Assembly: GCF_000143415.4 (NCBI RefSeq)
Contig: NW_003314275.1
Coordinates: 811,955-875,954 of the forward strand
Direction: 5' to 3'
Length of the DNA stretch: 64,000 nt
Source: Selaginella moellendorffii
Taxonomy: Eukaryota; Plantae; Lycopodiophyta
Shown here: piece by piece, positions 1 through 64,000 of the stretch
Layout of the letters: each line of letters starts with the position of its first letter
Position numbering within the stretch: position 1 is the first letter of the stretch
Program-made: the position numbers and the translations under genes
The notes under the pieces: generated by a model
What the model saw: the letters and a program-made list of their open reading frames with translations, nothing else
Database searches by the model: none
What the model was told of the DNA's origin: nothing

Positions 1-327
1 CTTGGTCCCATCCGATGAACTCTTTGTCATTTTGGTCATTCTTTCGGGGTTCCTTTAGCCTACGACACCTCGGCGAGTTGGTTCCTTACAATCACCTCCT
101 CAACTCAATGAGGAAAACCTTGCACTATTCCCAAGATCCCAAAGTCGTTCCATTATTGGCCCCTTTTCTATCCACCACCTTGTCTACAAGTTCACACATG
201 AACTGTAATGGAGAGCCATGTCTTCCCGACCTGCTACTCCTCAAGGATAGGCCCACTTCTCGGACCTTCCGTTGCCAACACCAGTGGTGATATACTTGAG
301 CACCAATAAAAGTCGGACTAAGGAACA

Positions 328-339
328 GCTCCGATACCA
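328..339 (-). promoter_or_regulatory. Primer-binding site (tRNAi-Met type) of family A element
   Basis: Minus strand reads TGGTATCGGAGC (canonical TGGTATCAGAGC), 3 nt from the LTR end. Confidence 0.85.
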
Positions 340-342
340 AGT

Positions 343-1401
343 TGTAAGCGACTAAATTTTCCATTCTACTTTAGTCACTTAACCACACCTCTGACCACTT
401 GGAGGAGTCTCATTCACAACCTCCATAAGTCCAATCCAGGACTTGGGACTTGCTAGCCCTGAGAATGGCATCCATGCCACTCAACATTTGCACTTGGTCC
501 AAGTGCTCCACGTGTCCGATCCCATGACCGACACTCAAAGGTACCACCGACATAGCAGCCCGTTACGCTAAGGCCATGCCCAATCACCTTTGCCACACTG
601 GTAGTCCAATACCACTTGCATCACCGTCTTGGCTCTCCAAGACTAGGCAAACCATCCGTGAGTGGTCATCTCAGATCCACTCCTTAGCATCTTTAGGATG
701 CCCACCGACAAGGGGAATAGCCTTCCCCAATATCCCTCTGTCAGTCCCCACTAAGTCCCTTTCTGCCCCTGGCCGTGTTTGCCAACACTGCCACTGGATC
801 GAGACCCACAGGCCCGACCACTAAGTCCCACGGTCCTCTGGGACTTCCTCACCACACGACTGTGTCCTTGGTCACTACCCCAGAGGACTGCTCCTCTTCC
901 TTTCCACAGTCTGGGCCTTTGGGACAACATTTCGGAACACCGTGGCCTTACGCGAGCCACCTGGGTACTCTCCTCGCCTTCTGCCCTTGGGTGCTCTAGC
1001 CATGGGCTTAGAGCGGGTTCCGTTGAGCCACACCAGGTATCCAAGTAGGTAGTGCCACCCACACTTGGACTGGGAGCATCGGCCAGTCGATCTCCCGGGG
1101 GAACTAGAGCCGGCTCTTGAACACTTCACCAAGCTACCCCACTTGTCGGTCTGTGTTCACTCTAGTCTTGGACTTCCCAGTGGGCAGCTCATCACCCAAC
1201 ACTGGGTCCGGCCTTCCTGGGCCAAACTGGCCTTTCCTGGCCAAACTGGCTCCACTGCAGTCCTCCCCCTACTATACTTTTGGAGCTCACCAAACCCCCC
1301 AGGGTCTGGGAGACGAACGCTTTGGGCTTTCACCCTCTCAGACTCGAACTCGGACTCGGACTCGGACTCGGCCTCGGCCTCGGTCTCGGTCTTGGTCCCG
1401 A

Positions 1402-1439
<38 letters not shown>

Positions 1440-2020
1440 CCGGTCTCGGTCTCGACTTCGGACTCCATCTCGGGTCCATCTCGGACTCCATCTCGGACTC
1501 CATCTCGGACTCCATCTCGGGTCCATCTCGGACTCCATCTCGGACTCCATTTCGGGTCCATCTCGGGTCCACCTCGGACTCCATCTCGGACTCCATCTCG
1601 GACTCCATCTCGGACTCCATCTCGGGTCCATCTCGGACTCCATCTCGGACTCCATTTCGGGTCCATCTCGGGTCCACCTCGGACTCCATCTCGGACTCCA
1701 TCTCGGACTCCATCTCGGACTCCATTTCGGGTCCATCTCGGGTCCACCTCGGACTCCATCTCGGACTCCATCTCGAGTCCATCTCGGACACTTCCACGTG
1801 TCATGTGTTGGTCCTTTTGGGTCCCTTTTTAGAGCCTCGCTTTTTGCTCGCTTCGTGCTCGTTCCTCGAGCACTTCGTTGGGAGTTCCACTCCCGCTCTT
1901 GACTTTTCAAGTCGGAGCTTTTGGTCCAAACGTGTTACGCTCGTTTGGCTCTCGCTTCGGCCACTACCATGTGGCGCCCTTCCGGCTCCACTTTGGGGCC
2001 TAGGGATTTTGTGTCTCACA
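343..2020 (-). mobile_element. 5' LTR (1678 bp) of LTR retrotransposon family A; its internal region continues off the left edge of the window
   Basis: TG...CA termini (tgtaagcg at 343, tctcaca at 2020). Highly similar to 16688-18424. On the minus strand it is followed by a tRNA-Met PBS at 328-339. Confidence 0.9.
1338..1790. repeat. Tandem 6-bp (TCGGAC/TCGGTC) and 12-bp (TCGGACTCCATC/TCGGGTCCATC-type) arrays inside LTR A
   Basis: Visible directly; explains the low-complexity ORFs in all six frames. Confidence 0.9.
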
Positions 2021-2473
2021 GAACACCATTGTGTTCAGGCCAATCTCTACATTCCATAAATATGCAAAATAAGTGGATTTAAACACTTTCCATAAATAGC
2101 ATTTGGGACCGAAATAAGACTAACACAAAGGGCATGATAGTGAGGGTGTTTAGCAGACACAGTAAGCTATCATCTAATGATATTAAGGGACTAGTCTCAA
2201 TACGCAAGAGTTCTTGTCAAGCTAGTGCATGATAGAGCAAAAGAGAACTAAGAGCCAAGCCAAGTATGCTCTGCTAAAAACACATAGGAGTTCCTACCTT
2301 ATGTCCATCTGGCTAAGTACAGATGCTAAGCCCAATAAGCTAACACTTGAACAAGAGGGGCTGATAAAGGGAACTAGCAATATTGACTTCTTGCCATCCT
2401 GACAGTAAGGAAAGAGTGTCTGTAAGGATTGGCCGACAGATAACTTTCAATACCCGAAGTCACATTTGCGACA
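2021..2473 (-). repeat. Remaining part of the family B 3' LTR, interrupted by the family A element
   Basis: gaacaccattgtgttcag...gcgaca matches 23237-23689 and abuts the PPT. Confidence 0.85.
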
Positions 2474-5400
2474 CTCTCCCCCCCTAGGGAAGATCGACGT
2501 TTTTGTCAATGCATACTCGAGTCTATACCATAGCCAAGGAAACAACTTTAGAAAAAGTTCACAGTGATCACACTATGTGAGAAATGCACCAACTTAAATG
2601 AGTTAGGCGGCAACCTTTTTGTCTAACGCGGACACACTACCAACTCAGACACCTTCCGGCCATCGTTGACAAGGAAATGACCAACAGAGTTAACCACCCT
2701 TGCTACGCTAGGTATCACCTAACTTACAAAAGTGTGATATACCCCTACCTGCAAGGACATAGAGAGAGAAGCCAAAGGCCCCAGCCCTCATGAGCAAAGA
2801 AACCAAACCTGTCGGTAAGATTTAAATAAACTACTGTAAACAAGTAGTTAGAGTTGTTTCCACGGTCACGCCCTTTTAATAGAATCAAAAACATCGACAA
2901 AGAGGCGGGTGATGTGACCAGTCGACAGTATCTACCCCATGGCTAAAGATTTCACCATGCACACGAAGTGCCAAAGCCAATCTACCTATACTGGCCCAAA
3001 TTCAAAGATCAATAAATGGACAATATTAAAGTTATAAACAATGATATCTTAAAGACTTAATTATCAATGAAGAAATCTTAGATTAGAACACAAAAGTATT
3101 CCAAGTAAGTTATTATCCGATAAAGTAGTATTACAGTTTAGGAACCACCAAGATCATCATCATTTTTTTTGGAAACATAGGATTCACCATCCAACAAATT
3201 CAATAGTCAGTGTATTATTAAGAAAGCTCAATGATAAAACTGAACTATCGAAAATGGTAGATAATATGCCAAACAACTTACCAAAGATAACTCAAAGAAC
3301 ACAAAGTATCATTGACTGGCAAGCAAAATGTTCAAGAATGTATCACCCGAAGGAAATAACATCCCAATCTATCAGAATTAACTTAAGCAATAATCAACAA
3401 AATAGAATGAATGTGGTAAAACCAACAAACACTCATTTATACCAACCATTATATCAGCTAATCTGATTAAATCCCGGTCAACAATACGAAGGAACCATAG
3501 TTGTTTAAGCAAGCGTCAACAATATCCTACTGATATTTCAAACCCAAGAGACCAATCCAAAGCAAACCACAAGAAACATGTGATATTGCGAAAAACCATA
3601 AGCCATCAAAAAGACCAACTAACCATCATAAAAGATCATCAATCATCCTATCAATAGAAAGATGCATAATCATCATTGAAGAAAGAATCCACTATCCTGA
3701 AGAATAGCAAATCATTCTAGACCAACAATAATTAAGCAAAACATTTGATAAGGATAATCAACTACCCTAGATGATAGTCAACCATCATCAATGATTACTA
3801 GATGCAAATACTAATTTCAACATCGAAACTAATAATCTAAAATGCCTTCCCTAACAACTTCTAACAAATGGAACAATGAGCATAAAACTCAAGGAACCAA
3901 AAGCTCAAAGAAGTTTATAACTACGTCTTGCCTAATAATGATCACAAGTTTTGCATGAACTAACTTCAATGCTAAAGAAGAAATCATGGTATAACTCACA
4001 ACATCCTCCTCAACACATCCATAAGCTAAACTTTATAATGCAAAGCTAATGAAGAACATATTTACATCAATCCACACAATGGAGCTATGCTCAACAAATG
4101 ATTACTAAATGATCCTCCATGAATTCATCTATAACAAAATGTAACTCACTTCATAACAAGCACAAGAAGAATTATCAATGATTGATATATCCCAATTCAA
4201 ATCCAACAAAGATTCAAACATTCCAATATTGATTATTAACTCTTCTTCTCGTAAAGCTAATATAGTCCACGACTAAATCACTTTTTAAAGAGAAGCTAAA
4301 GCTCAACCCCTACTAAATAATTTCGTTTAGAACATAATTATCTTAAACTTGCCACTCAACTTGTTTGAACATCAATACAGTTGCTAACTAGCAATTGTAC
4401 AATTGCCAATAACATAAAGCTACAACTAAATCATCAACACCATCTTCATCGAGACTAATAAAACTCAATATCAATCTTTTGGAGAGACATTTCATCTCAT
4501 TCAAATCTCATTATCAATAATGTCAATGACAAAACATCATTTCAATGCCATCAACACTATAACAAAGCTAGAAGAAAGCATGAGTGAATCACCACTCAAA
4601 GCTCTTTAGCAACCAAGCTAACCAAAGTCGAAGATACCTTAGTCAGTATCTGAGACCAATCTTCCAACAATACTCAGTTACAGATAACACATCATTAAAG
4701 AGTGAATCACCACATCCAAAACTCAATGAAATCCAACACTATGAACTAAATGCAACCAAATGATATCGATAGAGGTAGAGTTGATATGCTAACATGGAAA
4801 ACCCATGTAAGTTTAACAACACGATCTTCTGCAACACCATCTGACAAAACAAGCCCATCACTAATAAATCTTCATTGAGCAAAGCAAGTGTTAACAGTCC
4901 TCGACGAAGTCTACAAGCAATCACTAGTCATAAGCAACTAACAATTATTATTTCAACTTGCCTTCACAAGACCCAACACTAAACTCATGCCATTGAATCA
5001 TATACTTGGTTAATATGAACGTAATACCCTAAGTACAAGATAAAGGTTCATAGACAAGCATAAACTAAATAACCATTTATGCTCTATTTCGTTAAAGTGG
5101 GATTTATTCAGTAAAATGGGACTAGGTACAAATTTTCAAGTATTTGAAAATGACGTGAAATTATATGTTTTTTGTCCAGGGGCTAGACATATCTGGGGCA
5201 TGGTGACTAGCGCGGTGACTTTATGTCCAGACTGAGTCCATCTGGTTGTATAATAAATCTCATTGTCAAGGTGAACAAGCCGAATCTGAAGCTAAAGAAG
5301 AGCGATGGCATGCGCGCACACACTATTTGTTTGTTCATTGAGCGTGTGGTGAGCTTTCCAAGATGAACGTCATTCCTATTAGCCAGACATATAACTTAAT

Positions 5401-6436
5401 GGTGAGAACATTTAGATATTATTCAATGTTATCTTTTTCTAACGAATCTAATTGTGAAGGTGTAGCAAGAGGCATTGCTAGTCTGGAGAAGTCATTTAAC
5501 TCATTTGACCCTTAGTGTATTTTCATGAAACTAAATAACATTCATATTATTAAGGAATTTCTCTAGTACCTTTTTTTTACGACATAGAGGCTTGCATTTC
5601 TTTCAAAGGTGATTTAGTAAAAGGCCTGAGGGCACATGCCATTCTATTTCTCAGACTGGTATTAAGATATACTAGTGCAAAGGGAAAAAAGTATTTGGTG
5701 ATCAAGTAAATAGCATGAGGGCACACGCCATTATAAGCCTAAGCGCTAGTGGACACCTCCTTTTTGGTACTCTCAACGGTACTATCATCCTTCTCCGGGT
5801 CAGTTGTTTTGCTTTGGATTGTTGTCTCTGACGTTACTGGGGCGTTCTCGATAGTTGTTAATGTTGCCGTTTGTTCAGAAAAATGATCACCTGAAGTATA
5901 GTACGGGGAGTTTGGAAGACTTATATATTCTACATCTTCACCTATCTCCTTCTCCGTCTCCTTTTCTGCCTCACTTACAGATTTTGTGCTTGCCATGAGA
6001 ACGCTCTTCACCCTAAAATATGGAGTTCGTTGTGTTATAAAAGGAAACCAACACACACGTTGCAAGGGAATGATGGTACATAAAGCACGTAAGCCCACAA
6101 TATGGGTTTATGTGCCATTAATATGGGCCACACGCCATATTATTAGATTTATGCACGTGTGATTGGTAAATGCATATGTCACATCATCTTTGTTTTACCT
6201 CACACACTATATCAGGCCTAATGAACCATATCACATGTGCGCACATGCTATATATATGGAGAAGTATTATGCAAGGATAGAAATTCAATGCATGATTGTG
6301 GAGAGCAATGGCATGAAGCCACATGCTAAATAACATTTTAGAGAAAGATCTTGTTATTTGTTATTTGTATCATCTCACTTAGGAATGGCGTAAGGCCACA
6401 TGCCATCACGCCTCCTCTGATTCAGATTCGGATTGT

Positions 6437-9400
6437 TCACCTTGAAATAAAATACATTAGAAACTTTGTAAAGGAATATTCATGAATCTCACCTTGAACC
6501 CGGGTTATGAATGCTCTTGCTGCATCTCTTGCATGGTTTGGCAAGGTGATGGTGGCACTTTGCTTCCGCATCCAACCATGCACAACATTATCCACCGATA
6601 TGCTCATGCTGGGATCCCTTGGATTCAGCACCCATCTCTTTTCTAGGCAATCGTTCGTATATCCGGAACTTGGCTTGAACCACTCCACAGTTACATTGAA
6701 GGAGTTAGTTTCCGCGTCCTCCTCTGCATCAGTGATGCAGCGCCCCACCCATATCATTTGTTTTTTATTACTGGGTCTGACAAGCACGACCATTCCTTTG
6801 CAGACCTGTACTGGATTGAATGCTGAATCCGGCTTCTTGTTCCTCGGCCCACAATAGTGATCCTCAACATCGTTATCTGTCACTGCATTTCCAGAGGACA
6901 TTGTTCCGCTACTATCTGGTGCTCTGGGTTCTGGCCAAAAGGACTCTTCCAATTCTTCATATACAACCGGCCCATTTTGGATAGTAGATATAATCTTCTC
7001 CCAGTATTCGAGCAAAGGTTTGCACCTCTGAAAATAGGATTCTCCACCAAACACCAACCCCCTCTTCCAGAAGGCAATATGTTGTCTAATCCCGGCCACT
7101 ATACTTTCCTGGTCTTTGAGTCCATCCGGGTGCATCGGCCGTGGGGAACCCTGAGGAATCATAGGTTCCCCAGTTATGGGATCTCTCTTGAAGAGTTCAA
7201 TGCCGTCCACTGGCAGCCACACTGTGTCCCATTCTCTCATCTTGTACCTCATCACTGGAGCACCGTCACACATGCTGAAATGAAACTGAAGAGGCTTGGA
7301 GTGGCCAATCAGCGTTTCGGATCCGTCCCTGATGTAGCCTCTTACAAACCCCTTAAAGTCTGGAACCTCTGTCACAAGTGCAACTTCAACAGTGCCTTTG
7401 ATGCAATTTTGGAATTCATCGTAGAGTTGTGGGAGGGTGAGGACATTGGATCGCCGGAGGGACTCTGCCAAGTGACTGAACATGGCATCGACGTCTTCAT
7501 GAGTGTGCCCAACCATGAGAAAGCCAAGTGTAACCGTTTCAAATATGCCTTTGGCAACAAGCATCGCCAAGTACGCGAAGACGTACATGTTTTTGTTCTC
7601 ACTGCCAGCATTGTCTGTTTGGAGCAGAAGATGGGGTGGAAGGCCACATCGGCCGCAAGAACTTCCTTGAGATTCTGCTTCGTTTGGATGAGGCTGTGCA
7701 TTCACCGGGCGACCAGCCTCGTCGGAATGGCATGAGGCCTCACGTGATAACCCTACAATCTGACGGCCAACATATTCACTGGGATGGCATGGGGCCCCAC
7801 GCGATACTGCAAGCCTTTGCTCCTCCTCTAGCTGAACCCTGTATGGGGTTCGATCGACAAGGGCCTTATGCAAGGGTTGGCCGTTCAGCTCAGTCTGCGC
7901 ACTTTGCAGAGACCTTAAGTGTTTTGCTAGGGACGCAATCATCATGTTTGCACCCCCGCCACCCCATAGAGGTACAAAGAGGTTCCCATAGTTCTGGGCA
8001 CCATGCCCATGAGTGATTATGCCAAACAGAGACACAGGCAGCTGCATGGATGAAGAGATTGCCTTGGGGGCAGGATTGAGTCGAGGTAAGCACGTCTTTT
8101 TCTGGTCCATTTTGTCGTGGATGATGCAGAGGTAAGAGTCAGGTCTCTCCATGGAGAGAATCCTGTTATGATAATATGTAGTCCTGCAGCTTCTCTGCTC
8201 GATGTTGTGGTCAAGCCGCCTTCTAACCAACGTCTCTCGCTCTTGAGCGCTGCAAGAATTCTTCGACAAAGCCATTTTGATAGCAGTGCACTCGTCACAC
8301 TTTGAAAAGCTGGAGTACTTTCCTATACTCACATCCCTGAACCTGTTGCTCCACAATCTACTAAATCTAGATTGGCTCAGCTTCCTGTAGCCATTACTCT
8401 GGAGTTCCCGATTCACATCTTCCAATATGGCCCCCTTGGTATACATGGAAGGGAGAACTCGTTGGGTGTCTCGTGTTCCATCTTCCAAGAGGCGGGTTTT
8501 ATGTGGTTGCTGCTCGCTACATGTCTCGACAAACCTCTTGAAGATTGCCTCTCCATATACAACATGACCCCTGGTTTTGTGCATACCGTCGTTCCCATGG
8601 ACTGCCTGTTGAACCCTTTGTTCCTCGAACTCAGTTTTGATTCTGTAGAATGTGGTTCGAGGGACTCCATAAATGATTCTCCATGCCTTCATGCAGACCA
8701 AACCCCTCTGGAAGACCATGCCCCCCACCTGATGTTCTGAAGCATCAACAGATGACCGTAATGCCTCATACACAAAATTGCGAGTTGCCTTCCAGGACAA
8801 TGTCTTGTATCTTGCTCTCTCTTCTTCAATAGCATCCCAATCAGCATGTTGACAGCACCTCCTCTTGCAACAAGCAACTGTCGAGACCATTCGAACCTCC
8901 ATCGCCATTTTCTACCTTTTCGGTTCGTTGCTCAGATCCCTTTGGCTGCACTTTAGGAAGGTGTACTTTCTTTTCCCATGAAGAGATGTTCTGTCATCAG
9001 TTGTAGTGGTGTTTGATTGTGAATCCTTCACATTCTCAAACACTAAGTGCCTCAATTTCCACCGCACAATGCTTCCAATAGTCAGACTGTTTTCTTCTGT
9101 GTCAACAACCTCTAAAATCGTAACTCCAATATCATCCCAGCCCAATTCTTGATTAGCAACCGCATCTCTTGGATCGACAACTGTGGCTAAGCCCTCAGCT
9201 ACCACCTCCCCCTCGGGGTTGTTTAGAAACACCTTTGCCTGAATCCATGTAGCACGGTTCTTAAGATCCACGGAGGGAACATGCGTCGCACTTGCGCTGT
9301 CCCCAACATCTGCTTTCTTCTGAAGATTTTTCAAGGCAACAACAACATTTACCCCGACGACCATCTCTCCTCGTTCAATAGCGACCACATTCCCATCGAA

Positions 9401-9547
9401 GACAGTGTCTACTGATACAGCAGCATTGCCTTCCCCAAGCCTTTGACAGTGTATAACAAAGTTCCGATCCATAGACACAAGGGTCCCTTTTGCAACTCTC
9501 TTCCCACCATTCAAAATGTAAACCTTTTCCCCAACCCTGAAGGCCAT
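6437..9547 (-). pseudogene. Sola1-like DDD transposase (~1,035 aa) interrupted by one in-frame TAG at 8912-8914
   Basis: ORFs 8912-9547 and 6437-8908 are in the same frame (EPKR*KMAMEVR). Motifs: SKCDEC..H, IIHDKMDQKKT, LQTDNAGSENKN, FLMVGHTHEDVDAMFS. The N-terminus has two En/Spm-Tnp1-like beta repeats (RVAKGTLV / VVAEGLAT). The C-terminus has an SH3/Tudor-like segment (GMVVLVRP..IWVGRC..VTVEWF). Further small 3' exons are possible. Confidence 0.8.
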
Positions 9548-10404
9548 TCTGAAAGTGCAGAAAAGAAGTTAAGACCATACAAAAAATGATTGGAGAATGG
9601 CCTAAATCATAACATACCAAACAACCTCAATAGCATAAGGCCACATGCCATTATTCAAACATGCTATTGACACCCATGTGAAATTTCGCATTCACAAAAT
9701 TGGCATGAGGCCTCATGCCATCTTGATATACACACAGCTGCAGGCAAGTAAAAACATACATGACAATATGCTAGCCATGAAATTGCAAGGGCCCAAGATG
9801 GCATGTGGCCTCATGCCATTTCTAAATGTGGTCCTAAGCCATTCCATGGTGAACATACCAGGTAGCACAAGTGCCGAATATCAAGAGGAAGCGGCAGCCA
9901 CACCAAAGACAGTGCCGCTCGCAACACCGCAACTACTCGTAGCGCCGCTCGCAACACCGCAACTGCTCGTAGCGCCGCTCGCACAAACTGCCACTCGCAT
10001 AAACTGCCGCTCGCAATGGCGCTCGCAATGCCGCAACCGCTCGTAGACACATAAACCACAGCCCACAACGCCACTTACACAAGCAGCGCTCACTGCGCTC
10101 AGCGGAACCAAGAACACGGCGCACAAAAATGATAAACCTAGGAATGAGTTCGAGAATTCAAAAATAACACACGCTTGAACGTCACATCAAATCCTCTGAC
10201 AAACCAGATCTTATGATTCCTCTGATAAATTTCAAACTGAGTAGCTTCTAGACTTTGCTGTCGGAGGTTGAACTTTGTCACATCATGTCCTTGCCTCGAT
10301 CCAGCTGTGCCATGTCAGTGATTCGAACTTTGCCATGCCATGTCAGCGATCCGCGCCAAGATTATTCGCCGTGTAAAGGAATAATTATGCTGTGTGTGTA
10401 CGTC

Positions 10405-11790
10405 CATTTATGGCAATATAAGGCCACACGCCATTCAAAGAATAATGCTCGACATAAGGCCACACACCATTCAAAGAATAATGCTAGTCGAGCATTTTTT
10501 GGTGCATTTTTGGGTTCAAAATTGCATGAGCCCACACGCTATAAAGTTTACCTGTACCAAAAATAGAAACAGCTTTATTTACTTGGGAATTTAAGTGGTT
10601 GAGGCATTTTTAAACTTACAAACACATGCCCTACTTACATTCCTTTGGTTGCTTAAAATTCAAGAATATTATAAACTTTTCTTTTTGCATTTTCAATGTT
10701 TTCAATTATGGTTTTTGATTTTCGTAGGACCAGCCTAGTAATCTATTTGCATCCCATCATGTTTATAGCTAGCTTTCGTTTGTCCCCTTCGCTAGCCTGA
10801 GATACATCTGCTCGGCATCTGCCTCTTACAGCATTTGCCCAGAAAGGGCATCTTTCTTCACGCAGCATTTGCCACATGTTTAGGGTTTAGGGTTTAGCAA
10901 TTCAGTAGCTTGATAAACATGCAAATACAGAACTTGATGCAAAATCCTTTGATATGTCACAATGCCCCTAGGACCATAAACACATTTCAATAGAGAGGGT
11001 CCTTTCATTTCATAACTCCTTACGTAGATCTTGGTGAAACCAGAGTTAGTGAAGTTAGTTTCTTGTGATCCCACATCTGATTGTGATGTCCCTTTGCAGT
11101 TTCGATGGAAAGGTCAATGCACACCAAACTGTAAAATCTTGGAGCAAAATAACGGTCGGATCTATGGCAAATGCCCTTGAAACATTGTAAGGCTCGTGTG
11201 GTCTCATGTGGTGTCCAATCGAGATGCTTCTTTGCAGGGTCATCAAGAAAGACATTGTATACCATTCTGTAAAATCTAGTTGCGATCTAACGGTTGGATC
11301 TCCAAAAAACTCAAAAAAATCTCACGCGTGTCAAAATATCCTAGGAATATACTCCTATGTGCCCCTGAAAATGGCATGCGGCCCCACGCCATTCAAGAGA
11401 TAACGCCAGATGACGCCGAGAATTTTTTGGTGCATTTTTTGGGTTCAAAATTGCATGAGCCCACACGCTATAAAGTTTATCTTTGCCAAATAGAGAAAAG
11501 TTTATCTGTGTCATGTGAGGTAGTTACAGTCCTTTATGCTCGGCATCTGCCTCTTGCAGCATTTGCACTGAAAGGGAATTTTTCTCCATTCAGCATTTGG
11601 CCCTGAAAATGGCATGCGCCCACACGCCATTCAAGGAATAATGCCACAGGACGCCTGGATTTTTGGGTTTAAAATGTTTAGGGTTTTTTGGGTTTTTTCA
11701 AAATATTTTGGGTCCAACGTTTTTTGGGTTTCTTTGGTTCAAAATTGCATGAGCCCACACGCTATAATATTGATTTGAGAGAAAAATAGA
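10405..11790. repeat. Internal direct repeats (about 130-170 bp, 3 copies) in the region between the two divergent genes
   Basis: Unit cacgccattcaa...ggttcaaaattgcatgagcccacacgctata at about 10420-10560, 11370-11490 and 11610-11770. gctcggcatctgcctct at about 10810 and 11538. Confidence 0.75.
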
Positions 11791-14700
11791 AACAGATAGA
11801 ATTTCTTTATTTAGCTGAACATCTGCCATTTTTGGAAATACAAGATGCTTTGGAATATCCAATCATGCATGGTATAAATATAGCGAGGGTATTAAATGAT
11901 ATCCCAATCATGATCTTTCTTTTGGATTTCGCGTGCATGCAGTCCGAGGAATGATGACGTTGCGGATTTCTTTTGGATTTTGCGTGCTTGCATGCGCGCG
12001 GCAATCCAGAAATTAATGGTGGCGCCCAAGTCCGAGGAATGATGATGTGGCGGGATTACCAACCGTTGTGACATTTCGCGCGTGTGAGGTTAGGTTTTGC
12101 ATTTTGCTTTGTACTCGCGCTCGCACACTCGCGCTCGCGCTCGCATCACACTCGCGCTCCCGCTCGCATCGCGCTCCCACTCGCGATCACGCTCACTTCT
12201 CTACAGGTTTCTCGTGTGCATCGGCGTCCACTCGCGCTTGCATCACACTCGCGCTCGCATCGCGCTCGTGTGCATCGGCGTCCACTTCAAGACACACCCA
12301 GTTTGTAACTTCGCCGCCAACTCCGCCGCCCACTCCGCCACCCACACGCAGCCCACTTGGCGTCCCGGGAGATTTCAGCACCACTCTCCAACTGTAAGTG
12401 GCAGAGTAGCCTTGCTGCTACGATCCGCTGCACACACAGTGCACATTTGCCAGCGAGTCCGGCCTCGATTGTCACGGCCTCCATTCGGCTTCAAATGGTA
12501 AGTCTTTTAGGCCAAGTAGAAAATGGCATGAGGCCACATGCCATTCAGTAGCAACATTGGCATGCACCGATTGGGCTCTCGAGTGCAGTCCGGTTACAGA
12601 TGGCGTGTAGCCTCACGCCATCTTAGGATGCAGCCTCAAGACATCTGATGCAGTGGTGAATGGCGTGTGGCCTCATGTTATTTCCAGCTGCTAGCTTTTC
12701 ATCTGTCAGCTCTAATTGTTGTGCATTTCTGAACAGGCGAGGAATTGCGTTCTTCTTCCAGCCACTGTCAATGTGGATGCAGAGAAGGGGGAGGAGCTCA
12801 CCAGTTGGACTTTCGGGATGGAAGGCGAGGATCTGATGCTGTACAACACAGATGGTGGGAGAAAAGAATGCATGGGGATCCTCATCCAAGTGACAGACAC
12901 TCCATGCAGTTCCATGCAAGAATATGGACTGGCACTTGTGGTAGAGACAGCGTCCGCCTTCAAGATCCACCTTGCACATCCTAGCGGCTTCCCGGAGGGG
13001 GGCAGCGGCTATGAGGAATTCCTAGAGGGAGCTAGGGAGAGGTTGTCCAGGAGGCCCACAATTTCAAAGACGCTGCGGGTCTATGAAGATCACATGGAAT
13101 CCACGGACCTCACCTATGGCGATGTTCAAAAACTATATTCCAACATTGAGCCGTTGAGAGTGCCTCCAGTTTGCGAAGCGAAAGGGAAGGGGGTCGATCT
13201 GGAAACTACCCCAAAGCAGAAAAGGGTGGTCAAGCTCAAGCCGACGTCCGACTCTGCTGCTCCAAAAAAGAAGCTACTCGGTGATGCCATTGCCTCGGGT
13301 TCGAACACTACACCCACCAAAAAGAAGAGCCGCAAAGAGCAGAAAGAGCAAGAAGAGGCAGCAAAAATCGTCGCAGATAATAGTACTTGTTACTATTCCA
13401 ACAAAGTATATACAATCGACGTGAGCCGTATCGAGATCCAAAGCAAATACAACCACAGGCTAGTATCTGATGAGTGGGTGGAGAAACTGAAGCAGAAGAT
13501 CCTGGCAAGTCCAGTAACACCCGACATCGCAGACGTGATCCCCTACTACCGAACAATGAAGGGTGAGACGAGGTTTCCAAACTTGATCAATAGGAAGGTG
13601 TTGGACGATCAGAACATCCGGTTCTATGCCGTCTCCGGGTAGCATTCTAGCTTGGCGATGCAACAGATAGTTGTGGATATTATGGTGGGCGAGGAGGTGA
13701 AGAAAGTCTTCAAGACAAGAGTTGTCCACCTGATAAAAGGCAACTCGCCCCTCCGATCTATCATATACATCTCCCACGCGCAGAATGTCAAGCAAGAAAC
13801 GTGCTACAAATCGGGTCTGCACGAGACATTGGCACGAACACGGAAGCTCTGGGTTCAACTGAAGAAGCCACAAAAACCAGGACAAGGACGTGCACTAGCA
13901 ACTAGCGCCTGGCAGGTAAGCCTCGTTGCATGTGGCATAGCATGTGGCCTCACGCCATTTCCATTGCAGGAATTCTCGAGTCTTCTCTCGAAAACACTGG
14001 GGGTCAATGACACACTCAGCATCCATAACATTCTACTCGCGACAAAAGTTGTTTTTGACAAATGGGTAGATGTGCTGAGGAGGTACCATGACGGGGAGTT
14101 GCTAAACTCAATGGGTGTGGAGGACGGCCGGAAGCCCAATGATTTGAAGCTCAACGCCTTGCATTTCTCGCGGTCTCTAGACGACGACGACCTTCTGACA
14201 GTGGCTAATGCTCTTCTACGTGGTGAGGTAGTCTTCAACAAGACCAAAATGACTCCCGACCATATTGTGACATACGAGGACTTGTGCACGACTCTGAGAG
14301 CTCGTGCGCTATTGAAGGATTGGATCTTCGAGCAAGTGGCCGTGGCGAGGGTGAGCATCGACACCACGCAAGAGATGATGGAAGAGCTGGAGTTGTCAAA
14401 TGAAGACATCGACGACTACGTGAAGGGGGCCCCCAAGTTCATCGATCTGCTGCGGGATGCCACGAAAAGTAAAGCTGAGAAGTTGGATCAGTATCCAAAT
14501 TTCATTAAGAGGGATGTCGACCACCGGCTTCAGAAACAGCTCGACCCCGCTGCAGAGGCCTATCGAGAACCTTACCGGGTATACGTGAATTCGGATGAGG
14601 ATCAAAGGTGGAGGAGCATCGTTTCCCGCGGAGATGAGCAGGTCAAGAACATCTTTTGTGTGATGGACTTCACAAACGAGGAGATCACTCATGCAGACGA

Positions 14701-16687
14701 AGTCAGCTCCATCATTGACTTAATGGTGGGACTTGCGGAGGTGGAATCTTCAGTCCACTATATGATCTACGACTCCGAATCCTATCACAAGTTCTGGAAG
14801 GCCTTGAACGAGGTGAAGGCTCGGTTGAAAGGCAAGGAGATGCGGGAGATCCATGGGATAATGGCTAAGAAGAAGATACCGACGAATGTCCACATCTTCA
14901 CACTCGCCCTTGTTATTGGTCCTGCAGCAGAGTGGGACTGGAGTGACTTCCCAGCTTTGTTCAACAAAGCCGATAGAATTGATCTGAGGGAGGTCAATTT
15001 ACCCGTGCCTGAGGAACTGAAGACGGCTATGGAGCTTTCGAATCCAAAGAAAGCTCCAGGTGCAGCATGGGAAATGCTCAGCTGGGTCTTCAACGCAATA
15101 GCGGGTGACTCCAAGGGCAAATGCGTTGTCGAGTACAACTGCGGCGGACTATTCTTTCGAGCCGCACTACTCAAGGGTGTCCCGTGTGTTGCGGTGACAA
15201 ACTCCATTGAAGAGGTGACTTCAATGGAGCATATAATTACAGTTGCCAAAGAAAAACAGTATCTTCTCTACGAACCTGGTGAGTACGCACTTTAAGTTTA
15301 AATGTTATCTCACAAGCTCTGTATGCAGGAGCGTGGCCACCCCCAGATGCTGAAACGGCATTAACAGCTACTGATGTTAGGCCGAGCTCACAACCTGCAC
15401 AAGGTAAGGTCACGTGAGGCCTCACGCCATTTTGATTATAGATCGTTGTGAATATTCAGACACGAGGACTGAAAAGCGCACTGGTGGCGCGTCGAAGAAG
15501 GACAAACAGACAAGCAATAGGAAAAAAGGAGGTACAAATTATATTTGCAATGGCGTGTGGTCTCATGCCATTCCTTGCAGGAGACACTTCTTCAAAGGCA
15601 AAACAGGCAAGCACCAGCCAAGCTCAAACTGACAGTGGTCATAAAAAGCAAAAGCACGTTGGACAGTCGTCGGGATCAGAGGCGTTTGATTCGAAAAGGA
15701 AGAAGGGCAACGAAAAGATGATAGGTAATGCCTCGCGGTTATGGCGTGTGTGCTCATGCCATTCATTGCAGATCAAGGGCTAAGTGAAAGGAGCCAGTCA
15801 CCACCTTCTGACTCAGATTCCTATGGCGGACTCCCCTTCCCCAATCTCAATGGAGAGGTACAATGGATGAGGGATGTTTTTCAAGTCAGGGCCACGTTTT
15901 TCTTATCTCGTCGTCTTCGAAGGGTGCAAGAACGTGCAGAAACCATGTTAAGATAGTCGGGTGAGGATACGGTCCTAGGTCACGCACTAAAACAGGCTAT
16001 GGATGTCTTGTATTTTGAGATGGAGACTCGGCCAGATGATTTTCCCAAGATGGTCCTGGAAGAACAAGCCATCCAGCCTGAGCAGCCTATGGAAGAAATG
16101 CAGGAGGGGGATGAGGAGCCAGAGAAAGATAATGAGCAGGAAGAGCAGAAGGACAAAGAGGAGGACAAAGAAGAGGAGGACGAAGAAGAGGAGGATGAAG
16201 AAGAGGAGGACGAAGAGGACTTGGATGGTCCTCACAATGGTGACGATCACAATAACGACGATGACGATGATGACGACGATGGCCAGCCTGAGGTGGCCAA
16301 AGAGCAGCGGAGGAAGGTCATACAAGACAAACCATCAGGTAAATAATAGTACATCCATTCCTAACTTTTTACCATTTCTAACATTGTCCATGTAGGTCGC
16401 AGAAGAAATGGTAAGTAGAGATTATTCAGTTGAATTAAGATACAAACTCTAGCCTTTAGTGTCGAGGAAGGATAGTGCCAAGCAAGGGTCGAAACGTATG
16501 TCCAATCCTTCAGAATCAGCAGTGCGCCCAAGTGATATCGGTCCTAGTTCCTCAATAGCAGTTGATGGTAAATACAATATAGTCGATTCAATGTGCTAAT
16601 GAGTTTGTTTTTAGTAGCACGGGAGGATACCATCTCAATCGAAGGGAGATATTTGGACATGCATATGGATCCGCCAGTGGACTCTAC

Positions 16688-18424
16688 TGTAAGCGACTAA
16701 TTTTTCCATTTTACTTTAGTCACTTAACCACACCTCCGACCACTTGGAGGAGTCTCATTCACAACCTCCATAAGTCCAACTCAGGACTTGGGGCTTGCCA
16801 GCCCCGAGAATGGCATCCATGCCACTCAACCTTAGCACTTGGTCCAAGTGCTCCACGTGTCCGATCCCATGATCGACACCCCAAGGTACCACCGACGTAT
16901 CGGCCCGTTACGCTAAGGCCATGCCCATTCACCTTGGTCACACCGATGGTCTGACACCACCTGCATCCCAGTCCCGTCACTCAAAGACTGGGCCATCCAT
17001 CCATGAGTGATCATCCCAAATCCACTCCTTAGCATCCTTAGGATGCCCACTGACATGGGGATTAGCCTTCCCCAATATCCCTCTGTCAGTCCCCACTAAG
17101 TCCCTTTCTGCCCTTGGCCGTGTTTGCCAACACTGCCACTGGATCGAGGCCCACAGGCCCGACCACTAAGTCCCACGGTCCTCTGGGACTTCCTCACCAC
17201 ACGACTGCGTCCTTGGTCACTGCTCCAGAGGACTGCTCCTCTTCCTTTCCACAGTCTGGGCCTTTGGGACAACATTTCGGAACACCGTGGCCTTACGCGA
17301 GCCACCTGGGTACTCTCCCCACCTATCGCCTTTAGGTGCTCTAGCCATGGGCTTAGAGCGAGGTTCCGTTGAGCCACACCTGGTATCCAAGTAGGTAGTG
17401 CCACCCACACTTGGACTGGGAGCATCGGCCAGTCGATCTCCCGGGGGAACTAGAGCCGGCTCTTGAACACTGCACCAAGCTACCCCGCTTGTCGGTCCGT
17501 GTTCACTCTAGTCTTGGACTTCCCAGTGGGCAGCTCATCACCCAACACTGGGTCCGGCCTTCCTGGGCCAAACTGGCCTTTCCTGGCCAAACTGGCTCCA
17601 CTGCAGTCCTCCCCCTACTATACTTTTGGAGCTCACCAAACCCCCCAGGGTCTGGGACACGAACGCTTTGGGCTTTCACCCTCTCAGGCTCCAGACTCGG
17701 ACTCGGACTCGGACTCGGACTCGAACTCGAACTCGGACTCGGATTCGGACTCGGACTCGGACTCGGCCTCGGCCTCGGTCTCGGTCTCGGTCCCGATCTC
17801 GGTCTCGGTCTCGGTCCTGGTCTCGGTCTTGGTCCCGGTCTCGACTTCGGACTCCATCTCGGACTCCATCTCGAGTCCATCTCAGACTCCATCTCGGACT
17901 CCATCTCGGACTCCACTTCGGGTCCATCTCGGACTCCATATCGGACTCCATATCGGACTCCACTTCGGGTCCATCTCGGACTCCATTTCGGACTCCATAT
18001 CGGACTCCATCTCGGACTCCACTTCGGGTCCATCTCGGACTCCATATCGGACTCCATATCGGACTCCACTTCGGGTCCATCTCGGACTCCATTTCGGACT
18101 CCATATCGGACTCCACTTTGGGTCCATCTCGGACTCCATATCGGACTCCATATCGGACTCCACTTCGGGTCCGCCTCGGACTCCATCTCAGACACTTCCA
18201 CGTGTCATGTGTTGGTCCTTTTGGGTCCCTTTTTAGAGCCTCACCTATGGCTCGTTTCGTGCTCATTCCTCGAGCACTTCGTTGGGAGTTCCACTCCCGC
18301 TCTTGACTTTTCAAGTCGGAGCTTTTGGTCCAAACGTGTTACGCTCGTTTGGTTCTCGCTTCGGCCACTACCACGTGGCGCCCTTCCGGCTCCACTTTGG
18401 GGCCTAGGGATTTTGTGTCTCACA
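16688..18424 (-). mobile_element. Solo LTR of family A with 5-bp TSD TCTAC
   Basis: TG...CA ends. TCTAC at 16683-16687 and 18425-18429. Homologous to 343-2020, including the tandem arrays (about 17693-18195). No adjacent PBS or PPT. Confidence 0.93.
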
Positions 18425-18979
18425 TCTACTTGCCTGCAAGAGTCATCAGAGCTGGTGGAGGCTACTATCCATATCAACGCCAAGCAAGCTGACCACGCTC
18501 CACTTGATGCTGCCCATACCACTGAGTCAATCTTGTCCACGTATCCAACTGACGGTGACCAGGCGCCATTGGACCCGCATGAGGCCGCCCCAGCCGCCGA
18601 GCCGGTCGTATCCTCATTTCCAACGTGTGCCCAATCGTCTGACTACGCGCCGTTGGAACCTCCCTACACCGCCCCTGCTGCCTGTTCGGTCATGTCCACT
18701 TTGCCAACGGAGGCACCAGCTGAAATGGCGTGTGATCACACGCCATCGGAACCACCCCATGCCACTGTTGAGCCAGTTGTACCAGAGTCTACAGCTGAAA
18801 TGGCATGTGCCCACACGCCATCGGATGCAATTGACCCCACATTGCAGAGGAAAGTATTTCCGCCCTTCACGTTTCCTCGACCAAAACCCTCTGAACGACC
18901 ATCGGGAGCACCATTCGCTAATATTGTAGATGGTAAAATTGACTTGTACCATTTTTTATGCTGACGCATTTCATTTCAG

Positions 18980-19842
18980 AGTCACGGCGAAAGTACTGTA
19001 TCGTTTTTGATCTGAACGGTGTCCTTTTCTCCCATGAGCGTGGCTCGTCCTCGAATATCACTGCACCCTCCAAAGCCTGCGGTCGCAAGTTGGTCAAAAG
19101 AGATAGATTCACATTAATCACACGGGAGAAACTGCGGGATCTAATAATGACCATGCGACACTTAAAACAGAGGGCTGAGTTCAATTTGCAATTGGGAGTT
19201 TGGACATCCATGATGCGCCACAATGCATTAACGTTGCTACAGATGATGCACGATCAGACGCGAGTAATATTACCATTTGACTTTCTCCTAACGCAGGAGG
19301 ATTGCTTGACTATGGTCCATGTGAGGGGTAGCAAGCCCATCTTCGTCAAGGCAGAGGCTGTAGTGATGAACCGGACTGCTAGGTCAAGTGAAATCCTCAT
19401 CATCGATGACTCGCCGATTAAAACTGCAGCGAACACGCACACATATGCAGTGCACCCCATCTCTTGCAGTATGGAAACTAGGGAGAAGAAACCGTATGTT
19501 CTGGGGGACCTTGCAAAACGGCTTGAAGCGATGGTGATAGAGAACAGGCCAGTCCAGGAGGTGGCTGCAGAAATTAACCAAATGGCAGATGGAACGGTAT
19601 ATCAGAAGCCATTTGATCGGACAGACACCAGTCATCATTTATGGCATGTATATTGTCTAGCCAAGCACTATCCGCATCTCCATAATCTGCTCAACCGGAT
19701 GGGTTCTTCGACCACTGAACATGAGCGTGGACGTATTAGAGAAGAGATGGCATTACTATTGGGTTTAAATCCTGATAGTGTGGAGAGTGATGAAATTCCA
19801 AGATTATTGTATAGGCGTTGGAGGCAAAAAATAACAGTCTGA
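18980..19842 (+). CDS. FCP1/NIF-like HAD phosphatase exon (last exon of the cargo gene)
   Basis: CIVFDLNGVL, LGVWTSMM, FLLTQEDC, KPIFVK and ILIIDDSPIK motifs of the DLNG-type FCP1-homology family. Confidence 0.8.
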
Positions 19843-22594
19843 GATGGCATGTATTTATTTAAAAATGTAACTTATTATGGCATGGGGTTCCATGCCATTG
19901 TATTAATATTAAAAGACAATTCTTTGAGAGGATTTGCATTTACAGCATGTTATTGGAAGACTACGAAGTTGTTTTATTAATAAGGGGAAAGTAAAGATTG
20001 AATGGGGACTTGGGCTCCACCTAGACTCAGAGCAACTGAGCCAATATTAAAAGGATGGAAAGAAATTGGACGACGATGACAAGGAGAAGAGAGAGGTGAA
20101 GCAGTGGCAGGGGGAGGAGAAGTGATTGAGTAGACATTTCCTTGTTTAAAATAAAATGGCATGTGCCTCAATGCAGTTGAATTTTGTTATATTTATATAC
20201 TATATAAAGGTTTGGAAACCTTATTTTACAAGTGGGATAATGACAATTCCCACTTTAACGAAATAGAGCTTATTTGAATTCAACTCAACTGCAATAAACT
20301 CATTAATGCATTTAGCTAACACCTCTGAGCATGCTTTGAAGAGGTTAGCTAAGCATGACCAACACTTAGTCGAAACTAAAATGAAGACTATGAGATGGAT
20401 TCCTATTGGTACACAACCTCCTTATAGATAAAGCTATAGTACAGATACCAATATTTCAACCTTAAACAATTAAGTTGGACATCACCATCCTCATAGGGCT
20501 ACCAAGACTAAGTCAAGATTAGTGAGAGCTCACTACTCTCATAAAGTTTAACGAAATGCAAGGTGCAACTTGCCACCAAGTAGAATGCTATAAAAGAAAG
20601 GCACAAGGGTCACCCTTTTTAAAAAAGTGTAATGGCCACTTTTCCACACTAACTTTATACTCTATCCAACTCAATTGCCTTAGCCCTAAAAGTTAGCATC
20701 CTTTTCAGGCTGCATCATATAAACTACCTACTAAGATCTAAGCCAATTAAAGTCAACTCTAACCCCTTCATTAGTTTGTATTGGCTTGTGAAAATAGAAT
20801 GGTTTTCAGGCAAAATAATCAACAAATCAGCCATTGGAAAAGTCTAAAAAATTTTGTGGAAAAATTTTCCATCCTTGAGAAAGAATGACTCTTAGTTAGG
20901 AATGCAAATTTTCAAGACTCAACCAACTTCCTCCTACTTACTATTTCACATAGATTCACCTCAACACAAATTCTCATGACCCATAGTATGCTTAATCCCC
21001 AAACATCATGCCCATATCTCCGACATTCAACAAAAATGCAAAATAAACATCTAAAGCTTGATCATGAAGACCATATTTTCGGGTATCCACATAGCACTAA
21101 CACTTTTCTTCAACCACTTTCAAGATCCAATATGAAGCCAAAACACTAACAAGAAAAATGACATGGAAAATCAAATTCTAAGGAAAAATTCCTCATCACT
21201 CGAAATAACAATGCCACTTCCACTAACACAAGTGTTAGTAATGTTAATGTCTCAACTATACACATTCTCCATCCAACAATCTACTCCATGTGCTAATGGA
21301 TCAATCGATAAGCTATAACAAATGAATATTACAACCCTTTTCCAACACTTTATGAGTAAACCCTCAAGGAAACAAGGTACCAACTTAAGTTTAGCATAAT
21401 GGATCACCATTGAGAATCCAGTCAAAGTTACTACAATGCTACTTCATGCAAGTAAACTAGCTTCACCATCAACCACTTTGAGGTTAATCATTGTTTACCC
21501 AAACAACTTCGTAAATACATTGCTCATTATCACATGGATATGATATAAGTATCACAATGATTTGATCATTAATTGAGCAACATCACAAGCAACACCCATG
21601 TCACTATTACAAAGGTTTATGTGAGTATCACGTGTCAACTCAATTCAACAAAATGCAACATAAATGCCACACTCCACTGATAGAGATTTACAACACCCAA
21701 CACCACTAACTTTTATTCATAACACGGACAAACTAATACTACCCTCTTTCCGACCAAACTCAAAACTAATCCAACACCAAGCTACTCAAGGAGCAACAGC
21801 AAGGTTCTCCAGAAAAGAATTGAACATTACAACCCAAATCTTCAACAACAAGCCTAGACAAAATGGTTTAGCGTTTCACCGCTATCCAACCATTTGTAAG
21901 ACCATCATTTCTAACATACATCAAGGTAGGGATTCTTGATTGCATATTGTGAACACGAGCAATGAGTCAACACTTTGTTGCAAATCATCTCTGCAAGAAG
22001 AGAAAATGATTTACGTGTTTAATCCTTCATCCCTGACAACTCTCTTTTCGGTCTCATCTTTGACTAAACCTCATGCTTGCTTTCACATTGCCTTTCGTCC
22101 AATCCAAGAAAATTTTATGAGAGAGCACGGCAATGACTACTTTAATCAATAGACTAATCCCTACAGTCTTGATTAATCCACTTATAATCATGCTTAGGAA
22201 GGATCCACTAGTGCCATGCTAAACAACTACGGACCAGCAGGGAAAGTTTACTTTCACCCAAAGTACATGGAATTACTCATAAAACCACCGATAGTCTAAC
22301 ATTAATCCTGCCAACTCAAAGGGTAACCTTGAGTTGCTAATATGCCTCATTCATGAGCCCAAGCACAAACTCGTGTGAAATAGAACATCTCAATCCATCT
22401 TATGAGCCCAAGAGCAAGCTCATATAATATGGTACAAAAAAGTAACTGAATCCATACCTAAGGAACGATTGCGAAGCCTCTGCACCCAAACGTGTACCCA
22501 CTCGGATCATCGTTTTCATCTCTACATATGCAACAAGACTAGTTGCCCAATCTCATTGAATAGTACTCGCCGAGACTCATCCTCTAATACCAAA

Positions 22595-23689
22595 TGTAGC
22601 ACATATGGTTTTAACCCTTTATCCTATGGTGATTTACCATAGGATAACACCACGAAGCGGAACCTAAACCCTTTATGTGTCATGTGTTATATGCCATGTG
22701 CCACATGCCACGTGTCCATAGGACAGTGGTGTGGAACCCGAAGTTCAAGGCCTTGGGCTACTGAACAAAGGAACGATGCCAAACTCTCAAGCATGGAGCC
22801 AAGGAGTGATAGAACCGGTCTATGGAGCAACTCCCGAGCACACAACCCAAGGAGCAAAGGAACAGGAGCATGGAGTGATTTGGAATAGTTCTAGAGTATC
22901 TAGCATCCCAATGCCAAGACCAGCATGCAAAATGGAGCCAAACGGAGTCTGGCGTTATTTTAGTATATTGATGGCCTAACGCAAGGATATAGGTACTCCA
23001 CCAGTTAGCATGGTGTGGAGCTTGGGCTTAAACCCAAGCTGGAGGTAGAACAAGGACACGCACACAAGCAGAAGCTAAACTATGCCTCAGGTTGGTCGGC
23101 CATGCCCGACCTACCCACTATCCCTACTATACATTTAAAACCCCCCACATCCCCCCCCTGAGGAGTTAGTCTCTAGGACAAGTTTGAAACTTACTAAATA
23201 TGAAATATCCTTAGATTGCGAATTTGGATACGGGACGAACACCATTGTGTTCAGACCAATCTCTACATTCCATAGATATGCAAAATGAGTGGATTTAGAC
23301 ACTTTCCATAAATAGCATTTGGGACTGAAATAAGACTAACACAAAGGGCATGATAGTGAGGGTGTTTGACAGACACAATAAGCTATTATTTAATAATATT
23401 GAGGGACTAGTCTCAATACTCAAAGGTTTTTGTCAGGCTAATGCAAGATAAAGCAAAAGAGAACTAAGAGCCAGGCCAAGTATGCTCAGCTAGAAACACA
23501 TAAGAGTTCCTACCTTATGTCCATCTGGCTAAGTATAGATGCTAAGCCAAGTAAGCTAACACTTGAACAAGAGGGGCTGATAAAGGGAACTAGCAATATC
23601 AACCTCTTGCCATCGAGGTAGTAAGGAAAAAGTGTCTATAAGGACTAGTTGACAGATAACTTTCGATACCCAAAGTCATATCTGTGACA
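22595..23689 (-). repeat. 5' LTR of family B (1095 bp)
   Basis: TG...CA ends, adjacent PBS, homology to 2021-2473. Confidence 0.85.
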
Positions 23690-26600
23690 CATTGCTTGTG
23701 AAATCAACCATATCAATTTGTAGTCGACTACCTCTAGATGTAGATGTTTTTTTTCCAAGGCCAGAATAGTTAAGAGTATAGTAAGGAAAAATTAAGTTCT
23801 CATTATCACGTGCATATCTATCACGTCTTCTATGGCCATAATTGATTTAAATCGACCGAAATTACTTGCATATACTTATTTTTACAATGCTCAACATTAT
23901 CTTCATAAATTCACATCACAAACATAGAAAACATTAGTCAATCACTTCTTTGGAACTATCATTTTTATCTTCAAAGGAACAAATGTCACTTTTTTTTTTC
24001 TTCAGTTTCTAAGGGAACAAAAAAGTTCATGATATAAAAGAAATGCCTTTGAAGTACCTGGTTTTTCGAGGTGCATCACCAATTTTGATATTGATAGTAG
24101 CATCATCCTTATTGCATTTCACTTGACAAGTTTTTGTCCACTCATCCATGATGTTTTGCATTTTATCTAACACTATAAATCACATATGCTACTTTGACTT
24201 TTGACTTTTGACTGTTGCTTACTTGAGGGTTTGTGCTGCATGGTTGTATACATTGTCAATCCATCATCCTGTTGCCACTTTTATGCTTAAAAGCTTAATA
24301 CCTAAATAGGCAAACACCATGTTTATGTCAGTCCTTGACTCTTACCATCATATCTCTCAACATCATTCTCCATCACTTGGTAACTTATGTTTTAGTTTAA
24401 CCCTAACTGCTCCTAAGTCACTCATCAAAACTCTTATTAATTAACAACAGTTAATAGTTGTGTTAACAGTGCCCCTACATGAATTGATTTAGCGCAAAAC
24501 ACTAAGTCAAACTCAAATTAGGTGGTATTAGCATAATGAAGCTCCTACAAAGCATGGAACTCATATGCTCATGCTTCACACACTTACGGATATCTATTGC
24601 CACCTTTTGATCATCTCTCCAAGTCCTCATGAACTTCACAGACACTAAGTAGTAACCAAGAAGTGAATGACATTCTCTTGATGAACCTATTTGTATCTCA
24701 TATTAGTCTAGTTCTCTTGAGAAAGTCTGCCACACACAAGAGGTGCTCTCATGATAAGTCTATATTATCCACATTCATATTATCACCATCTTATACCATA
24801 CATGAGGATTATACAGAGTGGAAATTCCTAGAAAACTAGAAGCAGGGAAAAGCATCATCTCTTATTTCAAGTTTTTACTTTCTAATCATCCCCAAAGGAC
24901 ATAAATGAAGAGTTAGTTGTGTCTTGCAACATGCCAAGAACAAGGGTCACCACATCTATGATTCATACATCACAAACATAAGAATTGAATGGAATTTTTT
25001 ACTTATGAAATAGACTTCTCACTATGGACATATGATAAGTACAAAGTAATCAAATCCAATTCCTCTGAGATAAGAAAAACTTTCCCTAAAACAAGCAACC
25101 ACCTTACATACACCTATCTCAACCATTAAGCTTGAAAAGTATCTTGATTAAATACATTGTTTTTCTCTTTAATTATAGAAGGACTAGCAAAATCATGGTG
25201 GAGTATTCATGATGTTTTAGTAATTTTAAAAGTTGTAAATTTTTTTAACATAATTATAATTAAAATATACATAGTTAATATAATAAAATATAATATTTAT
25301 ATAAAAATCCCTTTTACAATTGACCCTATCACCAATATACATTAGAACATAACAAATATAACTTATAACATAATATAATATTTAAAACTTGAAATGCTAA
25401 GTGAAGTGTGTGATCTTCTACTGAGATGAAAATGCCAGCTATGGGATCTTATAGTTAAATGAGTTATTTAAGGCTTGGCGATTTAAATGAGGCTTGGCAA
25501 TAAAGGAAAGGGTATAATTGTGGTGGAAATCCATGATTAGATTAGTTAACCAATAAAACAAAATTTACATATTTAAATTTTCAATTAAATATTATAAATA
25601 AATATCTATATAAATAAAACTTCTAAAAAAATTACATTAGTTATAGTTACTGAAAAGACAAATTTTATATGAGATGAAGTTAGAGTTAAAAGTATTGAAG
25701 TGAAAGTTCCAAAATACTGAAGTTAATGTGATAATTTAAAGTATGTGTAGGAAATAATACTTAATTATTTGGAAATTAATTATTAATTTTAAGATTTAAG
25801 AAATCTAGAAAATATAAATCATAAGATAATAAGCACTCTTGTAAATCTATAGCAGCCAAGAGGAATTCAACCAGATGAATATGATGCAAATTTGTGAAAA
25901 ATGTAAGGTCAAATCTAGAGAATTGTTGCTAGCTCATAGATGGTTGGATGTCTTATATGTGAGAATGAAATGTTATACCATCTCAAACTATGCCTACAAA
26001 AGAAGTAGAGTCTCTATTCTAATGGCAAGAATGTTTGTGTGGAGGCAATGTTAACTTACTCAATAACTTGCCACAATATTTCAATATACTATCTACCCAT
26101 AGTCTATTTATTGACACTCTAATAAGGTATTATACTGAATTGTGAGTTGACAATATCAAGGTACTCTTTAAATTTAATGTAAGTTAAGTTTTTTTGAGCT
26201 ACCTTTGAAAAACCCATATATGCAATATGAAGCAAATCATCTAAATCCATATTTAGTCTTGTTATATCCAACATCTAAATTTGTGCACCATCCTATGCTG
26301 TTTGTATCAGCAGAGTTGGAGATAGCATATTTAGAGAGTTTGTCTATGATTTCAAACATCAATAAAGAGGAATCACTTGGTAAAAATAAGAGGTATTTAA
26401 GTAACTTATATCTCTACAACCATGATACCAGTTTATTTTTTAATAGCCAAATTTTATATTCAAGAATTGGTGATTGATTTTCTCAAACTTCTTCTAGTTT
26501 GTAGTGGAGATACTAACACCCCAAACTTCCCCCACATAGGTGAGGAATATGATTACCTTAGTCTCATAGTATCCTAATCATTTTGTAATTTTCTTTGGGG

Positions 26601-27849
26601 ACTATAGCATACATTTGTGGTACTTATATTCTTTGATTTAGATAAGATGTTGGCTATCATATGTGAAACAGTTATTTCTTGTAAGACTAAATATCATAAT
26701 CAGAGTCTTAGCCATTTTAACAGCCAACCTTATAATTAACAAAACTCAACCAGAACATGTAATTATTGTTAAAGGTTAGGGCAAGTAGTAGTAAAAAGAA
26801 GGAAGGAGGTAAAACAATAACCTTATGAATCTTTGAAATGTTAATGCCATATTAAATTCTCAAGTAGACATCTTTATTTAACTTTGATAGTGCATTCAAT
26901 TTGTTTTAGTCCTTGGTAGTCCACAAGAATAATGACATACTTTTTTTTTAATAGGAACTAGTAGTGTGTTAATTTTTTTGTAGGTGTTAAAATAATTTTT
27001 CACAGAAAACTGTGTTGACCAAGATGATCTTCTATAATATGCTCATGAATTACCTATAAAGTTGAGAGTTTCATTCTAGATTTTTCATTTTAGCACTCTT
27101 TTATTCCAAATTTTATTCAAAAATGGAAGGAGTCCTTTTGAAAAAGTGCTAGTAACTATGGTAAGCTAGTAACTGTAGCTTATATGAAACACCTATTGTT
27201 GCATGATAGAATGTGATGGGTGTAACATGTATTAAGAAATCATTATTTGCTAAAGAATGCTTGTTTCATTCATTTCCAAGAAGTGATATTTATAATTACA
27301 CCCTTTTACTTTTTATAGTTGCAAATCAAAGGGAAATGCCCTTATATACTAGTGATTCCTTCTTCTAAGGTAATACAATAGCATCCTTTTAACATCATAC
27401 TGGCGAGATATTTACCTTTTATCATAATTTATATTATTAAAAAAGAACACCTTCATAAAGTAGCTTGTCAACTATCAAGTTCAATTTTAACACATAAAAC
27501 AAGTTGGAAAATCAATGATTTATAGATTTTTATATTATGAATGTATGAAATATAGAAATAGGATATAAAAATATGCATATTCATTAGCCCAAAAACCCTA
27601 GCTTATATACATGAGTGAGTGGTTTGGATTGAAACCAATATAACAGCTATCAAAATCTATAGTAGTATATATCTAGTTGATGGGCCGAGATCTGGAGAAA
27701 CATTAGGAGGAAGCACTAGTGGATATATAAGTAGTATTAGTTGTTCTTAATCCCTTTGTATGAAGTGTTTTAGCTGTTACACATGCACAATTTCTAAAGG
27801 ATTAACTTGTTGAACATTATACTAAACTTTATAAACTTGTGGTTCAACT

Positions 27850-30560
27850 TGCCACAACACCGATACAATCCCTTCCACTAAGCAAAAAGCCCTTTAGACA
27901 AACTATATACCATAAGATTGGGAAAATGGACTAATACTAAGTCATTCAATTTATATTATAGAGGTGGATGAGGATGGGAGTTATAGCGCTATTGTTGTCT
28001 CACTTGTATGCAACTCAAATATTTGGTATATTTTGCTTAGACAAATGTAAAAATACTTATCAAATATTAATCCAAACACCTAGCATCGGCAGCTTACAAA
28101 GGTAGACTCAACTTTGTTGATAGTATTAGATTATATAAATTTCTATATGATGAAGCATCAATAGAACTTTGCACCCCTGTGATATATACATACAAAAAAG
28201 ACAACAAATAACCATCTCAATCTGAATGTTAAAGGCTTATATACTTTGTGATTATCCATTTGAAAGTCCAGATAAGACATTCTACTAAACCATCTATCTG
28301 TGGATGATAAGCACTTGTAAAACTATAGTGTATCCCCAATCGAGATATTAAAACATGAAATGCTTTAGTCATAAATGCAAGACTATTATCTGACAGAATC
28401 CATTCTAAATAGAACACCAATCAATTAAGGAGGAAATATCTAATAACAATTGCTGAGTCACTAGCAAGGGTGCTAACTTCCACCTAATTAGTTAAGTAGT
28501 CAAAGACAATAATGACATATTCATTACTAATAGTTAATTGTGGAAAAAGCCCCATCAGATCAAATGCCATCACTCAAATAAATGTGAAATTGCAATTAAT
28601 TCTAACCATCCTTCTATGAGGGAGAGTATTATAAGCTTGGCACCAAACATATCTACACATATATTGAATAACATTACGTTGCATCTTTGACTAATAGAAA
28701 GACTTATATAGCTATACATTGATATCCCATATGCCTGCTTACAATAAGAGAGTTATGATAAATATAGAAAAAGCATGGAATAAATATCAAAGGTACCACC
28801 AGTTGTAAATGATTATTAAGATGAATCCTAATAAAATAAATAAGGTCTATCCTTAAGGTGATATTGAGAATGTAAATGTCAAAACAACAAATCATAAGTA
28901 AATGATATAAGATTTTTAAACCTCTTATAAAGCCTTTGGATCCATAGCTTAACTTTTTAAACCTTATGAACATTGTTAAGAGAAGATAAATCTTGTTTTA
29001 CACATTGTAGACACTAAATATCAAGTACAATACTTGTCAACAACACAAAATCCTTATCTAAAAAATCCACAAATGCTAGAATAATAAGCTTGTCAGGAAT
29101 CTTGAGAAAGGGCATCATAATCAGCCATAGAACTTTTTACGCAATGAACAACCTTTAAATTGTATATTTGAAATTTTAGAGACAATCAACTAGTATGACT
29201 AGCCAAGTTCTTCTATTTCAATAACAAAGTAACTATAGTATGATTACCTTCTAGTAATGTTTAAGAACTATGCAAATATGCATGAAACTTTTCAAACTAT
29301 TGCTAAATATTTCTTTTTTATTGTGGAGTAGTTCACCTTTGCTGGTTGTAATGTATAGTTGATGTATGCATAGCATGATGCTGATCAATTACACTTGTAC
29401 TTTCTTGCATTAAGACACCCCCAAAACTAATATCCAAAGTATCCATATGCAAAATGAAAAGTCAAATGTAGTCAGAATATACCAAAATTGAAAAAGTTGT
29501 CAACAACACTTTGAGATCCATAAATGCTTGTTTGCAGTCCTTAAACTAAATAAAAGATTGTGATTAGAAAGATGATTAATAAAACAACTGAGATATTGCA
29601 CCTTGCACAAGAAACACTATACATCATTCACACATTTCGGAGTAAAGAACTTTTGAACGGCCACAAGTTTGTTAAGATTAATTTGCAAACCTTCATAAGA
29701 AATATGGTACTTAAGCCGTATCTTTAGACCTAAACATGCATTTTGACCACTTCAATTTTAAACTAACTTCTCACAACCGATTTAACATCTTCCAAACATC
29801 ATGAACATACTTCTCCCATGTCCCTTCTATATGAATCAAGACATTATAACTGAAGTCAATAGTCACCTTTGGCATATCACAAAGAACTACATCTATTATT
29901 TACTGAAAAGTCACTAAAGTGTTGGTTCAATTAAATGGCATCACCAATAATTTGTATAAACCAAGGTGTATGAAAAGTAATCTTGGGAATATTTATAAGC
30001 AACTAAAGGGAATGACTCAAGATACAATCCATATGGGTTTAAATATAAAGGGAAAGAGCCCATAAACAAAAGTGCACTTCCTTTTCTAATTGGTTAATTC
30101 GAGGTTAAATGTCCTTGGGTTAAAATAATACTAAGCTAAGTGACATCTTAGAAAGTTCAAATTCATGAGCTTACAATATCCTCCTTGGTTATCAGCACTT
30201 GCCAATACTCAAAAACAAAATTTAGCTTGGTGAGCTAATGACTTCTCCTAATAACTTCTCCGTATATCATTAAGGATTTCCTGGTTTAAGATTAAAAATG
30301 TGAGGAAGAGGGTGTATATCTAGGATAATTACTTTGTTTAATGGATAATAGTCGATGTAAAAATAAATATTCCTATCAAGTTTTGTCACAAGATGAGATT
30401 CACATGCCTAAGAATTCCATAACTTTCAATTAACACCCTTACTCAATATATAAAATCTTGATTTCCTTTGGTGACCAATAATAAACAAAAACCTTGATTA
30501 TATGAGCATCCCAATTTGGAATAGAATAATGTGTTGCAATCTTGACTCTAAACAATAAAT
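27850..30560 (-). mobile_element. Highly decayed Ty3/gypsy pol relic (RT-RNaseH-integrase region)
   Basis: Integrase-like SAYHPQIDGLVE (canonical T.YHPQTDG..E) at 28229-28420. Surrounding DNA is AT-rich and full of stops. Limits approximate. Confidence 0.6.
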
Positions 30561-31103
30561 TAAATTCAAAGAAATTAACATATTCTTTCATGAGCTAGTC
30601 AACCATTGTAACATAAATACCATTGGAGGGATTTAAAAAGGGAATAAAGGAATAAGATAAAAAAAACAGAAGAAAAAGTAATAAAGAGATAAAAATGATG
30701 AAAATAGAAATAGAATAAAAAAGGACAAAGAGGGATAAAAATGAAAAGAATTGAAGAAATATAAAGAAATATAAAGAAAGGGGAAAAGCCTCAAAATCAC
30801 ATTTAACTAATCTATATCAAGAATAAAGTTAAAATTTGACTTAACACCATTTACAACAATTGGAATTTAAGTTCAAAATTGCCCACATGCACAACCAAGT
30901 TTACTTTTATTGTGCACATACATGTGTATGGAATCTATATTGAAATAAAAAGATTGTTGCTCAATATCGAAATAAGACAAAAATAACATCTTTATTTTCT
31001 AGAAAGATTGTTTCTCAGTGAAAGGCTTCCAGTTTAAAGAAGTTTCCATGCGTCATTCACCATTTGAAGTGTTTATAAGGACACACTACATTTCCAAACT
31101 TCC

Positions 31104-32592
31104 ATGGGGCACATCACAGCTTTTTTCACCTTCTTGGCTTCTTTCTTCTTGGTGATCTTCTACTATGATCGATCTAAATCACGCAGCTCCCATGTCATGC
31201 CTCCAAGCCCCCGGGCCTTTCCAATCCTCGGCCACATTCCACTCCTGGCCAGCAATTCCCACGGGCCACATCTCATCCTCTTCGATCTCGCCAAGAAGCT
31301 TGGCCCGATCTTCTACCTCCGCCTGGGCTAGACCCCCACGCTCGTCGTCTCCTCAGCCAAGATCGCCCAAGAGATCCTCAAGACCCACGACAGGATCTTC
31401 TTCTCGCGGCCATCGCCGAGGCGATCCTCCCAGACGATCTCGTCTTCGCGCGCTATGGCGCGAGATGGAGGGAGCTCCGCAAGATCTGCACGCTCGAGCT
31501 CTTCACCGCGCGCCGCGTGGGGAGCTTTGCGGCAGTGAGGCAAATGGAGAAGTTCCTGGCGATGCTTTCCCAAAATCTGAGAAGAACGGTGAACATGACC
31601 CAGGAGCTCAGCGTCCTCACCTTGGAGATCATGCAAACGCTCGTGTTTGGGACGAGCCGGACCTTCGGTGCCAACGATTTCCTCCGCTTGGTCCGCCAGG
31701 GGAACGAGCTGAGCGGGAGGCTACACATCGGCGATTACGTCCCATGGCTTAAATGGATGGATCTCTCGCTGCCCAAGCTGAGAACCTTAGCAACCAAATT
31801 CCATGCCTTGCTTCAAGCACACATTGAAGAGCACAGATCCTTTATAGCCAAGCAATGACATGGCGGCAAGAGCTTCCTGGACGTCTTGCTCTCGCTCGAC
31901 AACATGTCAGATCTTGGTGCCTCATGGACTTGAGTGTTGACTAACTCGTTGGCCGTCCTTGCTAGGATGCAGTGAGTGCAGGGCTGGACACGACTTGCCA
32001 CAGCGATAGAATGGCTCTCACAGAGCTACTTCTTCATCCACAAATCTTGGCAAAAGCCCAGAAGGGATTGGACGACGTGATCCCTGCTAGTAGCGCCATC
32101 GTGAGTGAGGCCGACATTTCCAAGCTCAAGTACCTCGTCGCGATTGTCAAGGAGACCCTGCGCAAGCACCCTCCGGCGCCACTCATGGTTCCACGCGAAT
32201 CCACCGCCGAGTGTAAGGTAAGTAGTCTAAACGCTAGATCTCTGAATTTGTTATCATCGTGTATGAAAGCTTGAAGAAGCTGGCTACGCGGTCCCAGCCA
32301 AGACCCAATTGTTGATCAACCTCTATGCCATCGGCCGGGATCCAAACATCTGGGAGAACCCTCTGGAGTTCATCCCGGAGAGGATGAGCAGCGAATTCAA
32401 TGCGGCCGTGGAACTCATGACGTTTGGCTTTGGCCGGCGATCCTGCCCGGGTATGAAATTGGGAATGATTTCATTCTTGCCAATCTTCTCTACAAGTTGA
32501 ACTGGAGAACAACGGATGGTAAAGAGGTGGACGTCGGGTTCACGCTCATGCGGGCTCGTCCACTTGCATTGGTTCCACTTCTCCGCAAGTAG
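31104..32592 (+). pseudogene. Cytochrome P450 (CYP71 clan) pseudogene
   Basis: TM anchor plus PPSPRAFPILGH, YGARWRELRK, AGLDTT, KETLRKHPPAPL, PERM, FGFGRRSCPG. Stops at 31329 and 31856 and frameshifts. Confidence 0.88.
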
Positions 32593-32759
32593 TCAAACAT
32601 ATTGACTAGAATAAACAAAGTATGTTTATTAGAGTACACTTAAGGTTGCTCTTGCTTTGTTAAACCTGCGCGCCATTTCTGGGCACCGATATTATGAAAA
32701 TGGAGACAGGGAGAATGGATACGTTCGTGACCTTTTGCCAACTCACTATATTGTGTGGC

Positions 32760-33035
32760 GTGAAATGTACTCAAATCCACCTGATCTAATACGCAATAAA
32801 ATCCGTCTTCCATTGATATGTTTACTTGATTTCAAAATCCATCAGTTCTAATTCTTGCCAATCCTCTGTAGAACTTCGAGTGGTGGTCAATGTGACACGC
32901 TCATGCAAGTTCTACGGAAGTTTGGCAAGAACGAGATGGAAAGAACTGATCGATTTTGAAAAGCAACACCTCTAGGTAAGCATATCAATGATTTTATTGC
33001 GTATCAGATGGTGGATCAGAATTTGTACATTTCAC
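32760..33035. repeat. Imperfect inverted repeat (arms about 115-128 bp, loop about 33 bp)
   Basis: Arm pairs gtgaaatgtac/gtacatttcac, atacgcaataaaatc/gattttattgcgtat, ttcaaaatc/gattttgaa, ttcttgccaa/ttggcaagaa, gtagaact/agttctac, all in nested order. Confidence 0.75.
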
Positions 33036-33479
33036 ACTTCAAAAAATCATTATACTGAAAATTTTCTAAGCCAGGCACTGTGAAATAGAGGACGTCATCT
33101 TATGACATTCTTTGCCTAGAGTTTCGTCACAAATTTCATGCACGAGCACCGTATCTGATAGATAGGTTTCGTTTTGTTATTCAAATAGTCTTGCATGCTT
33201 CTGGATTTTTCTCTTCTTGTATGTCGCCGCTGGGAGACCTCCGCTGCGCGGATCACGTCTTCTCGTGGATACCCTGGCACGATGCAATGGTCTGGAACAC
33301 AATGATCGCGAGCAAAGCCTGAATGTAATGTTGGCACTCTACCTTTGTTTTGTAGAGTTTACTATGCAATGTATAATTGAGAGGCCATCAACTAATATCG
33401 TTTGCAAATTTAAAATCAATAAAAAAACAACAGATTAAGAGGAGAAATCAAGATCTCTGCCCTAATTGCCAGCCAAAAC

Positions 33480-34114
33480 AATCTTTTGAGATAATTTGAA
33501 TAGAATTTGGACCAGGATACATGGCAGATTGGGAGCTTCGCATTTACAAAGCTCTTTCATGGGCATTAGGATCTAGATCGATCTCACGCAGAATTGGACT
33601 TTTGAAAGACACACTGGGAGATGGCCAAAGTGGACATGCAAACGGAGTTCTTTGGTCTACGCCGGAAGAACTGAATTGGCAATCCCCGAGGTAGGCTCAT
33701 CAATGAACTCTATTTTCAGTGCCATCCCCTGAGCCAAAGACCAAAGTTTTCAGGTCCACTTTGGATTGGCTTGGCTGCCCAGCGTCTCTCATTTAAGCCG
33801 GGTGGAAAGATGCACCCATTTCGTGTGGGAGATTGGTCTCATCCTAATATAAATGAAATACAAGGTGAGCTCATGAGGTTGGTATGTGAAAGAAGAGAAC
33901 TTTTGGCATGCCAATTGCAACAAATAGGAGAAGGTTGCAATTGCATATCATTGCTTCAATAATCTCACAAACCGAGTGTTCTTGTCAGTAATAACATATG
34001 GATGTGCAGAGTGATGCCTCAGAAAAAGTGATTTCTGAAAAGAAAGAAGATCTTGGTCAAGACGGTGAGCAACTTCACTGTTTCAAAGGAGGCTGTTCTT
34101 GTGATGCATGGTAA
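33480..34114 (+). pseudogene. Degenerate PPR E+/DYW-domain fragment
   Basis: HPFRVGDWSHP..EI (E+ motif) and terminal HCFKGGCSCDAW* (canonical HHF..G.CSC.DYW). Multiple disruptions. Confidence 0.65.
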
Positions 34115-35279
34115 TTTTTGCTGTTTTATGTTCCACAATATATTTTAAATTTTTTAAAGTTTGCTGACACGTCAAATTTAAACAGCAGATTGTAGCCAGG
34201 TCTCGAGAATTTTTACGCACTGCGATTTATAATATTGAGAAGAGTGACAAAGCAAGTCACAGACTCCATTCTCGGTTGTTGCAGCATCCAACTCCTTACT
34301 CACACCTCGATTCACTGGCCAAGTGCTCCAGTGATGGCGAGCACTGGCATTTGTTCAGAACTGGTGATGATCCTTGACATGGACCTCGACACTGGGCCTG
34401 GACTTAGATGAAATTCTCAAGACAACTTGGAATTCTAGACATGGAAAGCACTCCAGCGGTGCTCCATGTGCACCACCGAAAACGTCCTCTACAACGTCCA
34501 CATTGCCACTGTCAACCTGCGATTTTGAAGTATACAAGAGCCAAGGAACAGGAGGATCCTTGGAACTTGCTGCATAGGCCGTCATTGCCTCCTCATTGAA
34601 CTTGGCCAGCAGGTTAAACCGAAAATCCTGCGAGCACTCTCCTTTTGCCCGACGTGCCTCAAGAAAGTCGAAGATGCCGACCATGTTATCAATATGTGCC
34701 CCACATACACTAGCACGCCGGTGCGATGGGGGTCAAATCTGCATGTCTGTGGGCAAACAAACTCTGTGCAAGGGCAACCATCCTCCAGCTTGCACACCAT
34801 AACCCACTGGTCTAATGCAGGAGGGGGCGCTGCGAGACCATGTAAACAAATGAATGAATAAATGAATGATTTGGTAGAATTATTATTTATCTGATGGGGG
34901 TCGGATAAATTCTGGTTGCAAAACCAGTTTACAAAATAAACTTTGAGAAGTTAAGCAAATTATATATAACATGTATAGATATATCTCTTTTTTCTTTTCT
35001 TGTGTGGCACTTAGCTCTCTGCTTCTTTTCAACCTCTGGAAAGAAGTGTAAAATTAAGTGCCACATAGGAGAGAAGTTTTAGAGATAATACAATTATTAT
35101 TAAAATTAACTGAAGAGCGTGAAAAAGTTAAAACGTGGTGTAAATTATAATTTTAATCATATAATGTTCTTTTGTAATGCAAGCGTGAATCAAAAGTATT
35201 AACATCTGCACACTCGTCTGCGGTTCCCGCGACACCTCTTACTGGGAGCCTGAGAGGTTTTGTTTTCGTCGCTCCAGCC

Positions 35280-37213
35280 ATGCTTGTCGAGGCTCCTCCG
35301 AATCCGAGGACGAGTACGATGACTCGCTATCCTTCTCTTTCGATGTTGAGGACGGTTACAAGGTATTGGGTTCTCCCTTGTATTCTTGCCCTCTTTTCAA
35401 TCTCTTTTTCACGATCAGGTGGCTGACGACACCGCGAGCAGCGCGATCCCTCGATCCAGCATAAACGAGCTGGGGTTCTCATCATCGCTCATCGATCGCG
35501 CCATGGAGATTTCGGGTATTCGTGGAAATCCTCAGCTTTTTTCTTCTTGGAGCTTGACTCTTCTCTAGATTGCGGCAGTGTGGAGGATCTCGCGTCAAAG
35601 ATCCTCGCAATGCAGGTAGGCTCCAGAGTGTTTTTTCCTTTCTTTTCGATGGACAAGGTGATCATCGCAGGAGTTCACCTCTCTCGAAGATATTTTCAGG
35701 GGCAAACTTTCGGAAGAGATGATCGCGAACGCTCGCAAGGAATGTGGTACTTTTCTCTTACGTTGTTCTTTCTTTTCTTGTGTTTTGCAAGCGAAGCTTA
35801 TGACTTACATTCTCTTCCTCTATCTTTCTTTTTCATAGGTGCCAATGCTCAAGACTCAGCCATAGCTGATTACATTTTTTCGCAGCATCCAGATCTGCTT
35901 CGAGCAGAGGTAAGTTCGCGACAACGTTTTAGTCGTTCTTCATTTTTGTTTTTTTGCGTAGGAGGCATCGGACAAACATCTACATGGTAGACTCAAATCC
36001 ATGGGCTTTTCAGACGAGCAGATAGCTAATGCGCTCGGATTGTTCGGTAACCTGCTTGCTACTTTTGTATTCATTGATTTCTGTAGGAAACGATGCGAAG
36101 CTCGAGGACGTCGTCGAGCATATCTTCGCCAAGGAAGCCGCACCACGGCTTGAAGAAAAACCAGACCTTGCAAGGATCTACCGAGAGTGGACGAAGAATC
36201 AAGGCCAGGAAGCAGCAGCCGGAGAGTTGACACCACGGACGGGAAAAGGAAACGAGAAGACGATACCTTCTTCGCCAACTTCGACGACTTGGAGGACAAC
36301 TTTGATGGCTTCCTGCCGGAGCAGCGAAACCAAGGCGATGGGATGGGCTTTGGCATACCGGGGCAGCCAACGAGATCAAGAACGCTGCCATCTTCCAGTC
36401 TCCCTCCACCGTTCTTCTACTTCGAGAACGTAGCGATCATGCCTCGCGGGAGCTGGGAGGACATCACCAGGTTTCTCGACGGCATCGAGCCAGAGCTCGT
36501 CAACTCCAAATGGTTTTGCGCTGCGTCCAGGCAGCGAGGCTACGTCCACAACCTCCCCGTCAAAGGAAGAAGAGCGCTGCCTCCGGGACCGATGACGATC
36601 CAGGAGCTCGTCCCAGGGATGGAGAACGTCCGGACAAGCGCGTCAAGCTCAACTGCATCACCACCTCGAGCGACCGAGCTGCTCGCGTTCAGGCCAGCGC
36701 CGAGGCGTTCTACAACGACGACGACGTCGATCCTCAAGTCTTCCTCGACATGAAGAGAGCCAACCTCGTCTGGCGCGGCCGGGGGATCCTGGCGCCGCTC
36801 GAAGTCCAGGAGCTGGAAGTAGTGCAAGGCTTCGACGTCGGGCACACGAGCTCCGGCCAGTCCCCGGCTGAGCGGATCAAAGCTCTCGGGAACGCCATGC
36901 AAGTCCACACGGTGGCATGGCATCTCTCTCTTCCCAACCGGTATCCGGGTCCTCTCGCTCTTCTCGGGGATCGGCGGCATCGAGGTGGCGTTGGAGAAGC
37001 TCGGTATTCCAATCAAGTTCCTCGAAACCAACGCGGACTGCCACAGGCAGCAACACATATCGTCTTGGGCGACGTGACGGAGCTGTCTCGAGAGAGGATC
37101 GAGGAGCTCGCTGCTCGAGCCGGGGGTGGCTTCGATCTAAGTCGCGGCTCTTCTTCGACTACGTAAGGATTCTCACAACGGTGAGAAGCATCATGGCCAA
37201 GTCGGCGTCGTGA
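35280..37213 (+). pseudogene. DRM: DRM-type (domains-rearranged) cytosine methyltransferase pseudogene
   Basis: UBA-like exons (ELGFSSSLIDRAME; SMGFSDEQIANAL), PPFFYFENVA..W..I.RFL..IEPE.VNSK.FCAA.R.RGYVHNLP, ERIKALGNAMQVHTVAWHLS, SLFSGIGGIEVAL. Frameshifts; the GGSPC catalytic motif is deleted. Confidence 0.88.
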
Positions 37214-37264
37214 TCGAATCCACCAGGCAATTTCTTTTTCCCCGAGAACTCTTTCCAGATTTTG

Positions 37265-37640
37265 ATTGATGATCACAGAGATGGTCGTGGTTTTTGCTAG
37301 AAAAGTCGTGTTTTCGCTAAGAATCCAGGCCCACTCTTTGACAAAACTTTCTTTTTTCCATCATGTGCAAAATCGCTTTATGACCACACAAGAATTTCTC
37401 GAAGATCAAACGAAAGAAAAGATTCAGTGCGAAAATCGCCACAAAGTTGACTGATGTCATCACAGAGACGCATGGAAAAGTCGTGGTTTTCGTGGTCTCT
37501 TTGACAAAATCTTCCTTGTGATCACAGCGTGTTTGACACGAAATTTTTGACGATTTTCGTTTTTTGACTACTGCTTTGGTTTGATCTGCGAGAATTTGAT
37601 TGATGTGATCACAGAGACGCATGGACAAGTCGTGGTGTTT
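37265..37640. repeat. Short dispersed direct repeats (atcacagagacgcatgga.aagtcgtgg, about 3 copies)
   Basis: Copies near 37271, 37459 and 37608. Confidence 0.55.
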
Positions 37641-39067
37641 TCGAATCCAAGCGGCTCTTGACAAGATTTTCCTTTTCTCATCTCGTGAGCTAGTAACTGA
37701 ACTTTAATTTGTGACACAGTTTATATATTATAGTACTATAGTTAGTATATTATCTAGACAACAGACCTTACAAATAAATATTTTTAAATTTATATTTAAA
37801 TTTTGACATTTAACACGATCCAAGTGGTCACTCTCTTCACATGATCCAAGCAACTCATCCTGAAGAAAAAGCAAAAATTAAACAAAAGCTGATCAATAGA
37901 GAAAACATGCACTTGGCACTTTGTGGGCTTCAACGCAGGGAAGAGTCATGGCCATGGCAAGGCCCAGCCATAAAGCCATCACTCTGGGCTCCAAGAAAGA
38001 CAACACCTCACTACAGCACTTGAGAAAGAAAGAGCTAAGCTCTGGAGAAAAGAAGACACCTTAAGAGGAAATTCTTATCTACCCTGGTTGTGTTCCTCAC
38101 CTTGCCATAATGCTAGCTGTGAGGAGGCTATAGCACTCTCCCTGTGACTAACAGCTAACAACAAACAAAAAGAAAAGAGCAAGAAAGGAGAAAAAACGAA
38201 AACACTCACCTTATGCTGGCCATAGCCATGACCTGTGGCAGCTCTGGCACTGCGAGGCTTCTCTCGCAAAGGTTCATGGCTCTGCTGAGGAGGAGATATA
38301 TCCAAGGGTTTGTGAACTATGAGATGTGATTTCTTCAGCAAAATGTCCTCTTACTTGTCCACAGTAAACTTCTTCAAGTAGATCTTATGTTTTTTCTAGG
38401 TTTGCACATCTTTGTAAAATGTTGTCTCTTCTTTGTTTGTACAATTTTCTTCCCATGACTGAATATGGTCTTGTCCTCAAGACAAATTGTTTACACTTGT
38501 CGAAGGTTGAATATCAACTTGGTATTGTTGCTGTTGTAAGGTAGTAGGCAATTGTTGGGAAAAGAACAAGAGGAGGGTGATGAAGAAAATCTTCCCAAGC
38601 TATATCATCCAATTTTCCAATCTAACATTTGTGAGGATATATCAGTTCCATCCCACACTGTCCCAATTGCCTTGCTCGATAGAGCTTTGGGAAGTTCCTC
38701 CTGGATCTTGAAGATGATATGAAGATATCACCTTTCGTGAATATATTTATAAAGGGATTTGTGGAGAAAAGATTTGCAGAGAAGGGATTTGCAAAGGAGA
38801 ACCAAGGTGCCATGAGACAAGCTTTGGTCACAGGAGAGCGTTGGAATGTTCAAAACAGATGGACACAGAGACTTCATGGTGACGATAGCATATTATAAAA
38901 CAAACAAAGAATTAAATTCTTTGAAATACTTTTAGAATGTTTAACGCAAATCGTTGACTAAAGTTGAATTTTGTTTAAAATTGATTTTCAGACTACAGAC
39001 TAACAAAGATTTTTGTTGAGAATTCCAGACTATCCTGTAATCCCAAGTTATATATATACTCAGCACA

Positions 39068-41884
39068 TCAATGGAATGCTTCTAGCTGGACTTCCATCCC
39101 TCTCGATGCCGCTGGGAACTCGTGCCGCGAGTTTCCATTCACCAGCAAGCCCGCAGAGTCATCTTCGCGCTCCTCATCACTGTCGTCCAGGACGTGAACC
39201 GATCGCCCATCCGCGTCCCACGCCGGGGGAGCCTCTCGAGCTTTTCCCTTGTTCCAAAACTGTCTCAGCTCCAAGTAGCCAATGATCCCAGAGACCATGA
39301 ACACCCAGCCGAGCAAGGCCCACTCAAAGCCCCGGACGTGCTCGCTCCCATAGATATCCGCCAGTAGAGACATCCCCGAGGCCAAAGTGACGAGCCCAAA
39401 AACCAGCACGCCCCTCCCCGAGTAGACGTGCAAGTACTCCCAAATCATCCTCAGCTTGTGCTGCTGCTGGCCCGGCGGAGACTTTGCGGGGCGGAAGAAC
39501 GCATTCACCGGCTGGAAGCAAGCCAGGAGAATGCTGAAAAGTCCCAGCTTTACGTGCACCGTCTCTGTGTGGAGGCCCCGGAGCTCGGCAGCCGCGAACA
39601 GGAAGGCTAGCAGCATCACGGTGACGCCCGAGTACTGGAGATAAGTGTGTGCCTGGAACCAAACGTTGTTCTCCAAGTGTTTGAGATACCTTGCCGCTAC
39701 CACGCCTCCCGGGAACAAGACCGCCCAGGCCAGGAACATCATAAACCCGTGGACGACGAGAACGGGCTTCACTTCTTCGTCCGCCTCGGCCGCGCCTTTC
39801 TCCAGGTAGATCACCGTTGCTTTCCTGCTCGTTCTGTCGTGCATGTTTCTGTCCGACGGGAAGTTTGCGTCCCACTTTGATCCCATCGCCCAGACGATCC
39901 TCAGCGGCACCGATGGATCCACGACGTTCTTCTTGCAGGCCCTGTCGTTGTCCGACGAGCACCGCGGTTGCAAGCTCCGGGTGAACTCGAAAGTCACTGC
40001 ACCCTTCTCGGACGAGCACCTCCTGTCCCACAGCTCCTCGCTTGTTTGATGAATGTTTGACGCGTCCCTGCCGTCGATCCAGTAGCTTTTCACGTATCCA
40101 GTCCCGTCCGCCCCTACCCAACCTACGTAGGCGAACGAGTTCACCATCCCTCTGCCAAAGGATATCGCGAGATAGCCGCTCTTTCGCTCGCCTCTCACCG
40201 CGAACGATATGTTCGTGCCACTCGTCGTCCAAAAAACCGTCACCTGTTGCTCGGCCAAAACGACGCTGCTATTGTACATGTCCGAGAGTCCGCCATCCAC
40301 CACCTGGATTTTCCATCCCATCTTCTTCTCGAAGAAAGCCTGGTAGTATACTTCGTCCGGCGTCGTCCTGTTTGGAAGCCAGCTCAAAGCCAACGGATGG
40401 GACAACACTCCGTGAGCATCCGGGCCACCCGCAAAAATGGTCTCGTTTGGATTTGTCGCCCCTCCAACGGGGTCCGAGGTGATGTAGAACGCGACGTCGT
40501 GACCCGCTTGTATGGAAAAAATCACTGGAACGCCCCTCTCAACTTGGACAATGGGAGCCTCCTTCTTGTTGATGTGAAGAACTTTGGTCGGGCTGGGCGG
40601 ATTCGGATAGTGTGCCGCTTCCTCCGACGTAACCACGAGCGGAGAGCCTCTGTCCGCTACAATCACGTCGATCGTCGGCTCGGCTTCCGTCGCCACCAGG
40701 GGGCCCGAGCACTGATTCACAGCCTCGGAGAGAACCAAGTTTACGTGTCCAAACGAGACTCTCCCCGGACCACCGTGGTTCTGCGGCCAGTAAAACGGCT
40801 GCAAGCTGTCCGGCGGCTTGAGCGGACCGAGCGCCCATATCACAGTCATGTTGGCGCTGGGAGCGATCGAGACGTCGAGCTTGGTGTCGGAGCTATACAG
40901 CGGCCTGTTGTAGCGGACGAACGCTACCCCATCTACGTGCTGGCCGTGGACAAGCACAGTGGTGCTGTTGTCGCTGCTACTGTCGTAAACAACGTCGGGA
41001 CACACACCGGATGGATTCTGAAAGTCCCAGTTGCATTCGCTATACTTGCTGATGTAGTAGTCCTCCGCGAAGGGTGTGTCCCTGTTCTTAAACCCCGCCA
41101 CCACCACGTCCGCGTTCATCATCAAGTAGTTCTCTTTCCCTGGCATCGCCCATCCAAACGCCATATACTTCGTCTCCGGCACCACTGCCTCGAGCGCTAT
41201 ATCCACCGAAGAACCATTCCCTGGAAGCGAGCTAGAATTCCCTGGAAGCAAGCTCCACCTTAGCCTGTATAGCGGGCTAAGCTCCACGCAATTCTCCAAG
41301 ACTGTGGCTGGAACCTTTCTTTGCGAGGAAGAAGAAGAGCTCGAATTCTTCCAGCTCGAGTCGAGAACTACGTGACCAAAGTCCGAGGCTGTGATCTCGT
41401 CCCAGACAGCGAGGACTTGGATTTTTTCCCAAGTCACATTCTCCAGGAGCTGGAATTCCATGTCGTCGCTGAGGAGAGTGTGGTTGAGCGACGCGGCCGA
41501 GACTGGGAATCCCTGCGTGAGGTTGCGAAAATCCTCGCCCAGAGATCCCCACCAGCAGACGTGGGGCGAGCCCTGGATCATGTCGAATCCCGTGACGCGG
41601 AAGCTACAGTCGTCGAGGATGGTCACGCGGCCGCGCAGCTGGTGCTGGATCATGCCGAGATCGGCCGAGAATCCGACGAGAGGGCTGTCCTTGGAGCAGC
41701 CCTGGCTGCTGCCGCTCCCGATCGAAGAGCACAGGAGGAGGAGGAGGAGGGGAATCGGAGCAAGGGAAATGGCAGTACCTGTCGGCCGATCCGACGAGCT
41801 CTTCATCCTTGGCGTGGAGCAGCGATCGCATTTGGATTCCTGTGAGCGCCTATAGATCTGGATCCCCAAGAGCCCTAAAAACAC
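39068..41884 (-). CDS. DM13 + DOMON + cytochrome b561 domain protein (At5g54830-like), intronless; true start probably MKSSSDR near 41806
   Basis: 938-aa ORF with signal peptide, HQLRGRVTILDDCSFRVTGFDM (DM13), YMAFGWA..ADVVVAG (DOMON) and VHGFMMFLAWAVLFPGG..H..H (b561). Confidence 0.92.
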   Translation of the reverse strand: MFLGLLGIQIYRRSQESKCDRCSTPRMKSSSDRPTGTAISLAPIPLLLLLLCSSIGSGSSQGCSKDSPLVGFSADLGMIQHQLRGRVTILDDCSFRVTGFDMIQGSPHVCWWGSLGEDFRNLTQGFPVSAASLNHTLLSDDMEFQLLENVTWEKIQVLAVWDEITASDFGHVVLDSSWKNSSSSSSSQRKVPATVLENCVELSPLYRLRWSLLPGNSSSLPGNGSSVDIALEAVVPETKYMAFGWAMPGKENYLMMNADVVVAGFKNRDTPFAEDYYISKYSECNWDFQNPSGVCPDVVYDSSSDNSTTVLVHGQHVDGVAFVRYNRPLYSSDTKLDVSIAPSANMTVIWALGPLKPPDSLQPFYWPQNHGGPGRVSFGHVNLVLSEAVNQCSGPLVATEAEPTIDVIVADRGSPLVVTSEEAAHYPNPPSPTKVLHINKKEAPIVQVERGVPVIFSIQAGHDVAFYITSDPVGGATNPNETIFAGGPDAHGVLSHPLALSWLPNRTTPDEVYYQAFFEKKMGWKIQVVDGGLSDMYNSSVVLAEQQVTVFWTTSGTNISFAVRGERKSGYLAISFGRGMVNSFAYVGWVGADGTGYVKSYWIDGRDASNIHQTSEELWDRRCSSEKGAVTFEFTRSLQPRCSSDNDRACKKNVVDPSVPLRIVWAMGSKWDANFPSDRNMHDRTSRKATVIYLEKGAAEADEEVKPVLVVHGFMMFLAWAVLFPGGVVAARYLKHLENNVWFQAHTYLQYSGVTVMLLAFLFAAAELRGLHTETVHVKLGLFSILLACFQPVNAFFRPAKSPPGQQQHKLRMIWEYLHVYSGRGVLVFGLVTLASGMSLLADIYGSEHVRGFEWALLGWVFMVSGIIGYLELRQFWNKGKAREAPPAWDADGRSVHVLDDSDEEREDDSAGLLVNGNSRHEFPAASRGMEVQLEAFH

Positions 41885-42189
41885 CAGGGTTTAAATTTTT
41901 TAATCATGCTAAAAAGAAAAAGGTTTAAACATTTAAACATGATGAAAATATTTTAAATGTGATTGGAAGCTTTTAAAAATGAAACGTGCCTTTAAACATT
42001 ATCAAGTCAATGGATATCCTCATGTTTAAAAGCATTTATTTTAAATTGTGTTTAAATGATTTTAAATATGTTTAAAACTTTAAAAAATGTTTAGCATTTA
42101 GGGTTTGATTTTTACCACGTCCAACGTAGCGGATGGTTCCTCGATGGAGATGGATACAAGGACTATGTCAGGCTCCAGGGGCGTTGACT

Positions 42190-43030
42190 ATGTCTCAGGG
42201 CTGCTCATGTCTACACGGTAAGGCAGATCCTAAATAGACACTCAATCTCTTTGCGCAGGAACAGGATGACCCCTGGTACATGGTGGGTCGCATATCCGCT
42301 AGCGCAGTGCCCCTGCCTATGGCAACGAGCCGTTCCGGGGCTACCTCAAGCACTGTGTGCCAGACGCGGTCGACTGGAGTTTCGTCCACAGTGCCATGGA
42401 GATGAGCAAGTTCTTCGATGACAAGTGGCAACGCCAAGCTGCTTTCGCAGAGATGCTGCTTAAGTATTTGAGGAGCACGATTCCTAACGTTACTTTGAGG
42501 GTCACGGAGTCTCCAGTCGTGGGTTTGATGCGGAACCTGATATCAAGGTCGAAGCTCTGATCATGAGCGAATGGATTCTCGTCATGCTTGCTGAGATCAA
42601 GCCGGAGCTTGGCCTTGGAGAAAGACCGCCAACACTTGGAGCGGCTCTCCAAGGCTCTTGCGTCTATCGGGCTGGCTGTTTCTTCTCTGGTGGCCTTCTA
42701 CGGCAGGCAAACGCTCGTCGAGTGATCCGAGCATCAGCTGGCCGGAGTTGATCAGAGACGAGCATGCCCAGGGTGCATCGGTTACTCAGTACTGACACCC
42801 TGGGTTTCAGGCTAGCCAGCGAAGGGAGAAGATGCTGCTCTTCTCGTTGCTACGTCCTGCTTCCAAGTGCATCGTCAAGTTTGTCCAGAGATATGGTGTC
42901 GAGGTGCACACGCAGTGGGCGGCGCATGGCTACGCACCTCCATTCAGCTGCAAGCCACTGGAGATGGTAGCGACTGGCTGGTGGTGGACATGGAGTACTG
43001 TACCGAAGCGGCTAAAATTTTATAGAATAT
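42190..43030 (+). pseudogene. Fragment of a fungal/Crinkler-type REase + protein-kinase-like gene
   Basis: LAEIKPELGLGE followed by IVKFVQRYGVEVH..WA.HGYAP...GW.VDMEY, spread over several frames. Confidence 0.45.
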
Positions 43031-43034
43031 TCTC

Positions 43035-44756
43035 CTAATGAGCAAACATGTTGGCAAGGAGAATATACCCCTGCGCGTCCCTTGGCACGAGGACTCCTCT
43101 CACAGCGCTGCTGGATTCATCCACATCTTCGCGTGAATCACTACTGCTGCTACATCGTCCTCTTCTCTTGTGGTTCTTGAGCAGAGATCTCCAATCGGCG
43201 GCATCGGGCTCGTAAGGCATAGTCTCCAGGAGCTCTTGCGCGTCACACAGGTGCCCGGCACGGCTCAGCACATCGATCATCCCGCAGTAGTGCTGCTTCC
43301 GCGCGATCTTGGCGAAATCCAGGGCCAGGGACTGGAAGATCGATCGCGCCCTCGAAATGTCGCCGCTGTGGCTACATCCCAGGAGAAGGCATGTGAAGCT
43401 CGTCTCATCAGCGCCGCAATCTTCCAGATGCATCAACACGAAGATCTCCGCGGCGCGATCGAAGCGGGCGATCTGGGAGTAGGCCACCAGCACGGCATTG
43501 CAAGCCACGGCGCTGGGATCCGGCATTGTCGCCAGGATCTTGTCCGCGCGATCGATCTGGCCAGTGTAGGTGTGGACGAGGATCAGGCACATCCATGCCG
43601 CGGGGCCGCGGTCGGGGATCTCTGCGAAGAACAGGTGCTTGGCGTGGATCACGTCCCTGTGCTGGGCGTATGCCGCTAGCATCGCGTTCCACGACGAGAT
43701 ATTTCTGCCCGGCATTCGATCGAAGAGCTCCCGGGCTTCTTCCAGGCGATCGTTCTGCGCGTAGCCTGAGACCATCGCGTTCCAGGACACCACGCATCGC
43801 TCAGGGACCGTGTCAAAGATGATCTTGGCCTCCTCGAGATGACCGTTTTGAGCATAGGCCGCGAGCATCGCATTCCATGACGCTGTGCTTCGCTCCTCCA
43901 TCGAATCAAACAGGCTCTTGGCGAGGTTGAGCTTGCGATCCTGCGCGTATGTCGACAGCATCGTGGTCACGGAGATGGCATTGCGCTCGGGCATGGAATC
44001 AAACAGCGCCTTGGCCTCGATCATATACCCGTTTTGGGCATACGCAGCGATCGTGGCGTTCCACGACACAAGATCCTTCGCTGGTAAGATCTCAAAGATC
44101 TTCCTCGCCTCGCTAACGTTTTGGATCGATGCATACGCAGTGATCATCGCATTCGCGGATACAGTGTCCCACTCGGGCATGGATTCAAACACTCTCCTCG
44201 CTTCTATCACATAGCCGGTTTGGGCATACGCGACGAGCAATCCAGTCCACGACACGACGTCTCTCACAGGCATCTCATCGAAGATCTTCTTCGCTTCCTC
44301 GACTAACGAGTTCTCCGTGTAGGCATTGAGCATCGCAGTCCAGGAGATCACGTCCCTCTCGGGCATTCGATCGAAGAGTGTTTTCGCCTCGTCCATATGC
44401 CCCGATCGGGCATACGCCGACATGAGCGCGCTCCAGGCGCTTAGCTCCTTCTCGGGCATCTCGTCAAAGAGCTCCTTGGCCTCCCGGAGGTGTCCATTGC
44501 GAGCAAACGCTACCAGCATGGAGAAGAGCGTGAAGGGAGATCTGGAGCTCTCGGGCATCGATGCAAAAACTTTGCGGGCATCGTCGGCGCTGCCACACTT
44601 CCCATACATCTCGATCAGCGTGTTGGAAATGCGGCTGTAGAGATTGCGATCGTTCTCGAGGTCAAGCTTGGATTTTACTTGCTTGTGCTGCTCTCTCACG
44701 CTTGAGAGTGTTCGACACGACTTGAGGCTCGCAAGACACTCCTGTAAGCTCAACAT
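43035..44756 (-). CDS. PLS-class pentatricopeptide repeat protein with partial E domain
   Basis: 573-aa ORF with many xFDxMPERxxxSWxAMxxAYAQNG repeats, HYCGMIDVLSRAGHL and MPYEPDAADWRSLL. Confidence 0.92.
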   Translation of the reverse strand: MLSLQECLASLKSCRTLSSVREQHKQVKSKLDLENDRNLYSRISNTLIEMYGKCGSADDARKVFASMPESSRSPFTLFSMLVAFARNGHLREAKELFDEMPEKELSAWSALMSAYARSGHMDEAKTLFDRMPERDVISWTAMLNAYTENSLVEEAKKIFDEMPVRDVVSWTGLLVAYAQTGYVIEARRVFESMPEWDTVSANAMITAYASIQNVSEARKIFEILPAKDLVSWNATIAAYAQNGYMIEAKALFDSMPERNAISVTTMLSTYAQDRKLNLAKSLFDSMEERSTASWNAMLAAYAQNGHLEEAKIIFDTVPERCVVSWNAMVSGYAQNDRLEEARELFDRMPGRNISSWNAMLAAYAQHRDVIHAKHLFFAEIPDRGPAAWMCLILVHTYTGQIDRADKILATMPDPSAVACNAVLVAYSQIARFDRAAEIFVLMHLEDCGADETSFTCLLLGCSHSGDISRARSIFQSLALDFAKIARKQHYCGMIDVLSRAGHLCDAQELLETMPYEPDAADWRSLLKNHKRRGRCSSSSDSREDVDESSSAVRGVLVPRDAQGYILLANMFAH

Positions 44757-45975
44757 TCACATCTTTCAAGTAATCTCACATCTTTTCTGGAAGAAAAAAC
44801 TTCTCACCTTGGGAATTTTCTCATCCAAAACAAATAAAAACTCTGCGATTTTTCACCCACCATGTCTTTGCTTGAACCTAGACATTGGCATGGAGGTGCT
44901 TTCGGGTACCTGGATTGGTCGCAGCTCAAGAACAGCGTCCCCTGGTGCTCGATCGACGACAGAGACAAAAACCTGGAAACAAAAAACATGTTTCTGAGAT
45001 ATTTTCTTGAGCTCTACGAATTTACCTTTGATAGTTCCTGCTGCGAGCTTCGTCGGCTCTTTGGATCCATAGCCTCTTTCCCCTTGTTTTGTATAGATAA
45101 TATCGGTCTCCGGAAGATCAAGTGACTCGCTTTTCGGCTTTCTGGTCGTGATTTCGCTTCTCGGGACGATCTGGAGCAGTCGAGACGTCGTGTTCCAAGT
45201 CTTTCGCTTCCACATCTCAAACTGGAAAAAGAAAAGAGAAGTTTTATCAGAGACTTTTTGAACAAAACAATCGAAGCTCAAAAACTTACATGGAGGTCCT
45301 TTCAGCTCGGAAGAAACCATCTTGATCATGCTCGGAAAAAACCATCTTGATCATACTCGTCCTCCAACTCTTTAGCAGCTGCTGCCGCTTCTTCGACTTC
45401 TAATTCCGAAAATCTTGCCATCAAGCGCTCATGCTCGAGATCTTCACCATATCCCAGAATCAGCACAAGACATTCATGTAAACTTACGTCACCTTGGGCT
45501 TCTAGACTTCGGTCAGCAGCGGGAGATGGACCTCGAATTCTTCATCGTGTTCTTCTCTGATGTCAGTTTTGGATTTGTAGAACGCGTGAGAGATAGAAGT
45601 GGAGGGACCACGGCTTGCGAAATTGGCCTCCGCTCGAAACTCTGGATATTTTGATAAGACGAGCAAAGTTTCTCGACTCCAACATTGAGAGCATCAACTC
45701 GCAGATTGCTGATCTTCGCGTCGGATGAAAGGAAGGAAAAGCAAGAGATATTCATTTTGTGGGATCTCCTGGACGAGCTTGTGAATGGCACGATTTTCTG
45801 AGCTAAAGATTGGAGCTGCTGGTGTCGCCATCTTTAGGATTCAAAGTAATATTCCAATTAAACTTAACCTGGTTTATAAATTGGAGTTTACTTGATGATT
45901 AAATAAATAAGTCAATTCCGTTTGGGACTTTTTTACAATCGACTGCTAATTTTTTAGCCAAAAATTCAATAAGAA

Positions 45976-46420
45976 TTATAACCAGATGAATAGTTTCTTG
46001 AGCATAACCTTTATGATCAAATAACATTGTAACAGAAAAAGATTCAACAAGGAGATCCATACAATTATACCATCAGCCATATGATGACGACCATCATCAT
46101 ACAGATTAAATAAGTTACCTATATAAATTGTTATCCTTGATAGTTCTATCGAGCAAACTTTCGCAGGTAAGATCAGGCACCTGAATTGTATATGTAAATT
46201 TAGGTTGTCTTGACTACACAGACCCAATAGCACTTTCCAGACAAGTCTACTCCCATTGTAGTGTTCTAAGAATGTAGTCGAAGACCCATGGTGGGAGAAT
46301 CTTGGACACTCCAGTGAGAGGATTCCAGATCATAAAATCTTCTCTTCTCATCCCAGGTAACAAACCACCACTAGAGTTTAGAACACGATCCAAGTCAGAG
46401 TCACGCTTCTGCCACGTGGC
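45976..46420 (-). pseudogene. Truncated F-box gene fragment, paralogous to 62857-63840
   Basis: DRVLNSSGGLLPGMRREDFMIWNPLTGVSKILPP vs DRVLNSSGGLILGMRGKDFMVWNPLTGASKMLPP. N-terminus replaced by the inverted repeat. Confidence 0.75.
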
Positions 46421-46439
46421 ACAGGGGTGGTTCAGATGT

Positions 46440-47506
46440 TGGTGGCCAACGACCATGACCATGTACCCTGTTTTCTCTCTCATTAGTGTCTCCTCAGATC
46501 ATTATCATGGTATCAGATTGTAGATCCTGATGGTTCACCATGCTAGTGTGCTTTCTGATCAACAACCACTAACTACACAGAGTATGGCAGAAGATGGCAA
46601 GCAGTAGTGCTGCTGCCAGTGCATTGGAGCAATGTTTAAATCCCTTTGTACAAAGGGAGATTTTGCAAATTGGGCTGCCCTCCTGAAGGTTGTTTTCTTG
46701 TGTGATAATTGCGATGGGATTGTCGCAGGCAAAGAACCTGAACTAGCCCAAGGTGCTCCTAAATTAGCAGATTGGAAGCTGCACAATCCTAACAACAATA
46801 GGTATTGGTTTAGGCAAATAGTATATTCATCTTCTTGATCTTGATAAGCTCCTACAAATTAAACCAATCTAACCCAGTTTCTTGGTGCTCAAACAGTTGA
46901 ACATGTGGTCACGTTGAAGGGTGAATTCTTCACTTTTAAAGATGGATCCCCAATTTTCTTCTCATAGTAGAGAATGTCATTGATAAACTTCTCAACAGGC
47001 AATTAGGGATCCATCTTTAAAGTGAAGAACTCGCACTTCAATGTGACCACATGTTCAACAGTTTGAGCACCAAGAAACTGAGTTAGATTGGTTCAATTTA
47101 TTGGAGCATTGTTATCAAAATCAAGAAGATGAATATGCTACTCACTAATACCCATTATTGATAGGGTTCGCTTGTTGTGCAGCTTCCAACCTGCTAATTC
47201 AGGAGCACCTTGGGCTGGTTCAAGTTCTTTGCTTGCAACAATCCCATTGCAATTATCACACCAAAAAAACAACCTTCAGGGGGGCAGCCCAATTTGCAAA
47301 ACCTCCCTTATACAAAGAGATTAAACACTGCTCCAATGCATTGGCAGCAGCACTACTGCTCGTCATGTTCCATACTCTATGTAGTCGGCAGTTGTTGATC
47401 AGAAAGCACAAGTCTCTCCTAGCATGGTGAACCATCAGGATCTACAATCTGATACCATGATAATGATCTGAGAAAACAGGGCACATGGTCATGGCCGTGG
47501 CCACCA
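46440..47506. repeat. Long inverted repeat, arms about 510 bp (46440-46955 and 47001-47506), loop about 45 bp
   Basis: cagatcattatcatggtatcagattgtagatcctgatggttcaccatgctag (about 46495) is the exact reverse complement of about 47419-47470. Pairing continues inward to gatggatcc/ggatccatc. Confidence 0.9.
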
Positions 47507-47507
47507 G

Positions 47508-47745
47508 CGTCTCTTTCGTGGCAGCGAATAACAGTGGCTTCAGCTTGGACGAAGCCTGAGCAATCGGCACTTGGTAGACAGCTACTTGCCAACCATGTCG
47601 AAACGTTGATAATAGCAATCCTATACGTGATCTTTGAAAAACGAAACACACGGCTAATTCTTCCACATACTGATTACGTGACATTCGGCTAAGGTGATGC
47701 AAGCATACTTTCCCAAAGGCCTGGACACTCTTTTGACCTGTCCAG
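47508..47745 (-). pseudogene. Duplicated exon/intron fragment of the METTL13 gene
   Basis: Near-identical to 52984-53226 (LLLSTFRHGWQVAVYQVPIAQASSKLKPLLFAATKET). Confidence 0.85.
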
Positions 47746-48270
47746 ACCTTTATCATAAACAACATACTCTAATTATCTGGATGAGCTTTGAAGTTTTACT
47801 CCCCCCAGGCCTCATCCACAGCAACCTCTCCATCAAAGTCACCAGCTGTGAGTTTAATGCTTTACTTAACTTTGATCTAATACTGAACATTCTTATTGAA
47901 TATTTTTTTAACGATAAACCTAGTGCATAAATGGAAGGGCTTGGCTGAATCTAGAGCACAGGGATGGAGCATATAATGGACTGTTGTTTGTAGCAAATTG
48001 TCTAGGTAATGAGGACGAGTTATTTCTCTACAATGCTTTCCAGTTCATAAACGTATCTCGTTTATTAAATAGCAAGATTTATTAATTAGATATTATTTTG
48101 AAGGATTGGTGAAAAATTATAAACTTTAACCATCAACCCTCTTTTCCTTAAGGAAAATCTAAAGAGCTTGGTTGAGCTACTTGCACTTCCGTGTTGGAAT
48201 TTCTCATTTGCCAGTATAAAAGTCCAACAGTGGGATGACAACCCACAATCTCTACAACTCGCATTCTATC

Positions 48271-48703
48271 ATGCCTTCACAGTTTATTATCTGCTTAGTC
48301 TTTGCTCTTGTAGCGCTTGCAGGGACAAGCAACTATTAGTTTGTTGCAAATGCCCATACTAGAACTATAGCTAATCAGACTCAATCTGGTTTTGATGCAG
48401 GCATGCAACTTTGAGGATACCTGTGACAAGAACTCGGAGGTTATAAGCGGCACAACATTGACTGCCAATTGTTACAAGCCCAATGGCCAGCTCCACAAGG
48501 GAGGCACCCTCAACTGTGGCAGAAACTTTAGTGCCTCGTGCCAGAATGTAGTGATCACCCCGTGGTACCTTCCTCCAGCTCCAAGTGCTGCTTCCATCAA
48601 TGCCCAGTGCTATGGCAATGGCCAGTATCGTTATACCTCAGTACTGATTAACAAGTGTGTGCAGAACAACGGTGGATTCCTCCAGTGTTGTAGCAGCAAG
48701 TGA
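48271..48703 (+). CDS. Cyanovirin-N homolog (CVNH) secreted lectin, possibly degenerate
   Basis: Signal-like exon MPSQFIICLVFALVALAG (48271). CNFEDTC..ISGTTLTANCYKPNG / NFSASCQN..INAQC..NG.Y..TSV.IN.CV.NNGGFL two-repeat pattern. Splice structure unclear. Confidence 0.7.
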
Positions 48704-49046
48704 GTGAAGTTTCTCATGATAAAGTGATGTTATCTTAACATCAAATAAATTTGTTATTTAAGTTTCTTGCTTCATGATTCTTTTGATTTTAGGGTTCTTG
48801 CATCTTAACATTGAGGCACCACCGCTTTCTTCGCGGATGCCACAACGATTTGGCTCGGGGCACTGATCAAGAGCTTCTGCACACTTTTCTTCCGTGTCAC
48901 AAACATGCTCAATCTTGTTTTTTGCAAAGTAGTGATTTACCACCTTGTTCATTCACCACCATTCTAACAACGATGCCTATCATCACAGCATTAGCTCACA
49001 GCAGAGCCCTGGATCTTCTTCGAGAAAGAACTCCCGATTTTCAGCA

Positions 49047-50075
49047 CTAACAAGAGAACCAAGCAAAGTCCACGAAACCTGGCACAGCCTTGGGCGCCTC
49101 CTCCACTGACCAGCTCTTGGAATCGACTCCAAAGTGCACAATCCGTGAGTTATCCCCGTCAAGCAGCCATATACTGTTGCTCCCATCAGTGCAAACAGTG
49201 CACGCCTCCAAATCATCAAACTCCTCATCACGGCTCGAAACAATCTCCCACTTCTCTCCCCGCCTCTCTGCGACAACCAGCCCCTCGTGATCTTCCGCCT
49301 GCAACTCATTACTAACCACGAACAGCCGATCCCGATCCAGCTGAAGAAAGGACCACCACCATTCGAACTCCAACTCGTCGGAATCAAGCTTGAGAATGCG
49401 CCAGGAATCATCCCACAAGTTGTATCTCATTAAGGCATCCGTGCCAAGCATCGCCACCTCCCCGTGATCCAGCATCGGATAGAAACCATACCCGTCCTCC
49501 ATGTCCCCTGTGTCTGGGTAGTGTTTGTTCTCGCGCAAGGACCACTCGCCCGAGGCCGAGTCGTAGATGTAGAAGGCGCGCAATTGCCCGAAGCTAGCGA
49601 CGCAATACTCTCGCGTCGATCGATCCCTCTCGCGGCGGTACACCCTCAAGCGCATGTTAGGGCCGGTCTCTGGCGGCAAAGGAACTCTCACCGGGGAGGA
49701 GTTGAGATCGCTGTAGCGCCACACGAAGATAGAGGATAGCGTCAACCAGTCCTCAAACGTGGCCAGGCACAGCAAGCCCGCGTCGCTGTTGGCGATGGTC
49801 ATGTCGTTGGGGAGCGTCTGGAAGTGGCGCCACTCGTTGCGAGGGGAGCTGTCGAGCGGCTTGACGAGGAGGGATCCAGAGAGACGAAGGAAGAGGTGAG
49901 GGATGCAGCGGTGGGAGAGAGCGTAGCCTTTGCGGAAGATGGGATCGTCAATTGCTCGTCGCCATTCGCGGCACACGCACCTGGCCTGGCACAGATCGAT
50001 CGCGGACAGCCTGAGGAAGACGAGCTCCAGCTCTACCACGACTTCGCCGCTGGCGATCGCTCCTCTTTGCCGCAT
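49047..50075 (-). CDS. F-box protein
   Basis: ELVFLRLSAIDLCQARCVCREWRRAIDDP F-box motif; 342-aa intronless ORF. Confidence 0.85.
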   Translation of the reverse strand: MRQRGAIASGEVVVELELVFLRLSAIDLCQARCVCREWRRAIDDPIFRKGYALSHRCIPHLFLRLSGSLLVKPLDSSPRNEWRHFQTLPNDMTIANSDAGLLCLATFEDWLTLSSIFVWRYSDLNSSPVRVPLPPETGPNMRLRVYRRERDRSTREYCVASFGQLRAFYIYDSASGEWSLRENKHYPDTGDMEDGYGFYPMLDHGEVAMLGTDALMRYNLWDDSWRILKLDSDELEFEWWWSFLQLDRDRLFVVSNELQAEDHEGLVVAERRGEKWEIVSSRDEEFDDLEACTVCTDGSNSIWLLDGDNSRIVHFGVDSKSWSVEEAPKAVPGFVDFAWFSC

Positions 50076-50751
50076 TGTGTGTCAGTTCTAGGGCTTTGCA
50101 ATTTTAGGGTTCTTGCATCTTAACATTGAGGGGCCGCTCTTTCTTCGCGGCTCGCTTATACGCGGATGCCACAACGATTTCTCGCGCGTTGTTCGCTGCC
50201 TTGTTCGACTGATGGACGCCACAGCGCCTTCTTCTCTCTCTTTTTTTTCTCGCGCATTTAGTACTGCGAAGATTCTATCGCGTGTGCTTTGCCCGTTCAG
50301 CTAATGCTACATTGCTAATCTCCTTTCGCAATGTCCTGGGATTTCTTTCATCTCTTCTTCTCTGGACAAAGATCTCATCTCCTGTAGGAGAGATTCTTCA
50401 TCCTTCTCGCTTTTTCGTGCATCTTTTCTGGGGCTACACGCGATTTAATTTCCAGTGCGTGTCGCTCATTCACACAATGCACAGATTAAATCTTGTCGAT
50501 CTTTCCTGTGGCTTTCTGAGAGATTCACGGATGAATCTTCTCATGCAGTTGGCAGGAGAACAAAAAACCATCTTTCCTTTGATTTCGATGACACACCAAG
50601 GATCATCGTTTAGGACTCTTTGTCTGCAAAAAAAGTATAGCGATGGTACATCTGTACAGTGCGTTTCTCTAGAGAAAACTCGCGCAAAAACCCCCAGAGA
50701 GAATGAGAAAAGATGGAAAGAAAATAAAACCAGACCTTTTTCTTCTCACAG

Positions 50752-53700
50752 TCACTTGATCCGCTTGATCTTCTTTAGTACGTCCTTGACGTTGGGGCCT
50801 TTGTCCCACGAAGCAAACTGGCCCGCGACCTTCTTTAGCAGCACTCCAGCGTTAAAAATCGCGGTGGAGTCTCTCAGGTTACTCGGCTGTGGCAATCCAA
50901 ACACCACCCGGTTCACGTCTTCGTCGACTTGCAGGCTGTAGACTTCGCTAAAAATCTGCAAAGCAAGAACAACTTGTAAGCTCTTACTGCTACCAGAAAC
51001 GAGAGTCTAGCGAGCTTACTTTACACATTCTCTGGTCTGCTTGTATGTGAGGCTCACGAGCCCGCGAAACAACGTTTATGACGAGGATTCCTTCGGGTTC
51101 CAGAGCAGCTTTCGCACTGCGGAGGAATGTTTCGAGAAGGAATTCCTCTGGAGGGCAGCTTAGCCCATTACTGCAACGGAGTTATCAACAAATATCAACA
51201 GAAAAGAGAGAACAGAACCTTGGATCGGAGGAATCAGCGTCAATGAGTAGTATGTGCAATTTATGTCTAGTGTTCTCGCTGTTAGCTTGTTCTTCCATCT
51301 GAAATAAGAAATATTCGAGAGTTTCTTCTTTCAAGTTTGATCTTTCAACTCATACCTCTTGTTTTGCTATAGCATCGACAGCGGCTAATCCATCTCCAAG
51401 TCTCAGCTGTAAGAGAATATATTGGTTAAGAAGAAAAAGAAAAATTGGGGACTCTCATGCCTGCATGCGATCGTCTTCCACAAATCCAAAGTGACGCTTT
51501 GCCAAATCAGCAACAACCGGATCCAGCTCCACTACCTTAAACAAGAAAAAACCTTTTGTCATGTAACAAAAAACAAAGAGAACACTTCACCTCAATGCTG
51601 TTGAAGGGAAAATGCTTGTACAGAAACATTGGGAGCAATCCAGCACCAAGCCCAACGATCATCACACGAATCTGTACTAGTAGTTGAGGATTAATTCTTT
51701 GTCACAAGCAGAAAATAGCAAACACTTTGATTGCCATGCCTGTTCTTTGGAAGATACGCATGACTCAATCTTAGTAGCGATCAAAGATAGGCCTGCCACC
51801 ATCCCTTCGTGATACGGACTGGCCAAGTAACTGTGATCTACCTTCATCTCATCCGTGGTGTCTGGAACAAACACAAGAACAAGAAAAAATAAAGTTACAC
51901 TTTGATTAAAGTCAAGAAGTTTCTATACCACGTACTTTGTCTTCTCTGCGCTGCAGTTTCTTTGCCATGTTTGTTTTTCTTTTTACTACCCACGCGTCGA
52001 AATCCATTCGTTGGCGTTAGTAAAGCCTCCGACTGGATGAGGTTGGGATTACGTTTAAAGAACAGGCGTCGAAAGAAGGCCTTTTTTTTGTCGGATGATA
52101 CAACATCCTCTACAAGCATGGTACCCGTTAATGGAGAATCGATCTGAACAAAGGAGAGAAAAGTCAATGGTTTCTCTTTGTTAATCGATGCACGGTATTG
52201 TTACCTCCTCCAGCAGAGTCCCTTTACAAACTCCATCGTGTGGCAGCAGGAAACTGCAGATGTTCGCAACCAAGAGTTAGAAACCTCGACAAGGAAAAGC
52301 GGGAAAGAGAAGTGAGGAACTTACGGTACTCCTGAGTCACAATCTAATGGTACAAGCTCTCTCACTAGCGGGGACAGGAGGTTCTGACCATTTGGAAAGT
52401 GGGAATATGCACAAGGTGAGTGGAAACGGATACCTGAAGTTCAGTAGCGGTCTGACAGTCAGTTTCGAGGTAAACCTGTCCGAAAAGAAGAAACACAGGT
52501 TATTTCCGACAGATGAATCGATGCAAGTTTTATAGTCAGCAAGTCCTACCATGATAAGCCGAGCGGCCTTGGCACTTTCGACCACTTGCCATTGTCCTTC
52601 CTCGGATGAATAGAGCCACTCGTGAGCCTTGGCCTGTCGCAAAAGTATAAAGATCTTGGAGGCTTTCGAAATGAAATCGAACATACCTTTGGCACCAAAA
52701 ACACAGCGCACGCATCAGGCGTGACGGCCTGTCCAATCTTGGCGTCCAGAACTATTGCTTTGAATGTTCCCCCGAGAGTTAGAACAGATCTCCGAGAGGG
52801 TTGGAGCTTTTCAAAGTCACGAAACTCTGGTCCTCTTCTTCTCAACGCATTTTCCTTCTCTATCGCTGCGATATTTTGCGCCTGGAAACATTGGTGTTGG
52901 TTTTTTCATAAGAGAAAAACTCAGAAAAAAACTCACATGGAGATCGGACGAAAGATTATAAGAGATCAAGGACAGATTGCTCGTCGTCTCTTTCGTGGCA
53001 GCAAATAACAGCGGCTTCAGCTTGGACGAAGCCTGAGCAATCGGCACTTGGTAGACAGCTACTTGCCAACCATGTCGAAACGTTGACAATAGCAATCCTA
53101 TAAAACACAACGTGATCTTTGAAAAGCGAAACACACAGGTAATTCTTCCACATACCGATTACGTGACTTTCGGCTAAGGTGATGCAAGCATACTTTCCCA
53201 AAGGCCTTAACACTCTTTTGACCTATCCAAAAGTACTGTCACTCTCGAGAAAAGAAAGAAGAACGAAATGGAAAGGAAAAGAAAACGCACCTCTGAGAGA
53301 AAACGTTTCCCGGACGCGTGATCTTCATCCGCCTGTCCAAGCACAGCATCCAGTGCTCCTTTGTCAAGAATGTAGTCGAACGAATCATTCGAGAACTAGG
53401 AAAAGAAAAATAAAAAGGCATTGCTCTCAGCTCGATCGAGAAAAGAGATGCAAGAAAATAGCTTTACCTGCATTTCCGTCATGTCCATGACCTTCCAGAA
53501 CATCATCGGCCTGTCCCTGATGTTTCTGCGCATCATCTCCATGATCACACTCCGCGAGAAATCGATGTTGGTGATATTCGTGAAGCCGTGATCATACATG
53601 GCCGACGAGAGCTCCGAATTGCCACAGCCGGGAATCAAGACGGCCGGGAGAGGGCTGAGCTGCGGATTGAGGCCGCAATGGCGCTCCAGCAGCGGGAACA

Positions 53701-53812
53701 AATCCGACCATTGCGCGTACCATTCGAAGGGGAGGCCGTCGCGCGCCACCAAGAATTCGTCCCAGAAGCGCTGCTCCTTGAAGGAGCGATTGGGAAGAGC
53801 GTTGTCGCCCAT
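50752..53812 (-). CDS. METTL13: eEF1A lysine/N-terminal methyltransferase (METTL13-like), multi-exon
   Basis: FWDEF..FEWYAQW..LIPGCGNSELS..MYD.GF.NITNIDFS, DKGALDAV, AHEWLYSSEEGQWQVVESAKAARLIMV, FRRL.F.RN.NLIQSEA, VDHSYLASPYH.GMVAGL, VGLGAGLLPMFL, SCPPEEFL. Confidence 0.88.
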
Positions 53813-56800
53813 TCTATTCCCCCGCGATAAACCCTAGCAAAGCTCATTTGCTAAAAAACATTTTTCTACATATAGTTGACCAACTTGTAATATGGAATTT
53901 CCATTGACCAGGATTAAAAATCTGATTTAAATTAAAGAAGATATGTTATTTATTATTTTTATATTATTTATAAATCTCAAATATTTTGATCTTAGCTTAG
54001 CCAGTTGACATATCATCACTGTGATTTCTGGGTCTGAAAATTTACTGATTTCTCAGAGCATCATGGTGGCACTTGTATTTAACAAGCACAGCTCAAGCAT
54101 CATAGTAGCATACATGTAATATGACAGCCAAGGAACATCTTTTATCTGGAGGAATTAAATACTAATTTGATGAAATACGTCTGTATCTGAAGGCATTGTC
54201 AAGTGTCCTAGCTCATGCTCAACTGATTGATTGTTGTGCTAAAAGCAAGTGTCAATGAAAAATGGACATCTTGTGTGAGCAACAAAGAGATTGTCATTGT
54301 GATATGGTAACATTAATGTGTGGGGCCAGAGAATTTTCCTCATTCTTGACATCATTTGGAGCTACTACTTACTACTGGATAAATGGTCATGATGAATGAT
54401 CATAGACCCAACAATCTTTTATATTGTTGTTAAGCCCATTAAGCTTTGTATTATACGTGTGATAATCAAATGATTCAAGTGACATGGATAACAAAAGATG
54501 GTATTTTGTAGAGGAACTTTGAGCTCATAATTGATTCCAATATATTCAAAAGAAATATTGACCAAATCAGCTTTTATTATTAACTCATCTACTATCTTAT
54601 AGTATATTTTCCCATAAGTCCAAACACAGCTTGGAGCATTGGATGCAAAGTAAATATACTTGCATTCTCGTCATATGCTCTATTAACCATTAAAAACTTG
54701 ACATGCACAAATGTATTCCTAACAAGAATCATGAAAACTTCCATTTTTCTTTCAGCCCGACATAAAACATTATCATATATATTTCCCATCTAGCCTTATA
54801 TCCTTTATACCACTATTGATATTCATTCCACAGTAAGCGTATTATACATGAATCTCATTCTGAAAACCCCACCTGATATTACATAGCATGAATCTAAGTG
54901 AGAGATTCCCCAATAAAATACTATGTTTATATATAGTTTTTATCAGCCACTAAAATAATATACTGCTTTTTAACATAGCTTGTTAGATATAATATAGTTT
55001 GTTTTTGTCTATAGTAGTTATAATATAGTATTTATTTTTCTAAAAGTAGTTTATAGTTTAATTCTATATATAGACACTACTTAGCCTTCAATTTGCTCTT
55101 TTTTTATGCACCCCTTTCTTTCTATAAATGTTTTATTTTTTAATCAAAATTTTAAAAATGACTTAAAAGCAAAGGTATAAATTACATACACTTACAGTTT
55201 TTTCCTTCTTATAAGTGCCTCTAACACCCAATAATAGCTCCCAGCCATGGTTGCCACTGTGCTCATAATGCTCTGCCGTTGCCATGGCTAGTGCATCAAC
55301 CAAGCACACCCCATGACCACCACAACACAACTATAGCTATGCCTTAGCACTCTCAATGGAAATGCCATCAACAATTACCCTAGCACCCAACCACAACATT
55401 GTCATGCCTTTATAGTCAATATAGTGCAATTGCAGCAAGCCCTAGCACTGCCAATACCAACCCCAAGCACCCATCAATGGCTACCACAACCTTTGTTCTG
55501 GAGGCAATCCAAATCACTAGCTAGGAATGTAGTTTTTTTCTTTTACTCTCAATCCTTTCTTCTAGATGGACTAGAAGCTAAATTAAGAAACTTGAGAGTG
55601 GGCTTTTGAGAATTTTAAAACAAAAGAGATATAAGTTTTTGGCCATCTCTTCTTTATTTATCAGATTTTTTCATATGAAAAACAAAAAGTCAAAGTTTAC
55701 CACAAGAATGTATTGACATTTAAGCAATGGACAAGTTAGGTATTAATGGAGTGGAATGCAACCTTTTCTTGTAGTTTGCTATGAGTGGAAAAAACTCACA
55801 TCAATATCATCAACCTTGAGTATCTTCATGTTGCCTTTGTTCATTGCTTTAGTAATTTACAAAATGAAATGCTTAAATTTTATTTATGTTTGGATCAATA
55901 ATAATTTCAATTTTTAGGCACTCTAATAGGGGAGATAGAGCATGAAAGAGCCATGGTTTTCTTTCTTTATCTTTTCATTTCAATCTTCTATATATTAGAA
56001 GTTTGTATTTTTAAAGAAATATATATGAATAAATTGTATTACTGTTGGCATTATATAGTTTTATAAATAGTACTTTCATATATAGCTTTCAGAAAGATGT
56101 TGACGTACAAAGTACACATTACTCATGCACTGCTTGTTCCAAAATTATTGCTATTGGACAAGGGACAAAAGTTTGATGATGACACTTCAATCGATGTTCT
56201 TGCAATTGATTACCATAGTAAATAAAAAGATCAAAAGCAATCATGAAAAATGTTAGATTTAAATAGAATGGCACGAATTCTTTAGCATCCTCATGAAAAC
56301 CAAGGCAAAAATGTTATTCAAAAGTTGTATCATCCCATAAAATATCAATAGCAACCATTTGAAATTCCAATGCATAAGTAAATATAAATTTGGAGCCTTG
56401 GCAATTGCTGCAATTTACAATTGGTAGTACCCTCTTGATTAATATTACTAAATATGTTGTTGAAGTGTTTTACAAAGAGATCAAAATTTTACAAAATAGA
56501 GAACCAGGAAAGAAGCATTCCAAGATTTGATTAATCTCAAGAAGTTAAACTGGAATATTGATCAGACTGTATAATAATTTTAAACTTGATTTGGTTGACG
56601 AAGCTACAGAATTTAGACCATGTGTCATCAAACTTTACTATTATACCAATCTTTAGTTAAAAAACAAGAAGCTATTTTTGATATTAAATAATTTACTAAA
56701 GCTACAAATGCATATCATAGTATCAAGAACTCGTCATTAAAAAAAGGGAAGACAACAAAATTACTAATAAAATACTAAAGCAACAAAAAAGATATGTTAA

Positions 56801-57518
56801 ACACTTTATCCTTAAAACCTTATTTTTATAAACTTGATACAACACAAAATAATCCAAAAACTTAATTTAGGTATAGGTTCATACTTATCCTAGATGTCTA
56901 ATAGAAGATTTTGAATTCAAATCCCATTACCAAAGATTTAAGGTTCAATTTTTACTATAGACAGTAATGGTGAATAAATAAATATAATAAGATGACAAAT
57001 ACATGACACCCTATTAATATGAATTCTGTGGCAAATAAATATTCTTATGTGGTGCTAAAGTGTTGTAAAAAATGCATAATATAAACATTTACATACAAAT
57101 ATTATTTTTAGTGGTATGACTCACACACACTGTATGATTTTTTTTTATATATTTTACAAATTTGGTAAGTGCCACCTAGTACACCTTCCCTTTGGAGGTG
57201 TACCTCCACCTTGAATTGACAATCACAAATCACTTCACTTCACAGTAAGTTTATAAAAGGAGGTAGAACATGTGTTTTGTATGTTTTTTGGTTTTCTCCA
57301 CAGCTGTCCAGTAGTCAATATATCATATCATACAATGTGTCAGTTTCTTACTGGATGGTTCATTATTAAGATCACTAGCAAATTTATTGATTTAATTTTA
57401 GGAATGGTGAATTATAATAATTCAAGTTGGTAAGGTTTAAAAATCTTTTGTTAATAACTGCTAGCGCCAATAATAAATGCGCTACAACACCCTGTCTACA
57501 TTGGAAAGAGAGAATAGG

Positions 57519-59302
57519 ATGGAGGAAGTTCCGGAGGAAGTTCCGGAGGGCGCCTTTGGCAAGCACAAATGCGTGCTCAGCATCGATGGGGGCGGCGTGC
57601 GCGGCCTCATCCCAGCACAGATCCTCATCTTCCTCGAGGAATGCCTCCAGGTTATAACTAGAGCAGTAGCAATGTCTTGTTTTGCTAGATCTTTCATTTC
57701 ATCTTGGGTCGATCACACAGGAGCTGGACGGCCCCGACGCTCGAATCGCAGACTACTTCGATGTAGTCGCCGGGACGAGCACTGGCGGCTTGATCTCGAT
57801 CATGCTCGCGGCCCCCGATGCGCAGCGACGACCCTTATTCACGGCCAAAGGTATCAACAAGTTCTACCTCGACAATTGCAAGACCATCTTCAATAGAGAT
57901 CGGTATGTCAGGACTGTAGATCATCTCTCTTCTTTGTGGTTCTTGTTCTTCGCTAGATAGCAAGATAACTGTAGTCCATATCTTATCTATCTTTCCTCAG
58001 CATGACATCCATCCGTGCTATGTTTGGTCCCAAGTACTCTCCAACAAACTTGGAGCATTTGCTCGAGAGCTATCTCAAAGACACGCGAATCCGAGACACC
58101 GTGACCGAGCTCCTCGTCACTGCTTTCGATACGAGGCTCCAGAATCCAGTCTTCTTCACCACAGCTGCTGTAACTTCTTGCCGATCTAGATATTTTTTTT
58201 TCGAGCTTAGCCTTTTGTCTCGACAGGGACGAGTGGATCCAACCAAGAACGCTTTGCTGCGAGAAATCGCTCGTGGAACCTCGGCGGCTCCCACGTTTTT
58301 CCCGCCAGTGAGATTCAGCTGCGAGGATTCCGAGTACCATTTGACAGACGGAGGTCTCGTCGCGAACAATCCTGTAAGTTCTTCGTTCGCATTAAAAAAA
58401 CTAGAATTCTTTCTTCCTTTGTTTATTTTGTTTCTCTTGTCTTATATGAGCAGACTTTTCTTGCTCTAGTCGAGGCCTTCAAGGATCCTCAAACCAACAA
58501 GCTACTCAAGGATTCCAAGAGAACTTTACTCGAGGTTCGGTTCTTTTCGCTGAAAAAAGTGAACTCTTTGAATCTGATCTAGAAAGGTTTTCTTTTTCCA
58601 GCGATTCAATGACTGCTTGGTGCTCTCACTGGGATGCGGCACTCTTCCTTTCAGTTACGAGGCCCAGGAGATTTCCAAATGGGGAGCTCTTGGCTGGGTG
58701 CTACACAAAGATGGTGCTCCGATCATCAACATGCTCTTGGACGCGAGCTCAGATATGATGGACAACAACATCGCTCTCATGTTTAAAACTGGATTTTGCG
58801 ACAAGAACTTGATCAGAGTCCAGGCAAGTTATCTCGACTTTGGTTAGATCCAAACTTACAAACGATGGTTATAACAGACAACAAGACTGTCCAAGACCGC
58901 GGCCGAAGTGGACAACTCCACGCCGGAGAACCTCAAAAACTTGGCAGCTCTCGGCCAGGAACTTCTCGACGAGCGATTGGCACGGACAAACTTTGTTACT
59001 GGAAAGTTCCAAGATGCGACGGCCGAGACGAATAGAACAGCCATCAAACGGTGAGTTTTCTTTCTTTCAATCCTATCAGCTCGTGACAAGTTCTTTCTAC
59101 GATCAGGTTCTCCAAATGGTTGTCGCTAGAGCGCAAGGCTCGAGAGGCACAACGAGAAGGGGAGCCCGAACGGATCCACGAGATGCGAAGAGTCACTTCT
59201 GCGAGGTGGAAAAACCCGAGTAAAATTTCTTATTCCAATCAACCGAGACCGTTCAAGAACACACCAAGACTTTGCAGCCATCCTCTTCCCATCTGGTGCT
59301 AA
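57519..59302 (+). CDS. Patatin-like phospholipase (pPLA-II type), multi-exon
   Basis: [57 protein letters not shown]; short GT-AG introns. Confidence 0.92.
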
Positions 59303-62300
59303 GTAGCGATCTCACAAGCTCCTTGACGGCTCTTCTAGATTGCATTTGCTACTCGTTCATTTGGAAGCTTGTTCACTCAACCTAGGTCCTTCGCTTGTAC
59401 AAACATAAAAATCATGGTCATAAAAGGTCATTTTAAAGCCAAAAATTCTCCTTCACCATAAGGATATCTATGGTAGAAGTTTCATCCATTGCCAATTGGA
59501 TCTTATTTTAAATTTTTACTTGAGATGCAAGGAGAAGAATTTATGGTCTGCTTATTACTAGAGTATCCAAAATTCTGCCACCACTTTGTTTGGATTATAA
59601 CTATGTTCTATGGAAACTGCAGTGTAGATGGGATGGCACTAATAATAACAATTTTATTATAATTATTATATTTTTTGAATATTTGTGAATATTTTTATGA
59701 AAGAATATTTTACTATTGAATAAATATATTACTGAATGAGAGTGAATGTTAAGAATTTTATTCATTTCTTTCTTGTTTTTTACAATTATTTAACAAAGAC
59801 AAAAACATAAACTTTTAGAGAAATTTAAATAAATCAAGAATTATTTCATATTTCATACCAAAAATATTTTATTAATTTTAAATTACTTTCATAATTGTTT
59901 TAAGCAAAAAATTCCTTACTTATGCTAAAATGACTAATTATTTGTATTAACTGATACTTTAATATGTCAAAGCATAACCCAAAAATATGTCTATTAGTAT
60001 CAAGGGATAAATATTCTTTTATATTTCGATTCATGAAATTAATAGTTTAAATGTAACACTCTTTTATAAACAATTGCTACTATTTAAATATAAGATCTTC
60101 ATATTTGCATCAATTATGGTGGCTTAAATGTAATTAATTTTTATACTTTGTGCATTAGAATGTAATTTCCAATCCATTGTTTTTTGTATTATTTTATATA
60201 ATAATTATTATTATGTAGATGCACTCATTTGGATGGCAAGAAAATTAGAATTGTGATTAGATTGGGGATCCTTTTTTAATACAATTATTGGTGATAAAAA
60301 GTTAAACATATATATACATATATATGTGTTATTATAAATTGTAAAAAAAATTAAAATTGCTATTTTATTTCTAACAAAATAAATACTTTAAAATTTATTG
60401 TTCTAAAATAAAGATAATTAATAACTTATACCTACTTAGAAAATAATCAAATTTAATATAAATATAAAAATTGAATGTTGTTGCAAATATAACACAAGAA
60501 ATTATTACAAATATAAAATTTTGTATAATGATGGAAAAATATTTTATTAAAATTTTCCTCTAATATATATCTTATATTAAAAATCTTTCTCTTAGCTCTT
60601 AAAAAATATTAAGGATATATTTACCTTTATGCATATTAACTTGATATTTTTATTAATTTATTTTATACTTAAAAAATGTAATGTAGATCTTAATCTAAAA
60701 AAGTAATACTTTAATATCTTGATAAATGGTAAAATATTTTACTATTGAATTAGCATATTATAGAATAAGAGTGAATGTTAAAGATTTTATTCATTTCTTT
60801 GTGATTTTTCTACAATTACTTAACAAAGATATTCAATTAAAATATAAAGTTTTATAAACATTTATATATATCAAGATGTGAGTGCTTGGAATATGGAAAG
60901 GGAATACAGAAATGTGCATATCCATTAGCCCAAAAAACCCTGCACGGATCTCGTCTTCTTCCTCCTGTTCTTGAGCAAGGGCGTGAGCTTAGCATTGCTC
61001 ACACCCCCTCATCACGGAGGGTGACCCAGACCGACCCTGATCTGCTTTGTCCTGAACGTTTGCATTGAATGTTTACTTGGTGTTTATTTCCGATAATTCT
61101 TTCCGGGTTTCCCAGTTCTGCTTGGTGATGTGTTTATGCTGATTGTCATATACCACGACATTCTGATAGCTTCCCTGGGCAGTCTAATTTCATTACTAGC
61201 CAATTCGCTTTCGTTATAGAGATATGCTGCTGCTTCATCATCCTCCGTCTGGCAGAGGAGGTTTGATTTTATCCCCTCGGAGACCGGGTTTTGCCGATTC
61301 GGCGTAAACAGCGAGTCACTGGCTTCAGTCTGCCAGCATGAAACTAGATGGTAAGAAATCAAAGTGACTACGGAGCAAAAGGAAGTAAAATGCTCTTACA
61401 GAGAGTCAAAGCGTACTAACCAGCAGCACACAGCAAGGCGTGTTTCCACTCAAATCAGGAGCGCACGCCTGACAATGCTGGGTCGAATCTCAGTCGGGTC
61501 TTGGCAATCTATGAAAATGGAGGAGTGAGAGATTCCCTGTTTGACTTGCCTGAAAGGTAGAAAGAAGGCCCGAGGTCTCTATCAATCACCAGTGTGGAGC
61601 ATCTCCAGGAAAAATCAAAAGGGAATTTTTATTACTTGTTGAGATGAGGTGATGAGCACTTGTGTGAGGGGGCGAAGCGTTTGTACTTTTAACTTGACTA
61701 GATTTCCTAGACTACTAATACATTTGTCAAGTTTCTAGAAATTAAAGGAAGGAATGTTTTTCTGCTTACACAAAAATGTGATGGTACCCAAGAAAGACCA
61801 CGAAACGCACGAAGGCTCGCATTCGCTGCATCAGTTAAGCTCAGAATTTTCTTAGAGATATAGTTTTGGATTTAGATTTCGACTCATCGAGAGAGAAAAA
61901 CACAAATACGACCACTTCAAGTTCATGCGTGCACAGTTCAAAGTGATCGACTAAAATTCTTCAATCCCCTTTTCGTGATTGGATATTGCAGAAGGAAACA
62001 AGTTTGTCAACTAAAAAAAGCATTGGATAATCCCTAGAGCAAAGGGACGAGAAACAAAGCTCTTGGACGGATAAATTGGGGGACATCTCTTCCAGTCAGG
62101 TAGAACTCAAAGAATTTCTGAATAACTCTGCGTTAGAAGCGCAAAATGTAGAGATTATCCTGGAACATTATGGGAAGTGTGTCGAGTATTCATAGATCCA
62201 AGAAAAAAATGAGAGAGAACTTACTGCATCCACCAAGTCCCTAGTTCTTCTCTGGAAAAAAATACTTCCAGCTTGCCAGCAGGCCCAAGCTTGAAAATCA

Positions 62301-62478
62301 AAACTATGATTGGTGTCTTGACGCCAGGCGCCCAAGACGGAAAAACCAAACTGGGGTATCCCTGGCGAGCTTTTTTCTTTTTGAAGGTTTCGGTTCCTCG
62401 CTTGGACCGCAACGCGATTCGCGCCAAGGTGCAGCACCAGAGCAACATCTCTATGAAGCACTTTCCACACTTGCCATT

Positions 62479-62700
62479 GTGAGCCATGGCCTGTCGCAAA
62501 ACCTAGGGTTTCAAAATAACCGAACATACCAATAGGTGTGGAGTGACCTTAAAGCCCGCCCCGGAAAGCAATGGCTGCGTCGGGAACTTTCCCGAACAGA
62601 TCTCCGAGAGGGTTGAAGCTTTTCAAAGTCGCGAAACTATGTTTGTCTTCTCAAAGCATTTCCTTGTCTATCGGAGGGAACATTTTGGTCCTTCGAGAAA
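62479..62700 (-). pseudogene. Second, more diverged METTL13 fragment
   Basis: gtgagcc.tggcctgtcgcaaaa and gaacagatctccgagagggttg.agcttttcaaagtc.cgaaact match 52622-52870. Confidence 0.65.
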
Positions 62701-62856
62701 AACGAAAGATCAAGCCAAGAACAATTATTCTTTCTAGATTGCATTTGCTTTTTCATTTGGAAAGCTGTCTGAGATAATTATTCTCCTGAATGTCCTGTGC
62801 TTAACCAAAAACTTCCAAACTAGAATAGATTTAAATTCTTGAAAATCATGCCAAAA

Positions 62857-63840
62857 TCAAACATGGCATAATCCTAGCACAAACCCAAATATATTTTGAA
62901 ACCCCCTACAAACCCTTTGAATATCATTTCTTCTCCATGTTTTTGTTTGGTAGTTGTACAAAGCCAAAAAATCTGGATGTGCAATCAAAAGTATGTTGTT
63001 ATAAGCCATACATACAGGTTCCACAATATCGTTCCATTGATGAGTAGTTTCTTCAACAAAACCTGTAGAATCCAGTTTCAATAAGTAACATGTAGACTCG
63101 GTTGCAGTTGTCACAAATAAGGATTTTGCTGTTACTACAAGGGTATCAAAGCAAAAATATTCATCTGTCATACGATAGCCACGATGGTCCCGTGTTATCA
63201 CAAGATTAGATAAGTTGCCATCACACAAATTTAGGCACCACACTTCAACATCCCCTGAAAACCTTGTGCAATATACATATAATTTGTTATCCCTAATAAT
63301 TGTATCAAATAACGTGTCACTATCCACCAGAACTTTGTTCCACATTCCTGTTTTTCCTGAATCATATATATAAATCATGACTCCTTGCTCCACCTCTCTA
63401 AGTACACAGGCCCAATAGCACTGTCCAAAGGAATCCATCCCCATTGCAGTCTCCTTAGAACATGGTTCACCATCCAAACAAAGTGGCGGGAGCATCTTAG
63501 ATGCTCCAGTGAGAGGATTCCAGACCATAAAATCTTTTCCTCTCATCCCAAGTATCAAACCACCGCTAGAGTTCAAAACACGATCCATGTTATGCTCCAT
63601 GAGAACCCAATCACTTGCTTCTTGCCCCGCAAAGGGATTGCATCTGAAAAGAGGCCCTTCACTATCCAGATCTTGACCCAAAACATGAGGAGGACTACGA
63701 TTCAAGTGTTGTCTGTAGTGAATAGCAGCAAATCCCGGTGTCTCTATGAGATCCTTCCATTTCTTGCACACGGCTCTCGCGCGCCACAAAGCAACTGCTG
63801 GCAAGTGCTTGAGCACCTCCTCAACTGGGATCCAATCCAT
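62857..63840 (-). CDS. F-box protein
   Basis: WIPVEEVLKHLPAVALWRARAVCKKWKDLI F-box motif; 327-aa intronless ORF. Confidence 0.88.
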   Translation of the reverse strand: MDWIPVEEVLKHLPAVALWRARAVCKKWKDLIETPGFAAIHYRQHLNRSPPHVLGQDLDSEGPLFRCNPFAGQEASDWVLMEHNMDRVLNSSGGLILGMRGKDFMVWNPLTGASKMLPPLCLDGEPCSKETAMGMDSFGQCYWACVLREVEQGVMIYIYDSGKTGMWNKVLVDSDTLFDTIIRDNKLYVYCTRFSGDVEVWCLNLCDGNLSNLVITRDHRGYRMTDEYFCFDTLVVTAKSLFVTTATESTCYLLKLDSTGFVEETTHQWNDIVEPVCMAYNNILLIAHPDFLALYNYQTKTWRRNDIQRVCRGFQNIFGFVLGLCHV

Positions 63841-64000
63841 GACTACCCTTACCTTGACCTAGCCTAAACGGCGATAGGGTTTCACCTTTCTTGCTTTAAA
63901 ACAAGGGAAAAGGGGAGAGAAGCCAGGAAAGGGTGCAAGCTGCAAGAATGCTGAAAACAACGACCGTGATCTGGATCACGAGCTTGCAAAGAGTTATATC

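Follow-up and report, generated by a model that had tools for sequence, protein, structure and literature searches.

Our analysis identifies a 22-bp palindrome that recurs throughout one DNA transposon of Selaginella moellendorffii and is confined to it within the 64-kb window, i.e. the whole stretch of DNA analysed. Judged from the sequence pattern, the palindrome is very probably a protein-binding site, and the ParB-like protein modelled from the element's own cargo gene is probably its binder. As for its predicted job, anti-silencing or activation is, on the whole, slightly favoured.

Matches to ATGGCRTG-N6-CAYGCCAT, the 8-6-8 form proposed in an earlier note on this sequence, number 10 when exact, 15 with at most one mismatch and 24 with at most two. 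A symmetric position weight matrix (PWM) was trained on these 24 sites and applied with a cut-off of at least 10 bits. It detected 28 sites, all between 5305 and 20177, and none in the 48.8 kb of the window outside the element. Fifty local shuffles scanned with the same PWM held 0.1 sites on average and never more than one, and a chance origin is rejected. All positions and spacers that the note had named are present. Its fixed spacer length also stands, since among lengths from 0 to 15 exact or one-mismatch matches occur at length 6 only, but the conserved core had been understated and the spacer is only partly free: of the 56 half-sites, 47 have A or T at position 9, 52 have G at position 10 and 51 have G or C at position 11. 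Because positions 9-11 are constrained, the better consensus is ATGGCRTGWG-NN-CWCAYGCCAT, a 10-2-10 (or 11+11) palindrome.

The R/Y variation does fall on a CpG, as had been noted, with CA in 33, CG in 20, TG in two and CC in one of the 56 half-sites at positions 5-6. Simple methylation decay, however, predicts CA and TG at similar frequencies; the decay is thus one-sided, and with C5 held and TG at only 2/56, pure CpG decay is rejected as the source of the variation. The two arms vary independently (permutation p=0.72, 28 sites), which rejects a hairpin, and the commonest combination at positions 6 and 17 is A.C (12/28 sites). Where segments are duplicated, the palindrome has been preserved better than the DNA on either side of it (e.g. 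22/22 versus 31/40 and 24/40). At the mismatched bases 5712, 9637 and 10466 most other sequences have G, the consensus letter, and none of the indels listed from five runs compared over 5000-16680 lies inside a site. Target duplications of 4-5 bp flank 0/28 sites, those of 3 bp 2/28 and those of 2 bp 4/28. The sites are therefore not independent micro-insertions or MITEs, in agreement with the note, and a tandem repeat is likewise rejected as the identity of the palindrome.

Table 1. Features of the transposon and its palindromic sites, in window coordinates.
Feature	Position	Strand	Remarks
Whole DNA transposon	5081..20269	unstranded	15,189 bp including LTR insertion; TTAT at 5077-5080 and 20270-20273
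Left terminal inverted repeat	5081..5104	+	24 bp; GCTCTATTTCGTTAAAGTGGGA...
Six sites, left end to transposase stop	5305..6406	unstranded	5305, 5621, 5710, 6230, 6308, 6385
DUF7869 (Sola-like) transposase	6437..9549	-	~1,030 aa; DUF7869 E 3e-42
Two coding sites	7727..7805	unstranded	7727, 7784; variable-length insert between transposase DKMD and QxDN motifs
Predicted transposase 5'-UTR intron	9551..9854	-	GT..AG ends
Three sites	9630..9819	unstranded	9630, 9700, 9798; inside predicted transposase 5'-UTR intron
Six intergenic sites	10449..11765	unstranded	10449, 10521, 11371, 11450, 11609, 11744; partly within segmental duplications
Cargo gene model	12495..19842	+	10 predicted introns, ~1,630 aa; divergent, opposite strand to transposase
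Three sites	12523..12681	unstranded	cargo intron 1 (12498-12736)
ParB/Srx-fold domain (predicted)	13358..13915	+	SG[Q]HS replacing GERRxR; AF2 pLDDT 75.9, 12 sequences
Four 47-56-nt cargo introns, one site each	13937..15762	unstranded	13937, 15409, 15550, 15741
Solo LTR (TG...CA) in cargo gene	16688..18424	+	TCTAC duplication; no palindrome inside
Two coding sites	18725..18821	unstranded	18725, 18800; duplicated 41-nt unit of Pro-rich linker
Last cargo exon with NIF (FCP1-like) phosphatase domain	18980..19842	+	PF03031 E 3.8e-6; motif DLNGV
Two sites past cargo stop	19877..20177	unstranded	19877; degenerate 20156
Right terminal inverted repeat	20246..20269	-	24 bp

The placement of the sites (Table 1) is far from even. 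Coding DNA makes up about 60% of the element yet holds only four of the 28 sites (p=1e-6; sites inside duplications, like the related loci below, are not mutually independent), and the remaining 24 are non-coding, as expected from the earlier claim that copies sit where the protein tolerates them. Together with the lack of covariation and of target duplications, this bias makes a dimeric-protein site, as the note had suggested, the best reading. An extra half-site is found at 10413.

The element carries both terminal inverted repeats (TIRs) and the TTAT duplication, a 4-bp target duplication in the single insertion examined. Its ends are also marked by a contig of run X14 that starts at 5081 and by a contig of run X8 that departs from the window sequence just outside the element. 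Sola transposons produce 4-bp target-site duplications, and the Sola1 subgroup prefers AWWT targets; the single insertion here shows TTAT. The transposase matches DUF7869, has the motifs DKMD, QxDN and GHTHED, and is probably of Sola type; DUF7869 is named in none of the papers searched. Its reading frame is interrupted in the window by a TAG at 8912-8914, which other copies lack. The cargo gene is likewise broken in this copy, twice by a TAG (13640 and 15954) and once by the LTR insertion, and run X20, guessed to be RNA, gave an unspliced contig spanning cargo intron 1. Of the 125 differences between the window copy and other sequences, 80 are G>A/C>T, a heavy decay that leaves room for no more than partial protection against methylation.

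The predicted cargo protein comprises, in order, a ParB-like domain (around residue 300), a helical region, a region resembling a degenerate N6/N4 methylase (~620-800), linkers that are acidic or Pro-rich and the NIF phosphatase (from ~1,355 on). An exhaustive search yielded 10 homologs, of which seven were used and three (P0060, P0063 and P0067) were dropped as repetitive or unrelated; word-indexed searches for homologs found none. Pfam and NCBIfam searches of the window protein recognized neither a ParB nor a methylase domain, PDB sequence searches with cargo profiles gave nothing relevant, and tblastn of P0059 against phages gave no match. The ParB-like model, on the other hand, retrieved Noc (E 2.3e-4) and ParB (E 9.5e-4) in Foldseek and matched PadC (Z 9.4) and KorB (Z 8.6) structurally, so that the cargo domain is predicted to share the ParB/Noc/KorB fold. 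An Atlas feature match to ParB_N (0.91, rank 30) for homolog P0064 serves as a lead. GERRxR, the CTP/phosphate-binding motif of ParB (PMC11790492), corresponds to SG[Q]HS or GGSHS in 12/12 aligned sequences, and because of this replacement CTP gating may not apply. In ParB proteins the N domain is followed by a helix-turn-helix that binds DNA; here the region that follows is helical and conserved, and a single-sequence model of a 626-aa cargo stretch reached a pLDDT of only 32.

For the methylase-like region, homolog P0059 aligned with N6_N4_Mtase models at TM 0.61-0.70, whereas the window's own region had no significant direct match by Pfam, PDB profile or profile-profile comparison. Placed by eye, VMDFTN and VEYNCGG stand in the window protein for the DPPY-like motif IV and the DxFxGxG motif I. 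PPY is absent from four cargo homologs too, and distant relatives keep ADIPY and DLFSGTG (again placed by eye). The cargo methylase thus appears to be disabled. Set against the intact methylase of the relatives, the degenerate region showed no significant profile-profile similarity, on alignments of poor quality. In homolog P0065 the middle region is likewise fused to NIF. A ParA partner ATPase is absent, only two genes having been found in the element.

The window motif is absent from all 80 related loci, save one 4-mismatch match in two copies of one locus. A ParB-like ORF adjoins the transposase in 11/80; in six of these 11 the DNA between the two genes holds an array in which another palindrome is repeated 6-18 times, and in the other five the top palindrome has only 2-4 copies. 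In 13/34 locus clusters the 3 kb upstream of the transposase contain a recurrent palindrome (at least four copies), against 0/14 window tiles and 2/22 distant tiles used as controls; the other 21/34 clusters have fewer than four copies. The closest transposase relatives, whose contigs are short, showed no ParB-like gene, and the long decayed loci gave nothing beyond one hint at E=0.39. That related families each have a different palindrome fits a co-evolving, element-encoded reader.

We somewhat favour the view that the palindromes are parS-like loading sites for the cargo ParB-fold protein and keep the element expressible. A dimer would bind each 22-bp site with one 11-bp half for each subunit, and the sequence would presumably be read by the helical region behind the ParB-like domain. 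Nucleotide-gated loading and sliding from a site every ~0.1-1.5 kb could then cover the 13-kb element from end to end. A reader role may fall to the degenerate methylase fold and an effector role to the NIF phosphatase, so that both genes would stay transcribable against host methylation, a role parallel to that of VANC and TnpA but with unrelated proteins. Genic sites would be tolerated through introns, three of which may reuse CTCAY as branch point, or through unconstrained linkers.

The same ParB-like binder might instead coat the element for distal repression of its own promoters, as KorB does, or for bridging of its ends during transposition. KorB is among the top structural matches of the cargo domain, it acts through distant palindromic operators to silence promoters (PMC11790492), and the sites lie on both sides of both start codons and span the element end to end. 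Methylase-like and phosphatase domains, however, suit effects on chromatin or transcription better than synapsis, and among the 28 sites degeneracy is greatest in those closest to the ends. We regard this scenario as unlikely.

Binding by the transposase itself, which would then serve as an activator specific for this sequence or as a scaffold that pairs the ends, is more improbable still. Transposases are able to activate cognate copies (10.64898/2026.08.24.746577), the N-terminus has a weak Transposase_23 match (E 0.013-0.035, below cut-off), and the close transposase relatives L001, L002, L005 and L011 have palindromes of their own, and their short contigs show no cargo. Yet TIR and palindrome share no sequence, and in L040 and L059 the arrays are closer to the ParB-like gene than to the transposase. 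Arrays also accompany ParB in the unrelated EnSpm/Plavaka superfamily (10.1101/2025.02.11.637652), which indicates that they follow ParB and not the transposase type.

Sites collected for a dimeric host transcription factor would also be palindromic, mostly non-coding and built on CRTG/CAYG cores, and a NAC-type site, CGT-spacer-ACG, may bear some likeness to the palindrome; the lack of any site in 48.8 kb of gene-bearing host sequence and the change of palindrome from family to family make this origin very improbable. An RNA hairpin or splicing signal, or else a very small insertion of mobile DNA, is the least credible reading: CTCAY places an adenine 15-17 nt before the 3' end of three of the four short motif introns (two of the four fold better than shuffles, z -2.5 and -1.7), and sense-strand G.U combinations are somewhat commoner than A.C, but the other two introns fold no better than shuffles, the arms do not covary, C5>T, a change that U.G pairing would tolerate, hardly occurs, six sites are intergenic and target duplications are lacking. 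In these three introns, whose splicing is predicted, the CTCAY of the motif likely occupies the expected branch-point position.

The design of a self-binding ParB accessory protein is already in print for algae. Two 2025 genome papers propose, without test, that accessory proteins of ParB type bind the very transposons that encode them (PMC12477816; 10.1101/2025.02.11.637652). In the giant Sola-type element Sola1-1_Ec32 of Ectocarpus, too, the strand opposite the transposase carries an accessory gene in which a ParB-like domain is joined to an N4C/N6A methylase, and the proposed role of its product is to bind the element's sequence and modify it; our element differs in its degenerate-looking methylase motifs, the added NIF phosphatase, the land-plant host and a mapped site, and the main text of that paper does not contain the word 'palindrom' (PMC12477816). 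In the Bostrychia Plavaka PAG3, inverted-repeat arrays adjoin the ParB gene and are its proposed target. Its available description shares with our element the ParB-like accessory protein and the inverted repeats, but involves an EnSpm/Plavaka transposase, a 2OG-oxygenase effector and tandem arrays beside the gene, whereas our sites are dispersed through introns and coding DNA (10.1101/2025.02.11.637652).

Bacterial ParB-parS, Noc-NBS and KorB-OB resemble our element in the ParB/Srx fold (predicted for the cargo) and in palindromic sites on the same replicon, and KorB operators and Noc sites are similarly dispersed. Unlike them, it lacks ParA, has GERRxR replaced and combines a spliced eukaryotic gene and extra domains with a 22-bp site. 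In VANDAL/VANC (PMC5735166) and Spm/TnpA (10.64898/2026.08.24.746577), as described in the accessible text, an element-encoded protein reads family-specific motifs, also in introns and intergenic DNA and different between families. Those motifs, however, are of 8-10 bp, non-palindromic, in same-orientation clusters or termini and read by unrelated binders, and anti-silencing, which with VANC takes the form of sequence-specific hypomethylation in trans, has been demonstrated for them but is a prediction for our element. Compared with MULE/VANC, our element has a DUF7869 transposase, a ParB-fold cargo and palindromes mostly in unrelated flanks in place of short tandem motifs.

New here are the sites dispersed along the whole element, their embedding in introns and at likely branch points, and the pseudo-methylase plus phosphatase cargo. 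A land-plant description, the dispersed layout and a disabled methylase were not found in the literature accessible to us, although the Ectocarpus and Bostrychia supplements may mention such sites; a link between DUF3723 and ParB was not found either. The algal proposal becomes directly testable here: the 22-bp site is sharply defined and comes with natural variants of its halves, a protein is available as candidate binder, and the land-plant family is young. To our knowledge no ParB clamp works on eukaryotic chromatin, and one doing so would be a surprise; family-specific pairs of site and protein would in turn form a set of orthogonal DNA-targeting modules. It is a doubtful but conceivable conjunction that a nucleotide-gated, bacterial-type ParB-fold sliding clamp paints the whole element from palindromes in introns with CTCAY branch points and, with a non-catalytic methylase reader and a Pol II CTD-type phosphatase, joins VANC and TnpA as a third anti-silencing design, independent of both, site and protein co-diverging by family. 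The intron placement suggests a route by which a DNA-level signal may enter genes, perhaps even an origin of introns around such a signal.

The palindrome is a real feature of the transposon. ATGGCRTG-N6-CAYGCCAT has 10 exact copies in the window; allowing one mismatch raises the count to 15 and allowing two raises it to 24, and among spacer lengths of 0-15 only length 6 yielded exact or one-mismatch matches. A symmetric PWM made from the 24 sites (cut-off at least 10 bits) returned 28 sites, every one within 5305-20177 and none in the other 48.8 kb of the window, which served as the outside control for density; 50 local shuffles gave a mean of 0.1 sites. The fixed spacer length described in the earlier note is confirmed. 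The 8-6-8 geometry with varying spacer sequence stands for length only, since position 9 is A/T in 47 of 56 half-sites and position 10 is G in 52 of 56; with its centre constrained, the palindrome is better written ATGGCRTGWG-NN-CWCAYGCCAT.

The proposed reading as a dimeric-protein site is supported and refined. The arms of one site are not more complementary to each other than arms taken from different sites (observed 224 against an expected 226, p=0.72). With A.C also the most frequent pair at positions 6/17 (12/28), the palindrome is not a selected hairpin. Target duplications of 4 or 5 bp, sought at all 28 sites, were found at none. Half-site positions 5-6 (n=56) read CA in 33 cases, CG in 20, TG in two and CC in one, so that of the suggested CG/TG variation CG is present but the change is one-sided. 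CpG decay is expected at both bases, yet TG is scarce, and C5 therefore appears to be held by selection, with the reservation that CA could be the ancestral state and that sites within duplications do not count independently. One of the two TG half-sites (10466) is private to the window copy, whose mismatches at 5712, 9637 and 10466 are consensus G in other sequences (among the differences listed).

The sites also lie where the proteins can tolerate them, as had been claimed: only 4/28 fall in coding sequence, where 60% would be expected (p=1e-6), all in the two segments listed in the table. Ten are intronic, and the intron adjoining each start codon holds three of them. The adenine of the motif's CTCAY stands 15-17 nt from the 3' end in three short introns, and in four motif-free introns yTnAy stands at 14-16 nt; judged by this shared offset, CTCAY likely doubles as the branch point in the three. 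CG-rich CTCGC/GCTCGC repeats (9906-10046 and 12114-12273) occupy the leader of each of the two divergent genes, with the strand reversed between them, and are a possible second cis-signal.

Features of the transposon and placement of its coding palindromes
Feature	Position	Strand	Details
Cut-and-paste transposon	5081-20269		24-bp TIRs, TTAT duplication
DUF7869 transposase	6437-9549	minus	E 3e-42
Cargo gene, divergent	12495-19842	plus	~1,630 codons, two internal TAG stops; ten GT-AG introns predicted from sequence, last few splice ends ambiguous
Solo LTR in cargo gene	16688-18424		TCTAC duplication
Two coding sites			transposase variable insert, between DKMD and QxDN motifs
Two coding sites			Pro-rich linker of cargo

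Introns of 47-57 nt point to a land-plant host that is probably a spikemoss. The transposase has 13 database relatives (29-96% identity). Public contigs were compared with the window over 5000-16680. In sequencing run X1, 80 of ~125 differences are A/T in the window and G/C in the majority, including the in-frame stops at 8914 and 13640; one public contig begins at the TIR and another departs from the window sequence there. We interpret this as a multi-copy family that is still young (contig depth not being equal to its copy number) of which the window copy would be a methylation-decayed member. At 9701-9820, runs X1, X3 and X14 hold the same palindrome in other flanks, with a 14-bp palindrome, TAGTGGTACCACTA, and then one more site after it; these sequences probably belong to a sister family that uses the motif too. 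Loose contig ends at 5075 (left flank) resemble the right flank (20274 onward), which suggests that the transposon landed in another repeat, paralogs of which lack it.

For the cargo protein, Pfam gave NIF as the sole named domain. An exhaustive homolog search returned 10 matches, seven usable; three homologs share SGQHS, and in P0065 the middle region is fused to NIF. Eight further homologs from related loci were added for the AlphaFold model, in which the domain at 13358-13915 reached pLDDT 75.9. Its top Foldseek matches were Noc (E 2.3e-4) and ParB (E 9.5e-4), and VIA-align placed PadC (Z 9.4, rmsd 3.1, 99 aligned), KorB (Z 8.6, rmsd 2.5, 93 aligned) and pNOB8 ParB (Z 8.5) ahead of sulfiredoxin and SerK. 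This predicted ParB-like fold is common to enzymes too and hence does not prove DNA binding. GERRxR, carried by ParB CTPases (PMC11790492), is replaced in the cargo domain; Arg, Gly and Asn, equated by eye with conserved ParB residues, are invariant in 12 aligned ParB-like sequences. In the Atlas, homolog P0064 (residues 115-310) lies closest, at 0.96, to a fungal cluster in which 31% of the members have DUF3723, and ParB_N is listed at 0.91; this hints that DUF3723 may be ParB-related. DUF3723 is a Starship accessory family; no paper with both DUF3723 and ParB was found in the literature searched.

The best 80 of 261 related-transposase loci were grouped into 43 clusters, of which nine with less than 1 kb upstream were left out. 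A recurrent palindrome (at least four copies) lies within 3 kb upstream of the transposase in 13/34 clusters, against 0/14 window tiles and 2/22 distant tiles (Fisher, p=0.01 versus window tiles and p=0.001 versus both sets, the clusters being related to one another and some arrays tandem). Across these 80 loci the palindrome differs from family to family, and none carries the window's own motif, except for a single match with four mismatches in two copies of one locus. Eleven of them have a ParB-like ORF, which wherever the locus extends far enough runs on into an intact-looking methylase (ADIPY, DLFSGTG; PF01555, E 1e-10). Six of the 11 hold 6-18 palindromes of the TCGATRC-N3-GYATCGA type between the two genes and at most one elsewhere; the other five yielded just 2-4 copies of a top palindrome, though by eye L041 has three copies of the TCGATRC-N3-GYATCGA type and L058 one. 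Locus L011 shows dispersed palindromes as in the window transposon, coding sites included. At L040 (2500-3300) and L059 (1660-2400), palindrome arrays separate the ParB-methylase gene from the transposase; their period is ~51 bp, about five turns of the helix, and their flanks vary.

The C-terminal part of cargo homolog P0059 matches N6_N4_Mtase models (TM 0.61-0.70). Compared directly with methylases, the window's methylase-like region gave no significant match; it has VMDFTN in place of DPPY and VEYNCGG in place of DxFxGxG, and is therefore predicted to be inactive. PPY is also missing from four cargo homologs.

The most likely reading, which we favour by a modest preference, is that the cargo protein, as a putative dimer, would bind each palindrome and spread outward from it, while its effector domains would keep the transposon expressible. 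That a predicted nucleotide-gated clamp serves as a transposon anti-silencer in plants is a tentative and rather unlikely proposition. The same cargo binder acting as a repressor or end-bridging scaffold is somewhat unlikely, and the transposase as binder is more doubtful again. A host factor recognizing the palindrome seems highly improbable, and least probable of all is an RNA signal or micro-insertion, given arms without covariation and sites without duplications.

With cargo binding as the preferred reading, the window element adds to a design already known as a proposal only. As far as the available text of the sources goes, the product of the opposite-strand ParB-methylase gene of Ectocarpus Sola1-1_Ec32 is proposed to bind the element's own sequence and to modify it (PMC12477816), and in Bostrychia Plavaka, with binding likewise proposed, tandem inverted-repeat arrays adjoin the ParB gene (10.1101/2025.02.11.637652), whereas the window's sites are dispersed. 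Among element-encoded anti-silencing proteins, VANC (VANDAL) has motifs described as similarly placed in introns and intergenic DNA but short and non-palindromic (PMC5735166), in contrast to the 22-bp palindrome, and TnpA (Spm) motifs are described as clustering at element termini (10.64898/2026.08.24.746577) rather than along the element. In the main-text literature searched, neither a land-plant description of such a transposon nor dispersed or intron-embedded sites of this kind were found.

Elsewhere in the window, the solo LTR at 343-2020 belongs to one family with that in the cargo gene (90% identity; both contain internal 6/12-bp tandem arrays), 2021-2474 matches 23237-23690 at 90%, and a foldback-like region of 1.1 kb (46434-47512) forms an inverted repeat with itself at 80%. 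Ordinary host genes lie at 39071-41890, 43038-44756, 49050-50081 and 62860-63858; their products are a DM13/DOMON/cytochrome b561 protein, a PPR protein and two F-box proteins.
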